Source of the DNA: Candidatus Bathyarchaeota archaeon | Lineage (GTDB): Archaea > Thermoproteota > Bathyarchaeia > Bathyarchaeales > DTEX01 | Direction: 5' to 3' | NCBI GenBank assembly: GCA_963714275.1 | Contig: CAVQNT010000002.1 | Span: forward strand, 256,001 to 320,000 | DNA length: 64,000 nucleotides | In this document: in pieces, positions 1-64,000 of the stretch | Layout: each line of letters opens with the position of its first letter | Numbering within the stretch: position 1 is the first letter of the stretch | Notes under the pieces: generated by a model | Told to the model about the DNA's origin: nothing | Seen by the model: only the letters and a program-made list of their open reading frames with translations | The model's database searches: none | Made by a program: the position numbers and the translations under genes

Positions 1-380
1 CTGAAAATATAATAGCAAAAAATTTATTGCAAGAAAAATATAAATGATAACTCACTGGGAGACCCAAACCTACCTAAATATTGCTCCTTATCACCTCCTT
101 GGCAGCTTGGGCTTCCCGGGCAATTTTCCTCTGCAAAATTTTATAAGTCAACCTTTATAGTATTTCTCAAACTAGAGACGTAAAACTGCTCTCTTAAAAA
201 ATACTTGACTAATTGAAGAGCAATGTTTAGACAATAATTTAATGGCTTCAAAAAAGAGGCTTTTGGTTATAAAATCTCAATTTGGTTTCTTTAACATGTT
301 ATGTTTTCTTCTGTATAATCATTTCTCAAGCTTTTATACTATATCTTTAATTTTGTTTGGTGTTTTAGGTTGGTGGACCC

Positions 381-575
381 TTGATTGATGAGGTTATTAG
401 GCTACTCGAGGATGGAGAGTGGCATAGTTTTTCAGAAATTCAGGAGAAATTAAATCTACCCAAGGATTTGTTTTTTAAAAGTGTACAATTCTTTAAAGAG
501 TTTGATTTAGCGGAATTAGACGAAAAACAGGAAAGAGTAAAAATATCATCCTCTTTTTTAAACCTCACAGTTTAA
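381..575 (+). CDS. small winged-helix/HTH-like protein
   Basis: 64-aa ORF with LEDGEWHSFSEIQEKLNLP, an HTH-like pattern; GGTGG RBS upstream. Confidence 0.5.
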   Translation: MIDEVIRLLEDGEWHSFSEIQEKLNLPKDLFFKSVQFFKEFDLAELDEKQERVKISSSFLNLTV

Positions 576-641
576 AGGTTATGCCAAGGACTCTTGTTAA
601 CTCAGCTAGCCATAGAAGAGAACTCTTACCCTAAGATTTAG

Positions 642-1238
642 ATGATTGAAGAGGCAATAGCAATGAAGGTATTAGGTTACGGTGAAGATTTTCTTACGTT
701 TTGGGCTATTAATAAAAAACTGGATAGGATATTCAATCAACTAAAGGACAAAACTGACCCCGAAGAATGTATTGTCTTCTATCGCCCAAGCTTCGGCAGA
801 AAAGGCGGAACAATACGTGCTGAATTCGGTGAATTTGACGCGATAATAGTAACTCCTAAGACTGCATATCTTGTTGAAAGCAAGTGGGATGGAAGTAATG
901 CATCCTTTAAGGATAATATTCTAAAACTCGAAGAAGTTCAGATCCGTCGTCATAAAATATTCAGATGGTACCATGAGAACTGGAAGAAAGAAAACTGGAC
1001 GGAATTTATCCAGAAGCACGATTATGAATTTAGAAAAGATTTTGGTAAAAACATCGCCCCAGCAGAAGAGCTTGCTCAGCAAAAACCTGCAGACTATTTA
1101 AAAAGAACGCAAAGAAAAGAACTGATCGATGTTCTGCTTTTCTTTCACAGAAGAGAACCACCGAAGATTGAAACAAGCTTTAAGATAGTGACTCTGAAAT
1201 ACAGACTGGCAGATGGTGAATACACCAAGTTAGCATGA
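642..1238 (+). CDS. PD-(D/E)XK nuclease-like hypothetical protein
   Basis: GEFDAII...YLVESKW resembles the D...ExK catalytic motif. Confidence 0.5.
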   Translation: MIEEAIAMKVLGYGEDFLTFWAINKKLDRIFNQLKDKTDPEECIVFYRPSFGRKGGTIRAEFGEFDAIIVTPKTAYLVESKWDGSNASFKDNILKLEEVQIRRHKIFRWYHENWKKENWTEFIQKHDYEFRKDFGKNIAPAEELAQQKPADYLKRTQRKELIDVLLFFHRREPPKIETSFKIVTLKYRLADGEYTKLA

Positions 1239-1285
1239 TGCCACAGGTAACTATTTAGCACATCATCTAAGAACCAGCAGAAGAA

Positions 1286-1652
1286 CCCCCTCTCCCTTTG
1301 TTTTCACGGATTCTTTAAATGGGTTTTATGCTAGCTCTAAAGCCCTTATTGGGTGGGTTTGTTTTGGGTAGGACTGTTCCTTCGTTTCGTATGATGCTTG
1401 AAGGCGAGATTGCTAAATGGAAAGAATTCATGAAGGCTCTTCCAGGCAACTCAGATAAAGAAGCCTTTAAAGAGTTGATGAAACATTGCCGCAGTTACGC
1501 GTCAGGTTGCAGGAGCTGCTGTTAGACCCATCGTATCAGATGCCATGTTCATGTCCATTCTTCTAGCTCACGAAAAAAGAACTGAAGAAAGATCAAGGCT
1601 TCACTAGAAAAACTTAACGATTCATCCAATGATGAACGATAGTTACCGATTG
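1286..1652 (+). repeat. ~365-bp diverged direct repeat, copy A (copy B ~45135-45499)
   Basis: Visible alignment covering upstream region and ORF (ttcacggattcttt...gactgttcc...ccaggcaactcaga...ttaccgattgt). Confidence 0.9.
1364..1642 (+). pseudogene. frameshifted copy of the small alpha-helical protein at 45213 (MGRTVPSFR family)
   Basis: Near-identical to 45213..45518 but with indels near 1505 and 1575-1590; could be sequencing errors. Confidence 0.6.
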
Positions 1653-1713
1653 TATTTTTTCCATCATCAATAAAAGATAAGCCTGATACAAACATTAACA
1701 AGAGGAAACACTT

Positions 1714-2043
1714 ATGCCTAAGAAGGTTTTGTTTGTCTGCACTGGGAATTTTGACCGTTCTCCAACAGCTGAAAACATGTATAAAAATGTTGAGGGCTTA
1801 GAGGTTAAGTCAGCCGGCATTTCGGTTGCCGCACAGAAACCACTTTCAAAGGAGCTTGTGGAATGGGCTGACGCCATATATGCCATGGAAGAACTACACA
1901 AAAAAGTCATTGTTAAGCGTGATCCCTCAGCAAAAAACAAAACAACAGTCTTAGGCATTTCTGACATTTACTATAGAGACCAACCTGAATTGAAAACAAT
2001 CTTAAAACAGAAACTGGATCCCCTTTTAAAACAGCCAAAGTAG
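1714..2043 (+). CDS. low-molecular-weight protein-tyrosine phosphatase family protein
   Basis: VLFVCTGNFDRS P-loop (CX5R), SAG, WADAIYAME. Confidence 0.85.
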   Translation: MPKKVLFVCTGNFDRSPTAENMYKNVEGLEVKSAGISVAAQKPLSKELVEWADAIYAMEELHKKVIVKRDPSAKNKTTVLGISDIYYRDQPELKTILKQKLDPLLKQPK

Positions 2044-2175
2044 TCCAAGCAGTGTAGAAACACCCCATCGTACAAGTGTTAGCGAAACATTGGGATGAAG
2101 AGGATTAACGACAGAAGAATACTTAGTTCAGAAATTCTAATTATGAGCTTTTATTAATTGTATAAGTGATCTCAA

Positions 2176-3531
2176 ATGGTTAAGCTTACGTTCTATGGTG
2201 GAGTCAACGAGATTGGTGGCAACAAAATTCTTTTGGAAGACAGGAAAACCAAGATCATGCTTGATTTTGGGCAATCTTTCACTTTTGGTGCAGACTATTT
2301 TACAAGTTATCTATCAGCTAGAAGCATTAATGGTTTAGGAGACTACTTTGAATTCAATCTTTTGCCAAAAATAAAGGGATTATACTCAAAAGAGCAGTTA
2401 GCCTTCACTGACCTTGCATATGTTGAGCCTAAAATTGATGCGGTTTTTCTTTCTCACGCTCATTTCGACCATATTACTCACATTCATTTTTTGGATCCAG
2501 AAATTCCAATCTATCTGGGTGTTGGCACCAAACTATTTATGGAGTCAATGGGGGAAACCAGTAGTTTCTGGGATTATGGTGAGCATGAATACAACCTGTT
2601 CAGAACAGGAGACAAAATCAAAATTGACAACATAACAGTAGAACCTATCCATGTTGACCATTCCATACCTGCAGCCTATGGTTTCATCATTCACACTTCA
2701 GCTGGACAAGTGGTTTACACTGGGGACTTGAGAAGACATGGACCTAGGAAGGATCTAACTGAAGAGTTTATTGAGAAAGCCAAGGATGCTGAGCCAATTG
2801 CGTTGATTACTGAGGGAACAAGGATGGCAGATACTGAGAAAAGGCAAAACTATTCAGAACCACAAGTGGCAAAGCTCGCCCATGATGTTGTTTCTTCAAC
2901 TGACAAGATGGTTTTCGCGACTCGGTACAGCAGAGACATTGACAGATTCAATAGCTTCTACAAAGTAGCCAAAAAGAACAACAGAAAACTTGTCATTAAT
3001 CCAAAAACTGCCCATTTGCTAACCAAACTCCTAGGCGATGAACATTTGAATGTTCCAGATCCACTTAAAGATGATAATATCGTTGTGTATTATAAACGGA
3101 AGAAGTCTGGAGCTTTTGATGAGTCTGACTATTATCTTTGGGAACGGGAATTCATGGACAAAATCGTAACCCACGATTACGTGAGTAAGAACCAGAAAAA
3201 CTTGATAATGGACTTGGATTTTTCGCAGCTAACAGAACTGGTGGATATTAAGCCTAACCCTGGCAGTCACTTCATACGTAGCATGAGTGAACCGTTCAGT
3301 GAAGAAGATGTCGAGGACTATGTTTTACACAACTGGACAGACCACTTCAAAATGCAATTCCATCAACTGCATGCTTCAGGACACATGGACAAAGACCAGC
3401 TGCTTGAAATGTTGAAGGAAATTCAACCTAAACGAACATTCCCAGTTCACACCGAAAACCAACAACTCTTCAAAAAATATTGCAATAATGTTCAGATGAT
3501 CAAACAAAGGAAAGAATATGTATTGAACTAA
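2176..3531 (+). CDS. metallo-beta-lactamase/beta-CASP hydrolase (RNase J-like)
   Basis: GGVNEIGGN, SHAHFDH, VDHS, YTGD, HASGH, PVH motifs. Confidence 0.85.
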   Translation: MVKLTFYGGVNEIGGNKILLEDRKTKIMLDFGQSFTFGADYFTSYLSARSINGLGDYFEFNLLPKIKGLYSKEQLAFTDLAYVEPKIDAVFLSHAHFDHITHIHFLDPEIPIYLGVGTKLFMESMGETSSFWDYGEHEYNLFRTGDKIKIDNITVEPIHVDHSIPAAYGFIIHTSAGQVVYTGDLRRHGPRKDLTEEFIEKAKDAEPIALITEGTRMADTEKRQNYSEPQVAKLAHDVVSSTDKMVFATRYSRDIDRFNSFYKVAKKNNRKLVINPKTAHLLTKLLGDEHLNVPDPLKDDNIVVYYKRKKSGAFDESDYYLWEREFMDKIVTHDYVSKNQKNLIMDLDFSQLTELVDIKPNPGSHFIRSMSEPFSEEDVEDYVLHNWTDHFKMQFHQLHASGHMDKDQLLEMLKEIQPKRTFPVHTENQQLFKKYCNNVQMIKQRKEYVLN

Positions 3532-3621
3532 GATTCCATGTCAAACTATGTTTCTTACATGATTACTTTTTCCGTAAAAGGAAGTTCCAAAAGCCATAAA
3601 CTGTACCTTTCTTTAAGTGTT

Positions 3622-3939
3622 TTACTTCCTCATCAACTGTTTTACAGTTGTCCAGTATCTGCTCTCACCTCTGTTCAACACTGGGGGAATAATCCAGTAT
3701 TTCATGCCGTCTTCACAAAAGTAATACCTGTAGGTCCACTTCTTATGTTTTCCACTAATTCCGTGTTTCTTGATTATCTCTTGCAGTTTATCGTAGAGTT
3801 CAGGATACTTGTTTCTAATGATGTATTCGTGGTTGTTACCTTGTGTTGACCTGTGCCATTCTGCTTTAGAGAGTTCGTCAATAAGGCTCTGCATTTCAGG
3901 AGAAAGTTTCCGTTTCACTGGCTTCAAAATTTGAGCCAT
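3622..3939 (-). CDS. hypothetical protein
   Basis: 105-aa ORF with GAGG RBS; HEY...YRYY...DGMKYW pattern. Confidence 0.55.
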   Translation of the reverse strand: MAQILKPVKRKLSPEMQSLIDELSKAEWHRSTQGNNHEYIIRNKYPELYDKLQEIIKKHGISGKHKKWTYRYYFCEDGMKYWIIPPVLNRGESRYWTTVKQLMRK

Positions 3940-4124
3940 CCTTTTATTACCTCTTTGGTATAATTTTATATCTATTTTTTAACATATATACTTAATGGTT
4001 ATTCCGTATAGTGTTCTAACTAAAAACCAGCGAAAATCTGAAGAGGCAACAAGAGAATAAAAAACTGTAGCTAACTAATTGGTCTATGAATCTGTTATAG
4101 TAGTCTATTGGCTCAAATAACTAT

Positions 4125-4856
4125 CTAGATTTTCCAGAAAGCCGTGTATCCCCTTCTTTGTTTTTTCATTTCCTTCACTCTTTGTTCTAGGTCAGCTTTG
4201 CCTTTTTCATATTCTTCCTTCTTTATCAAATCATCTTCAAACATCTGCTTCAATAGAATAGGTAGAATTTCGGCAACTGGCGGAGTTATTTGATTAAAAA
4301 ACTCATCGATTTTTTCTTTAGGTATCATAAAAAGATTCTTAGAAGTTTCTTCGACAAAGGATATAAAGTCTGAAAAAATTTCCTTGGCAGACACAAAATC
4401 CGACTGTGCGAAATCCATCGGATTTTTCCATTCACTATTCTTATGGTCGACATATAGACAGCTTTCTCGAACCCTTCTAAATTCATTGACAGCCTCGCCA
4501 AGTTCTTTTATCGATTTTTCTATTTCCTGTCTGGACGGCTTTTTCTTGGGATAGACTAGTTCTCCCCTCTTAAATCTCTGACTTGCGTAGATGCCAAGGG
4601 CGAAGGCTGTTTTAGATTTGTGGTCCATTAAATCCTTTCTTACTTTTTCATCGTATTCAAAAAAACCCACATAAGTCATCGCATAAAAATATGCCTTTGC
4701 AGCTTCCTCCATTGCAGTAAAGTATAGGAAGAAAGCATGGGCAAAACTATTATTCTCTGCCAATATGTCTGCGTCTTGCGTAAGACGATTCACATGATCC
4801 ATACAGATATCTCTGCCTTTTCTAAAATCAATTTGTTTTAGCATGTTCATCCCCAT
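4125..4856 (-). CDS. AbiV-family (HEPN) abortive-infection-like protein
   Basis: AMEEAAKA, DHKSK and RESCLYVD motifs typical of the AbiV family. Confidence 0.7.
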   Translation of the reverse strand: MGMNMLKQIDFRKGRDICMDHVNRLTQDADILAENNSFAHAFFLYFTAMEEAAKAYFYAMTYVGFFEYDEKVRKDLMDHKSKTAFALGIYASQRFKRGELVYPKKKPSRQEIEKSIKELGEAVNEFRRVRESCLYVDHKNSEWKNPMDFAQSDFVSAKEIFSDFISFVEETSKNLFMIPKEKIDEFFNQITPPVAEILPILLKQMFEDDLIKKEEYEKGKADLEQRVKEMKKQRRGYTAFWKI

Positions 4857-5244
4857 TCTTCATAATAACATTACAACATACTACTGGTTACAATCATATA
4901 TCTTATCCACAAGAACCTTGAATGCGAGATATGTTAACAACACGAACGCGCGCTTCATTTCTTCTGTACAAAATTCTTCCGTGAGGTTCCGTAAATAATT
5001 TCGTTCCGCATTTCTTACAATAGAAGGTTTTACCACCGAAAAAAATGTTTTTTACTTCATAACAATTTTTGCATATAGTAAGAGCTAGTGAACTGTAGCC
5101 AGGCTATAAAATTGGCGCATGTGGTACTCTTGGTGCGCGCACATACACATTTCTAACTAAATGATAAAAATCACAAAAATATTTTGTCAAGAACTGTCAA
5201 AAATAAAAAATGTCAATTCGTCAATGTCAAAAATCGCAGGCTCA

Positions 5245-6609
5245 CTAACGTATTTTCATTTTGCATATATTGCCGAGAAATTCTTGGTTCAAGGGTTTAT
5301 TTGGACCAGTGTTTTTCACACTTCTTATCTTTACCTTATAAAATGCTTTTTCGTGCTCTTGAAAATAAGCAGATGTTGTTAGAATAACTGCATTTACTCT
5401 TTTCGTTAGTTTCAGTTTTCCTTTTAATCCGTTTTCAAGAAGCATTAAATCTCTTGCAGACTCCTTCTCGTCCCTGTAAAACCCCATGTTCATTTCGATG
5501 TAGATTATTCCAGGTCCCTCTGTGGGTATCTGAGTATAGGCATGATCAAATGAATTAAGAATACCTTTTATTCGATCAGGTAAGAGCGACGAAACAAACA
5601 CCACAAGACGGGGATTCTTGTGCTTAGGCTCAGGGGCATTAATCGATACGTTATCTCTTTCCAGATAGAGATCTATTACAGGATTTGTCCAATCAAAACT
5701 AAATCCATCCATACTTGGTTTGATGTTTTCATCTGAATGGTGATAAATATCTAGCGTAGGTTCATGCATATTAACATTAAATTCTCGGAGATCGGGCTTA
5801 AAATGACCGTCTATAACATTGTTTAATTTAGGGAATTCTTTCAAAATTATTTGGAATTTATTTGCTGTAAATACCCCGCATTTTGAGTTTTTAATTGAAG
5901 TTTGAATGTATTCTATTAGAAAGTCTTTATCTGCCGTTGTTAGATCTGAATCTGTTTTAACAACAACAGCGTAATTTTTCCCAAGGTTATCTAAAGCCTT
6001 CAGAACATTTACTAAGATTTCATCCCAGAGGTATTGGTTGCGCATGTCTCTTTGTGACTTCTTATCTTTTTGCTTGCATTCAACATAGACTTTCTCTCCA
6101 TCTTTTTCAACGCACATATCTGGCGTCTTCTCTTTTTCTTCCTTAATAAAGCAAACTTGGTATCCTGCTCGCTTGAGAGAAGATGATACTTTTATCTCAT
6201 ATACAGCCTTCTCAAAACTCACAGAATCTGTTAATCTTGTTCTCCACATTTTTCGAGTACTATTTTTTATCTTTCTGCCATCCTTGCTAATCAATGCAAT
6301 AGATTCTATTTCCATTAAATTATTACCAAGATCAAATAACTCCAACAATTCCTTTGTAAAAGAATGGGTTTGCTTTTGAAGGAGACTTTGATAATTAGGA
6401 TAGCCTTTTCGCCACAAAGCAATAAGAGGATTAGGAGTTGGGCTGATCAGATGCCCATATTTCTTAGGTTTATGATCTGTACTTGCTTTCGCTATAATTA
6501 TTGGTTTGTGCTCAGAAACCTTGAAAAATTCTTCCCCAGTAGTAGATACGACCTTTTCTATGGCTAGGCGAATGCTATCTATTGTTATTTTCCATTCCTT
6601 GTAAGTCAT
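5245..6609 (-). CDS. large hypothetical protein with PD-(D/E)XK-like motif
   Basis: YEIKV...EKTPDMCVEKDGEKVYVECKQK; ATG at 6609 taken as start. Confidence 0.55.
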   Translation of the reverse strand: MTYKEWKITIDSIRLAIEKVVSTTGEEFFKVSEHKPIIIAKASTDHKPKKYGHLISPTPNPLIALWRKGYPNYQSLLQKQTHSFTKELLELFDLGNNLMEIESIALISKDGRKIKNSTRKMWRTRLTDSVSFEKAVYEIKVSSSLKRAGYQVCFIKEEKEKTPDMCVEKDGEKVYVECKQKDKKSQRDMRNQYLWDEILVNVLKALDNLGKNYAVVVKTDSDLTTADKDFLIEYIQTSIKNSKCGVFTANKFQIILKEFPKLNNVIDGHFKPDLREFNVNMHEPTLDIYHHSDENIKPSMDGFSFDWTNPVIDLYLERDNVSINAPEPKHKNPRLVVFVSSLLPDRIKGILNSFDHAYTQIPTEGPGIIYIEMNMGFYRDEKESARDLMLLENGLKGKLKLTKRVNAVILTTSAYFQEHEKAFYKVKIRSVKNTGPNKPLNQEFLGNICKMKIR

Positions 6610-6802
6610 AATTTCAATCGACGATGAAATAAAATGTACTTTAACTTTTATATAGCGTGCGCTGGTAGATACAAAAAGAGTCAATTATTCTGATAATTAA
6701 CAAAGCACGCTTTATTGTCTAGTTAGTCTATTTTTTTTTTTAGTTGCTTTTTTGAGAATCTTTCTTCGACATATTCTTTTATTTTTTGAGAAGGCTGGTT
6801 TT

Positions 6803-6839
6803 TAATCTCTTAGCAGTAGCTGTAATCTCTTAGCAGTAG
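6803..6839. repeat. 17-bp tandem duplication (taatctcttagcagtag x2, period 20)
   Basis: Read directly. Confidence 0.9.
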
Positions 6840-6885
6840 TAGATAGAAGAATTTGTCAAACTCTCACACTAGCTGTATTTGCTAG

Positions 6886-7110
6886 TTATATGTCAGCGCG
6901 CGTGTGCTTCACAGAGTTCTTTATTTTTTCAGATATTAGGAAGCCTGCGAGTATAATTGCTCCACCCAATATGTAAACAAGGATTTTTTGATACTGATTT
7001 ATATCAATAGAATATACTGCCAAAATGCCCACTATCACCCCAGCCACAGCTATGGGTAAGTAAGCCTCTGTGATATGACGAGTTTTCATTTTTTGCCACC
7101 TTCCACACAT
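6886..7110 (-). CDS. small 2-TM membrane protein
   Basis: Two hydrophobic segments. Confidence 0.5.
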   Translation of the reverse strand: MCGRWQKMKTRHITEAYLPIAVAGVIVGILAVYSIDINQYQKILVYILGGAIILAGFLISEKIKNSVKHTRADI

Positions 7111-7148
7111 ATTAATATTTAATGGTTAGAGCTCAGTTCACTAGTCGG

Positions 7149-7433
7149 TTAAGGATTCTTTAAAGTTTTGTAGAGAAGATACGGAACCGAAGCTGAAAGA
7201 AACGTTACCGAACCAAAAATAAGAGTACCCCACTCTAAAATTTCAATCACGTCATTGGCAACCCAAATAAAAGGACTAGGAGCAATACTATGATATGGAA
7301 TGTCAATTGGTGTCAAATCAACCTCATAATGTCCAAGAATGTAACTATACATAACCAAAGAAACCACAATATTCCCTAGAAACCACAACATCAACAGCAC
7401 AAATGGCACAACAAAAAACCAACGACTCCTCAA
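7149..7433 (-). CDS. small membrane protein (paralogue of 17361-17755)
   Basis: RWFFVVPF..LMLWF, YILGHYE, IWVAN, YLLYK.LKNP shared with the second copy. Confidence 0.7.
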   Translation of the reverse strand: MRSRWFFVVPFVLLMLWFLGNIVVSLVMYSYILGHYEVDLTPIDIPYHSIAPSPFIWVANDVIEILEWGTLIFGSVTFLSASVPYLLYKTLKNP

Positions 7434-7459
7434 CTACTTTCCCCTTCTTCTCTTCTGTT

Positions 7460-7642
7460 TTAACCACGATGGGTTTTGTTTATTCCAAAAATCATCAGTG
7501 CACCAGCAATAGCTAAAAGAATACCTGCAATGATTATCATTACTATCCCAAAACTGAACGAAAACGCCCCTAAGTACAAAATTAAAAATTCCGCTCCAAT
7601 TATAGCAAGGATTACTCCCACTAAAATTTCTATAAATCCCAT
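7460..7642 (-). CDS. small 2-TM membrane protein
   Basis: Hydrophobic 60-aa ORF with GGAG RBS. Confidence 0.5.
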   Translation of the reverse strand: MGFIEILVGVILAIIGAEFLILYLGAFSFSFGIVMIIIAGILLAIAGALMIFGINKTHRG

Positions 7643-7732
7643 GTTGCTCCCTAAATCAATCTTATAAGAAATGAATACTTTAATCTTTGCTTTTATGAAA
7701 GATACATAGCTAAGCGAGAGAGGTGAATAAGA

Positions 7733-7954
7733 ATGTCAGAAAAAGATTCTGTAGAGTTTAAATGGCTGGATGCTAAACCGATAGGTAATCAAACAGTTGT
7801 ATTCAATTTGGAAGATGGAACGCAAGTAAGGATTAGAGTAGATATAAACAGAGCAGGCGTCGCTATTAACTCCGTCAATCCTGATGGAAGCCCACAATAC
7901 CATTTTGATATAGGTATAGACTCAGCAAATAGTTCCTGCACAAAGAAAGTTTAA
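7733..7954 (+). CDS. hypothetical protein
   Basis: Strong GAGGTGA RBS; 3' end may be frameshifted. Confidence 0.5.
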   Translation: MSEKDSVEFKWLDAKPIGNQTVVFNLEDGTQVRIRVDINRAGVAINSVNPDGSPQYHFDIGIDSANSSCTKKV

Positions 7955-8751
7955 GTTGCCCAAACAACAAATTGGTCTTCCTAAACCAGAAAAAAATATC
8001 ATCGTTTGAGCTAGAAACTGAGGGGGTACTATAGTTATGAAGCATAAATCGATTCAAAATATTGAGTTATACTTCATAAGAGTAATTTCAATAGTTTCAT
8101 AAATATATTCTGCTAGTTAGGAGAGAATTTTATGGAAGTAGGTGAACACGAAATAAATAAAGATAAAAAACTTACAATAAAAGATAAATTATCAATAACA
8201 GCACAGGGCATGTTAATGATGGCATCTGCCTTTGAGGTTTTATGGATATACAAAATTTTTTTGGGATTCTAGCTCACTAGTTTAAAAGTAGTCTGGTAAT
8301 AGTTCCGTATTTCTTTTAATGTTTTGGCTTCTTTGTGTTTTTGTATTATTTTATGTTTGAATGCTTTACAAGAAGTCCATAAGTTTTCTTTTTCGATTTG
8401 TAAAGTGCAGTATCCGTGATAAAACAAACAGTCTCTACAATCTATCATTATCTTTCAGCGTAGAGTAGTTTACAAGAGATAAAAGTGGTCTGTGAAAGCA
8501 GAGAGAGGGGGGCATAGAATCATACTTCAAGTTTCTCTATGGCTTTTTATCATACAGAAAAAGAAGATTAAAGGTACTGAATCCCTATCTATTTTTTTAT
8601 TTATTTTCTCTGCTAAATGGAGTCCGTGACGGTACGGAGTCGCCCTAAGCTGAGCTAAGACAAGAAAGGGCAAGAGAGAATACTTGAATGAAGCCAAAAC
8701 AAGAGACCTCATGAATAGTTTGGATCAGTTCTTTGAAACAACCATAGAAAT

Positions 8752-9238
8752 TTAATTTTTAACTAATTTAAGAATGGATGCTATTAGTTCAATAAGAAAA
8801 TGCCTGACAATATTTCTAACTAATTCATGTTTAACTAAAAAACCTGCAAATGTTGGACTTATTCGATAATACATATCAACGGTTTTTCTTCCAAAATAGG
8901 ATGACATCAGGAGGAAATCTCTAAAATGATAAAATAATGGCAAGTATTCCGTGTCTGATGTACCATAAACTGCTGTAACAATAAAACAGCCTTGTTTACT
9001 TAAATCTACATATCTGTTAGTGGTAACGTTATATAAAATACTGGGTATTTCCCTTCCTTTCTCATCTTTTTTGTAACAAACATATATAATATCTCTCGAA
9101 CGTAAATCTAAATCTGAATTTCCCACATTTATTCTAAATTCATCTTCCCCAGCCTCTGTTATAGTTCTTATTACCCAGTATCCTTGCCTTCCCCTTTTTG
9201 CTGTGTTGCTATATTCTCTTATATTCTCTTGAGGTCAT
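8752..9238 (-). CDS. CFI-box-CTERM domain protein (5' end interrupted by a 10-bp duplication)
   Basis: GCFIVTAVYG...FRD...GR..V..YY..SP..A motif. Confidence 0.75.
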
Positions 9239-9355
9239 CTCGTCTTCTCTTCTTCTCTTCTACTTACTCAGCGCTCTGCACTCTGAACTTTGCACTACTC
9301 TACTCACACAAAATAAAGAACACGAGAAAGAAATAAAAAGCCAGCTATCTTCCAT

Positions 9356-9943
9356 CTAATGCTTTGCGTGCTTACCATAACTTCTCATTCGTCGTTTACC
9401 CAACAGTTTTTCGATTTCTGAACGATTATGATCTCGATCTCTGAATGATCCCCTCTGTAGGTATTTATCAAACTCTTCAACATTAATTTCCTTATCATAG
9501 TATCTAAACAAAGCAATCATAAAAGCATAAGGATCTTTAGCTCTTTCGATAATGGGTACCCACAAATTGGAGTGAATTTCTTTTTTTACTTCCATTACAA
9601 GCATTTCTTTGAATCTCTTATGGCTAACAAAACAATTCTGACCATTGAGGTAGTACACTGGACTCTCAGGCGAATTGGTTTTGGAGGCATTAGAAAAGCG
9701 GTCAATGAGTTCAGAATAATTTTTGCCCTTTTCCATAGATATACAATCACTCATAAGGCATTTTTTACAATGAAAGAAAAGTCTTCCTTTATGTTTTTTC
9801 CAAATTAAAGGATTATTGCAATTTGGGCATGGTGGATTTTTTTGTTCTATTTCTTCAATCCGCTTCTGGATTTTTTGAACATCTTTTTTGGTTTTCCATT
9901 CTTTTTCTTTCTTGAATCTATCTTCTGGACGAGGACGAGGCAT
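9356..9943 (-). CDS. Zn-ribbon-containing hypothetical protein
   Basis: CPNC...CKKC. Confidence 0.6.
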   Translation of the reverse strand: MPRPRPEDRFKKEKEWKTKKDVQKIQKRIEEIEQKNPPCPNCNNPLIWKKHKGRLFFHCKKCLMSDCISMEKGKNYSELIDRFSNASKTNSPESPVYYLNGQNCFVSHKRFKEMLVMEVKKEIHSNLWVPIIERAKDPYAFMIALFRYYDKEINVEEFDKYLQRGSFRDRDHNRSEIEKLLGKRRMRSYGKHAKH

Positions 9944-10179
9944 TATTTGCCCTTCTTTAACAATTAAAATGATTCATTTATTATTTATATTATGGGGTTT
10001 GACAGAAATATATTTTTCATTAGATTTTAAATATGGGTATTCTAAAATCTCTAACTTATTAGATTCCAGTTGAATAAATCTGAAGAGCGTTGACCGTCTT
10101 GAGACATGATAATGAGTCTTTTAATGGCTCAAAAGTGAGAAAAAAAAGTAAACAAATACAAACAGCATAAAAATTTATG

Positions 10180-10200
10180 CAAATCCGACCAGCCCCACCA
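10180..10200 (+). other. tRNA 3'-end fragment (att-like site; tRNA-Pro-like)
   Basis: CAAAT-CCGAC-CAGCCCC-A-CCA = T-loop end, 5-nt T-stem strand, 7-nt acceptor strand, discriminator, CCA; no 5' half of a tRNA upstream. Confidence 0.7.
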
Positions 10201-10414
10201 AAGACTCAAACTTATCTGGGTTTAGGTATGAGGAGAATTCCTGTTTTTAGTGACAAGTCGTTGTTGACAGCTAGCTAGCAGGTCTTTTTTACTCGTTTCT
10301 AAAGGTTATTAGTTGAACGAGTAAAAGCTCATCAAGCTAGCTATTAAATAGTGGGTTTTCAGAGGCTATTCTGTAAAAGCTTTAAATATCCTCTGGAGTT
10401 ACCTTTATTCTAAA

Positions 10415-11224
10415 TTGTTAAAGAAGATTATTTCTTATGAATTTAGTATCGAAGAGAACCTTGTTCCGGGAAATGTTTTTTCGGAGAAACTTCACAATAT
10501 GGAGCAGTACGGGTTTGAAGGAGTGGAAGTCTGGGGTAGAGACCTACCTCAAAAACTTGAAGAATTAAAATCGGCTCTAAGCACTTCAAAAGTGAAATTT
10601 TCCACAGTCTGTGCTGGTTATGGCGGAGACCTCTTAGGTCCAGACCGAAAGACAAGAGAGATCGCTATCGAAGGGTTGAAAGAAAAACTCAAGATCTGCG
10701 CTGATCTTGGCGGAGTCGGCGTCATAACTGTTCCGACTTTTAGGGATCCGAAAATCCCGGATCTTTACCCTTGGTATCCTGATGTGAAAGAGGTTGAGAA
10801 GCAGATTCTGATTGAGGAATGCAAGATCGTCGGTGAATATGCCGATGATGTTGGCGCATACGTGCTTTTGGAGCCTCTAAACCGGTACGAAACCCATTTC
10901 ATCAATAGACTTGATCAAGCTATTGAGGTATGTAAGGTCGCTGGGAAAGAACATGTAAAAATAATGGCTGATCTATTCCACATGAGTATCGAGGAGGAAG
11001 AAATCCCTTCCAGCATAGAGAAGGCAGCGGATTATGTTCTCCATGTCCACCTCGCTGACAGCAACCGTGTGCTTCCAGGGTACGGACACACCGACTTCAA
11101 ATCAGCCTTCCAAGCCTTAAGAAACATCGGATACAAAAATTTCATGGCTCTCGAATGCAGAGTTCCAGGCAACCCTCAGGAAGAATTGCCAAAATGTGTA
11201 AAGTATCTGAAACGTCTCACCTAA
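10415..11224 (+). CDS. sugar phosphate isomerase/epimerase (TIM barrel, AP endonuclease 2 family)
   Basis: LEPLNRYETH, DLFHM, HVHLADSNR..PG.GH, ALEC. Confidence 0.9.
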   Translation: MLKKIISYEFSIEENLVPGNVFSEKLHNMEQYGFEGVEVWGRDLPQKLEELKSALSTSKVKFSTVCAGYGGDLLGPDRKTREIAIEGLKEKLKICADLGGVGVITVPTFRDPKIPDLYPWYPDVKEVEKQILIEECKIVGEYADDVGAYVLLEPLNRYETHFINRLDQAIEVCKVAGKEHVKIMADLFHMSIEEEEIPSSIEKAADYVLHVHLADSNRVLPGYGHTDFKSAFQALRNIGYKNFMALECRVPGNPQEELPKCVKYLKRLT

Positions 11225-11243
11225 TGGAGCAGAGAGATACCTG

Positions 11244-12278
11244 ATGGCTGAAAAAGTTAGAGTAGGATTCGTTGGTTGTGGCGGAATCGCTGTTAACCAC
11301 CTCAAAAGCCTAGTTAAGAACCCACATGCACCACTTGTAGCCTTCTGCGACATTAATCTAGACCGTGCAGAGATGATTGCTAAGGAGTACGGAACAAAAG
11401 ACGCTGCAGTTTTCGACAAAGCTGAAAAGATGTTCAAAGATACTGCGCTTGACGCAACATATTTCTGCTTACCTCCTTTCGCTCACGGAACAGAATTGGA
11501 AGCGATTGAACGTGGCATACCGTTCTTCGTTGAGAAGCCTCTTAACCTCTATCTGGATCAGGCGAAGGAGATAGCCTCAGCTGTTGAGAAGAAGAAGGTT
11601 ATGACAAGCGTTGGCTACATGAATCGCTATAGGAGAGGCGTCCAGAAAGTAAGAGAACTGCTAAAAGATGACCCTCCAATCCTTGTGCTGGGCGGATGGA
11701 TTGGAAAGACTCCGCGCCTAGCTCCTGAGTCTGCAATCATGAAGTGGTGGATCATTAAGGAGAAGAGCGGCGGCCAATTCCACGAGCAGGTAACCCACAC
11801 AGTGGATCTAGCGCGTTTTTTATGCGGCGAAATATCTGAGGTACATGCCCTTCCAGCGGGGGGCTTCAATAAGGGTACACCGCCTAACTATGACATTGAA
11901 GATGCGAGTACAGTTAACATCAAGTTTGCGAGTGGAGCTGTGGGAAATCTTTGGGCTTCCTGTTCAGCCAACGGAGGCGGCGGAGGAGTAAGCTTAAACA
12001 TATACGCCAACAAAATAACAGCTCTCTTCTCAGGTTGGGACCACTCTTTACGCCTGCTTCGAGCCGTCCCTGAAGACCCAAGCGTAACTTTACTTCAGGA
12101 TGTCCCAGGTGAACCCAATATATTCGAAATAGAGGACAACGCATTCATCGACGCCGTTCGTTTAAAAGACGCTTCAAAAATACTATGTCCATACTCCGAC
12201 GGATTGAAAACCATTAAAGTCACACTCGCATCCAACAAATCAATAAAAACAGGAAAACCTGTCAAAATCCCCACATAA
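11244..12278 (+). CDS. Gfo/Idh/MocA family oxidoreductase
   Basis: GFVGCGGIA, EKP, VGYMNRY, GG...EQ.TH.VD. Confidence 0.9.
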   Translation: MAEKVRVGFVGCGGIAVNHLKSLVKNPHAPLVAFCDINLDRAEMIAKEYGTKDAAVFDKAEKMFKDTALDATYFCLPPFAHGTELEAIERGIPFFVEKPLNLYLDQAKEIASAVEKKKVMTSVGYMNRYRRGVQKVRELLKDDPPILVLGGWIGKTPRLAPESAIMKWWIIKEKSGGQFHEQVTHTVDLARFLCGEISEVHALPAGGFNKGTPPNYDIEDASTVNIKFASGAVGNLWASCSANGGGGGVSLNIYANKITALFSGWDHSLRLLRAVPEDPSVTLLQDVPGEPNIFEIEDNAFIDAVRLKDASKILCPYSDGLKTIKVTLASNKSIKTGKPVKIPT

Positions 12279-12463
12279 AATAAAAGGTTTCGCATAGGAT
12301 CTACAAGTCTATTATATAGAAAATATGGATATGATGACAGCTGAAGATAATAGCGCGCGCGAATAAAAATGATAATTGAATACAATAAAAAGCTAAAATT
12401 CAGAATATGAAATATAATATGAAAATTTAATAAATAAATAATAAGCGCACTAAGGTTATTAGG

Positions 12464-13929
12464 TTGTTAACCAAAAAAAAATTTTCTATTTTAGCCATTT
12501 TATTACTATTATTCACTCCTATTTTCTTCCCTAATTTTTCATCTGTAGTTTGTGATAATGAAGAAAAATATACTTATTATGGCATCATCCCGAATAAAAT
12601 ATACCAGTATGTCTTAAATGATACAAACAGACCTGAATTAGGGTATATTTTACAGCAGGCTGTAGATACAGTGAGAACAAAAATTTTAGTATCGATCACA
12701 GCGACTGAAGATGATACGAACGTGCGCGTCTACCGTTTTTTGGACAAAAACAATGTTAATCTGGTTAACCAAACCAATATAAATGCTATGGAGAAATTCT
12801 TTGTGCTTTTTCCTAACGGATCAATGTTCAAAGTTGTAACAGACAAGTACGCGTCTGTCATGATTCTCAATTTTCCAAACATACCGCCTAATTCAAGTCC
12901 AAACGTGAGAGATGCAATGCCGAACACCTATCAAGCCAGCATAAATGGCACATACATTGGTAAAGAATTTATTTTTATGGCTTCATGGGATCCGGGATCA
13001 TATCAATGGGAATCCTACAGAATTTTTGCAGTAGAAAAAGCAGACATAAAAGTAACAGATGAAAACGGTAACGAACAAAACTATTCGCTTGATGCCAATT
13101 CATACAAAGACATTTCGGTAGACACCTATGTATCCTACCGGGTTGAGTCAACGGGTAACATTATGATTCAACTAAAGAGAGTCAAGGGAGAGGAAACTCT
13201 CGTATCTACTATTTTGTGCCTTCTGCTGAAGGAGGATTTGTAGGAAAAACATTCTTTACAACTTCTACAACTGATTGGGACTCAATAGAAGATTATGGGT
13301 TCCATATCTCTGTAACACAGGATTCTAAAATTACAATTTGGGACTTGGATACAAAGGGAAAAATTATAGATTCCTCGGTAAAAGGTGGAGAAGGAATAGT
13401 CGTTCAGCCAAAAGCAAATGCGATTTTGGTGCAAAGTACTGAACCAATCACTTTAGAGTGGCTGGCTAATGGAACCACAACTAGACTAGGAGGAGACGCA
13501 TATGGAGGAGGGATTGCTTACATTGGTGTTAAACCAAACGAGGAAACTCCATTTTTCCTTTCAACAAACTCTACTATTGAAGCTTACATCTTCGCCTTTA
13601 AACAGACAATGGTCTCTTTAGATGATAGTTCGGTATCGATAGATGCGGGATCATATTTTGTTTTAACTACCCCAGGAGCCCACATAATCAGTTCCGACCA
13701 GAATATTGTTATTGAAATTCTAAGTTGGCCGCTTTACCCGAATTTTCAGGGTCTTAATTTTGGAGGAGTCCAGATACCCAGCGTTCAAACAGTGGATATA
13801 GTTGTTGACGTGACATTGACTCCTCTTGGAGAAGGGTTCCCAATAACGTATATAATCATAGGAGCTGCAGCTGCTGCAATATGCGTAATCGTGGCTTTCA
13901 TTTTCATAAGAGACCGAGGCAAAAAATAG
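12464..13929 (+). CDS. secreted, C-terminally anchored surface protein (split by a frameshift near 13200)
   Basis: N-terminal signal, beta-rich body, C-terminal TM plus basic tail; ORFs 12464..13243 and 13216..13929 overlap. Confidence 0.65.
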
Positions 13930-14191
13930 CATCGAGCAGTATTATTTCACACAAAAAACAAAAAATGAACGAATACAAACTAAGAATCTTCTTTTTTTCT
14001 TCATCGTAGTTTTTTCGGTCCAATCATATTTATGTTATATTTTTACCTTCTATGGGCATCAATCATAATAACAGCCTTAGGAGCAATAACAGACTATATC
14101 TCAGAAGCTCATTACGCATCTAACCCGCCAAAACAGGCTCTAACTGTTAGCTCACTGCGTTTGTGAGTTTAGAGGGGTTTGGGTTAGGGCT

Positions 14192-15067
14192 TTACTGTAT
14201 ATTCTCACGAAGTCGTATTCTTCTGTTACTTGTGTTATTCCCAGTTTTTCGAGTTCGTCTGTGACTTTTCCTCGGCTTGTTATGAGGAATCTCCATTGTG
14301 TCGCCTTTCAGTGAAACTTCTCTGACCTCCGGTATAGACCTAAGTTTTGTCAACGTGCGTGCCATGTTCAGGTCTTTTGTTGGAAAGGACAGTTTGATTA
14401 GCCCAAGTTCTTCCGCGATTTTTTCCATGCTGCCCCATCTTTTTACTTCGCCGTTCATGAAGAAGTATGCGTGGTCAGCTTTCAGTGGCATTTCAGCCAG
14501 GAGGTGGGTTGACAGTATCAGTGAGCATCCTGCGTGGACTTTTTCTGTTAATTTTTCGTACAGTTTCTGTTGGCTTATTGAGTCCAGTCCCCGTGTTGGT
14601 TCGTCGAGTATCAGCATTTCAGGTTCGCCCAGCAGAGCTGCTGTTAAAACGAGTCTTTGGTACATTCCTGTCGAATATCCGTCAATTGTTCTGTCAACGT
14701 AGCTGCTTATGTCGAACAGGTTTAAGCCGTCTTTTAGGTCTGTTTCTGACAGTTTTTCGAGCTTCGCGTAGTATCTTAGGACTTCTATGCCTTTAGCCCA
14801 TTTCGGTAGCGCGTGGTTTTCGAGTTGGACTCCCACTTTCTGCATGAGTTTGACTCTGTCTTGCCACGGGTTCAGGTTCATGAGTTCGATTTTACCGTTT
14901 GAGGGTTTGATGAGTCCGCTCATGATTTTGATTAGTGTCGACTTGCCTGAGCCGTTTGGTCCCAGAAACAGGTTTAGCCCTTCATACAGGTTGATCGTCA
15001 CGTTTTTTAGTGCGTCTACGGGTCCGTATCTCTTGTTCAGGCTTTCAGTGTGTCCTACTTCTTTCAA
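14192..15067 (-). CDS. ABC transporter ATP-binding protein
   Basis: GPNGSGKS, YSTGM, LILDEP, STH. Confidence 0.9.
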   Translation of the reverse strand: MKEVGHTESLNKRYGPVDALKNVTINLYEGLNLFLGPNGSGKSTLIKIMSGLIKPSNGKIELMNLNPWQDRVKLMQKVGVQLENHALPKWAKGIEVLRYYAKLEKLSETDLKDGLNLFDISSYVDRTIDGYSTGMYQRLVLTAALLGEPEMLILDEPTRGLDSISQQKLYEKLTEKVHAGCSLILSTHLLAEMPLKADHAYFFMNGEVKRWGSMEKIAEELGLIKLSFPTKDLNMARTLTKLRSIPEVREVSLKGDTMEIPHNKPRKSHRRTRKTGNNTSNRRIRLRENIQ

Positions 15068-15557
15068 TAAATCTCATCCCTATGTCGAGGATTATGGTTG
15101 CAATCATGAAAACGAAGCTTGTGGCAACAGCTGGGACGATTATGTCTTCTTCGAGCTCTATGCCTTTCCAGCTTATGGTGAAACTGAATTGTGCCTCGTT
15201 TGGGTACGTGCTTGTTACGTTCACTGTGTAGAATCCTCTGTTTGATGGCGTGAAATCCAACGAGATTGATTGCCCCAATTGTCTTTCAAGGTTGAAGTCT
15301 CCGTACATGGATTTGATGGTTAACAAGCCTTCGAAATTGTCGTCTGTGGTTTGAAAAGAGATGTGGTATTCTTGAGTGGTGAAGTACCAGACATTAACCA
15401 TTTGCCCGTAAGGCAACATAGAACCTGTGCTTTGACCGCGGGAACCTACGCCGACAGCATCTCTAAGATAGGTGGCTGAAGCTATTGCCAGAGATGTTAA
15501 GGCTACAGCAAGTGTGAGAAACTTAAGAAACGAAAAGGTAAAGTTTCGTTTACTCAT
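15045..15557 (-). CDS. membrane-anchored hypothetical protein (ABC operon)
   Basis: N- and C-terminal TM segments; overlaps neighbours. Confidence 0.65.
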   Translation of the reverse strand: MSKRNFTFSFLKFLTLAVALTSLAIASATYLRDAVGVGSRGQSTGSMLPYGQMVNVWYFTTQEYHISFQTTDDNFEGLLTIKSMYGDFNLERQLGQSISLDFTPSNRGFYTVNVTSTYPNEAQFSFTISWKGIELEEDIIVPAVATSFVFMIATIILDIGMRFIERSRTH

Positions 15558-16335
15558 ATTCCGTCATCCTCCCAAAGACTAGCCATGATAAAGCCAAGAG
15601 AACAAAGGAAGCGAGAATAACATTCAAGACTGTTCCAAAAACAAGCGGCTGTTGCCAAAATATGCTGGTCACGTTAGGGGTTAAGGTATATAGAATGCTC
15701 CACGGGGGAAGAGTTGTCCTTAGTGAAGTGGCTACTGTTTCTATGTATTCCAACATGTAGAGTATTGCGATTGAGATGCCTGCGGAAATAGATGTTTTCT
15801 TGATTATTATGGACAAAAAGGTTGCCAAAGAAATGATTACGAGGAACATGGCAAAGTAGTGCAAGTCCACAATGACCATTGACGGCAACATCTCTGGGAC
15901 GCTTAGAACGTCAATGAAGGCTTTAGGCTCCAACAGGACTAGATATATGGTCGAACCCACTATGAAAACCAGCGTTGCTGTAATGATTAGGTATGCAAGT
16001 TTTGCCAGAAAGACCGTTGTCTTTTTTACCGGCTTAAGCATCAGGCTTCTGAGAATTCCTGTCTCATGCTCATAAGAAAACACCACAGAGGTGAGTAGGA
16101 CTAGTAAGGGCGATACGAAACGGTAAATGTATATGAACGGGTCCGTTATTGTCCTGATTGAGCCGAGACAAACGAGTTTTCTTGTCCACGTTTCATCCCA
16201 TGCTACAGAACCGGTAAGTCCCAGGTTGATATCTTTAAACTGTAATGAGAAGATAAGCAGTACGTATATGGCTAAAACAAGCCAGAGTCTGTTTCTGTCC
16301 TTGAGCTCCCAAGAGAGGACGGTTAGGAACGACGT
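15550..16335 (-). CDS. ABC-2 type transporter permease
   Basis: E.ETG.LRSLMLKPVKK..VFLAK motif; frame open upstream to ~16335. Confidence 0.8.
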   Translation of the reverse strand, partial: TSFLTVLSWELKDRNRLWLVLAIYVLLIFSLQFKDINLGLTGSVAWDETWTRKLVCLGSIRTITDPFIYIYRFVSPLLVLLTSVVFSYEHETGILRSLMLKPVKKTTVFLAKLAYLIITATLVFIVGSTIYLVLLEPKAFIDVLSVPEMLPSMVIVDLHYFAMFLVIISLATFLSIIIKKTSISAGISIAILYMLEYIETVATSLRTTLPPWSILYTLTPNVTSIFWQQPLVFGTVLNVILASFVLLALSWLVFGRMTEYE

Positions 16336-17213
16336 TTAGACAACCTCTTAACGTAAATGTAGTAGACCAAAGGCAACAACGCGACCACAACGATCAACAA
16401 AGGAATGTACCACGGAAAACCGCTTCCGCCGCCACCAACAGTTGGCTTATCACTGCCCCTCAAAATGTTAGTGTCAAAAATAATCAAGGAACCAACGATC
16501 CAGCCAACCTTCTCCCGAGAATACTCGGACTTTACATCACCAAGATTCTTCCTGCACAGTATGATGCCAAACTTTTTTGTGAGAATGTCATCAGCATACC
16601 GATCAAGGGGGAATAACAGCAAGCCCTTTTCAACGTGATAATCGTATTGAAAACTCAGCGTGAAACCAATACCAACATTGCCGCCTATTTTCCCTTGAGA
16701 GAGCTCCAATGTATTAAGATCAACAAACGTCTGGTTTGGTCTTTGGCCAAACGCGGCGTTAATGAAGTCGAATTCGTTGAAGTACCCTATGGGCGTAAGG
16801 AAGGAGTGAGTAGGAGCATATATTCCGTATAGTGGTTGGACTTCACTCAATATCAATACATTGTCCCAAGTAATCTTAGTGCCTAAGAAGTCGTAGAAAG
16901 CTGTTACGCTTGTATTTGCCTCTCGAGGATAAATCCAGAACGGGCACTTGCCCCAAACCACTTCGGTGTCTCTGTCGACGAGGTCCCTAGTTTCTAGGTT
17001 AACCCAAACCGTGCATGATAGGCTTGACGTATTGAACAGGATGGGCAGCACGGTGCTTTCGTTGAGACTAACCTTTAGAAGGGCATAATTGCTGTCAACC
17101 TCAACCACGCTGAAACCATAACGAGCAACAGTAGTTTCGTTTGGAAATACCCCCCCTACAAGCACAAGACAAGTTTCATTCAACCTCACAACGCCACTCA
17201 TAATAAGACTCAT
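16323..17213 (-). CDS. C-terminally anchored extracellular hypothetical protein
   Basis: GGGGSG linker plus TM plus basic tail. Confidence 0.6.
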   Translation of the reverse strand: MSLIMSGVVRLNETCLVLVGGVFPNETTVARYGFSVVEVDSNYALLKVSLNESTVLPILFNTSSLSCTVWVNLETRDLVDRDTEVVWGKCPFWIYPREANTSVTAFYDFLGTKITWDNVLILSEVQPLYGIYAPTHSFLTPIGYFNEFDFINAAFGQRPNQTFVDLNTLELSQGKIGGNVGIGFTLSFQYDYHVEKGLLLFPLDRYADDILTKKFGIILCRKNLGDVKSEYSREKVGWIVGSLIIFDTNILRGSDKPTVGGGGSGFPWYIPLLIVVVALLPLVYYIYVKRLSKRRS

Positions 17214-17360
17214 ATACTGCGTAAGAACCCGGCGTCAACCAATCAAGCTCGCCACAAACAACAGAACCTCTACAAACCAATAGAATTAATGACAGAAAAA
17301 GAAGGGGATAGTAAAGATTTTTATTCATATTTTCTCGGCCTCATTTTTCTAGCTCATCGG

Positions 17361-17755
17361 TTAAGGATTCTTCAAAGCTTTGTAGAGAAGATACGAAACT
17401 ATAGCTGAAAGAAATGTTTCTAAGCCAACAACAAGAGCAGCTCGCTCTAAAACCTCCATGATATTATTGGCAACCCAAATTAAAGCAGGACTCGATGCTA
17501 CACCAACCCAAACAAAAGTAGGAGTCGGAGATACTTCAATTATAGTATTATTGACCATGTCCCAGACAATAGCCTGACTGGGGAAAGTCCCGTAATCTCT
17601 TCATTTGTTGTCGGTGCTAACTCATAATGTCCTAGAATATAATCGTGGAAAAACGGGGAAAGAACAAGGTTCACTTGAAACCACAACATCAACAGAATAA
17701 ATGGCACAACAAAAAACCAACGATCCCTCAACCACATCCCCCTTACCCTTAACAA
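17361..17755 (-). CDS. small membrane protein, paralogue of 7149-7433 (frameshift near 17555)
   Basis: Two overlapping ORFs matching the N and C halves of 7149..7433. Confidence 0.65.
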
Positions 17756-17863
17756 CCAAATCTTGGAGACCCTGCCTTATAAAATATTGCACAAAAATGG
17801 CAGAATGTGTCTGGTTTTCTAGGTAGTTAACCGTTCATTGAGCCTTTTTATTAGTCAGCTATA

Positions 17864-17960
17864 GATTCTATGACTCTTACTTTAAGATAAAGACTTTAAG
17901 ATGCAGAATCATAGAGTCCTAATTATAGATTATTTCGTGAAAATAAGTTAAATATAGTCT
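17864..17960 (+). promoter_or_regulatory. putative promoter/operator of the virus-like operon
   Basis: Imperfect 14-bp inverted repeat (17864-17877 / 17905-17918) around actttaagat x2; TTAAATA box at 17948, ~25 nt before ATG 17978. Confidence 0.45.
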
Positions 17961-17977
17961 TTTTAACATAGTTTGTT

Positions 17978-18325
17978 ATGCCTTACTGCGACAGTGACGA
18001 TGTTCGCCTTGTTTGTGGAGTCGCAGAGAACGTTATCAGCAGCGGAGACATCGGCGGTTTAATTGTTTTTAGTGATCAGGAAATTGATGACAAGATAGGA
18101 AGCAGCTTCGGGGAATCTGTGCCTACACGGATCACTCGCCTTTCTGCTCTTTTGACGTCTATCCAGATTTACAGTCGTCCAGATTTTCGTTTCCGCCTTG
18201 GAAAAGCTGGCGTTGACGAACAAACAATAGAAAAGAATCTTGACCGTTGGCAGGCTGAAGCAGACGAGATTTTCGATTTTTACAGCGAGACTGATGAGGG
18301 AGCTTTCAGGGTGGTTCAGGCTTGA
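17978..18325 (+). CDS. head-tail adaptor-like protein (gp6/gp36-like)
   Basis: MPYCDSDDVR start, ..EIDDKIG...VPTRI.RLSALL helical pattern; position in operon. Confidence 0.6.
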   Translation: MPYCDSDDVRLVCGVAENVISSGDIGGLIVFSDQEIDDKIGSSFGESVPTRITRLSALLTSIQIYSRPDFRFRLGKAGVDEQTIEKNLDRWQAEADEIFDFYSETDEGAFRVVQA

Positions 18326-18777
18326 CAGATCTTTCAGAAATTAAACAGGAGATTGTTGACATCCTCGTTGTTGATACAGAGCTTATGGAGCTTCTCGGTG
18401 AGGATCCTGCTGGAGACGTGCCTGTTTATAATGGTTGGCAGTTAGGTAAGCATCCGGTTCTTCCAAGTGTCACCGTAACTGATAGTGCTGATGTTGGAGA
18501 AATTTCTGGGCTTGGTGATGGCTTTGATGGAACAACAGTTTACGAATGGTCTTACACGGTGATCCAGATTGACGTGTGGGCTGCTAACGAAGCCTCGAGG
18601 GATGCTATTAGCGCTCAGGTCCGTAAAGCCTTGCTTAAGGCAGCTGTTGGCTTGTCAGGTTTAGGGATAGCGTTTTTGTCTTCTAACATTGTCCCGGTAA
18701 ATGAAGCTAATGAATTGATTTTCCGTCATTGTATCCGCTACACTGTTTTTTATCAGTTGGAGGTTTCGCTGGAATGA
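18322..18777 (+). CDS. tail terminator/completion protein-like
   Basis: LPSVTV...IQIDVWA....RD.I...VRKAL pattern. Confidence 0.7.
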   Translation: MTDLSEIKQEIVDILVVDTELMELLGEDPAGDVPVYNGWQLGKHPVLPSVTVTDSADVGEISGLGDGFDGTTVYEWSYTVIQIDVWAANEASRDAISAQVRKALLKAAVGLSGLGIAFLSSNIVPVNEANELIFRHCIRYTVFYQLEVSLE

Positions 18778-18914
18778 GGAACCTTATTCGGGCGTCTTTG
18801 CTTGGCGGCTTATTCATTCTTGAGCCTAAGATTGCGTTGATCGCAACTGCTGGCGTGTCATCAAGATTATTGATTAGAAATTGGAGGAGGCGAAAACTTG
18901 GAAACAAAAAATAA
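18774..18914 (+). CDS. small hydrophobic/basic peptide
   Basis: ATGA-coupled 46-aa ORF MRNLIRASLLGG...WRRRKLGNKK. Confidence 0.4.
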   Translation: MRNLIRASLLGGLFILEPKIALIATAGVSSRLLIRNWRRRKLGNKK

Positions 18915-19347
18915 GGTTGTAGCTGCTTTGCTACTAATCACCTTACTTTCATGTGTTGCAGCTGGCGTTTATGCTGCTGCTGTTTATCAGGCTACTATAA
19001 CTGGCACGGGAAAAATTGTTTCTTTAAACATCGCTGTTTACAGTGATAGTGCTTGCACAGTTAAGTTGTCTTCGATTGATTGGGGAAGCCTATCTCCCGG
19101 ACAAACTAAAACGGTTACTTGTTACGTGAAAAGCATGTCAACCGTTAATTCTACTCTTTCATTGTCAACTGGAAGCTGGAACCCGTCTTCAACGTCAACT
19201 TATGTCACTCTTTCATGGGATCATGCTGGATACAAGATTAAACCGAACGAAGTTCTCACTGTAATTTTTACTTTAACTGTTAGCCAGTCAATCACGGGGA
19301 TCTCAACTTTCAGTTTCACAATAACGATAACGGCGACGGAGGCTTAA
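18898..19347 (+). CDS. secreted beta-sandwich protein (TasA/camelysin-like pattern)
   Basis: Signal peptide ending GVYA; IDWGSLSPGQTKT..YVKS; Ser/Thr-rich beta strands. Confidence 0.6.
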   Translation: METKNKVVAALLLITLLSCVAAGVYAAAVYQATITGTGKIVSLNIAVYSDSACTVKLSSIDWGSLSPGQTKTVTCYVKSMSTVNSTLSLSTGSWNPSSTSTYVTLSWDHAGYKIKPNEVLTVIFTLTVSQSITGISTFSFTITITATEA

Positions 19348-19727
19348 TGAAAATGTTAGGCGCTTTTGATAATCCCCAAACTATCGCTGCGGTTCTCGGC
19401 TTCAGCTTCGGATTCCTTTACGGTGAAGCTTTCAGCAAATTTGATCAAGCAGTAAAATACGAGAACACTTGGTATGAAACCCTTAATCCCGTGCTCAAGT
19501 GGTTCATAGCCAGCCTTCTTGACGCTAACCACCATTTTCAATATGGGCTTGTTTTGATGTTGCTTACGTATCTCTATTCTTTGCCTCCGTTATGGCCGTT
19601 GATTTTGTGGTGGGCTGGAGCCGGTCTTGTTGTAAGCGACTTGAAAGACTACCAGTATGTTCTCGAAAGAATGGGGTTAGTGAAAGATCTCGGATCACAG
19701 ATATCAAATCAAGATCAAAAAAAGTAA
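19347..19727 (+). CDS. multi-TM membrane protein
   Basis: 3-4 hydrophobic segments, DANHHFQYG. Confidence 0.65.
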   Translation: MKMLGAFDNPQTIAAVLGFSFGFLYGEAFSKFDQAVKYENTWYETLNPVLKWFIASLLDANHHFQYGLVLMLLTYLYSLPPLWPLILWWAGAGLVVSDLKDYQYVLERMGLVKDLGSQISNQDQKK

Positions 19728-19745
19728 TGGAGGAAAAAAAGGAAA

Positions 19746-20166
19746 ATGCCAGTCTATGTCGGAAAAAACGTCTACGTGTTCATCACAGCAGACACCAGTG
19801 GAGACATGGGCGCTTTCGTTGCCCAGGAAGTTACGATTGAGCCTAAACAGGCTGTTGAAGGCTTGGACGCTCTTGGATCTGACACGATCGAAGAATGGGC
19901 TGCTGGACTAAAAACTTACGAAGGAACAATTAGGGAACCATTGAAAGTTGGAGACGACGGAGAAACTCAGCCTCGCAAGAATGTCAGCCTTGCAGGAAGA
20001 TCTCACAGAATATGATATGCAGCTGAAATTCAACAACCCAAGCGGAGACATTAGCATCAGCTTTACAGGCGTGATCTTTCCTGACGTTTCTGTTTCTGCA
20101 CCAAAGAACAAACCGGCAATAGTATCGACAAGGTTCAAAGCGAAAACCGCTGCTGTCGACACTTAA
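19746..20166 (+). CDS. tail tube protein (frameshift near 19970)
   Basis: YVGKNV...QEVTIE...ALGS...GLKTYEGTI...FTGVIF...FKAK tube-like pattern; upstream of chaperones. Confidence 0.7.
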
Positions 20167-20188
20167 GAGAATTCTCTTTTAGGAGAAT

Positions 20189-20524
20189 ATGCACTTGGAG
20201 AAAACACTGTCTTTCAATGAAGTCTTAACTAAAATTGAAACTATACGGAAACACAGCGTCTATGTTGAAGAGCTTGGCGGATCTATCCCTTATTGCGACT
20301 TGACTGTTGAGGACTTTATTGAAATCACCAAAAACAAAAACGAAGACAACACTGAGCTCAACGTTAAGATCTTCTTTAAGGCATGGCACCACGCAGACCC
20401 GAAGGTAACGCTTGAGGCAGTGAGAACTAAGATTCCTTTGCCTATAGTCCTAAAAATCGTTAAGGAAATTGTGCCAGGGCTTGTTCAAACAGTCCCTTTA
20501 GGGAATTCGCCAGGTCCGAAATAG
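20189..20524 (+). CDS. tail assembly chaperone (gpG-like)
   Basis: Position between tube and tape measure; slippery heptamer near its 3' end. Confidence 0.65.
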   Translation: MHLEKTLSFNEVLTKIETIRKHSVYVEELGGSIPYCDLTVEDFIEITKNKNEDNTELNVKIFFKAWHHADPKVTLEAVRTKIPLPIVLKIVKEIVPGLVQTVPLGNSPGPK

Positions 20525-20733
20525 GCAGACGAATTTACTTGCTCAAGCGTCTCGGTTTCAGTGTTTCGCAGATCCTTAGGATGCCGTGGAGCCAAGCGAC
20601 GTTCTGGATGGAAGCAATAGCCTACGACAATGAGCTTTGGACTTCTCGAGACGTCTCTGGAAGCCAAGAGAATTCCGAAGAAGCCTACGATCTAAACAAC
20701 TTCGCAAGGACTCTACCGAAAGCAAAGAGATGA
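20494..20733 (+). CDS. -1 frame extension of the chaperone (gpGT-like)
   Basis: C CCT TTA at 20494-20500 opens into PFREFARSEIGRRIYLLKRLG...MPWSQATFWMEA. Confidence 0.6.
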   Translation, partial: PFREFARSEIGRRIYLLKRLGFSVSQILRMPWSQATFWMEAIAYDNELWTSRDVSGSQENSEEAYDLNNFARTLPKAKR

Positions 20734-20838
20734 AATTATCACACGTGTAATAAAGCCAGAAAAGCTGTCCATTATGCCACGTGGCATAAAAGAAAAATTG
20801 ACTAAAGGGCAAGCTTTACCGAAAGCAAGGGTGAAAAA

Positions 20839-21199
20839 ATGAGCCTAACCATCGAAGTAACAGGCGTCGACAAACTTGTTGAACGCCTGAATCAAATGCA
20901 GACCATAAAAGAGCCCGTAGCGGAAGCTAATGGAGCTTTATCTCGAGAAGGTAGTCACTGACGCTAAGTCTATTGTGCCCGTTAGAACTGGCACCCTTCA
21001 GCGAAGCATCATGTTTTCAGGGGGAGATGGAGAATACCAAGTTGGTAGCCGAGTTTTTTATGCGCCTTTCGTGGAATATGGGACCTCGAGGATGCGTCCT
21101 CAACCTTTTCTCGGTCCTGCTCTTTTGTGGAACATTCCAGCTTTGAAAGAAGCCTTGCTGGACATTGTTGGAGATTGGCTTAGGAGACGTGGAGAATGA
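20839..21199 (+). CDS. HK97 gp10-like neck/tail completion protein (frameshift near 20929)
   Basis: AK..VPVRTGTLQRSI...YAPFVEYGTSRMRPQPFLGPA. Confidence 0.85.
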
Positions 21200-22482
21200 G
21201 CGTCCAACTTCCAGAACTTGTTACCACCGCTCGAGTTGTAGATGAAGCTTCGGACACTTTGAGGCAAATTGCGACTAACGCAAAGGGTTCTATGAGTGAT
21301 ATGGAGACTGCTGCACGTCAAGTTGAAGATGCTCATAAGCAGATGAATGCTGGGCTTAAAGACGTAGTCACAGGGTTCAGCGGTGTTGCCACTTCAGCCT
21401 TTGCCCTTTACAATGCTTATGATCGAGTTACAACTTCAGAAGTTGCGCTTGACCGAGCTAATCTTGTTGTTAAAACAAGCGCTAACGCCGTAGAAGATGC
21501 GCAGAACAAATTGAATGCTGCCGTAGAAAAATATGGTCCAGACAGCATTCAAGCTCAGTCTGCAGCTAAGGATTTCACTCGCTCAAGAACGGTATCAAGT
21601 GGCTGTTGAACGTGCTGATACTTGCTCAGGGTAATCTTAATCAATCAATGGTAAGTGCAGCTATTCAAGTTATTCCGTCAGTCATCACAGCAATATCCAG
21701 CCTTTCTAAAATGACGGGCGGAATCGACAAAGTCACCGAGTCCCTGGGAATATTGTCCAGTTCTGGAGGTTTGGGGGGAGTAACTGAAGCCATGGGCGCA
21801 GCGTCCGCTGGATCCTCAGGTTTAGGCGTCGCTTTAGGCGCATTAATTGTTCCGATAGCCGCTGCGACCGCTGCGGGACTTGCATTAGTTGGAGCTTTAG
21901 CAGCTATAGGATCCTGGGCAAAAGCGCAATATGACAGTTTGAATATGTCAGCAGAGGCAACAGCGAAAGCAAGCAACATGATGGATGATTACACGGAATC
22001 AATTATCGAAAATGCTAAAGCTAAGCAGCCCTGGCGTCTGGAAGCGCATCTTCTACGCCTACCGTAACAACAACAACCACGACAACGACCACAACTCCAG
22101 CATCTACCGTGACAACTCCGACTGTTGTGGTGAATCCAACAACAACACCTACTCCGGCACCTGCGTCAACAGTTGTAGCGGGAGGGGGAGGAGATAACAT
22201 AAGTAATGATGATGCAGGAAGGAGGCTTCGGAATTGTTGACAAGCCTACCCTGTTTTTGGCTGGAGAACACGAGCCTGAAGCTTACTCTTTCTGTCCCGC
22301 AAGCAAGGTGGGAATTCTCCTCCTTTGAAAGGTCTTTAACGATTAATTTTAGTCCAAACATTCAATCAGGACCCGTTTACGGTGTTAGGGGAGTCCGTGA
22401 GCTCGCTGACCTCTTGTATGATGAATTTAACAAGAGGATCCGTAACGAACTGAAAAGCAGAACATTGTATTTGGAGAGGTAA
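21196..22482 (+). CDS. tape measure protein (several frameshifts)
   Basis: ARVVDEASDTL N-terminus, Ala/Gly-rich helices, C-terminal MQEGG..VDKPTLFLAGE.EPE motif. Confidence 0.75.
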
Positions 22483-22485
22483 AAG

Positions 22486-23310
22486 TTGGCTGTAACCCTA
22501 AAGGCTGGAGCGAATAGTCTTGAGCTTGGAGTTGTAAGAGGTCTTCCCTTCACTCATTCAGGCCGTATTGCAGAGGTTGATTTGCCCGGTAGCCGTGGTT
22601 CAAGCCGTCAGGATCTTGGTAAAGAGCCTATGCGAATAACGTTTCAGGCGCCTTGACTGGTGATGACCGTTACGAAAACTTCGATCAGCTCGAAAGGTAT
22701 AGAGGCCTTGGTTACGGCTTAAAGCTTGAAAGTCCATACCTCAACACTATTGCTTTTTTGGATAGCGTTAATCTTGCGGGCATCAGAAAAACGGTGCTGG
22801 ACTACAGTCTTAGGTTGACGGAGAGCAAGTTTAAAAGTCTTGATAATTGCGACACAAAGGATCAGTGGCATTCGGATGACGGCGGAGACCAGACTCTTGA
22901 GAATGCTGATCCCTTGCCGAAGGAAGGCGAATACTGTTTCAAGCACACTGAGACCGCTGACACAGTTCTGGATTTACAACGATTTCGACATTGTAGATTT
23001 ATCAAATTATGATTACATAGCGTTCTGGTTCTACGTGAACTGCATTGACCTGACTTCTCTCGAATTAAAGATTTATAATGACAACAATAACACTTGGCTG
23101 AGTTACGATTTTCTGCCTTTAATCACGGAAGCTAACAAGTGGCACCGCATACTTCTTCACAAGTCCGAATTCACGGTTCATTATAGCGGAGACCCTCCAG
23201 AAGAGGTCTCGTTCGACTGGAGCGCCCTAGAGGAATTCTTTTTTGAGTTTACTAGAGCGGATTCTCAAGAGATGGTTTTCTGTTTTGACGATTTGGGAGC
23301 GTATGAGTAG
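22486..23310 (+). CDS. distal-tail (Dit)-like protein with C-terminal carbohydrate-binding-like domain (frameshifted)
   Basis: LPG..G...QDLG.EPMRITF N-domain; DLSNYDYIAFW...NKWHRI...FDWS...FDDL jelly-roll pattern. Confidence 0.55.
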
Positions 23311-23328
23311 GTTTCATGGTGATTAAAA

Positions 23329-24045
23329 ATGACAAGATACGTAAATGAAGATGCTGAAACGAAGGTTCAAGTTCTGGATAGTAATGGAGACCCAGCGACT
23401 GGAGCAACGGTTCTCTACAAAATATATGATGAGGCAGACGTGCTTTTCGATTCTGGTTCGATGAGCCATATTGCAGACGGCATTTTTACTTTACAGTGGA
23501 CACCCGATGCTGTTGGCGAGTGGACTTTCGAAGCTTACAGTTCTAATCCTAAGTTCAGAGATTCAAAGGTTTACAAGATTGAGTCTATCTTAGCTTTCAA
23601 GCATAAACCAGACATATACGACCTTCATGAACCACCAGACCTAAACACATGGTATACCCCGCTCGACGTTAGTGGCGGAGCAAGAGTTAAACTGGTAGCG
23701 ATAGAGCAAACTAATGATGAATCTAATGCTAAGGACATTGAGTATGAGTTCACTATTGATGGCGAAGTTTATACTGAAACTTACCCATGCGCTCATGGCA
23801 AGTATTACTCGTTTGTTACAACTTATCACGGTGGCATAGAGCCTATTGAGGGATATGAACAAGTAGCTACGTTCGGAGTTCAGAAAAGAGACTACATATC
23901 CGCTACTGTCGAAGAAATTGAGTCTTCAGAAGGATTTTCAGAAATGCACGCATTCAAATTTAGATACCGTATGACTTCAGCGCCAGGCACAAACCAAGAG
24001 ATGCATTGCGTAATTATCTATGACAAATTAGAGAAAGTGACTTAG
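23329..24045 (+). CDS. virion structural protein (Ig-like N-terminus)
   Basis: Beta-rich, acidic; GGTGA RBS; tail-tip region. Confidence 0.55.
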   Translation: MTRYVNEDAETKVQVLDSNGDPATGATVLYKIYDEADVLFDSGSMSHIADGIFTLQWTPDAVGEWTFEAYSSNPKFRDSKVYKIESILAFKHKPDIYDLHEPPDLNTWYTPLDVSGGARVKLVAIEQTNDESNAKDIEYEFTIDGEVYTETYPCAHGKYYSFVTTYHGGIEPIEGYEQVATFGVQKRDYISATVEEIESSEGFSEMHAFKFRYRMTSAPGTNQEMHCVIIYDKLEKVT

Positions 24046-24078
24046 TTCACGTTTAAAAACGCTTTGAAGTGAACTTTC

Positions 24079-26354
24079 ATGATTGAGCCAGTGATAATTG
24101 ACGATGAATCCATTGACGAAGAGGACATAACCGTCCGCGCCTTAACCAACTTTCAGACATCACTTGTTGTGCCACGTGGAATCTTCAACGACAATTTTGA
24201 GGGCGAAAACGGACATCCTCCCGACCACGGTAAGTGGATTCGTTTCTTTTGCGGAGATAGCTTGTCTGAGCAGGGTTACGGAGAAAAATACTGTGACATC
24301 CAAGATGGAAGGCTTCGGATGCAGATGAACGGCGACGGAAGCGGAGACGGATGGTTCTACCTGAACTGCATGACTCGTGCTGAGTTTAAGGTGCCCTTCA
24401 GCCTTTCATTTCAAGTAACGATTGAGCATAATGTCGGTCAATGCGGAAACCACTTCATGTTTTCTTTCGTGGATCCTGACCCTAACCGCGGATTTCTGCT
24501 TAATTCTAAACTTTACGGAGATACTCCAACTACATTGTGGGCTTTCGATGACTATGAAGGGACTGATTACTGCTGGGTGCTTAATTGTTATGGAGGCATG
24601 GTTATTAGCGGAGAGAACGCTTGGGAGCCTGACCACGTTTACAACGTTTCCCTCGTTCCAGATTTCACTGATTCTCATTCGACCATTCTCACTATCACGG
24701 ACAATGAGACTGGTGACATAAAATTTCAGACTAATCAAAACTTGGTGGATCCGCAAGTAAAATATTTGCGGGCGATGTTCAGCGTTTACGAGTGGGCTGA
24801 AACCTTCACAGCGTTCACCGTATTTTATGTCGACAATTTCAGCGTTGTGAGATCTACAAGCAAAAAGGCGAAGGCTGTCGTCAGCATGGCTCACTCAGTG
24901 TTGTGGCATGATGGTGACGTTGGTAACCTGTTGGAGGAAGCTAACAGCTTGCTGCGATTTCCTTTTATGGTCAAAGGTTTACTCAACCTGAAGACGGAGC
25001 TTTAACTTCGCTTAGTTTTTTTTCGACTGGTGGTCAGGACGTTCGCATTCTGCTTTATGATAGTGCTGGGAACATTCCTGGCTCTCCCCTGACTGAAAGC
25101 ATTGAGGTTGAAGGCACAGCTGCGGGCTGGAACCAGGTTGGAGTCGGCGGGGTTAGTCTCGATGAAGGCGTTGATTACTGGATTGTTTTTGATATGAGTG
25201 CTGGAGGCGGAGTTCGTTTTAGTGGTGATGGTGGGCATCGTGCTTTCATCGAGGATAGCTGGCATTATGGAGACCCGTTTCCTGACCCTTGGGCTGGAGG
25301 AGAATATGATACAGGCTATCAAGCTGAGGTTTTCTGGATTTATGAGGTATCAGCTCACACTGACATCTTAATAGCGAGTGATGATGTTTCTGACATTAAC
25401 GTTTCTTTAAGGGACAGCTGTTACCCTTCTTCTTCAGTCACGCTTGACAATAAGCACGGGCAATATGACGACATCAGAATCATGGATGAAATCGAGATTC
25501 GTGCTGGCTGGGATCATATTTTGTGGCTTCTTTTCAGGGGCTACATTGACATTCCAGAATTCAGTTTTCCTCCTGCAACCGTGGAGATCTCGAGCAGCAA
25601 GGGCTACGCTTCTGCGCTTGAGTTTAGGGAAACTGATGAAGAATCTTGGGTAGATGAGGATTCCGAAGATATCGTGCAGAGCTTGATAGAGAATTATTAT
25701 GATGATTCTCAATTCACACCTGACTGGATTGATGAAGGCATAGAAATCAGCCTTGACAGTGACGATGAGCCTGTTAGTGAGGTTCTGCAGAAAGTTGCGG
25801 AGATGAATGGTTTTATCGTTTATGTTGACTTTAACAAGGCTGTTCATTTTGTTGACCCTGACGATGATTCTACGCAGAGTAATCTCAGCATTTCTAAGGC
25901 TGAAGACGTGGTGAGCATAAAAAACCGTCTTGTTGACTCGATTGTTAACAGGGTTACGGTGAAAGGCGCTGAAGACAATGTTACAGTTGAAGATGAAGAT
26001 AGTCAAGACGTTTATTGGCGCCGGGACAGGACTTTCACTGATGAGAAGCTAACGAGCTTAGCAGCTGTCACCGCAAGGGCTAATGAGATTCTCGCAAAAA
26101 TGAAAGATCCTTACCAAGAGGTCCCGATTGTTCTTCCCGAATTCTATCTTCTGGAACTGAATGACGTTCTAACTGTTTATTGTGATGCAGTCGGTTTCAG
26201 CGACCCTGATGAAGGCGAATTGATAACGGTGAAGGGTGTAACTTACAATTTTAATCCTTCTGGGCTTCGGACTACGATTAGCGGGGTAAACAGGGGCTTC
26301 GTTGTCTCTGACGTTCTTAGTGATCATGACAAAAAGTTGAAGGGGATATCTTAA
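24079..26354 (+). CDS. baseplate hub/Tal-like protein with lectin-like N-terminal domains (frameshifted)
   Basis: DNFE...W repeats; C-terminal IEIRAGW...LFRGYID, NRVTVKG, EDSQ..Y.RR hub pattern. Confidence 0.65.
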
Positions 26355-27080
26355 ATGACGGGCAGGATGCAGCACGGGACAATTCATTACACTGCTTCCG
26401 AGATTCAAGCGATGGCTGGAGGAGGTCTAGGCGGGGGAGCTGTACCGATCGGTGCGATTCTCATGTGGAGCGGGACTTTGCTTACAATTCCGTCAGGTTA
26501 TCAACTGTGCGACGGCACGAATAGCACTCCTGACTTAAGAAGCAAGTTTGTGAAGGGAGCTGCTATTGGACAGAATCCCGGAGGATCAGGGGGAGGCACA
26601 ACTTACGGTCATGCTGGAGGATCTGTCACAAGGGGGACAGCTGGAGTAACAATAAACAATGAATCTTCTCACACTCACGCTAATTCTGCGAATACGGGTG
26701 CTGGATCAGCTCACACTCACACCGTTGGAACGACAGCGGTGACTCCGACTACTCATAGCAGTCAGGGCGGGCACACTCACAATTCGCATACCACGGCAAC
26801 AAGGGGCACAAGTGGAAGCACCGCTGTGACGGGACCTTCAACTCATGACAATCAGGGAGCTCACACTCATGATAACCACGGTTTGACTTGGGGACCTGCT
26901 AACGAGTCTACTCACACGCATCCAATAGGGGGAAGCACTGGCACGGGCACAGCTCACAGTCACGGTGTAACTGAGCCTAATGCTGGCGCTGGTCATGATC
27001 ATGGTTTTACTCAGCCAAGTGACCACACTGGCGTTGAGCCTTCGTATTATGCTGTCGCATTCATTATGAGGTTGACCTAA
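26355..27080 (+). CDS. tail fibre with collar domain and HxH needle
   Basis: VPIGAILMWSG...PSGYQLCDGTNSTPDLR.KFVKGA; seven HxH; P.YYAVAFIMR C-terminus. Confidence 0.85.
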   Translation: MTGRMQHGTIHYTASEIQAMAGGGLGGGAVPIGAILMWSGTLLTIPSGYQLCDGTNSTPDLRSKFVKGAAIGQNPGGSGGGTTYGHAGGSVTRGTAGVTINNESSHTHANSANTGAGSAHTHTVGTTAVTPTTHSSQGGHTHNSHTTATRGTSGSTAVTGPSTHDNQGAHTHDNHGLTWGPANESTHTHPIGGSTGTGTAHSHGVTEPNAGAGHDHGFTQPSDHTGVEPSYYAVAFIMRLT

Positions 27081-27082
27081 AA

Positions 27083-27256
27083 ATGTCTGGGACGATTGAG
27101 GAACATGAAGCCGAATTTATCAGGGGATTCTTAGCGGAAGCTCGGGAGATTCAAAGGAAATACGGGATTAACAAGTCTGAAGCCTTGGGGATCCTGGTTC
27201 TTCTGGAGCTAAAGAAGATTCACAGCCACCTTGATAAAACGGAGGGTTCTGAATGA
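27083..27256 (+). CDS. small helical hypothetical protein
   Basis: 57-aa ORF coupled to both neighbours (ATGA overlap at its 3' end). Confidence 0.5.
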   Translation: MSGTIEEHEAEFIRGFLAEAREIQRKYGINKSEALGILVLLELKKIHSHLDKTEGSE

Positions 27257-27516
27257 CTGCTTGGGGAAGCAAGAGAAGTAGGCTTGAAATTTACTTGGAC
27301 GTCCTGAAGGTTTTGCGGAAGGGAGAATCCAGGCCTACACGGATAATGTATCAGTCAAATTTGTCGTGGAAGCCTTTGGTACAGATTCTTGATAGTTTAG
27401 TGAGGCAGGAAATTATCGAAGTAACCCAAGACAACTTTCACAGTGTTTACCGCTTAACCAAAAAAGGCGTCAATGTTCTGGAATATTTCAAAAATGTAGA
27501 ACTGGAGACTGATTGA
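27253..27516 (+). CDS. archaeal winged-helix regulator (ArnR1-like)
   Basis: KRSRLEIYLD...PTRIMY.SNLSW...Y.LT.KG. Confidence 0.85.
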   Translation: MTAWGSKRSRLEIYLDVLKVLRKGESRPTRIMYQSNLSWKPLVQILDSLVRQEIIEVTQDNFHSVYRLTKKGVNVLEYFKNVELETD

Positions 27517-27877
27517 AACGACAAACATTGATCTAAGCGAATTCAAAAAGGGAGATCTTATTCGTGTTGACTGGTTCGACGCTTCAAGGGGACAGGCCTT
27601 AACGATCCGTGGAAGGCTGGATATCCCCGTTTACAGTTGGGGAATCTACTTAGGAGTTCTCGGACAGAAAAGGAGACATATCGTTCTCGCACAAAACAGC
27701 TTCAAGCTTAACAACGAATTCTATGACGTCGATTACACCTGCATCCCTGTGAGCTTCCTTGACGGTATAACGGTAATCCATAAAGCTGAGCTCTCGCCTG
27801 ACGTCGCAGAGCTGTTGTTGTTAAGCTTCACTTCTGGGCGTAGGCGCATAATTAAGGAGAGAACTGTAAATGCCTAA
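27512..27877 (+). CDS. hypothetical protein (start codon unclear)
   Basis: Open frame KGDLIRVDWFDAS...PVYSWGIYLGV...IVLAQN. Confidence 0.55.
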   Translation: METTNIDLSEFKKGDLIRVDWFDASRGQALTIRGRLDIPVYSWGIYLGVLGQKRRHIVLAQNSFKLNNEFYDVDYTCIPVSFLDGITVIHKAELSPDVAELLLLSFTSGRRRIIKERTVNA

Positions 27878-28079
27878 ACCTGAGAAAGAGCCCAGGATAA
27901 CAATTAAGAATCTCGGCATCAGAATCGGCACGGCTGACTATCGTTTTCTTATTGCCCTGATCCTCACCCTTGGCCTTATAGTTGTTCTCGTTAAGGGAGA
28001 CGTGGAAAGCGGTAAAGTCCTTTCACCCCTTGTTCTTCTTGCGGTTGCATGGTATTACAAAGACAAAGTGAAAAGGTGA
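27870..28079 (+). CDS. small 2-TM protein (holin-like position)
   Basis: Two TMs, basic C-terminus. Confidence 0.5.
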   Translation: MPKPEKEPRITIKNLGIRIGTADYRFLIALILTLGLIVVLVKGDVESGKVLSPLVLLAVAWYYKDKVKR

Positions 28080-28082
28080 TTT

Positions 28083-28552
28083 GTGATGCCGAAGGGTAAG
28101 CCTTGGACTAACGATGAAGAAAAGCAGCTTAGAACAATGTTGGATGAACGGAAGCACATTGACTTTATCGCTCAAACTCTTAGTAGATCTAAGGAAAGCG
28201 TTAAAGTAAAAATTAAGAGGATTGGAATAGAAGTTGTTGTCACCCCCGTTTCAGGTCTCACAACAACTTCTGATTTAAGTTCTTCCAGTGGAGCTTCCAA
28301 GCGTTGAGGAAACGCTCAAAACTTTGTGTGCTGCCATAAATTCTCTTAAAGCTCGAGGTCTTGACCAGGCTGAAGTTTTCCGTTTACGGACTATGATTCA
28401 GGGTTGTAAGATCTACAAGGAGCTTCTTGCGGACTACATCAATTATCGCGGGATTGAAATGAGAATAGATGAAGATGGAGGAAGATTATGGACGTCTATT
28501 ATCGGAGGCCAAGGGCGTGGCGGGCAAACCTGCTGTTTCCAAGGTGGTTTAA
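28083..28552 (+). CDS. candidate terminase small subunit (HTH N-terminus; frameshifted)
   Basis: MPKGKPWTNDEEKQL HTH/Myb-like start followed by helical domain; directly upstream of TerL. Confidence 0.5.
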
Positions 28553-28621
28553 CGCTCAGGACCTTAAGCAGCAATTTGATGAAATTAAGGTCTCGCAGGC
28601 GATGGAGTCAGTAATGATCCT

Positions 28622-29936
28622 GTGACTTTTTTTGAGCAAGTGGTGGGATTCAAACCCACGTCTTACCAGGTTAACTTTATCAAAATGTTTCAGGAAAAAC
28701 AGTTTATTGCAGCTCGGTGGTGTCGTCAGTCAGGTAAGAGCTGGATTATTTCAGCGTTGCTTTTGTGGTATGCCCTGACGCATGATGACAGTTATATCGC
28801 TGTCGTAGGTCCTTCGTGGAGACAGACGAAGCTCATCATCAGACGTATAACCTATTTTCTGCGTAAAGTCCCTCCTGGAATGTTCACGAAGCCACTGAAG
28901 ACTGTGATCAGGTTCCCTAACGGAAGTGCATAGAAGCTTTCCCGAACAATCCTGACACTATCCGAGGTCCAACGCTTCAAGTCGTGTATTGCGATGAAAT
29001 GAATTTTATTCGTGATGATGAAGAGCTCTATGATGCCTGCCTGTTCACACTTGGCACGACTAACGGGAAATTCGTTTGTAGCATGCAACACCTTGGAATA
29101 CTGACAGCATTTTCTACAAGATTTTTAACCACAAAGATTACGAAGACTTTGCTAAGAGTCATGTTACCTGGCACGATGCTGAGGAGCCTAATGGACCTTT
29201 AAAAAAGAACATCCTAGACAAGATCCGTAAACAATTCGCTGAGGATCCCTGGAGATGGAAAAGGGAGATGGAGGCAGATTGGTCAGAGGACGAAAATGTG
29301 TGGTTACCGCAATCTTTGATAACAAAGTGCATCGGAACAGAACGGTCTTGCGGAGAAGACCTTGATCTGGCTAATCCTGACATCGGACAAAGGGGACGGT
29401 ATTATGGTGGGCTGGACTTTGGCAAACATGGAGACTACACAGCCTTCACAGTTATCGACAGCGTAGCTGACAAGTTCTTACTTAGATACATGAAGATATG
29501 GCCACTCGAGACGCCTTATGCTTCAGTCATCGGCTTCGTTAAGCAGATTCAGGACCGCTGGAGTAACTTCATAACGATTCGTGCTGACCAAACAGGAATA
29601 GGCGACTATATTGTTGAGGATATGAAGAACGGCGGAATCCTGAATGTTGAAGGAGTCACCTTCAGCCTTCCCAGAAAACAAGAGATGGCGAGCCTTCTCA
29701 AACAGAGGATGATGGACAACAAATTCTATTATCCCTATTTCACTTGGGACAAGCCTTACCGCAGCGAATACGTTGCTGAGTTGAATGTTGAAAGGTTCAG
29801 CCTAAGGAAAGATGGCACCATCGTTCTTAATCATCCTCAAGGCACCCATGACGACGTCTTTTGGTCGACAGCACTCGCCTTGTATGCTACAGTTGAGATG
29901 AAGCCTATTGATCCTGACGGATTCAGGTTCGGGTGA
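28622..29936 (+). CDS. terL: terminase large subunit (frameshifted; true start slightly upstream)
   Basis: Walker A WCRQSGKS, Walker B YCDE, RNase H-like GLDFG...D, ADQTG.G, HDD. Confidence 0.9.
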
Positions 29937-29942
29937 TAGATA

Positions 29943-31376
29943 ATGAAAGATTTGCGGATCCACAAATTTAGGCGCCTTTACGATAGGTCAACGGGAAAGT
30001 TTACAGTTGATATTAAATATTCCACGAGAGCTGACATCACTCCTAGGACTATTGGGGTTGCTGAAGCCTTCGGACTGGGCATTGATGAAGCAAAACTGCA
30101 CGTCATTTACGATAACGCAGAATTCCAGATTGGCCAATCAGATATCGTTTACATCACTGGCGAAAGCGGTTCTGGAAAGTCCGTTTTGCTACGGGCTTTT
30201 GAGAAGGACCTGGGAGATGAAGCTCTTAAACATTGATAGCCTCACGCTGGATCCTGACAAGCCTCTTATTGAAACCGTAGGTAAGGACCTGAATGAAGCC
30301 CTCGAGCTTTTGAGCAGAGTTGGGCTGAATGACGCTTACCTGTTTCTCAGAAAATACCGGGAGCTCAGCGACGGACAGAGATATCGTTACAGGATAGCTA
30401 AGCTCATAGAGTCAGGTAAACAGTTCTGGATAATGGACGAGTTCTGCGCCACATTGGACCGTGAGACTGCGAAGATCGTAGCCTTTAACGTGCAGAAACA
30501 AGCCAGGAGGACAGGCAAAGCCGTGATTGTGGCAACTACGCACACTGATCTCCTTGAGGACCTTGCCCCTTCAGTACACATCCATAAGGGTTGGGGGAAA
30601 CGTCTTGAAGTCAATTATTATTCTAACCAGATTAACATTGTTTGCAGTGTTTCGAGGGATCTTAGAATCGAGGAGGGCTCCATGAAGGACTATGAAGCGT
30701 TAGCGGAATTCCATTACCGCAATGTAACTGCTCATCCGGCTCCAATTAAGACCTTCACGTTATGGCGAAGCGATAACGAGCTTGCAGGCGTCATCGTCTA
30801 CTCTTATCCTCCGCCACAGATTTTCGGGCGTAAGGAAGTCTGTTGGAAGAAGTCTTCCGATTCAGGAATTGAACGAGAAACTTGCGTCAATCAGCCGGGT
30901 TGTTCTTCACCCGAAATACCGCAGCATAGGCTTAGGCGCATATCTTGTTAGGGAAACGCTGCCCCTATGTGGAAGACGCTACGTTGAAACTATGGCTGTT
31001 ATGGCGCAGTACAACCCTTTCTTTGAGAAGGCGGGAATGAAGAGAATCGCTGAAAGAAAATCAGATACATCAATCACTGAAGCTATAGATAGCCTTGAGC
31101 AGCTAGGCTTCAAACCCTACCTCTTATCCAGCCAACAAGCAAACATCAACAAGCTAGATACATTAAGCGAAACTCAACTAAACAAAGTGCAAGAAACACT
31201 CTTACAGGTCAAGACAGTATATTATAAAAGGCTACGGTCAACAAGCGAAATCTTCCTTAAAAAAGAAGAGTTTGGAAAATGGCTACATACAGACTTCTAA
31301 TGACATCACAGCTAAAGTAATTACTCGTTTGTCAGTTCTCGCTGAAACCAAAATTTACCTGTTCTGGGAGAATTGA
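29943..31376 (+). CDS. ABC-type ATPase fused to GNAT acetyltransferase (frameshifted)
   Basis: GESGSGKS, LSDGQ, IMDEF, ATTH; ISRVVLHPKYRSIGLG acetyl-CoA motif. Confidence 0.8.
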
Positions 31377-31538
31377 AATCCTATAGAATGAACCTAAGTT
31401 GCCAACAGCGAATTTCGTTTTCCGGTGTAATCAAATAACAACAACCTAATTTAGGATTAGATAAAAGTTTGGGTTTGGAAAATAAAATATAGAAATCAAG
31501 AAAACCTAAAAGAAATTGATTAAATATGGCGAGTAGAT

Positions 31539-31990
31539 TTGGCTGATCAAGAATTTTACGAATTCGAGTCCCAGATTGATAAGAAGACAAAGGTCATAGT
31601 TAATGATTTTTCGTTGAAATGTTCTCGTCCAGACATAATAATAGTCAAAATTTTTAAACAACTTGAAAGAAAATGGAAACAAATCGGACAAGCAACAATC
31701 GAAATCACAAACTCAAAAAAAGATGATTGGGTGACATCGAAATTGGTTCAATACGATATGAATATAAAGGATTTAGGGGGAAAGGCATTGGAACCAAAGT
31801 CGTCCAACTAATGCTTGAATATCTTAAACAAAACGGAATAGAAGGAGTATATGGCGAAATAAGCAATGTAGATGATGTTGAAAAGGTAATAAATTTTTGG
31901 AGGAAAAACGGCTTTACAATAACCTTGTATGAAAAACGGGAAGGGCATTTTATAGCAAAAATAAGTTATAATCTGTTTAAAGAAAGATAG
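31539..31990 (+). CDS. GNAT family acetyltransferase (frameshift near 31765)
   Basis: FRGKGIGTK...NFWRKNGF. Confidence 0.75.
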
Positions 31991-32075
31991 CAGAAAGTTA
32001 CGGATGCTTATTTTAATTATATATAATAAAAGCTTATATCAATATTTATCTATATAACTAGAGGGTCGAAATGCA

Positions 32076-32264
32076 ATGAGTAACGAAATATTTGGAAACA
32101 GAAAGAAAATTTATGAGTTAATACAAAAGAAGGGCAAAGTTTCGCTTAAGGAAATTGGGGCCTCTACTGATGTTAATTACAATTCGATAAGAAGTGCGGT
32201 TATTGGCCTTACGAAGGCTGGTTTGATAAAACGCGTCGATCGTGGCGTTTACCAAATTAAATAA
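32076..32264 (+). CDS. small wHTH DNA-binding protein
   Basis: SLKEIG...YNSIRSAV..L.KAGLIKRVDRGVY. Confidence 0.7.
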   Translation: MSNEIFGNRKKIYELIQKKGKVSLKEIGASTDVNYNSIRSAVIGLTKAGLIKRVDRGVYQIK

Positions 32265-32502
32265 AGGTTTAAGTCCTGTTCCAAAACTAGTTCAAGTCAT
32301 CTCCGCTTTTTCCACATCTAAGTATTATTAAACATTCCTATATTTTTATCAGAAAAGGTATTTTTTAGGTTATTCCCTCCCCTCAATATGTTGCTTAACC
32401 GATACTCATATGTACAAAAATCACAACCTGTAATAACAGTCTAAACTAAGGTGGAAGAATTCCGTAAATCCTTTATAATCATATTTACCTAGAATTATAG
32501 AT

Positions 32503-33045
32503 ATGGAAAACATTTATGATGAATATGAAATAGAATGGAAGCTGGCAGGCAATTCGAGAGAAACCCTGAGAAAAGACGTGGTCAACAAATTCTTATCTGA
32601 ACCATGTGGGTATTGGAAGAATGGAGAAAAACACGTAACTCGTTTCAAATATTTTGTCGAGAAACTTGAGGATAGTAGAAGAATCTTCTTACTGAGACCA
32701 ACATATCTAAACAAAGGCATAGATTTTCAAGTCTGGGTTGAAAGATTCAACGGAATCAAAGACCAGCGACCCAGTCACAAAGACATTTTCAATGACTTGA
32801 AATTGAAGAAAAAGGAAAATCCAAAAGACTTCTCCAGACTCATTCAATTGATTGACGAGGTATGGAACTGTAAAGAACCCGATTCCATTTTAGATAAGGA
32901 GAACAGATATGCATTCCGTGAGGGATTGCCAACCGAAATGCTCTTGAAAATTCTCAAATGGCTTTTCATAGAACAGGACATCACCTACTGGAACTATGAT
33001 GGCAGAAAAATGCTTAGAATGGCAATAGACAGTGAAACAAAGTAA
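32503..33045 (+). CDS. hypothetical protein (distant paralogue of 34369..34905)
   Basis: PSH..IFNDLKLKKKENP...EVW; KWLFIEQD..YWNY.GR. Confidence 0.7.
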   Translation: MENIYDEYEIEWKLAGNSRETLRKDVVNKFLSEPCGYWKNGEKHVTRFKYFVEKLEDSRRIFLLRPTYLNKGIDFQVWVERFNGIKDQRPSHKDIFNDLKLKKKENPKDFSRLIQLIDEVWNCKEPDSILDKENRYAFREGLPTEMLLKILKWLFIEQDITYWNYDGRKMLRMAIDSETK

Positions 33046-33257
33046 CCATGCATCAAATTATTTCGCATCCGAATGCAGTGGAGATATCTCCCGAACACTT
33101 TAAGTTTCTTAGCGCGCGCTTGAGAAATTCATTCTCCATATATACCCTGATCCAAAATGCAAGTCATGAAAAAATGAAAAACATATAGTAAAGATCATTA
33201 AGTCAAACTATGCTAACTGAATAATGAACAACATCTCATTTTAGCGAGTCGGTAAGA

Positions 33258-34157
33258 ATGCTTGAGGAAGAAACTTTAGAGAAGTATCGTCGCGCAGGAA
33301 AGATAGCTGCAAAAGTCAGAGAAGAAATGAAGCGAAAGACCAAGGAAGGGATGCCGTTACTCGAAATCTGCGAAAAAACAGAACGCCTAATTACCAGCAT
33401 GGGTGGCAAGCCAGCGTTTCCTTGCAATGTTTCAGTTAATGAGGTTGCAGCACACTATACGTCTCCTCCCGACGACGCCCAAACGGTCCCAAATGACTCG
33501 TTGGTTAAGATTGATATTGGTGTCCACGTCGATGGCTACGTTGCTGACACCGCAGTTACAATATGTTTCAATCCTGAACTTGAAGGCATGGTTCAAGCCT
33601 CCGAGGCAGCGTTAGAAACAGCCGTCAAAACCGTTCGACCAGGCATACACACGTCTGACTTAGGCTCAGAAATACAGAGAACCATCGAACGCCGAGGGTA
33701 CAAACCTATTTCAAATTTGACTGGTCACCAAGTCGGACGATACATTATTCATACAGGAAAGTCGCTGCCGAATGTTACGCACATTTCCTTTACGAAGATT
33801 AATGCTGGAGATGTCTGCGCCATTGAACCTTTCGTGACTCTTAGGGACGCAGCTGGCAGAGTGGAGGATGGAACGGAAGCCTTCATTTTCAGGTTCGTTA
33901 AGCGGAAGCCAGTTAAAGACCTTGAGGCAGCGCAACTTTTAAAATTTATCGAGGAAGAATACCGAACGTTGCCTTTTGCTGAAAGGTGGCTAGAAAAATA
34001 CTATAAAGGTCACGAGTACAAAGCAGCATTCGCGAAACTGTTGGCTTCTAAGTGCATAATGTCTTACCCAGTTTTCATTGAGGCCAGTCAGAAGCCCGTA
34101 GCCCAATCTGAACACACAGTCTACATTGACAGAAATTCAGCTGTCGTTCTCACATGA
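33258..34157 (+). CDS. map: methionine aminopeptidase type II
   Basis: PAFPCNVS..AAHYT, KIDIGVHVDGY..DTA, NLTGH, AIEPF, AQSEHT. Confidence 0.95.
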   Translation: MLEEETLEKYRRAGKIAAKVREEMKRKTKEGMPLLEICEKTERLITSMGGKPAFPCNVSVNEVAAHYTSPPDDAQTVPNDSLVKIDIGVHVDGYVADTAVTICFNPELEGMVQASEAALETAVKTVRPGIHTSDLGSEIQRTIERRGYKPISNLTGHQVGRYIIHTGKSLPNVTHISFTKINAGDVCAIEPFVTLRDAAGRVEDGTEAFIFRFVKRKPVKDLEAAQLLKFIEEEYRTLPFAERWLEKYYKGHEYKAAFAKLLASKCIMSYPVFIEASQKPVAQSEHTVYIDRNSAVVLT

Positions 34158-34368
34158 TTATAATTGAACCAACATATGGTTATTTTTTCTCTTCTTCCGT
34201 TTGAAAGATTCAAAAGCCGGAAGCGTTAACTTGAAATTTTTTTTGTGTTAGCACTAGTTAGATAGCCGATCCCTCTAGTTCCATCCAAGATATAACGGAT
34301 GCAATAAAAAACTATGGGATTACTTCGTATTCGGTAGGTTTTTAAGTTTTAAGAGTCTATTTGGTTTT

Positions 34369-34905
34369 ATGCATTTAAAATGCTCTGTTGAAGCTAAAAA
34401 TGGTGAACGAAAGCATTTATTTTCTTTTAAGGAATTTTATCTTAAAAATGGAACGATTATTGGTGTTTTTCAAGGTAGTTATGGGGATAATCCAGAACTT
34501 GATATGATTATAAAATATCAAGAAAAAGGAAAGAGAATTAGAACACCCAAGCACATTCATTGGGCTATTGATTTATTGATTAAGAAAGAACATGAGCCTG
34601 AATTAGTTAAGGATTTTGTCAAGTATTTAATCGAAATGTGGGATAAAATTAAGCCTTTTTTAACAAAGGCAGAACAACAAAACTGCGAATTATATTTCAC
34701 TAATCCTGAAAATCTTAAACCTTTTGAAAAACTTAATGATCATGGAGAATATTCAGTGGAATTTATCGGGCACATTATTGAGTTGATGATGCTTGAAGAA
34801 AAAACAGGCAATCATCAAGCATTTATGTTCAAGGGAGTTTTAGAAGCAATTTACAACGATAAAGAAATCTTCGAAATTGTTTCCAAAGCCAACTTTAGAG
34901 GCTGA
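34369..34905 (+). CDS. hypothetical protein
   Basis: RTPKHIHWAIDLLIKKEHEP...EMW; QAFMF. Confidence 0.7.
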   Translation: MHLKCSVEAKNGERKHLFSFKEFYLKNGTIIGVFQGSYGDNPELDMIIKYQEKGKRIRTPKHIHWAIDLLIKKEHEPELVKDFVKYLIEMWDKIKPFLTKAEQQNCELYFTNPENLKPFEKLNDHGEYSVEFIGHIIELMMLEEKTGNHQAFMFKGVLEAIYNDKEIFEIVSKANFRG

Positions 34906-34980
34906 TTAGAAGATTAATTGAAATTTTAAGCAAGAGCCAGTTATAAAATCCAGAAATAGACTTACAGTCATATTCTCTGT

Positions 34981-35250
34981 CTAGATAGAAGTTAAACTCT
35001 CTATATCTTGTTTCGTAAGAATTTTCCTTTTAATACTTGCTGCTATCAATGAAACAAGTTCTTCTTTGAGCATAATCGGAGCATCTTGTTTGAATTTCCC
35101 ATTTTTCCAGTATGCAATTCTTATGGCTTCAACAGAATTTTTGGTTCCTTTTTCATCTTCTCTTTCATGAAGAATCTTCTGAATTTTATAGGTATATCTC
35201 TTATCTTTTGCCACTATAGAAGCTTCATCTCTAACTATAATTTTTGTCAT
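34981..35250 (-). CDS. hypothetical protein
   Basis: 89-aa ORF with purine-rich RBS. Confidence 0.5.
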   Translation of the reverse strand: MTKIIVRDEASIVAKDKRYTYKIQKILHEREDEKGTKNSVEAIRIAYWKNGKFKQDAPIMLKEELVSLIAASIKRKILTKQDIESLTSI

Positions 35251-35462
35251 ACAGACCCCTTTTTCTTGATTAATGTTATTAATTATATTGTTAGTACGAT
35301 GAATATTTCTTTATATCTTCCTAATCTGACTTCAGATGCAAGTACTAATTAAATAAAAAGGCTTCGCTGAAAAATTTACACAATCATTAGAATCTAAAAG
35401 CTCAGCTAGGCTTGACCAAATCTCTATAAAGTGCTTATGTGTACAATTCTTAACGAGCAATA

Positions 35463-36326
35463 ATGGAAACATTACTGAATGTCCCCTTGGGCAAGTCGCC
35501 ACGACCATTTGTAAAATGGGCAGGAGGAAAAAGTCAATTACTTGAAAGCCTGAAAAGCCATTTTCCAAAGGACTTTGGGACTTATTATGAACCTTTTCTA
35601 GGAGGCGGTGCTGTCTTTTTCTATCTTGTCGGTAAAAGGCCTCATTTTAATGCTGTTCTGTCGGATGTTAATGCGGAATTAATCACAACTTATCGTGTTA
35701 TAAAAGAGAAAGTTGACAGCCTCATAATGAATCTTGAAGAGCACAGGTTAAATTATAGAATGGAACCAAAGGATTACTTTTATAAAGTTAGAGCTGAAGA
35801 GCCTAAAGATGACGTTGAAAGAGTTGCTAGACTATTATTCTTGAACAGAACATGCTACAATGGTCTGTACAGAGTTAACAGTAAGGGCAAATTCAATGTC
35901 CCTTTTGGTCAATACAAGAATCCAAAAATCGTTGACAAGGAAAACTTGCGAAAAGTAAGCGAAGTCTTACGTGAGTCAAATGCTGAGCTACTTTCAGTTG
36001 ATTATCATGAAGCTACAAAAGATGCAAAAGAAGGCGATTTTATTTATTTTGACCCTCCATATCAGCCCTTGAGCATTACTGCTAGCTTTACAAGCTATAC
36101 TAATTCCGGTTTCTCGATTCAAGACCAAGAACGGTTAGGCAAGTGGTTTCGGGAGTTAGATAAACGAGGATGTCAGATTCTACTTAGCAATTCTGATACT
36201 AAAGAAGTGCGCCGTATCTACGAGGGATATGAAATTCGCCAAGTTCAAGCATTACGCGCTATTAACTGCAAAGGCAACCAGCGTAAGGGTCACACTGAAC
36301 TCATAATAAATAACCTCAAATCGTAA
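35463..36326 (+). CDS. dam: Dam/DpnM-family DNA adenine methyltransferase
   Basis: KWAGGK, EPFLGGG, YNGLYRVN..G.FNVPFG, DPPY, LSNS. Confidence 0.92.
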   Translation: METLLNVPLGKSPRPFVKWAGGKSQLLESLKSHFPKDFGTYYEPFLGGGAVFFYLVGKRPHFNAVLSDVNAELITTYRVIKEKVDSLIMNLEEHRLNYRMEPKDYFYKVRAEEPKDDVERVARLLFLNRTCYNGLYRVNSKGKFNVPFGQYKNPKIVDKENLRKVSEVLRESNAELLSVDYHEATKDAKEGDFIYFDPPYQPLSITASFTSYTNSGFSIQDQERLGKWFRELDKRGCQILLSNSDTKEVRRIYEGYEIRQVQALRAINCKGNQRKGHTELIINNLKS

Positions 36327-36378
36327 CAATTCACATAATACACTTTTTAGTAGGAGTAGCTTCAGACTTCGTGAAATA

Positions 36379-37431
36379 GTGGAAGGGCACAACATGTCCG
36401 AGAAATATGTTTTCATGAAAGAAATCAAAGAACAAGATCTAAAGAAATTCCTTAAAAGGCATAAATTTGTTAAAATTGGGACTGCTGAAAACAAAATAGG
36501 GCAGCAAAAAATTATTACACAGTATCAACCAGAAGAATTTGAGCTAGAAAGGACCAATGCTTGGTCTTTCCCAAAAAGAGGCAAATGGGCAACACATCAA
36601 GGCAACTTCAGAGGAAACTGGCCCCCTCAAATGGCACGCAACATCATCTTAAGATATTCCAAACCAAACGAAACAGTTTTAGACCAAATGTGCGGTTCAG
36701 GCACAACCCTAATTGAATGCAAACTACTCGGAAGAAACGCCATAGGAGTAGATATTAACCAAAATTGCATCATGCTTACACGAGACAGACTCAACTTCGA
36801 ATATAACCCCCTTGACTCAAACTTTCCCAAAGTTTCAGCAAAAACCTACATCGGAGACGCCAGAAACCTCAACTTAATTAAAGATGAGACAATAGACCTC
36901 ATTGCAACACATCCGCCGTATGCAAACATCATCGCTTATTCAAATAGAAAGAACCAAGTCTCCGGGGACCTTTCGTTTGCTCGTTCACTCGTAGGATATT
37001 TGGATGGAATGCGGGAAATCGCCAAAGAAAGCTATCGGGTTCTTAGACCTGGAAGATACTGCGCAATATTAATTGGCGATACCAGAAAACATAGACACCA
37101 TGTACCGATTGCTTTCAGAGTCCTGCAGGCCTTCTTGGATGCGGGGTTTATCCTAAGAGAAGATGTAATGAAATATCAATGGCGAACCAAATCTACACGG
37201 GAGAAATGGGATGGCTTATCCAAAGTCGCTGAAGAATGCTGGGTAGACATAGACAATGAAGGAAAAAAAGGACGCTACACAGACTTCTTGCTCCTCATTC
37301 ACGAACACCTATTCATATTCAGAAAACCTGAAGAAGGAGAAGACTTGTCAACCCTAAAGAGTAGTATGAAATGGTGGAATGAAAACTCAGAGAATTGTGG
37401 TAAATACTCGATTAAGTTCATGAAAGGTTAA
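36379..37431 (+). CDS. N4/N6 DNA methyltransferase
   Basis: DQMCGSGTT (motif I), THPPY (motif IV), RVLRPG, HEHLFIFRK. Confidence 0.85.
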   Translation: MEGHNMSEKYVFMKEIKEQDLKKFLKRHKFVKIGTAENKIGQQKIITQYQPEEFELERTNAWSFPKRGKWATHQGNFRGNWPPQMARNIILRYSKPNETVLDQMCGSGTTLIECKLLGRNAIGVDINQNCIMLTRDRLNFEYNPLDSNFPKVSAKTYIGDARNLNLIKDETIDLIATHPPYANIIAYSNRKNQVSGDLSFARSLVGYLDGMREIAKESYRVLRPGRYCAILIGDTRKHRHHVPIAFRVLQAFLDAGFILREDVMKYQWRTKSTREKWDGLSKVAEECWVDIDNEGKKGRYTDFLLLIHEHLFIFRKPEEGEDLSTLKSSMKWWNENSENCGKYSIKFMKG

Positions 37432-37899
37432 CCCTTGGCTTTTTTTGTTCCATTTGGGAAAGTTCATGGCAAAAACCTCGGGAATAACCCGTACCAACCA
37501 TTTGGAATGTTTGCTCTAAGAATAGGGATCGTATTATTTGGTGTCCGGTAATAAAAGACCACAATCGCCAAGGCTCGCGTACGTTGTGAATGTTGAACAT
37601 GGTGAGAATATTTCTAATTTGGTCTGGTTCTTCAATTATGTTTGCAGGAATCTTTTCTAATCCAAAATCTAATGCGCATTGCCATCGGCGTTCTCCATCG
37701 AGAATAACATATTTTCCGTCGCTTTTCCTTTCATAAATTAATAATGGAACAAGAATTCCCACTTTTTTATGGATTCTTTCAGAATTGCCATACTAGATGA
37801 AGGAAAGACTAATTGAGGGTTCTGTGGATTTCTTTCCACTTCCTTTGGGTCAACATAGGCAAGTTTACTTGGTTCAATAAGAGGTTGTTCAATGCCCAA
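37418..37899 (-). pseudogene. truncated ParB/Srx N-terminal-domain gene
   Basis: NP.NP...SI..GILVPL...DGERRW; frameshift near 37765 and similarity stops after ~120 codons. Confidence 0.7.
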
Positions 37900-37989
37900 A
37901 ATAATTCACCTGACTCATTACTAGAATCGTGATGTGGTTTTATAAATATGAGTGATAAGCTGAGTTAGTTTGCTTTCTAAATCTAGCAC

Positions 37990-38589
37990 TTAAATTATCT
38001 GTCTCAGAAACTCAAGGTGAGCGAGTCTATGCTTAACAGTATCAATTGAAGCGCAACTACGAGGAACAGAAATGACATCATATTTTCCATTAAATCCTAC
38101 ATGCTTAGCTATAGAGTAGACATATCTTCGCCAGTATTCCTCATATCCTTCATGCTCCATCACAAGAATGAAGTGAGTTGCATTGAGGTTCATCTGTTTG
38201 TGATAACTCCTTCTATAGGTAGCTCTGTCAGCGCCATAATAAGTTTTAATTTTCACATCTTTCTTTAGAACCCTACCAAATTTCGTTTCATCTTTAATTT
38301 TGTAAAAGGTAGTATACTCAGGTCGCATCATTAATGCTAAGATTGTGTCACCAGTTATCTTTTTTAGGGTAACCCATCCAGATTCTATTTCCCAAACGAA
38401 AACAGACGGTTTAAACCGATTGCCTTCATTATAGAGCCATAAAACATCCGGATGATATTCAAATCTTTTATTTTTAATTTTATAATAGACATTTCCAGTG
38501 CTGGGTTCATATATATTTCTGTTTAATCCTAGTTCTATTATAGCATTCTTAACACGAGGGTGCCAATCCTGATTTCCCTGTTTAGCCAT
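37990..38589 (-). CDS. PD-(D/E)XK-like hypothetical protein
   Basis: H...YHPDVLW...VWEIESG. Confidence 0.55.
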   Translation of the reverse strand: MAKQGNQDWHPRVKNAIIELGLNRNIYEPSTGNVYYKIKNKRFEYHPDVLWLYNEGNRFKPSVFVWEIESGWVTLKKITGDTILALMMRPEYTTFYKIKDETKFGRVLKKDVKIKTYYGADRATYRRSYHKQMNLNATHFILVMEHEGYEEYWRRYVYSIAKHVGFNGKYDVISVPRSCASIDTVKHRLAHLEFLRQII

Positions 38590-38654
38590 AAGAAACCCAA
38601 TATTCTGTATTCTTTGAATGCTATCTAAAGCTAGCTCACTCTAATACATAAAAG

Positions 38655-38670
38655 ACAATGTGCGTCTCTC
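38655..38670 (+). repeat. 16-bp direct repeat ACAATGTGCGTCTCTC, copy 1
   Basis: Identical to 44348-44363. Confidence 0.85.
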
Positions 38671-38893
38671 ACTCCAACAGCCAAGACAGTGGTCTTGAAC
38701 ATCCCAGACATATATTATAGAGACCAACTTGGGCTGAGGATAAACCTAAAATAAAAATTGAACCCCTACTTAAAACAACTATCTAGCTCACTAAGTTTGA
38801 ACTAAACAAAAATGGTTGATTCGACTCTTAATAAATGGATTATCATATATAGAATGATGGTGCCAGGAAAGAGTTTTGTCGAGGTGATGTGGC

Positions 38894-39172
38894 GTGATTG
38901 TTTATCTTCGAAAAGCAAGAGATGCTTCTTCCACTAAATTATTTGAGTGGCGAAGCGAAGGTTCTGAAACTTGGAATCGCATTTCCTCTGAAGACATACA
39001 TATGGGTACACATGGTGACTTATTCGAGACGGCACTCTTTTGCCGTATTGAGGGGCGAGAAGAAACTGTTTTACTTGAGGCCTTCCTCACCATAGGAAGA
39101 GTAATAGCGCAGAAAAGACCCAAAAAAGCACACAGTCGTAAAACTAGGCTGGGAAAACCTAACGACGACTAG
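38894..39172 (+). CDS. hypothetical protein
   Basis: GAGGTGA RBS before GTG. Confidence 0.45.
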   Translation: MIVYLRKARDASSTKLFEWRSEGSETWNRISSEDIHMGTHGDLFETALFCRIEGREETVLLEAFLTIGRVIAQKRPKKAHSRKTRLGKPNDD

Positions 39173-39339
39173 CTGAGCTTCTGGTATGCGAGAACCTATT
39201 TGTCTTTAGTCTCTTTTGTTTTTAACACATCGATTTAGCATGCGCGCGCTAAAACCGCGTATGATGATTGCATAAAAACAGCAAACAGAAGTATCGTTGG
39301 GAATTTATAAACTAGTCTAGTAATTTGTAGATAAGCTAA

Positions 39340-39609
39340 CTATTCATAGATAATATCCACCAATTTTTCAAAAGTTTTTAGTTTTTTTAACCTTAACTTT
39401 TTAGTTTTAACTATAAGATGAAATTCACCTCTTTTGCAGTATATATGCCAAAGTGTACATCCTTCCATCCACATGTGCATACGCTTTTTACAGAAGGGGC
39501 AATAAACAGCTTTTCCATCAATTTTAGCAAGCTTATCCATCAGTATAGTTTCTTGATTTGAATCTTCTTCTCCATGAGTCCATATCCCAAATGCCCTCGG
39601 AATTCTCAT
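39340..39609 (-). CDS. small Cys/His protein
   Basis: GGTGA RBS; CPFC...C...H. Confidence 0.5.
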   Translation of the reverse strand: MRIPRAFGIWTHGEEDSNQETILMDKLAKIDGKAVYCPFCKKRMHMWMEGCTLWHIYCKRGEFHLIVKTKKLRLKKLKTFEKLVDIIYE

Positions 39610-39826
39610 TATCTCACCATTTCCATTAGAAGAAACTATAATGATAAGTATCTAAAAATAGCTAGCTAGCTGCCAATAATAATCGACCAAGGGTTTTTTG
39701 GGATGATTTTGAGGTTGGGTTGGGATGTGGAGCCCAGTTCAAAGACCCTAGTAAGCATGAAAATACAGAAAATAACACTAATAAAGAGGAAAGAAGATTA
39801 AACTAATAGCATTAGTTGGGATATAT

Positions 39827-42098
39827 TTGAGTTCTTTCAAGGACCAATTGAGTGAACGTCTCTCGAATCTTGAAGATCTCTTGACAAGAAATAAATGGGA
39901 AGAATCTGTAGAGAGTTGTATCAAATTAATTGACATTGCGTTAACGGAAAAGTATAAATTGCTTTTTCATTCGTTAACCCCATCTGCGCAAAAGCAGATT
40001 CTTGAAGAACTTGAAAAACTGAATAAGCGATTTGATGAACTCCAATTCGGTGACAAGTCTACGCATTTTTAAGGAACATAAAATCTTGTCTTTCAACAAA
40101 ACATTTACTCTAAGTCGCATCACAGACCTTGATAACATCTTCATCATTAATGATCTGAGAGTCGAGTCTACTCATCCAACTAAGGTGGATAAGAAGTTTA
40201 AGGAAATCACAAAAGGTCTTTCCTATTTTAGTTACGCTGTAACTCTTGAATTTCTATCTGCATTGAATATGTTACCAATTGATTATGGGAAGGAACGTGC
40301 CCAAATATTCAACAATCTCCCGCCTTCCGACTGCATTGAATTCATTGGAAGAGAGCACCAAGTTCAGGAAGTTGTAGATGCCTTAATGAATGAGAGGTTC
40401 CCAATCGTTTCAATTGATGGCATCGGAGGAGTTGGTAAATCCACATTAGCAATAGAATGTGCAAGTAAACTTGCTGAGAAGAGCATCTTTGACGCCATCA
40501 TTTGGTTAGGAGCAAAAAAGCAAAAACTAACAAGTGAAGGAATCAAAGATATCGAAAACAGTTTTGAAAATCTCGAAGATCTCTTCACAGTCGTTTTGAA
40601 GGCTTTTGGTGCTTCCGATTTCCTTGAATACAACTTTGAAACTAAAAAAGCAAAAGTCTTAGAAATTCTCCAGAACAACGCTTGTCTAATGGTAATTGAC
40701 AATCTAGAAACAATAGAAGACCAGAACCTAAAGCGGTTTCTAATCGACGACCTTCCGCCCTTGCCAAAAACCCTGATCACAAGTAGAGAAAGATTAGGAG
40801 AACTCGAAAAAGTAGTGTGGCTTAAGGAGTTTTCATTAGATGAAACTGGAAAATACATACACTCACAATTGAAACACCGAGGATACACTGAACCTATCAC
40901 GGATATATTGATCAAAAGATTGCACGCAGCAAGTGGAGGTATACCTCTAGCCCTTAGAATATCAATTCCTTGGATAATAGAAGGTAAATTAGGACCTGGA
41001 ACCAGTGAAGATAAAGTTTTTGAGAAATCAGAAGTCCTAAAATTTTGTTTTGAAAAAGTATTTAACGATTTTCTTGATGAAGATACTAAAAATCTCTTCT
41101 TAATGATGTCTGTATCCCCAAGCGATATCAGTGAATCAGCGTTGAAGTTTATTTCTGGACTGAGCGAAGAAAAGTTTACTACAAATGTAAATAGTCTCAT
41201 AAAGTATTCGCTTATTTCAAAGATCCAATCAATAGAAACTGCTGAAACCTTGTTTTCAATGCTTCCTCTCACTCAACTGTTTGGCAGAAAACTTGTTGAA
41301 GAAAAACACAAGGAGATTCGAACAAGAGTGAGTCGCGAATATCTCAAATACTTCCAGATTACAAGCGATGAAAAAGTTTCAGCTAAAAGAGCGATGTCAC
41401 TTAACAAAGCAGAAGAAGCTATGAGGCTATCACGTGCAGGTAATGATTCAGAGGCCGAGTCTCTGTTTCGTGAAGCACTAAATTATGATAAAGACGATGA
41501 TTACGCTCTTTATTTGTATGCCATATTTTCCAAGGAAAGGCAAAATTATGGACAAGCGATGGAACTCATACAACGTGCAATAAATCTGCAAAAAGAGAAT
41601 CCCGTATACTGGATAGAATTTTCAAACATCCTAGAATTATGGGGGGACTTTAGGAAGGCTGAAAGGATCTTGGAAGAAGCCCTGAGGCGCTGTAGTCATG
41701 ACATGCGGATAACACAGAAACTGGTTGTGATAAAAGAGAGGTTGAACAAAATTGAGGAAGCAATGGCTCTTGCCGAGAAACATATCAACATGAACCCTGT
41801 AGACACAAAACAAACATTTCTGAACACGTTATTTGTAGTGGCTATCCTAGAAGGAAACTGGAGACTTGGCTGCCGCTATCGACAAACAAATCCTGACGCC
41901 AGTTTGGCATACTTCCTTGACAGCATGAAGAGCATGGAAAAATACAGAAGTGTCATACAACCAAACAATGCGAAATTGCAATTTCATGAAAAGAAAATCC
42001 TCAAAGCAATAGTGACTCTATCAACAAAAAGGCGATATTACGAATGCACGCCAATACTACGAGCGAAGTCTGTATTCCGTTGCATTTTTCGAGGATAG
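39827..42098 (+). CDS. STAND (NB-ARC) NTPase with TPR repeats and HEPN-like N-terminus (frameshift near 40055)
   Basis: FIGRE, GIGGVGKS, VIDNLE, LITSR, GGIPLAL; TPRs; LRVESTH. Confidence 0.85.
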
Positions 42099-42494
42099 AC
42101 AGAAGCACAATGAAATAATCAACAAAAGAATAGCAGAACTCGGGAACTCGTAAGATATTCTTTCGTAAGAAGTGTCCAAAATTCTTGACTAGAGTTTTTG
42201 TCATTAGAAACTAGTCAGTGGTTATAATAGTGATTTCGAAGTAGACTTTCATGTCCTGAGTCAGCTAGCAAGGATTCATGATAGTTTTGAAGCCCAAGAA
42301 GAGTTCTAAACCCCCGTAAAAACGTTTCTATATATAGAAAAATGCCCTTCTAAGTTAGCTAGCTAGTACACAGTCCCATTAAATCCTTAATTAATGTTCA
42401 GCAGTTCTCCTTGGTAAAACCATGTAAAGAGTTTTTATACGTTCATTTTATGGCACTTCGTTAATAAAGTCTTTTGCGGGACTACCTACTAGCT

Positions 42495-42564
42495 AGGACA
42501 TGACAGGAAATGGGAAACCACGACTTTCGATCTTTAAGGGTATAAAAGCAAGACTGAACAAAAT
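42495..42564 (+). repeat. 70-bp remnant of the 5' end of the wHTH gene at 46093
   Basis: 65/70 identical to 46088-46157 by eye. Confidence 0.85.
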
Positions 42565-42777
42565 ATATGGCTGAAAAAAATACTTTGCTAGCTAGTTAAA
42601 TTAATGGAGATAAATTAATAATTAATTGCAAGCCAAAAAACTAAGCAACACACTTTTTCTTTTTTCTAATTTCTTTGATTTCTTCTGTCTTCGCCCAGTT
42701 AAGCACCGCAATTTCAAACTTTGCATCCAATATTTCTGAGTCATAATCACGTTTCTTTTCTTTTTTAACCGTCATCA

Positions 42778-43584
42778 TCATTTTTTCTCATCCTCTAAGC
42801 CTAAGTTGTTTATCATTTCCTCAACTTCTTTAGGCTTCTCAAATTTTATTTTTGTATCATGTATTTCTTTCAGTTTATCCAATTCCGATTGATTAAGATA
42901 ACGAATTTCTTGATTTATTATTGCTAGGTCAGTATAATCTCTGCCTACTCCTGGTGCTGCTTCAGCTCTACGTTTTGCTTCATATACTAAGAAAACTGCT
43001 TTATTTAGATTCAAGCTTGTATTATAATTGTTAAATATAAAGGCAGACATGGCATGAGGGTAGCCTGAGCCAAAACCACAAAAACCCAGAGGATTAAAAC
43101 ACTGACTTACACCAGGGTCAACAAGACAATATAGATGGGCTCCAATTTGGTCAACACCTACAATAATCATCTGCAAGTTTATTTCAGCTTCGCTCAAGGC
43201 TTTATCAAGCCTCATAGATATATTTGGGTCCATTGCTCTTTGTGCACCACTATAAAAATCCACTAATGTAAGTCCTCTCGGTTTAAGTTCAGCTTCTTCA
43301 AATCTTTTCTTTCTTTCATTTACAAAGGCTTTTTTTATTTCTTCAACTAATTGTGGGATTTGAGATATTGCAGATGAACCAATGCTAGCTTTTGCTGACT
43401 GCAAGATTTCGTGTTTTATTAAAGCGTCTCCAGCAGTCATAACAACACATGATTTTGTTATTTCTTCTATTTTGGGTTCCAATGTTTCAAATTCAACTGA
43501 AAGCCCCTCTTGTGTTAACATTCTATCGGCTGCAACTATAGCACTTTTCCCTCCACTGCAAATTGCACCAACGATAATTGTCAA
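42778..43584 (-). CDS. proteasome-beta-like Ntn hydrolase
   Basis: (M)TIIVG...AADR, KI, AGD, GSG, APGVG; TTG start at 43584. Confidence 0.75.
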   Translation of the reverse strand: MTIIVGAICSGGKSAIVAADRMLTQEGLSVEFETLEPKIEEITKSCVVMTAGDALIKHEILQSAKASIGSSAISQIPQLVEEIKKAFVNERKKRFEEAELKPRGLTLVDFYSGAQRAMDPNISMRLDKALSEAEINLQMIIVGVDQIGAHLYCLVDPGVSQCFNPLGFCGFGSGYPHAMSAFIFNNYNTSLNLNKAVFLVYEAKRRAEAAPGVGRDYTDLAIINQEIRYLNQSELDKLKEIHDTKIKFEKPKEVEEMINNLGLEDEKK

Positions 43585-43960
43585 AGGATTCCCTTTCCTG
43601 TTTCCAAGCACTTAATACAATGCTCTGGTGTTATATCAAAGTTACTTAAAACTTTTCTATAATATTTGTGAACTTCAAACATAGACTATAATCCAATATA
43701 GAACTCTTGTTATGACCCGATGGTTAACATGGTTCTCCATGACCTGAAAAGATAACAAACTATGCAAAAGATGAGCAGTTAATAATAAAAATAAAACAAA
43801 GCTTGGAAAAAACCAGAAAATACTTTAACTCAACAAACAAGGTTGACTGGACTCAAAGGTTCTATCAATATACTTCTGATTTGATGAAACAGAAATAGCT
43901 GTCTAGATATTAAATTATGTGTTGGTTTTAAACGGTTCCTGCATATTGTAAACCTTTATT

Positions 43961-44230
43961 TTATTTGATTTCTATGAGTTGCATGGCTTCGTGGAAGTAG
44001 TTGAGCACGTTTATGCCTTTCTCTGTGATCTTGTAGGTTATGTGGCATCCCAACTCTTCAGAAGTAATCAGCTTTTGCTCTATCATTGTGTCGAGAACAT
44101 GCTTAAGAGGTTTCCAAGAAAGATTAGTTCGATACATAATTCGTGTTGGCTTGTCGACACCTTTCTTTATTGCCTGTAAAATGTCAAGGTAAATTTCAAT
44201 CCGTGAACGTTTAGTACTCACATTAAACAC
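43961..44230 (-). CDS. archaeal winged-helix regulator (ArnR1-like)
   Basis: KRSRIEIYLD...PTRIMY.TNLSW...YKITEKG. Confidence 0.85.
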   Translation of the reverse strand: MFNVSTKRSRIEIYLDILQAIKKGVDKPTRIMYRTNLSWKPLKHVLDTMIEQKLITSEELGCHITYKITEKGINVLNYFHEAMQLIEIK

Positions 44231-44347
44231 CTATTATCTAGCTAATTTTTTCTTATTGAGTTTTAACCGAGAAACACATGTAATTACAATTAACATTAAG
44301 ATTATGAACCAAAGGGACAGACGTTGGATCTTTCTTAAGGGTCGCTA

Positions 44348-44363
44348 ACAATGTGCGTCTCTC
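44348..44363 (+). repeat. 16-bp direct repeat ACAATGTGCGTCTCTC, copy 2
   Basis: Identical to 38655-38670. Confidence 0.85.
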
Positions 44364-44694
44364 TACACAACACAAAAATTCATGAGAAAAAACATTCGTT
44401 TAGTTAAGAATCAGTAACATTCAAAAAAGAAATTACATGAGTAAGTGAGGAAATGGTTCAAAGCCTCTCAGCCAGAACCAGTTAAGACTCAAGTTGAATA
44501 GGCTCTAAACCTTTCCAGAGAAAGGAAGGGTCCTCTTTTCTTTATATAATTTTCCAAAGTTAAAAGCGAGTGCATTAAATTTTAACCCCCCAACCCTAAA
44601 CTAACTTTTCCGTTCCTTCTCTTTTCCTATTAGCAATGTATCTAATGCAAGAGAGCTAAGCTTCTTAACTAGCCTTTTTTTTGTCTTAATACTT

Positions 44695-45018
44695 CTATTT
44701 TCGCTCTAGCTTGAAGATTACTGGTCTTAATCCGTCTGGGCAACATGCTACTGCAACTCCAGGTTCCTCATACCACTCAGGATACCAGGGATTGCCACCA
44801 AACCTGAGCGTCATAATCATCGCGAACATTGCCTCCCAAGCCCAGGTGCAAAACTCGCTTGGCCTACAACAGTATTCATCAACCTGGAATACCTGTCCTT
44901 CTTTGAAGACGGGACATGGACCACTATACTTTGCCTTGATTGGAAGATCTTTGAATACCTCTTTGGTGTCAAAACGCTTGAGCACTGTAATCTCTAAGTA
45001 ACTTGCCTTCCTCTCCAA
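44695..45018 (-). CDS. TIGR04076 family protein
   Basis: CPVFKEGQ.F...FC.WAW...CCPDGLRPVIFKLER. Confidence 0.8.
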   Translation of the reverse strand: MERKASYLEITVLKRFDTKEVFKDLPIKAKYSGPCPVFKEGQVFQVDEYCCRPSEFCTWAWEAMFAMIMTLRFGGNPWYPEWYEEPGVAVACCPDGLRPVIFKLERK

Positions 45019-45212
45019 ATAAACACCTCACATATTGTCTAACCCGTGCACTTTTATGGCTTATGGAAGGACCTTCGTTTGGGTTTGGTGTTAAATTTTA
45101 ATTAAATAATAATAATAAGCCTTACGAAATAATGCCCTCTCTCCCCTTAGCTTCACGGATTCTTTAAGTAGGTTTTAAGCTCACTCTAAAACCCTTTAAG
45201 GATGGGTTTGTT

Positions 45213-45518
45213 TTGGGTAAGACTGTTCCTTCCTTTCGTATGATGCTTGAGTCGGAGATTGCTAAGTGGAAAGAATTCATAAAGGCTCTTCCAGGCAACT
45301 CAGACAAAGAAGCCTTTGAAGAGTTAATGAACCATTGCCGCAGTTACGCGTCAGCTGCGGGAGCTGCTGTTAGACCAATCGTGTCAGATGCCATGTTCAT
45401 GTCCATTCTCTTAGCTCACGAAAAAGAACTAAGAGAGATCAAGGCTTCACTAGAAAAACTTAACAATACAGCAAATGACGAACGAAAATTACCGATTGTT
45501 CCTGCCGGACAAACATGA
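45213..45518 (+). CDS. small alpha-helical protein (MG.T.PSFR family, often near PolB2 genes)
   Basis: MGKTVPSFR..LE.EI..W..F..AL...DKEAF...MFMSILL. Confidence 0.7.
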   Translation: MGKTVPSFRMMLESEIAKWKEFIKALPGNSDKEAFEELMNHCRSYASAAGAAVRPIVSDAMFMSILLAHEKELREIKASLEKLNNTANDERKLPIVPAGQT

Positions 45519-45569
45519 GACAGAGATTATCACCCAAATATTCAGAAAGAACGAAGGAGAAGCAATCAA

Positions 45570-45818
45570 GTGAAAATTCACCATTGGGTCTCAAGAAAAA
45601 AGTACCTACGCAATAAGGCTGCCTATGGATATGAAAGGTTATGTGTACCCGTACCTAAACGGTCACAAAACATCGTAAGACCCTTTGCTGGCAAGGATGT
45701 CAAAATTAAAATAGAACCACAAGAAGACGGCTTTACAATGCAAGTTCACCTTTCCTCCCGCCCCAAAACTTCTAAAGACATGAAAAATGACGATAAAAAG
45801 GCTTCACGAACCCCGTAA
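45570..45818 (+). CDS. basic hypothetical protein
   Basis: 82-aa ORF with GGAG RBS. Confidence 0.55.
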   Translation: MKIHHWVSRKKYLRNKAAYGYERLCVPVPKRSQNIVRPFAGKDVKIKIEPQEDGFTMQVHLSSRPKTSKDMKNDDKKASRTP

Positions 45819-46092
45819 AACCGTTTATGCGCACCGAAAAACACCCCGTCAAAATCCCCACTTCTGCACATGCCCAAGCCGTGAATTTGACAAAAAAATG
45901 TGCATCAGTCTTAAGTGCGGTTCTTAATTGCGATTTTGCTATAGGGCATTTCTGTACACAGAAACGTTTTCGCCTATAGGACCTCGTATTGCATAAATTT
46001 GTGTAAAAAGCTGAAAAACCCCAAGCCCAAAAATTCGTTATTCATGCAGCCTTGATGGCTGAAGCTTGTCTGTTTAAGGGCTTGTTGAGGAC

Positions 46093-46479
46093 ATGACAGG
46101 AAATGGGAAACCAGGACTTTCGGTCTTTAAGGGTAGAGAAGCAAGACTGAACAGAATGATCCTTCTCTTTCTTTGCAGGGAATGTTGTTTGAACATTTGG
46201 CAAGTCTATAAGAGGGTAAGAGAAACCCGAGGTTTTCGGCATCTAAGATACCATGTTATTAACAGACGCATAAGAGATCTGGAGCAAGAAGGATTCATCG
46301 AAGTAACGACGGTAAGAGAGACGCCTCAAGGACAAAAAGTGAAATACTTCCAGCCCACCACGAAAACCTACCTTGCTTTCCTCCTGGATGCCGTTGACCT
46401 TGACCAACTCATACAATCAGCAAACAAAACAGACATCATCACGTTACTAGCAGCCTTATCAACCACAACTATGACTTAG
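46093..46479 (+). CDS. wHTH-like protein
   Basis: LSVFKGREARLNR...INRRIRDLEQEGFI...YFQPT. Confidence 0.65.
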   Translation: MTGNGKPGLSVFKGREARLNRMILLFLCRECCLNIWQVYKRVRETRGFRHLRYHVINRRIRDLEQEGFIEVTTVRETPQGQKVKYFQPTTKTYLAFLLDAVDLDQLIQSANKTDIITLLAALSTTTMT

Positions 46480-46709
46480 AATCCTTATTTTCTTAAGAAG
46501 CCAAGGAACATATGTTGCTAAATAAAAAATTTTTAAGGAAAAATGCTAAGGGTTACCTGCTGGTAGCATAAACTAGTTTAATTCAGTATTCATTCACACT
46601 TATTTTATGTTGATGTTGGGAACATTAACATAATTGACTTATATTTAATAAAATATATAGAAAAAGATAGATTTGGTTTAATAAAATGATTAGGATGTGA
46701 AGAAATACA

Positions 46710-47330
46710 TTGGAGGATAAGGAGCCACATAAGAACCGAATAAACCTAAACCCAATAACTAGGTTGTTTGAGAATCCCAAAAGAAGTATTGAACCTTATG
46801 TCAGAGAGGGTCAAGTGGCTGCTGACCTTGGATGTAACACAGGCTATTATACGTTCGCTTTGGCTGATTGCGTAGCTCCTAAAGGAATGGTCTACGCAGT
46901 GGATTTAAAAGAAGAATATATCAATGCGTTGGAGAAAAAAGGAGATAGACTCGGTTACCACAATATTGAATGGCACACTGCTAATGCTTCAAACCTGAAC
47001 TTTATCAAAGACGAGTCAGTTGATTTTGTCCTAGCTAATGGATTATTATGTAATGTTCCCGACAATAGAGGGTTAATTGTAAATGAAATACAACGTATCC
47101 TCAAACCAACAGGACAGGCGTTTATTAGCCTAGGCGGGGTTTCGCCCTTTTTTGGTTTTGTGGGGCGAGCAGAATGGGAGCGAATCCTTGAGACATTCAT
47201 CGTCAATCAGAGAGGCGGTTTCATTCAAAAATGGGCAGCAGTATCAAAAAAAGAAAACAGTAAATACATAGAAGGAAACAATGTTAAACGCCTAAGATTC
47301 CTCAAACTTAGAAAGAAAGCTGGCGAATAG
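46710..47330 (+). CDS. class I SAM-dependent methyltransferase
   Basis: ADLGCNTG, VYAVD, SVDFV, RILKP.G. Confidence 0.85.
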   Translation: MEDKEPHKNRINLNPITRLFENPKRSIEPYVREGQVAADLGCNTGYYTFALADCVAPKGMVYAVDLKEEYINALEKKGDRLGYHNIEWHTANASNLNFIKDESVDFVLANGLLCNVPDNRGLIVNEIQRILKPTGQAFISLGGVSPFFGFVGRAEWERILETFIVNQRGGFIQKWAAVSKKENSKYIEGNNVKRLRFLKLRKKAGE

Positions 47331-47362
47331 CGCGTTAACTTAAAAGATATTGGGGTGATAAA

Positions 47363-47833
47363 ATGGGATATTGGCTCCCTAACTTGGTCAATCCTGTCCT
47401 TGAGCTTATTCTACGTTCACCTTTTCGCTTCCTGTTACCTGAGTCCTGGGTGATACTGACTTACACGGGAAGAAAGACACATAAGAAACGCTCGCTAGTT
47501 TTTCATGTCGCACAGTACAGAGATGAGTTTATTGTCGTGCCTGGATGCTTTGGTGAATTACCAACTTGGTGGCGCAACTTTCGCAAAGAGTCACCGGTCA
47601 ACCTGTTTTACAGAGGAAAATCAATGGAATGTTTCGCGAGAGTAATCGAAGACGATGAAACAGTTGCGGTGCCTAGGCTCGCAGAGTATATACGGCATTT
47701 CCATGCGTCAAGCATTGGAATTAAGGCTGATACAACGGAAGAGATGTTCAACAAGTTAGTAATAAAGGCTGCCAAGACTTTCCCAATTGTGGCCATAAGG
47801 CCAAGATCTAGCGTCAGCGGTGGTGCGTACTAA
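47363..47833 (+). CDS. deazaflavin-dependent nitroreductase (DDN) family protein
   Basis: LTYTGRKT...P.WWRNF. Confidence 0.75.
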   Translation: MGYWLPNLVNPVLELILRSPFRFLLPESWVILTYTGRKTHKKRSLVFHVAQYRDEFIVVPGCFGELPTWWRNFRKESPVNLFYRGKSMECFARVIEDDETVAVPRLAEYIRHFHASSIGIKADTTEEMFNKLVIKAAKTFPIVAIRPRSSVSGGAY

Positions 47834-47917
47834 AAAGTAATTGATGCGTATGTAGATCTAGTTGGCTCTTTTTTAGACAGACAGAGAAAAAGATTAATTT
47901 TTAATGATGTAAAAAAG

Positions 47918-48106
47918 CTATGAAAAATCTTTACCAAACTTGGATAACGATGAAAGGCCTTGTTTATAAATTCTTTTTATCTTAAAATTCCTGTCGAAAT
48001 GAACCTTAATCACTTCACACTTAGGATTCGGACAGATAAAACCTGACTTTCCCTGCCTATGTAAAATTGAACCGCACACTGGACATCTAGGTTCAGCCTT
48101 TTTCAA
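47918..48106 (-). CDS. small Zn-ribbon protein
   Basis: CPVC...CPNPKC. Confidence 0.55.
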   Translation of the reverse strand: MKKAEPRCPVCGSILHRQGKSGFICPNPKCEVIKVHFDRNFKIKRIYKQGLSSLSKFGKDFS

Positions 48107-48206
48107 CCCTTAAACCACACAAAAAGAATAAAATAAAAGATATTAGAGTTTCGAACATTCGCTACGCTAAGTTAAATCGATATCATGAATTTATTATATT
48201 TATTAT

Positions 48207-48278
48207 ACTGTCCTTTGTCGGGGTCTGCAAAGGACAGTGTCCTTTGCTGGGGCGTTTAAAGGATAGTGTCCTTTGCGG
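48207..48278. repeat. 29-bp-period tandem palindromic repeats (TGTCCTTTG at 48209, 48238, 48267) after an AT-rich tract
   Basis: ACTGTCCTTTG-N10-CAAAGGACAGT perfect 11-bp inverted repeat, then two degenerate units. Confidence 0.85.
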
Positions 48279-48330
48279 GCGCCAGAAATGTCTTATAGTT
48301 TTGTTTCAACAAACATTTAAGGTGACATAA

Positions 48331-48591
48331 TTGGTCAGTTTAGTGGAGTCTTGGGAAGACCTAGAAGAATACGCGAAATGGTGCAGAACCGGCGCCTACC
48401 AGACCCGGGAAACGGTTGAAGGCATCGAACTACGGATCTTCACCGGCAAGTACGGCTTTGTAAAATGTTTCAAGGAAACGCAGGATCCCCTGTATAGTCA
48501 CATCTTAGACTTCTGCAAAACGGAAGGGTTCATTAAAGTCCTGGGCAACGTGCCAGACGACCTCTTCTTTTCTGTGCATAGGGAATCCTAG
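48331..48591 (+). CDS. hypothetical protein (paralogue of 50581..50841)
   Basis: V..W..LEEYA..C..G.YQT.ET..G.E.R...G..GF shared. Confidence 0.8.
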   Translation: MVSLVESWEDLEEYAKWCRTGAYQTRETVEGIELRIFTGKYGFVKCFKETQDPLYSHILDFCKTEGFIKVLGNVPDDLFFSVHRES

Positions 48592-48646
48592 CTAGCGCGT
48601 GAAACCAAAAGCCCTTATCGTCAAACAAGTGAAGGAGGCTTAAACG

Positions 48647-50182
48647 TTGACAGAATTCAAGTCTGCGACTAACCTGGAGAACGCTTTTGCTCAGCTCCTG
48701 AAAAAGTCAGCGAGGGAAGTCGTGAAGGTCTTCGAGTTCTCCGAGGACAACGATGTTGTTGTTGCTCATCAATTACCCACCGCTTACATAGACCGCGAGG
48801 ACTGGCTCAAAGTTCACCACGCCTGCAGAGAAGCTGGAGGACAATCCAAAAAGGACGAGGAATCTGGCCACTGGTTTTTCAGGTTCCCGAAAGCAGCCGC
48901 TCCTTCCACTCAAGAAATTAACAAGGCTCCCAACCACGGACCGGGACTGCAGACAGCGGCTGCCGGACAACCAGAACAGATACAACCCCCTACCCCTTCG
49001 ATGCAGAAGTGGAATCCTGAATACCCAGCCAAAGACGCCCCTGTAACGCCAGGATACTACCCTGAGTTTCCAGTTGACCGCATCGTTCAGCCCGCTTTCA
49101 ATTTTCGACAAGACCTCAAAGACGGAATAAACGCTTTAATGGCAGAGATCCACGCTGCAGGCATGATCATTGAACCCATAATCTGCAGGCCTGCGACAGC
49201 AACAGGCTACGTTATTATTGGTCCTGGAGAAAGAAGGCTTTACGCGTCCAAGCAGCTTGGCATGAAGACGGTGCCCGTCATTGTCAAGGACCTTAATGAC
49301 GTCGAGTTTGACAGGGTAAGGCTGCTCGAGAACCTGGCACGCAAAGACCTCACAGACATGGAAACCGCGAGGATCCTCAAGTACCTCATGGACAAGTACC
49401 CGCAGGAATACCCCACCCAGGAAGCCCTAGCGCAGGCTTTTGGTAAGCCACAAAATTGGGTTTCTCGACATCTCGCTATGCTTCAGCTTGAGAAAGATGA
49501 AATTATACCACGTGGTATAATAGAGACGGAAAAGCTGTCCGAAGGGCAAGCTCGAGAGATCATAGCAGCCCCTCCAGAGAAACGTGAGGAAGTCGCTAAG
49601 GCAATAGCTGAACACATCGAAGCCGAAGGCAAACCTCCATCCATGGCTGATATCCGTAAGGTATCAAGGCCTGATGAAGGGCAAAGGGTTCGTTGTGCCC
49701 GCTGCGGAAATCCCACGTACAAGCCTGTTGAAGTAGACGGAGAACAGTATTGCCAGGTTTGCAGTGCCATAGTTAAGTCTAAGCCAAAACCGAAAGAAAC
49801 ATCGGAATCAGTTCCGAAGCCCCTTATAAGCAGGCAAGGAACTGAACCAGAGCCCCAACCTAAACCCTTAAAACGTGTTTTTCCAGCAGGCACATTGCCA
49901 TGCGACACTTGCGTCAATGGCGGAGAATGTGCACAAGACAAGTCCTATGTCATGGATTCTGAAGAATGGACATGCGACAGTGACATCGAAAGATCTCCCG
50001 AAAAAGAACAGCCTTCTCAAAACCTTAAACCGGACGAGAAAGAAGGGGAACCAGAACCTATCGACACTGGCATGCTCTTTGATTGTCCAATCTGCCACGA
50101 AACCTACACCATCATTCACGTTGCTAAGGGCAAGCATAGGCTGCAGCCAATTATGGTCATGGAGGAAAAGAAGGATGCCTGA
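48647..50182 (+). CDS. ParB/RepB/Spo0J family protein with C-terminal Cys-rich domains
   Basis: EPIICR...GERRL.A, ENLARKDL, TQEALA...KPQNWVSR HTH; several CxxC. Confidence 0.9.
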   Translation: MTEFKSATNLENAFAQLLKKSAREVVKVFEFSEDNDVVVAHQLPTAYIDREDWLKVHHACREAGGQSKKDEESGHWFFRFPKAAAPSTQEINKAPNHGPGLQTAAAGQPEQIQPPTPSMQKWNPEYPAKDAPVTPGYYPEFPVDRIVQPAFNFRQDLKDGINALMAEIHAAGMIIEPIICRPATATGYVIIGPGERRLYASKQLGMKTVPVIVKDLNDVEFDRVRLLENLARKDLTDMETARILKYLMDKYPQEYPTQEALAQAFGKPQNWVSRHLAMLQLEKDEIIPRGIIETEKLSEGQAREIIAAPPEKREEVAKAIAEHIEAEGKPPSMADIRKVSRPDEGQRVRCARCGNPTYKPVEVDGEQYCQVCSAIVKSKPKPKETSESVPKPLISRQGTEPEPQPKPLKRVFPAGTLPCDTCVNGGECAQDKSYVMDSEEWTCDSDIERSPEKEQPSQNLKPDEKEGEPEPIDTGMLFDCPICHETYTIIHVAKGKHRLQPIMVMEEKKDA

Positions 50183-50546
50183 ATTCATCCGCCTCAGCCA
50201 AATTTACAAGTTCGTTCCCCTTTCTGAACGTGTCTGCGGAGGCAAACACCCCCAGGAAAATGTGGGCTGCGGCAAACCCATACTCCGCAACGCAGCACTC
50301 CTCGATGGCGTGCTGATGCATTATGGCTGCCTCAAAAAATCGTGCCTTGAACCCACGCACATGTGCAACAACTGCGGCAGCTTCCTCACGCCGAAGAAGA
50401 TTGTAACCATCCTTTTTCGGGGAGAAAACTTCAAGAGCTGCGGATTGTGCGGCAGCAGCGACATTTTCAGTTTAGGCTGGAATAGGCAGCAGACAATCAC
50501 CGTTTCTCATCAAAAAATGATCAACGAATTACCTGAGCAAACATAG
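50175..50546 (+). CDS. Cys/His-rich Zn-finger protein
   Basis: ATG at 50175 overlaps ParB stop; C..G, HYGC, CNNC, CGLC. Confidence 0.6.
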   Translation: MPEFIRLSQIYKFVPLSERVCGGKHPQENVGCGKPILRNAALLDGVLMHYGCLKKSCLEPTHMCNNCGSFLTPKKIVTILFRGENFKSCGLCGSSDIFSLGWNRQQTITVSHQKMINELPEQT

Positions 50547-50580
50547 ATACAAACTTTACAGAAGAGGAGGAAAAAACGAG

Positions 50581-50841
50581 TTGGTTAACATCGTGAAAGA
50601 CTGGAACCAAATTGAAGAATACGCTGAATATTGCCATATCGGACAATACCAAACCACAGAAACCCTAGACGGCAAGGAAATACGCGTTCTTGTAGGCAGG
50701 TTTGGCTTCATACGGCGATTCAAAGACGAGAAAGACGATCTTTTCAAACACATCATCAACTATTGCCAACACAACGGATTCGTCGAAGTTGTAAGTAACA
50801 TCCCCGAAGAACAGTTCTTCAAAACAGCAATATTGGAATAG
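50581..50841 (+). CDS. hypothetical protein (paralogue of 48331..48591)
   Basis: Colinear similarity over full length; GGAGG RBS. Confidence 0.8.
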   Translation: MVNIVKDWNQIEEYAEYCHIGQYQTTETLDGKEIRVLVGRFGFIRRFKDEKDDLFKHIINYCQHNGFVEVVSNIPEEQFFKTAILE

Positions 50842-50853
50842 AAGGGCAAGGGA

Positions 50854-52198
50854 ATGGCTGGCTTCCACAGCTCCGTCGGCGTCTCCTTTTCACCAAAGCA
50901 GGTTAACAGCTGGATGTCGGATCATCATGTGGATCCGCCTGCCCAGTCCCCTAATTGCCCAGAATGCGGATCAACCAAAGCCTGGAAAGACGGGTTTAGA
51001 CATGCAGAACAAGGCCTAGTGCAAAGATGGCTCTGCAGAAGCTGCGGAAAAAGGTTTAGCCAATCAAGCCTAACCAATAAAAAGGAGAACCAGCTTAATT
51101 TAATGTACCAAGTATGCGTTGCTGACGGAGTTACGAAAAACTTGGACATAATAGAAACCCGAACACAGGATCAGGCTGCGGGAGTCTACATTAATACAGG
51201 AACAATCAAAGAGTGACCTACTAAGAGATTTTTCAGAAAGTTTACGGGCTACGCTTTTAAAAATGGCTGTGGAGCTCTTAAAAGACGGTAAAGAGGAAAG
51301 CACAATCAAAGCGTACATCAAGGACCTTCGTAATTTGGTTATAAAAAAAGCAAACCTTTACGACCCGGAAAATGTGAAGGAAGTAATTGCACTTCAGCAG
51401 TGGAGCGAAGGATATAAAAGAAACGTCACATTCGCCTACGAAGCCTTTCTGAAGATCCTTAACGGAACTTGGAAACGACCAAAATACAAACATCGACCTA
51501 AAGAACCGTGGATTCCTCCTGAAGCTATGATTGACCAACTAATAGCACATGCCAGCAGAAAACTCTCCACCTTTATTCAAACAGCCAAGGAAACAGGAGC
51601 AAGACCTGGAGAAATCGCTCGAATTCGCTGGACAGACATGGATCTAAGTCATAACAGAATAAGCATAAATTATCCAGAAAAAGGCAGCAACCCAAGAACC
51701 ATCAACGTGTCCAACAGCCTAATCGCAAGATTAAACCTACTGCAAAAAGATTCCGAAATAGTCTTCGGCAAATTCAGCGCCCTAATCGCCATCACCGGAC
51801 TAATAAACCTCAGGCGCAACCTCTCCCAGAAGCTGCAGGATAACAGATTCCAGAAAATCAACTACATAATCCTCCGCCACTTCAAGGGAACCTGGGAATA
51901 CTATAACACAAAAGATATCCGCCACGTCCAATACGTCCTCGGCCACAAAAACATCCAAAACACCCTGATCTACGTGCAGATCGTGGAAACATGGCAGGTC
52001 AAGCCAGACATGTGGACCTCAAAGGTCGCGCACAATGTTGAGGAAACGTGCAAGCTCGTCGAGACAGGATTCGAGTATGTAGGCTGCATCCACGGAGCAG
52101 AAATTTTCCGAAGGCCTAAGCAGCTTGAAGAAACGTTGCCACAGCAAGAGGAACATAAAGAAACAGTGCCACAGCATAAAGAAACGATTAAATCTTAG
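50854..52198 (+). CDS. tyrosine recombinase/integrase with N-terminal Zn ribbon (probably split by a frameshift near 51200)
   Basis: CPECGS...WLCRSCG; TGARPGE, EKGS, ILRH, LGHK, TLIY catalytic set. Confidence 0.88.
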
Positions 52199-52236
52199 TT
52201 AGCCATTATTTTGATGCGTAGAGGTAAGGTGAGATT

Positions 52237-52518
52237 ATGGCGATCAAGGCTTATGTGCTGATGAAAGTGAATTCAGGTTCTGAAAGAGAAGTCTGCAAAC
52301 AAATTTCTGAGCTCGACCAGGTTTTGGACGTGAGCATAATCTATGGCGAATTCGATATTATCGCCAAGGTTCTGGTAGATGAGTCTGAGTCGCTTGAAGC
52401 CTTCCTTTCCGAGAACGTGCGCAACATTCCGAGCATCATGCTGACATCAACGATGATTGTGGCACGTGAATACAAGGGAAAAAACAAACGTAACTCCCTC
52501 AAAGCAGAGAACCAATAA
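52237..52518 (+). CDS. Lrp/AsnC ligand-binding-domain protein
   Basis: AYVLMKV..G.E...YGEFDIIAKV...VRNIP...TSTMI. Confidence 0.9.
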   Translation: MAIKAYVLMKVNSGSEREVCKQISELDQVLDVSIIYGEFDIIAKVLVDESESLEAFLSENVRNIPSIMLTSTMIVAREYKGKNKRNSLKAENQ

Positions 52519-52863
52519 AAGTCCAAAAAAAGACTGACATATTTGAATCTTGAACATGAATTTGACATAATTCTCATTTTTCAGTCTGGTCTGATTTGTT
52601 CAACATCCGAAAATGCATTTGAACAACAAACAGCATCGTCTTAGACCCGTCTGATTTTTGTAACAACAGGTTTTCAATTTTATGTAACACTCAGAGTTGT
52701 CTTAGACCTGTCTTGTTTTGTGTGACATTGGAGTTTTTCGTTTGCGAGGTAATAGTCATTGTCCGTGAAGACCTTTTTGATTTACGGCGTACCTGTCCTG
52801 TTAGTGGCTAGCTTTTTTCGTAAAAGCACGCGCGCTTGCCCATTCTCGTTTCCATCTAGGAGT

Positions 52864-53499
52864 TTAGCTCTCGCTCCATATGAAGCTGCATTTCTGGCAT
52901 TGATATTGTTTATAATCGCTCCAATCCTTGGAGTCGAACAGTAAGACAACACCTTCATTAGAGTACTTGCATTTCTCGCATCCAAACTGCCAAAGGGCTT
53001 TGTCCAGTGTTCTTCTAGTGATGCCAAAGGGCTTGAAGTTATCAACAATGTCTCCGCACACTTTGTTATAGTACTCATAGTACTCGAAGGTGTCTTTCAG
53101 CTCACCATCAATTAAGTGGTTGATCTGCAGAGTCTTCCAAGCATATCTATCCATGACAGAGTATTTGTCTTGGAAGCAGAACCAAAGGATGGCTGACGCC
53201 ATTCTGACGTTTACTCCGTTCAAGATCCTCAACGCTTCAAGCCTGAGCCTCTCGTTATGAGTAGTTAGTGCTACCTGCGTAATGTCCTTCACGTCATTGT
53301 CGTTGTTAGCCTCTATGTACCCCATAATCATATGAGCTTTCCATTTCGCGATGTCCTTCAAAACAGCTAACGTTAGATGTGTTGGCGGGGAACCAATCTT
53401 CTTAAGCTCTGTGGAAATATCGCTCTCTAATTTTACTTCCTCTTGATGACGCCTATCATACACCTTAGCCCATTTATCAATCCAAGCTTTACTTAGCAC
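52864..53499 (-). CDS. HhH-GPD-like (DNA glycosylase-like) protein
   Basis: LNGVNVRMASAIL HhH, VMDRYAW, R.LDKALW. Confidence 0.65.
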   Translation of the reverse strand: MLSKAWIDKWAKVYDRRHQEEVKLESDISTELKKIGSPPTHLTLAVLKDIAKWKAHMIMGYIEANNDNDVKDITQVALTTHNERLRLEALRILNGVNVRMASAILWFCFQDKYSVMDRYAWKTLQINHLIDGELKDTFEYYEYYNKVCGDIVDNFKPFGITRRTLDKALWQFGCEKCKYSNEGVVLLFDSKDWSDYKQYQCQKCSFIWSES

Positions 53500-53875
53500 T
53501 GTACTTCACCCCAGTTAGGATGTCTAGCTCAGCCCCTTTAAAAAGTGTAATGAACTAGCAGACTGAATTCTTGGTTTATATTCTTAAAATATGTTTAGCT
53601 GAGCTAGCTAGCGCTAAATCGACCAATCGGTGTCTTAAGAGCAAGAAGTCATGAAGAAATTAGTCAGAAGCAGGCAGTTCAAATTGCCATCGTTTCCCTT
53701 GTAGTTATAGCCATTTTTGAGTTAGCTAATCTCATAGTCTTGATTCTGAAATGACTCTAGTCGTAGAATAAGGATGTATTTTAAATCAATATCTAGATTG
53801 TTCTGGATTATATGAGCTGAATCCTAGATTATAATAAATGGATGTATATTGATCATATTAAAGAAGGCAGGAACC

Positions 53876-55091
53876 ATGAAGCCTTTTAGCTTCGTTCACG
53901 TTGCGGACTTGCATTTGGGCTACGAGCAGTACAATTTGGCTACTCGCCGAGAGGACTTTGACCGAGTCTTCCACGAGGTTGTAGACAAGACCATTGAGCT
54001 GAAGCCCAGCTTCATGATAATTGCAGGAGACCTTTTTCATCAAGCTCGTCCTTCTAACGTGACGCTTGAGAATGCTGTTAAGAATTTTGCGAGGCTTAGG
54101 GACGCTAGCATTCCCGTGCTTGCTGTTGACGGGTCGCATGATGCTGCCCCGAACATGGTAACTGGAACGATTCTTAATCCCCTAGATAGCGCGAGCTTAA
54201 TCTACTATTTACCTAGACACGAAGGAGCATGCTGGGACAACGGAGACTGCTACGTGTATGGGATTCCGAACTATCGAACCCGTTTCCGCACAGAAGCTCA
54301 GCTGCCCGATTTCTATAAGTTGAATAGTCCACAACCGCGACAGGACGCCTTTAATGTCTTCGTTTTTCACATGGCTCTCGACATACCTGAAATCATGAAA
54401 GGCTTATCGTCGTACATGGCTGAGGCGTCGCCTGATTTTGTTCCCAGCGGGTTTGATTATTATGCGGGCGGTCACCTTCATGCGCCTTGGCAGTTTCCCT
54501 TCAAAAAATCATTGCTTGTCTATAGCGGGTCGACTGAAACGGTAAGCTCCGAAGACGCAACAACAGAAAAAGGATTCTACTATATTGAAGTTGAACAGAA
54601 GAATGAAATTGAAGTTTCAAGGATGAAGCTAGAGACGCCACGCTGTTTCAAAATTTTGGAAAACGACTACTCTGGGCAATTACCACAAAAAATTTCGGAA
54701 TTAGCAGTCTGAAATGGTGAAGGAAGCAGACGAACCCGGAGCCATCATTGTCCCAATACTGAAAGGAACATTGCCCATGGAATCCAGCAGAAGGCAGATT
54801 GACCTTTCGAAAATTAGGGGAGCAGCGGAAAAAGCTCTCTTAGTGCACGTTCTGGTTGCGATGAGGGAAATGGACATTCCTGAAGAAACCATACGTTCCA
54901 TCTTTGAGGGCGAAATGAAAGACCTGAAAACTAAGTCATTCGAGTATTTCCGCCAGTACTTTTCCCAAAGGTATAAGGAGTCTGACGTAGAAAGAAACGC
55001 TCACTTGGCTCTTGATTTAATTCAGCTTCTGGTTAAGGGAGACGAAGAAAAGGCATCTTCGCTTTTGGAGGAAGTCTCCAATGAAGATTGA
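53876..55091 (+). CDS. mre11: DNA double-strand break repair nuclease Mre11 (frameshift near 54705)
   Basis: ADLHLG, AGDLFH, GSHD, GGHLH, YSGS.E; coupled to rad50. Confidence 0.9.
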
Positions 55092-57168
55092 AAGCGTTGA
55101 ACTTGAGAACATCAGAAGCCACACAAAAACCCGCATAGACTTCAGCGACGGCTTCAACAGCCTTGTAGGCGGGTTGGGGACAGGAAAATCCAGCATACTT
55201 TACGCCATCGACTTCGCGCTGTTTGGTGAACCCATCGGAAGAAGTTACGATTACCTGCTTAGGGAAGACGCTGACTTTGGCAAGGTGACCGTGAAATTCC
55301 TGAAAAACGGGAAGGAATATGTCATTCAAAGAGCCTTAAGAAGGCAGAACGACCGTATCAGCCAGGACATGGAGCAACTGAAGTTTCTGGAAGAAGGCAA
55401 AGTCACAGCTGAAATGAAAGGCGAAGCGGTTGCTGAGCAGCTTTTTTCTGTTACGGGATTTGATAGAGAAATTTTCAGGGAAATAATTTGGATACGCCAA
55501 GAACACTTGAAAGACGTTCTTAACATGACACCTACTGAGAGGCAAAAAAGGCTCGATCAGCTTTTCGGTCTCTCAGACTACGAAGTAGCGTGGACAAACC
55601 TGAGACCCGTCATCGCGGGGCTCGAAAAAGAATCAGGCATTCTACAACAGGATGCTGATGTTGTGGGAATCGGGGAGTTGACATCCAGACGAAACGACGC
55701 AGCCAAAGAGCTCGAAACGAACGAAAACGAGCTCACGGAAACCAAAACTAGACTTTTAGAAGCCGAAAAAGGGGTTCAACAAACGTTGGAACGACTGAAA
55801 AGTCTTGAAACTGTCCGGCGGACTAACGAGCAACTCCGCAGAGAAGAATCCAACCTTCAAGCGAAACTGTCAGGTGTTCAGCAGTCGTCCAGCAGACTGA
55901 ACGAGGAAATTGAGAAACGAACAAAAAAAGTTGAGGAGTCACAGAAACGTCTCGCCAACCTAAATTCGCAATTGAATTTATATAGGGAGAAATTGCGAGA
56001 GGTGGGGTTACCGCCTGAACTTACGGTTGAGCAGCTTCTGGATTACAAACAAACGTTGAAAGGCGAAATTACGGGAAATTTGGGTCGCGAAGAAAGCCTT
56101 AAAGGCGAAATTAGCAAGTCAACCCAGCGGATAACAAATCTCGTCAAAGAAAACACGTGCCCTCTGTGCCTTCAGGTTCTCAGCCCAGAATACAAGGAAA
56201 GCCTGATGCAGAGGTTGTACAATGAGATTTCTGACAACAAACAACAACTAGTAAATCTCGAAAACATAACTGAGAAACACGAAAACGTCCAAAACATCGT
56301 TGAAACAATAGTCTACAATTTTCAGACAACCCAGACTCGAACGGAAGAGATTTCTGGACAGATAGAAGACGAGAAAAAAACTTTGGTCGATGCTCAAAAC
56401 CGTCTTGAGCAAAGCCGAAACGACGAAAAAATGCTCGATGTTGAGCTAAAATTGCTTCGTTCAAAAATCAAAGAATTTGACATCTCCGAGTTGGAGAAGG
56501 CGCAGGAAGAAAACAAGGCTGCCTACGAATCGTTTTCAGACCTTAAACACAAAACGCAAATCAACGAAACCAACAAGCTTGAAATCCTCAAAAGGCTTCA
56601 GACCCTCGAAGAACGGTTAGAGATTGCTCAACAAAAAACGTCGAGGCTTGAGAAAGTCAAAAAAGTTGCATCACTCGCTCAGGAAATTCGGCAATCATAC
56701 CGAAGCATCCAGCCTAGATTAAGAGGCGAATTCATCAGATACCTTGAAAGAGTCGTACAGCAGTTTTTGGACGAATTGTCCGGAGCTGAAGGAACGGTGG
56801 TTTCTGTTAAGATTGATGAGGACTATACTCCGGTGATTGAGGGCGAAAAAGGCGTTGAAAGAAGCTCTTTGAACCTTTCAGGTGGCGAAAGGACGCTGTT
56901 GGCCTTTGCTTACCGTCTAGGTTTAGGTCAACTCATAATGCAGTGGAGGGTAGGTCACGGGCTTCCGATGCTTTTTTTGGACGAGCCGACTGAAAGCTTG
57001 GGAAGTGAAGACGGTTCAATAGACCGTTTGGCTGAGTCGCTTTCACAGCTGAAAACCGTTGAGCAAATCATCGCGGTGACCCACAGCGAGGCATTCGCGG
57101 AAAAAGCCGACCATGTCATAAGATTGGAGAAGCACGAAAACCGAAGCGTCATGTCCATAGAGCGATAA
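55081..57168 (+). CDS. rad50: DNA double-strand break repair ATPase Rad50
   Basis: GTGKSS, coiled coil, CPLC hook, LSGGE, LDEPT, VTH. Confidence 0.92.
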   Translation: MKIESVELENIRSHTKTRIDFSDGFNSLVGGLGTGKSSILYAIDFALFGEPIGRSYDYLLREDADFGKVTVKFLKNGKEYVIQRALRRQNDRISQDMEQLKFLEEGKVTAEMKGEAVAEQLFSVTGFDREIFREIIWIRQEHLKDVLNMTPTERQKRLDQLFGLSDYEVAWTNLRPVIAGLEKESGILQQDADVVGIGELTSRRNDAAKELETNENELTETKTRLLEAEKGVQQTLERLKSLETVRRTNEQLRREESNLQAKLSGVQQSSSRLNEEIEKRTKKVEESQKRLANLNSQLNLYREKLREVGLPPELTVEQLLDYKQTLKGEITGNLGREESLKGEISKSTQRITNLVKENTCPLCLQVLSPEYKESLMQRLYNEISDNKQQLVNLENITEKHENVQNIVETIVYNFQTTQTRTEEISGQIEDEKKTLVDAQNRLEQSRNDEKMLDVELKLLRSKIKEFDISELEKAQEENKAAYESFSDLKHKTQINETNKLEILKRLQTLEERLEIAQQKTSRLEKVKKVASLAQEIRQSYRSIQPRLRGEFIRYLERVVQQFLDELSGAEGTVVSVKIDEDYTPVIEGEKGVERSSLNLSGGERTLLAFAYRLGLGQLIMQWRVGHGLPMLFLDEPTESLGSEDGSIDRLAESLSQLKTVEQIIAVTHSEAFAEKADHVIRLEKHENRSVMSIER

Positions 57169-57304
57169 GCTGCGAAATTTACGAACTATGTATAAAGTAT
57201 CTGTTGCGGTCATTTAGTCAACATGGGCAGGTACTGTGAAAAAATTCCTATATGCTATAAAAAGGGAACTTGGGTTCTAACTGCTTTTTTCTGTTACTCA
57301 GAAT

Positions 57305-60300
57305 TTACCAGTAGTTAAAGGGTAAGTTTTCCATGTATTCGTTGAGGGACTTTGTTACGGACTCTCCCGTGGCACGGTATTTGAGGACTTTTACGAGCGC
57401 TGACGCCAGCTCCAACGTGGTCACGATGGGTATGTTGAACTCAACCGCCAGCCTTCGGATTGTGTACTCGTCCTCCAGAATTTCGGATTTCACGCCAACG
57501 GAATTCGCGGATGGAATGTTGATGACAAGGTTCACTTTCCTTCCAAGCAAGTAATCAAGGATGTTAGGCTTTTTTTTCGCCTCCCTAACCTTATGCAGAA
57601 CCGTGACAGCATCTAGCCCAGCTCTCCTGAAAACGTCAGCCGTATGCTCAGTCGCATAGATGCTGAAGCCCAAATCCCTAAGTTTTCGAGCAAGAGGTAC
57701 AATTCTCTTTTTCATTTGTTCTCCGCCGACCGTGATGAGAACCGAGCTACCTTCTTTCGGCATCTCAAACTCAACCGACTGCAACGCCTTCAGCAAAGCG
57801 TCAGCAAAATTTTCACCGATACACGCAGCTTCACCCGTGCTTAGCATCTCAACACCCAAAATCGGGTCTGCGCCTGTCAGACGCATGAAACTGAACTGGG
57901 GAACTTTTATGCTCACGTGTGGGATTGGTTTTAGCTTAACGATTCCTACGTCGCGAAGTGTTTTGCCTAACATTATGGCGGTTGAAACCTCGATTAGGTT
58001 AACTCCCCTAGTTTTACTTACGTAAGGCAACGACCGCGAAGCACGAAGGTTGCATTCGATAACGGAGACTCCGCTATCTTTAACGAGGTATTGAATGTTG
58101 AAGGGACCCTTAATTTTTAAGGCTTTAGCGATTTCTCGCGAGTAGTCTTCAATCTTTTTCACTATGTTGTCACTCAAGTCTGTGTGGTGGAATACTCATG
58201 ACCGCGTCGCCGCTGTGTACGCCAGCTTGCTCAACATGCTCGATAACTGCGCCTATCAAAGTGTCCTCGCTGTCTGAAACACCATCTACTTCTACTTCTT
58301 TGGCTCCAGAAACAAACTTTGAAATCACAACAGGATGTTCGTGGGAAACCGTCGTCGCGAGCTCAAGGTAATCCCTTCAGCTCACTAACGTTCTGTGCAA
58401 TCCTCATCGCATAACCGGAGAGGACATAGCTCGGGCGGACCAAAATTGGATACCCTATTTCTTGTGCGAACATTTCAGCCTCTTTCAATGTTGTAAGCTT
58501 GCTCCACTTTGGCTGCGGAATTCCAAGACGGTCCAGTAGTGCGCTGAACTTCGACCTGTCTTCCGCTTGGTCTATGCTTTCGCTTGTTGTTCCAAGCAAT
58601 TTCACTCCAGATTTATCTAGCTTCAGAGCCAGATTATTCGGGATTTGCCCGCCGACGCTTCCTACTACGCCGAAGGGATTTTCTTTGTCGTAGATGTCGA
58701 GGATTCGTTCAAGCGTCAATTCCTCGAAATAAAGCTTGTCAGAAATGTCGTAATCCGTCGATACCGTTTCAGGGTTGTAGTTGACCATTATGGCCTCATC
58801 TATGCCCTGCTTTTTCAGAGCCCAAATCGTGTTGACTCCGCCCCAGTCGAACTCCACGCTTGAGCCGATTCTGAAGACTCCCGCGCCGAGAACCAACACC
58901 TTCTTCTTGTCAGAACCGAATTTTATGTCGTCCTCGTCGCCATGGTATGTTAGATAAAGGTAGTTTGTCTTAGCTGGCCACTCCGCTGCCAACGTATCAA
59001 TCTGTTTAATAACCGGGACAATGCCCTTACTCTTCCTAAAGTTTCTGACTTCCATCTCATCAATACCCAAACACTTGGCGATCTGGCTGTCCGAGAACCC
59101 TAAACACTTGGCTTCACGAATCAGTCTCAGCACCTCGTTCGCTGTCTATGTCTAAGGTTTTGAGCTTTCCTTCCATGTTGACGATGTTTTTAATTTTGTA
59201 AAGGAACCACGGGTCAATGCCTGTTAGCCTATAGATTCTTTTTATCGTGACTCCCATCTTTAGGGCGCGAATAATCTTGAAAAGCCTCTCGTCAGTCGGG
59301 TGCTCTAACCCATCAAGCACCGATTTGAGACTTTCAGATTCGCTGTTTCCGTTGCCCACAAGCCCGATTTTTCCGATGTCAAGCATCCTTACAGCCTTTT
59401 GCAGAGCCTCCTCGAAGTTTCTGCCGATCGCCATGACCTCGCCGACCGACTTCATCTGCGGACCAAGATGCGGGTCAACATTCCTGAACTTACGGAGGTC
59501 CCAGCGAGGAATCTTGACAACCAGATAGTCAAGCGCAGGCTCGAAACATGCGGTCGTTACGCCCGTGACCTTGTTTGTCAGTTCAGGCAGAAGGTAACCG
59601 ATAGACAGTTTAGCAGCGATGTACGCAAGTGGGTAGCCTGTTGCCTTGCTTGCGAGCGCTGACTCCTCGACATTCTGGCGTTAACTTCGATTGCACGGTA
59701 GTCTTCCGATTTTGGATACAGCGCCCACTGTATGTTGCATTCGCCGACTATGCCGAGGTTTTGGATTGCCTTGATGGAGGCTGAGCGGATAAGGTGGTAT
59801 TCACGGTTCGTCAGCGTCTGCGAAGGCGCGATGACGATAGAGTCGCCCGTGTGAATGCCCATCGGGTCAAAGTTTTCCATGTTGCAGACAGTCAGGCAGT
59901 TGTTCTGGTAGTCCCGCATGACTTCATACTCGATTTCTTTCCATTTCCCAATGTATTCTTCGACCAGAACCTGCGTGATCATGCTTTGTGCAAGCGCCCT
60001 GGTTACAATATCTATAAACTCCCGCTTGTTGTGGGCTACACCGGAACCTTTCCCTCCAAGTGTGTATGCGACTCGCAAAATAACGGGGTAACCAAGGTCC
60101 TCAGCAATCTGTAAGGCTTGCTCCACCGAGGTCGCTGAATTGCTTTTAGGTATAGGAATGTCGGCGCTGATCATGGCTCTTCTGAAAAGTTCTCTGTCCT
60201 CAGTGTCCTCGATGGCTTTAATCGGCGTTCCCAGAACCTTAACATCGTATTTCTCGAGTATGCCCGATTGCGCGAGCTTCACGCCACAGTTCAGAGCAGT

Positions 60301-60588
60301 TTGACCGCCAAAACCAAGCAGGATTCCGTCTGGTTTTTCTTTAGCAATGACCTTTTCGACGTATTCTGGGATTACGGGCAGTAGGTAAACTCTGCCAGCC
60401 AGCCTTGGGTCAGTCTGGATAGTTGCGATGTTCGGATTTATGAGGACAGTTTCTATGCCTTCCTCTCTTAGAGCCTTGAGGCACTGGCTTCCTGAATAGT
60501 CGAATTCTGCTGCTTCGCCGATTTTTATCGGTCCACTCCCGAGAACTATGATTTTTTTGACCCAGTCGAACTTCGGCACGCCAGTCAC
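57305..60588 (-). CDS. carB: carbamoyl-phosphate synthase large subunit (several frameshifts)
   Basis: [40 protein letters not shown] domain. Confidence 0.95.
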
Positions 60589-61730
60589 CCCATGTTCTCC
60601 ATGAACTTGTCGAAAAGAAACTCCGTGTCGTAGGGTCCCGGAGAAGCCTCTGGATGCCACTGCACGGCGAAGGTTTTTCCGTCTTTATGTTTTATGCCTT
60701 CAACCGTCTGGTCGTTAGCGTTGATGAACCAAACTTCAAGGTCGGTGCCCTTCAGGGAATCAGCGTTCGTCGCGAACCCGTGATTCTGGGTCGTAATGTA
60801 ACATCTGCGGGTCTCAAGATCGTAGGCAGGCTGGTTCTGCGACCTGTGACCGTACTTCAGCTTGTACGTATCGCTGCCCAGAGCCAGCGAAAGAATCTGG
60901 TTCCCGAGGCATATCCCCATCATTGGAACGCCCTCTTCAACGAGACATTTCGCAGTCTCAATAGACGTCTTTGGCAAGAATTTCGGGTCACCCGGACCAT
61001 TGCATAATACTATACCGTCAGGCTCAAATCCCATGACTTCATCAGCGGAAAAAATGTGGGGTACACGGATGACATCGACCTTACGTTTCAAGAGGTCTCT
61101 CAAGATTCCAGCTTTTACGCCATAGTCTATTAGTACGACTTTTTTCTTTCCATCGTTCTCATAATAGATGGGCTTTTTGATCGAAACTTCGCCAGTCAGG
61201 TCTCTCAGGTTCGGGTCGGGAATATGTTTAGCTTCATCAAGTATCTCATTAACATCTGGTTTTTTGCTCTTCGGGAACACCGTAAGAATGCCAAGCATAA
61301 CTCCCTTTTCTCTAAGTTTCTTCGTAAGGCTCCTAGTGTCAATACCGTATATGCCCGGAATTTTCTCACTCTTAAGCCACTGGTCAAGAGTTCGTTCAGA
61401 CGCCCAATGATACGGTTTCAGGCAAAGTTCCTGAATGACCAGCCCAGATACCTTTATTCCTATGGATTCAAAATGTATGGGAAGCCCGAACTTGTCGCCT
61501 CCGTAAGCTGGGACTCCGTAATTTCCAACTAAAGGATATGTTAAAGTTAAAATCTGTCCACGGTACGACGCATCGGTCAGAGATTCGGGGTATCCCACCA
61601 TGGAGGTTGAGAAAACAACTTCTCCAGAAACTTTGCGTGGTGCCCCAAACCCTTTACCGATGAAAAGCGTTCCATCTTCAAGAACGAGCGCAGCGTCTCC
61701 GACTTTTTGAGGGCGTGTTTCGGTTTCCAA
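60585..61730 (-). CDS. carA: carbamoyl-phosphate synthase small subunit
   Basis: GEVVFST.MVGY, NGPGDP, GICLG.Q, QNHG, QWHPEASPGP. Confidence 0.97.
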   Translation of the reverse strand: METETRPQKVGDAALVLEDGTLFIGKGFGAPRKVSGEVVFSTSMVGYPESLTDASYRGQILTLTYPLVGNYGVPAYGGDKFGLPIHFESIGIKVSGLVIQELCLKPYHWASERTLDQWLKSEKIPGIYGIDTRSLTKKLREKGVMLGILTVFPKSKKPDVNEILDEAKHIPDPNLRDLTGEVSIKKPIYYENDGKKKVVLIDYGVKAGILRDLLKRKVDVIRVPHIFSADEVMGFEPDGIVLCNGPGDPKFLPKTSIETAKCLVEEGVPMMGICLGNQILSLALGSDTYKLKYGHRSQNQPAYDLETRRCYITTQNHGFATNADSLKGTDLEVWFINANDQTVEGIKHKDGKTFAVQWHPEASPGPYDTEFLFDKFMENMG

Positions 61731-61778
61731 TCGACCCTTCCCCAGCCAAATTAGGAACCGAAATTTAAGCGTTGTGGT

Positions 61779-63267
61779 TTAGATTGCTTGATTATTATTT
61801 AAGATTGCCTGGATGCTGGAATTTAATATTTCGTTGGCTTTGACAATTCTCGCCTTTTTTTCTGAAATCCAAATCCTCGATTCAGTCATCTTTTTAATTC
61901 GCAAAGTCATCATTCTTTTCACTTCTTTTGGAGAAGGTCCACCTCTTGTGCTATAGGATTCGATGACAAGTGACGGTTCGGTGCTTTCGCGTATTTCCTG
62001 TTCTTTCACTTTAAGCGAATAGCCAAGATTCTTTTTTGAGGTTTCCATAATTAGTTTAGGCGTTATATCTCGAAGAGACTTGCCTTCTCTGAGTAAAGTT
62101 TTGACAATCGAGCCGACAATCGTATGAGAACCCCTAAACGGGATATTGTAGTTCCGAACAAGCATGTTAGCGAGTTCAGTTGCCATCAAAAACGTTAAAG
62201 CAGGTTTCTCAAGCACGTTCTTTGTCACTTTAAGGTTCGGAATTAAATTAGCAAGCATCGTTAAGCAATTCTTTACGGTTTCCAAAGAGTCCCAAAGCTT
62301 CGGTGTTACCTCTTGGAAATCCATGTTATACGTTGATGGAAGCGCCATAAGAGTCGTTGTTGAGCCTGTGAGATTCCCTAATATTAAGTCTCATTCGAGA
62401 TCGCACCACTTCTAGAACATCGGGATTCTTCTTTTGTGGCATTATGCTGCTTGTGAAGGTGAACTCGTCGGGTAGTTCAATCATCCCAAACTCCATTGTG
62501 CTCCAAATTTCCAGATCCTCGACAAAACGTGTAACGTCAACCGCAAGGATTGTTAGGTTAGCCAGAGTTTCAAGTAGGAAATCTCGTGAAGTTACGGCGT
62601 CAACCGAATTTTCAAGAACCTCTCTAAACCCGAGCAGGTTAGCCACTCTTTCTCTGCTTATCTGGAAGCTGGTCGTTGCCAATGCGCACGCTCCCATAGG
62701 GCAAAGGTCAACACGCTTGTAACCTTCTTCAATACGTTCTATGGATCTCTGAAGGGCGTCAAATTGTGCGACAAGATAGTGGGCGAAGGTTACGGGTTGA
62801 GCTGGTTGAAGATGGGTGTATCCCGGAATAATAGTTTCAATGTGTTTTTTTGCTTGCTGAAGCAAAGCTTCCTGCAACTCAATTACTGTTTCCACGGAAT
62901 CAACGATTTTGTCTCGAGACTCCATCCTAATGGCGGCGGAGACTTGGTCGTTTCGGCTCTTAGCCAAATTCAGGTTTCCGCCAATGTCCTGTCCCGTGGC
63001 TTTGATGACCTCTTCTTCGACCGCTATGTGACCATCTTCCATGTCTGGAGAAAGTTTAATCTTACCTTCAAGGTTAGTCAGTGCCCCTAAGATTTTGCTG
63101 CCTTCGTTCTTGTCGATGATTTTGTTTTCGACAAGCATCACAACGTGGGCTTTGTTGATGTCGGTTATGTGTTTCAAGATTTTTTTGTCAATGAGGGCGG
63201 AGGAAGTGAACTTCACAACGTCCTTTCTAGCAGAAGACAGCCGTCCTTTCCTCAACAATTCAGACAT
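61779..63267 (-). CDS. argH: argininosuccinate lyase (frameshift near 62380)
   Basis: [28 protein letters not shown]. Confidence 0.95.
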
Positions 63268-64000
63268 TCTTTTTCGCCGTTGACTTTCTCTTTAGGGCAT
63301 TAGCCACCCTTGTCTGCAGTCCCCACAGTTCGATGAATCCTGCTGAAGAAGACTGGTTGAAGGTTGACTTAATGTTATACGTTGCCAAATCCGTGTCGTA
63401 CAGTGACATTGGCGAAGATCGACCTACGATCCGAAGCCCACCCTTGTAAAGTTTCAGTCTTACCTTTCCGTTGACATGTTTCTGTGTCGACTCAATGAAG
63501 GCGTCAAGGTCCTCTTTAAGCGGGTCATTCCACAATCCCGTATAGACAAGGTTAGACCACAACACATCCACCTGTTGCTTGAACGAAAATTCGTGTCTTG
63601 TCAGTACAAGCTTTTCGAGGTCTTTATGCGCCTCAATGATGACGGTGGCTGCGGGGCATTCGTAAACTTCGCGCGACTTGATTCCTACTAATCGGTCCTC
63701 TATGTGGTCGATACGTCCGACGCCGTTGCGTCCAGCAGCCTCGTTGACGTAATCAATTAACGCCAAAGGTTTCATTGTTTTATTATTGACTGCTTTCGGG
63801 ACGCCGTTCTCGAACTCTAATGTCAAGTATTCAGGCTTGTCAGGCGCCTTTTCGGGAGAGGTGGTCCATTCGAATATGTCTTCAGGCGGTTCTATGTCGG
63901 GGTTTTCGAGGATTCCGCACTCTACGGAACGTCCCCAAAGGTTCTGGTCGACACTGTAGGGTTTTTCAACACTAACCGGGACTGGGATTCCGTGTTGTTT
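63260..64000 (-). CDS. argG: argininosuccinate synthase (5' part outside window)
   Basis: [33 protein letters not shown]. Confidence 0.95.

What the first reader, a model, noticed from the sequence alone, without database searches (positions are those of the whole stretch)
17978..31376. Headless archaeal virus-like machine: complete non-contractile tail plus terminase, but no portal, protease or capsid
Seen: a 13.4-kb operon running adaptor, terminator, tube, chaperones, gp10-like, TMP, Dit, hub, fibre, regulator, holin-like, TerS-like, TerL and ABC-GNAT. No portal, maturation protease, HK97 capsid, sheath, replication gene or adjacent integrase is recognisable, and it is flanked by host genes (ABC exporter, map). 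Known: F-type tailocins keep tails but lose terminase, GTAs keep heads, and capsid-forming satellites lack tails. Inference: tail plus packaging motor without a head fits none of these. It could be a domesticated archaeal tailocin/injector, a split GTA with head genes elsewhere, or a satellite that supplies tails and terminase to a helper's capsids. A provirus that simply lost its head module remains the null hypothesis.
Basis: partly seen in the sequence, partly recalled or inferred. Interest (0 to 1): 0.85.

Follow-up and report, generated by a model that had tools for sequence, protein, structure and literature searches.

The report
Head-less half of an archaeal provirus
This is the tail-and-DNA-packaging half of a tailed virus integrated in a Bathyarchaeia-like archaeon; it lacks its capsid genes here, but matching capsid gene sets lie elsewhere in the same genome, so it looks more like a broken or split provirus than a new kind of machine.

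Summary
Window 17820-31379 carries connector, tail, TerS-position, TerL and ABC-GNAT genes and no portal, protease or capsid gene. The interpretation needs revising.

- **Assembly quality:** the assembly is noisy. At least 12 frame breaks fall in about 6.5 kb of this block, with TerL in 3 frames and ABC-GNAT in 4. Conserved host genes show 0.31 breaks per kb.
- **Head genes exist in the genome:** a second copy of the block, with the same ends, lies on contig C6. Two portal-protease-scaffold-MCP modules also lie on C6, one of them 11 kb upstream of that copy.
- **Relatives are complete:** several relatives run head, tail, TerS, TerL, ABC-GNAT without interruption. Tail followed by terminase is therefore the normal layout of this provirus lineage.
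- **Possible link to the orphan head:** a 2.7-kb repeat occurs only twice. One copy sits beside the orphan head module and the other 11 kb upstream of this block, in the same orientation.

Best reading (0.6): a provirus half separated from its head by rearrangement, deletion or misassembly.

One rival stays open. A same-genus genome has an intact head-less version bounded by host-like genes. A conserved capsid cassette sits at a fixed, separate locus in several genera of the family, which hints at a dispersed, GTA-like system.

The parts
17820..17977 (.). Left edge of the conserved block plus the non-coding leader before the first gene.
   Evidence: Nucleotide homology to the C6 copy starts at 17820, matching C6:337545. 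An 80-nt stretch (17895-17974) is 85% identical to C2:343201-343279, a third junction copy. A 902-nt contig of run X4 aligns only over 17820-18418 (table 8).
17978..18325 (+). Adaptor-position protein, 115 aa.
   Evidence: No Pfam or PHROG hit. Homologues open the same gene order in G012, G002 and G010. The name rests on position only.
18322..18777 (+). Tail terminator/completion-like protein, 151 aa.
   Evidence: PF11367 E=0.0023 and phrog_78 E=0.0014, both weak. Homologues were found in 5 of 401 genomes of the order: G000 (two copies), G012, G009, G176 and G002.
18898..19727 (+). Two small genes: a 149-aa beta-rich protein with a signal or TM segment, and a 126-aa membrane protein.
   Evidence: No family hits. 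The 149-aa protein has homologues at varying positions in G040, G041, G278, G341, G346 and L127x.
19746..20166 (+). Tail tube gene, read in two overlapping frames.
   Evidence: It matches single 141-aa ORFs in G012 and G002 at 62-65% identity. The G012 protein hits phrog_290 at E=0.007, the PHROG that a Phage_tube_2 protein of G040 hits at E=2.8e-19. The frame change is shared with the C6 copy.
20189..20733 (+). Two ORFs in the tail-assembly-chaperone position.
   Evidence: No family hit. They are conserved in C6, G012 and G002. The name rests on position only.
20806..21199 (+). HK97 gp10-like / Neck1 tail completion gene, with a frame break at 20929.
   Evidence: phrog_5 E=1.2e-18 and PF04883 E=1.8e-6, matching only the C-terminal part of the profiles. 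C6 reads through in one frame. Contigs of three runs lack the base at 20929 (table 4).
21196..22485 (+). Tape measure protein. It has at least 2 frame breaks, and the stretch where the two copies do not align is about 480 nt shorter here than in C6.
   Evidence: Weak TMP PHROG hits. The intact G012 homologue hits TMP families at E=7e-18. Frames are shown; the length difference comes.
22486..23310 (+). Dit-position protein, in 3 frame segments.
   Evidence: It aligns to 269-aa single ORFs of G041, G278 and G346, and to the intact 274-aa C6 copy, with 2 frame changes. The C6 protein hits phrog_184 baseplate hub at E=0.005, which is weak.
23329..24045 (+). 238-aa tail-module protein of unknown role.
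   Evidence: No family hit. Tandem paralogues occupy the same position in G339 and G341.
24079..26354 (+). Tail hub protein, split into two frames (24079-25005 and 25194-26354).
   Evidence: It aligns to single ORFs of 574-703 aa in G339, G041 and G278 with 1 frame change. The G339 protein hits phrog_1887 tail protein at E=7e-4. Homologues were found in 19 of 401 genomes of the order.
26355..27080 (+). Gly/His-rich tail fibre protein, 241 aa.
   Evidence: phrog_5795 tail protein E=6.9e-14; phrog_2097 tail fibre E=5e-8.
27083..27516 (+). A 57-aa ORF followed by a winged-helix regulator of 87 aa.
   Evidence: HTH_45 E=1.2e-19. The genome holds many paralogues.
27533..27868 (+). Conserved small gene, here called 'X125', that precedes TerS/TerL or ABC-GNAT in relatives.
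   Evidence: Homologues occur in 54 of 80 ABC-GNAT loci. No family hit for the G040 homologue. No ORF of at least 56 aa with a standard start is listed here.
27870..28079 (+).
   Evidence: No family hit. The role is inferred from size and position only.
28083..28614 (+). TerS-position gene, in 2 frames.
   Evidence: It aligns to 137-181-aa ORFs of G040 and G331 with 1 frame change. The G040 homologue hits phrog_323 'D5-like regulator' at E=9e-7 and no TerS family.
28595..29936 (+). Terminase large subunit, in 3 frames.
   Evidence: PF03237 in the N-terminal part and PF17289 (E=4e-6) in the C-terminal part. Single ORFs of 446-486 aa in G040, G009, G278 and G331 align with 2 frame changes. The breaks are a 1-nt deletion at 28927 and a 2-nt insertion near 29083, neither in a homopolymer.
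29943..31376 (+). ABC-ATPase-GNAT fusion gene, in 4 frame segments.
   Evidence: ABC_tran and GNAT hits. Intact 473-529-aa homologues exist in G040, G009, G278, G041 and G002. The family has 206 relatives in genome contigs.
4072..6759 (.). 2.69-kb repeat R. Its only other copy lies 260 nt after the orphan head module on contig C6.
   Evidence: 99.2% identical to C6:69684-72367 in direct orientation, with 11 substitutions and 5 indels. A HEPN_AbiV hit was found among the 36 flank ORFs; its assignment to the 243-aa ORF in R is my inference.
43900..52200 (+). Multi-copy integrase module: wHTH at 43961-44230 and tyrosine recombinase at 51263-52198. It may be the right end of the same provirus.
   Evidence: PF00589 hit at window 51530-51982. 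Homologous modules lie at C6:363-370 kb, after the C6 copy, and on C10 and C4. The integrase of G040 lies 4 kb after its ABC-GNAT. No shared 15-mer was found that could mark att sites.

Best explanation
Window 17820-31379 is the tail-morphogenesis and DNA-packaging half of a temperate tailed provirus (Caudoviricetes) of a lineage common in Bathyarchaeia.

**Normal layout (shown).** Complete members of the lineage run portal, protease, scaffold, HK97-type capsid, connectors, tube, tape measure, Dit, hub, fibre, small regulators, TerS-position gene, TerL, ABC-GNAT. An integrase module lies further downstream. Tail followed by terminase is therefore the normal order.

**What is unusual here.** Only the missing head half is unusual. 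This copy cannot build virions on its own.

**How it got this way (inferred).** The head half was separated by a rearrangement or deletion in a region that is a mosaic of mobile and defence DNA. Alternatively, the assembler separated it at a 2.7-kb two-copy repeat.

**State of the genes (partly shown).** The block diverged from its paralogue under purifying selection, as a working virus would. It now carries more frame breaks than the assembly's error rate predicts. That suggests recent inactivation, although assembly error cannot be excluded.
For: 1. **Complete relatives.**
   - L127x carries portal, protease, scaffold and MCP at 12.6-16.6 kb, TMP at 23.8 kb, TerL at 28.5-29.8 kb and ABC-GNAT at 30.0-31.4 kb on one strand.
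   - L127x is collinear with G000 C6:320963-326163 plus 338716-352521.
   - L140x has an MCP 4 kb upstream of its TMP.
   - G041 has portal (phrog_146, E=2.5e-41), protease, scaffold and MCP (phrog_264, E=7.7e-22) upstream of a homologous tail module.
   - G331 has protease, scaffold and MCP upstream, and TerL and ABC-GNAT downstream.
2. **Same genome.**
   - A paralogous block lies at C6:337545-352735 (78-91% nt identity, same ends).
   - A head module lies 10.9 kb upstream of it, and a second head module lies at C6:63.7-69.4 kb.
   - The two head modules are 80-87% identical to each other, much as the two tail blocks are.
3. **Link through repeat R.** R has only two copies. One lies 260 nt after the orphan head module, and the other 11.06 kb before this block. 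Both are in direct orientation, as are the head and tail genes. My rough estimate of the chance of such placement is about 0.003-0.006.
4. **Selection.** dN/dS between the two blocks is 0.22 over 3,654 codons, with dS 0.54. For TerL segments it is 0.01-0.13.
5. **Frame breaks.** There are 12 in about 6.5 kb here, against 16 in 50.9 kb of 43 conserved host genes (binomial P=2e-5).
6. **Surroundings.** They are accessory DNA: AbiV, NB-ARC/TPR, methyltransferases, ParB and an integrase. There is no synteny with congeners left of 53.8 kb.
7. **Literature.** A passage of PMC13573593 (read via find) reports that 90.9% of predicted archaeal provirus regions are incomplete fragments.
Against: - **Head-less relatives.** The three outside genomes that share this block's connector/tube genes also show no head gene next to the adaptor.
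  - G002:C4 has an intact element bounded on both sides by host-like genes (80-95% identical to G000 genes) and no portal or MCP inside it.
  - G009:C19 has host-like genes directly upstream.
  - In G012, the 306-aa ORF two genes upstream of the adaptor belongs to a ConA/polysaccharide-lyase-like family, not to capsids.
  - A recurring head-less layout fits simple decay poorly.
- **The left edge may not be a deletion end.** It coincides with the start of the conserved module in every comparison, so a deletion end there is not demonstrated.
- **The frame-break excess could be artefactual.** Local low coverage or strain mixture could produce it, because the assembly also breaks 14 of 43 conserved host genes.
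- **No att sites.** No shared 15-mer was found.
- **The junction at 17.8 kb is unconfirmed.** No read or contig was shown to cross it.
Confidence: 0.6

Rival explanations
1. Split but working system. The tail-terminase block acts in trans with a head module encoded elsewhere (here C6:63.7-69.4 kb). It would form part of a dispersed, host-retained, virus-derived particle system in this archaeal family, comparable to a gene transfer agent with scattered loci.
For: - **G002 (same genus, intact ORFs).** It has adaptor, tail, TerS, TerL (459 aa) and ABC-GNAT (529 aa) bounded by host-like genes. Its capsid cassette lies on another contig.
- **A remnant at the orthologous site.** G000 keeps a 39-aa ABC-GNAT remnant at C3:117796-117912. 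This suggests the G002-type element is an old resident of the genus.
- **A conserved capsid cassette.**
  - A protease-142aa-MCP(315 aa)-98aa cassette occurs in 8 of 47 family genomes.
  - MCP identity across 5 genera is 73-90%.
  - In G002, G005 and G012 it follows the orthologue of G000 C1:24759-25298. G000 has an empty site there.
- **Co-occurrence.** All 3 genomes with an intact block of this type (G002, G009, G012) have the cassette (hypergeometric P=0.0035; relatedness is not corrected for).
- **Selection.** TerL was under strong purifying selection.
Against: - G000 itself lacks that cassette (0 matches). Its head modules are of another type.
- The head module upstream of the C6 copy carries in-frame stops in portal and MCP.
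- This block has at least 12 frame breaks.
- G010 shows cassette and tail remnants 6 kb apart on one contig. That fits one ancestral provirus that later decayed.
- Many family genomes keep only ABC-GNAT or fragments of it, which points to decay.
- No expression or particle data exist.
Confidence: 0.2
2. Assembly artefact. The true genome has head module A, repeat R, about 11 kb of cargo and this tail block on one molecule. That would be a complete provirus with a large insert, like the C6 copy. The assembler joined the wrong flanks at the two-copy 2.7-kb repeat.
For: - R has two copies. They lie next to the two orphan halves, in the orientation that would make them collinear.
- The head-to-tail distance would then be about 14 kb, against 10.9 kb in the C6 copy.
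- The assembly is visibly error-prone.
Against: - The two R copies differ by 11 substitutions and 5 indels, so they are distinct loci.
- Both are internal to long contigs (545 kb and 1,007 kb).
- A 2.7-kb repeat is normally spanned by long reads.
- The 11 kb between R and the tail holds an ABC transporter operon and sugar-metabolism-like genes, which would be unusual provirus cargo.
Confidence: 0.12
3. Domesticated tail device, that is, an archaeal tailocin or injector that needs no head.
For: - A full non-contractile tail gene set is present without local head genes.
- A glycosidase-bearing connector protein and lectin-like proteins in relatives suggest cell-surface targeting.
Against: - A DNA-packaging terminase and a head-tail adaptor have no role in a tailocin. 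Yet TerL is the most strongly conserved gene between the two copies (omega 0.01-0.13).
- Complete relatives are ordinary proviruses.
- Frame breaks fall in TMP, Dit and hub.
Confidence: 0.04

Closest known systems
Bathyarchaeia tailed proviruses described in print (BATPV1/BATPV2 in PMC11705971; 'Fuxiviridae' and 'Kunpengviridae' in PMC10848311). I read passages only; supplements were closed.
   Same: The host class is the same, judged from the record titles of related loci. The hallmark genes are the same: TerL, tube, tail components, wHTH regulators and an integrase. Locus L141 lies in the record that the paper names as the BATPV1 host contig, and it carries the related tube-hub-X125-TerS-TerL-ABC-GNAT cluster. 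A PF05065 capsid hit lies just upstream, if contig C37 of G401 is that record.
   Different: This copy has no MCP, portal or protease. Its connector, tube and TMP genes belong to a different module set from the L141 type. The passages I read mention neither an ABC ATPase nor an acetyltransferase: the find terms 'abc' and 'acetyltransferase' gave 0 occurrences in both papers.
Defective (cryptic) prophage remnants
   Same: Part of a provirus is retained without the genes needed for autonomy. It sits among other mobile and defence DNA, it carries frame breaks, and related fragments are scattered in the genome.
   Different: The retained 13.6 kb is a complete functional module with sharp, recurrent ends. 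It still shows strong purifying selection against its paralogue. Related head-less blocks recur in other genomes.
Gene transfer agents such as RcGTA (recalled knowledge, not tested here)
   Same: Virus-derived head, tail and terminase genes are kept in a host genome and can be spread over several loci. The family-level pattern of a capsid cassette at a fixed host locus plus a separate tail-terminase locus resembles this.
   Different: There is no evidence of vertical inheritance of this block. G002's version is only 30-73% identical in protein, whereas host genes are 80-95% identical. G000 lacks the cassette. Packaging of host DNA has not been tested.
F-type tailocins (recalled knowledge)
   Same: A non-contractile tail gene set without capsid genes.
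   Different: Tailocins lack terminase and head-tail adaptors. Here TerS-position, TerL and adaptor genes are present and conserved.
Capsid-forming phage satellites, cf-PICI (recalled knowledge)
   Same: A partial virion gene set that depends on another element. The orphan head module followed by an integrase at C6:63.7-73.4 kb has that look.
   Different: This block is the mirror image: it has tail and TerL but no capsid. No helper relationship has been shown.

Membership tests
Complete tailed provirus (Caudoviricetes) | HK97-fold major capsid protein encoded in the element | tested here: not met
   No hit in the block or in 36 flank ORFs. In the genome, phrog_264 hits only C6, and PF05065 hits nothing.
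Complete tailed provirus (Caudoviricetes) | Portal protein encoded in the element | tested here: not met
   phrog_146 hits only C6:63.7-64.5 kb and C6:320.9-322.1 kb. PF04860 gives no hit. tblastn with the G041 portal hits only C6.
Complete tailed provirus (Caudoviricetes) | Large terminase subunit | tested here: inconclusive
   Both domains are present, but the gene is read in 3 frames in this assembly. Whether the breaks are real is unknown.
Complete tailed provirus (Caudoviricetes) | Tail module (tube, TMP, distal tail, hub, fibre) | tested here: met
   plus homology to tail modules of complete relatives. Several of the genes carry frame breaks.
Complete tailed provirus (Caudoviricetes) | Integrase and att sites bounding the element | tested here: inconclusive
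   An integrase lies 20 kb downstream, in a module that also follows the C6 copy. No direct repeat of at least 15 nt was found.
Defective provirus fragment | Homologous complete proviruses exist that contain the missing module next to the retained one | tested here: met
   L127x, L140x, G041 and G331, and the C6 copy with an 11-kb insert.
Defective provirus fragment | Inactivating lesions beyond the assembly error rate | tested here: inconclusive
   1.85 frame changes per kb here against 0.31 per kb in host genes (P=2e-5). Local assembly quality is unknown. No clear nonsense codon was found away from the frame junctions.
F-type tailocin | Absence of terminase and head-joining genes | tested here: not met
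   TerL, the TerS-position gene, the adaptor-position gene and the gp10-like gene are all present.
Gene transfer agent | Capsid, portal and terminase genes retained in the genome, possibly at separate loci | tested here: inconclusive
   Head modules are present on C6, but one carries in-frame stops, and no functional link has been shown.
Gene transfer agent | Vertical inheritance at a fixed host locus across related genomes | tested here: not met
   This block has no counterpart at the same site in 6 congeners. The related G002 element sits at another site. The criterion is met only for the separate MCP cassette in other genomes.
Gene transfer agent | Packaging of random host DNA into particles | not testable with these tools
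   This needs particle purification and sequencing.
Phage satellite | Dependence on a helper virus for the missing virion parts, with its own mobilisation genes | not tested
   No excision, replication or helper-interference genes were identified in the block. An integrase lies 20 kb away.

The most novel reading that the evidence does not exclude
In this Bathyarchaeia family, virus-derived head genes and tail-plus-terminase genes are kept as separate chromosomal loci that work together in trans. That would be an archaeal, GTA-like dispersed particle system. The window block would be the tail-and-packaging locus of one such system, and its capsids would come from the module at C6:63.7-69.4 kb.
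Probability: 0.17. Interest if true: 0.85.

Novelty: new member of a known kind. Interest (0 to 1): 0.4.

Why it matters
As it stands, this is one more incomplete archaeal provirus, which is the commonest state of such regions. Three by-products have more value.

1. **A lineage layout.** The work defines the layout of a widespread Bathyarchaeia provirus lineage. The terminase lies after the tail genes, and a conserved ABC-ATPase-GNAT gene closes the late operon. That gene outlives the rest of the provirus in many genomes, so it is a candidate host-beneficial 'moron' or defence gene.
2. **A recurring split arrangement.** In several genera of the family, a capsid cassette sits at a fixed host locus while an intact tail-terminase element sits elsewhere. 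If these cooperate, this would be a gene-transfer-agent-like system in an abundant, barely cultivated sediment archaeal class.
3. **A warning about the assembly.** Gene integrity in this noisy assembly cannot be taken at face value.

Tried and rejected
**Leads that gave nothing decisive**
- *att sites.* No 15-mer is shared between the left flank and the region after the integrase, in the window or on C6.
- *Empty site in congeners.* Synteny starts only at Mre11 (window 53.8 kb). Left of that, congeners match other G000 contigs, so the borders could not be set this way.
- *tRNA genes.* None in the window.
- *Nonsense codons as a decay signal.* The stops inside alignments lie next to frame junctions, and they occur in host genes too (8 in 25,463 aligned aa). 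This is not informative.
- *ORF-coverage statistic.* The block ranks at the 14th-18th percentile of 844 genome windows, which is not decisive.
- *Protein Atlas.* Both upstream ORFs of relatives returned only unnamed clusters.
- *PDB sequence search with the ABC-GNAT profile.* It returned only generic ABC nucleotide-binding domains.
- *Integrase-module hypothesis for the alternative join at R.* C6:72.3-82 kb shows no similarity to the modules.

**Candidates for hidden head genes, rejected**
- G040's 333-aa protein is a tube-domain relative of G002_546 and G009_551.
- The G012 306-aa protein belongs to a ConA/polysaccharide-lyase-like family.
- The G002 737-aa and G009 843-aa proteins are glycosidase-like. 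G009_843 has a head-closure (Hc1) domain at its C-terminus, to which the C-terminus of G002_737 is similar.
- The weak PF04860 hits in G002 and G009 are a 384-aa gene in a conserved host context, not part of a head module.

**Public runs**
- The best holder had only 0.15 of the sampled words.
- Laid contigs are mostly 85-95% similar fragments of relatives.
- None was shown to bridge 17.7-18.0 kb.
- Depth is near zero at 31.3-32.4 kb in three runs, but a part without cover proves nothing.
- No habitat or strain claim is made from these runs.

**Not done**
- No structure prediction or complex prediction was run.
- Supplementary tables of PMC11705971, which hold the provirus coordinates and gene lists, could not be seen. 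They may bear on whether L141 overlaps BATPV1.

Full report
**Setting.** The window is G000:C2:256001-320000, in a genome of 2.64 Mb and 10 contigs. Relatives of the block's last gene come almost entirely from records titled Bathyarchaeia, Bathyarchaeota or similar: by my count of the titles, 75 of the 80 loci kept. The host is therefore most likely a member of that archaeal class. This is an inference.

**What is in the sequence.**
- A co-oriented run of ORFs occupies 17978-31376 on the + strand.
- Family searches support these calls:
  - an HK97 gp10-like neck protein (phrog_5 E=1.2e-18);
  - a weak tail-terminator match;
  - a weak tape-measure match;
  - a winged-helix regulator (HTH_45 E=1.2e-19);
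  - both domains of a large terminase;
  - an ABC ATPase fused to a GNAT acetyltransferase.
- Scans of intact homologues add a tape measure (E=7e-18), a tail fibre (E=6.9e-14) and weak tube, Dit and hub matches.
- The adaptor, chaperone, 'holin-like' and 'TerS-like' labels rest on position only.
- No ORF of the block matches a portal, protease or capsid family.
- Thirty-six flank ORFs of at least 90 aa (1-17.8 kb and 31.4-52.3 kb) gave methyltransferases, ParB, AbiV, NB-ARC/TPR, an M24 peptidase, an ABC transporter and an integrase. They gave no head protein among the 25 of 36 matched families that were shown.
- The observation of a head-less tail-plus-terminase block is therefore correct.

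**Gene integrity.**
- Against single-ORF homologues from other genomes, the window shows these frame changes:

| Gene | State in the window |
|---|---|
| TerL | 3 frames |
| ABC-GNAT | 4 segments |
| Dit | 3 frames |
| Tape measure | at least 2 breaks |
| Hub | 1 break |
| gp10-like | 1 break |
| TerS-position gene | 1 break |

- The two TerL lesions are a 1-nt deletion and a 2-nt insertion, neither in a homopolymer.
- The assembly is noisy in general.
  - From 179 long ORFs sampled from a same-order genome, 43 pairs passed my filter (best hit at least 45% identical, coverage at least 60%).
  - Of these 43 conserved host gene pairs, 14 show frame changes.
  - That is 16 changes in 50.9 kb, or 0.31 per kb.
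- The block has 12 changes in about 6.5 kb of alignable coding sequence, or 1.85 per kb (P=2e-5). The paralogous copy has about 9 in 8.2 kb.
- The excess suggests real, recent lesions. Locally poor consensus cannot be excluded.

**A second copy and two head modules in the same genome.**
- C6:337545-352735 is a paralogue of the whole block. It is 78-91% identical in nucleotides and has the same left and right ends.
- Between the two copies, dN/dS is 0.22 over 3,654 codons with dS 0.54. The TerL segments range from 0.01 to 0.13. The two copies therefore diverged as working genes.
- With head proteins from a relative's complete provirus, I found homologous modules only on C6. The G041 proteins used were portal (phrog_146 E=2.5e-41), protease, scaffold and MCP (phrog_264 E=7.7e-22).
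  - One module lies at 63.7-69.4 kb.
  - The other lies at 320.9-326.6 kb, which is 10.9 kb upstream of the C6 tail block.
- The two head modules are 80-87% identical to each other. This is about the same divergence as between the two tail blocks.
- The genome thus holds two heads and two tails. One pair is adjacent. The other pair is split between contigs C6 and C2.

**Relatives.**
- Hub homologues occur in 19 of 401 sampled genomes of the order.
- Terminator homologues occur in 5 of 401.
- ABC-GNAT has 206 relatives in the species collection, of which 80 loci were kept.
- Among those 80 loci, TerL lies directly upstream in 55 and the small gene X125 in 54. No portal or MCP of my two reference types lies within the 10-kb flanks (0 of 80). 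Those flanks are too short to reach a head module.
- I extended 10 tape-measure-type loci upstream. Eight were extended by 20 kb and two by only 2.1-2.4 kb. The results:
  - L127x shows portal, protease, scaffold, MCP, 149-aa gene, TMP, X125, TerS, TerL and ABC-GNAT contiguously. It is collinear with the C6 head module plus the C6 tail block.
  - L140x has an MCP 4 kb before its TMP.
  - Five loci have a different TerL about 20 kb upstream, with ABC-GNAT as the last gene. One of them (L128x) also showed a protease match.
  - Three loci showed none of my reference head genes.
- G041 and G331 likewise carry heads upstream.
- A published Bathyarchaeia provirus, BATPV1 (33,358 bp), lies in the record that holds locus L141, which carries a related cluster (passages read).
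- A PF05065 capsid hit lies about 1.7 kb before the start of L141, if contig C37 of G401 is that record.
- Tail followed by terminase and ABC-GNAT is therefore the normal gene order of this lineage. Only the absent head is abnormal here.

**Why the head is absent.**
- A 2.69-kb sequence, R, occurs exactly twice in the genome at 99.2% identity (11 substitutions, 5 indels).
  - One copy lies 260 nt after the orphan head module (C6:69684-72367).
  - The other lies at window 4072-6759, which is 11.06 kb before the tail block.
  - Both are in direct orientation, and the head and tail genes point the same way.
- An exchange at R would give head, R, 11 kb, tail. That resembles the C6 copy, whose gap is 10.9 kb.
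- This placement is unlikely by chance. My rough estimate is 0.003-0.006.
- It points either to a real rearrangement between repeats or to a wrong join in the assembly. I cannot tell which.
- The region is a mosaic of mobile and defence DNA.
  - Synteny with five congeners begins only at window 53.8 kb.
  - A multi-copy integrase module at 43.9-52.2 kb also follows the C6 copy.
  - A third copy of the junction before the adaptor gene lies at C2:343.2 kb, about 1 kb before an IS-like repeat.

**Evidence that keeps a bolder reading alive.** The three outside genomes that share this block's connector and tube genes do not show a head next to the adaptor either.
- **G002 (same genus).**
  - All ORFs of the element are intact.
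  - The element runs adaptor, a 737-aa glycosidase-like protein whose C-terminus resembles the head-closure end of G009_843, terminator, a 546-aa tube-domain protein, tube, gp10-like, TMP, TerS-position gene, TerL and ABC-GNAT.
  - Host-like genes, 80-95% identical to G000 genes, flank it on both sides.
  - G000 keeps a 39-aa ABC-GNAT remnant at the orthologous site.
- **G009.** Host-like genes lie directly upstream of its first gene.
- **G012.** The 306-aa ORF two genes upstream of the adaptor belongs to a lectin/polysaccharide-lyase-like family.
- **The capsid cassette.**
  - All three genomes carry, on other contigs, a compact cassette of protease, a 142-aa protein, a 315-aa MCP and a 98-aa protein.
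  - The cassette occurs in 8 of 47 genomes of the family.
  - Its MCP is 73-90% identical across five genera.
  - In G002, G005 and G012 it follows the orthologue of G000 C1:24759-25298. G000 has an empty site there.
- **G010.** The cassette lies 6 kb upstream of a reduced tail remnant on one contig.
- These facts fit either an old provirus decaying in pieces or a host-retained, dispersed particle system.
- G000 itself lacks the cassette, so the pattern bears on the window only by analogy.

**ABC-GNAT.** This gene closes the late operon in every layout seen. It persists alone or beside fragments at conserved host loci in several genera. In G001, for example, TerL is cut down to 44 aa beside an intact 527-aa ABC-GNAT. 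That is how prophage 'moron' or defence genes behave. This is an inference; no specific solved relative exists.

**Verdict.**
- The most likely reading (0.6) is a provirus half separated from its head.
- The trans-acting split system gets about 0.2, misassembly at R about 0.12, and a tailocin-like device about 0.04.
- The finding is a new member of a known kind.
- The family-wide split of capsid and tail-terminase loci is the part worth following up.
- I found no description of a tailocin or gene transfer agent in Bathyarchaeia, nor of the ABC-GNAT gene, in two full-text searches and in term searches of three papers. Supplementary tables were closed.

Noticed in passing
L163 (G002:C2), L165 (G005:C53), L161 (G012:C61), L164 (G009:C28), L166, L167, L168: A compact cassette of protease-like (263-318 aa), a 142-147-aa protein, an HK97-type MCP (315-329 aa) and a 98-105-aa protein, with no portal or terminase beside it. 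It occurs in 8 of 47 genomes of the family. MCP identity is 73-90% across five genera. In G002, G005 and G012 it follows the same host gene. G000 has an empty site at C1:25298-25447.
   Followed up: partly
Window 29943-31376; loci L064-L143: The ABC-ATPase-GNAT fusion is very widespread in Bathyarchaeia: 206 relatives, about 52-57% identical across most of the kept loci. It is always the last gene of the late operon. It often survives alone at conserved host loci after the rest of the provirus has gone, for example in G137, G103, G165, G022, G014 and G001.
   Followed up: partly
Window 4072-6759 and G000 C6:69684-72367: A 2.69-kb two-copy repeat (99.2% identical) holding a 243-aa ORF and a 479-aa ORF. 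A HEPN_AbiV hit and an NB-ARC hit were found among the flank ORFs. Assigning them to these two ORFs is my guess.
   Followed up: partly
Window 43900-52200; C6:363-370 kb; C10:2.6-22 kb; C4:11.8-16.2 kb: A multi-copy integrative module (wHTH regulator, several small genes, tyrosine recombinase) with at least four related copies in the genome. It lies downstream of both tail-terminase blocks and, in G040, 4 kb after ABC-GNAT.
   Followed up: partly
   Followed up: no
Whole genome G000: 14 of 43 conserved host genes show frame changes relative to orthologues (0.31 per kb). The assembly carries many indel errors, so any pseudogene call in it is unsafe.
   Followed up: yes
L158 (G002:C2 local 14950-16104) and L160 (G009:C12 9499-10653): A 384-aa gene with weak portal-family similarity (PF04860 E=4.5e-6). 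It is homologous to two genes that follow the MCP in G331. It lies in the same host gene context in two genera and is absent from that site in G000.
   Followed up: partly
L146:12443-14656 (G002) and L145:11174-13705 (G009): Large connector-region proteins that pair glycoside-hydrolase-like domains with a head-closure end. G002_737 has DUF2341 plus GH43/GH130-like domains. G009_843 has a rhamnosidase-like domain and a C-terminal Hc1 domain (phrog_501), to which the C-terminus of G002_737 is similar.
   Followed up: no
G000 C3:117796-117912: A 39-aa remnant of an ABC-GNAT gene lies next to the host gene that flanks the intact element in G002. This implies loss of a G002-type element from this genome.
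   Followed up: partly
Window 19930-20070 and C6:339660-339800: Both copies of the tube gene change frame at about the same place relative to the single 141-aa ORFs of G012 and G002. They differ from each other by a 2-nt and a 1-nt indel. This could be a shared old lesion, a programmed frameshift or a systematic assembly error; it is unexplained.
   Followed up: partly
G000 C2:338.8-345.3 kb (outside the window): A third copy of the region that precedes the adaptor gene ends after the first codons of the adaptor, about 1 kb before a 1-kb multi-copy IS-like repeat (98.8% identical to C7:28053-29044).
   Followed up: no
Window 7149-7433 and 17540-17755: Two paralogous small membrane-protein genes on the minus strand, about 80% identical in nucleotides. 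One lies just after repeat R and the other just before the tail block. A further copy lies on C10.
   Followed up: no
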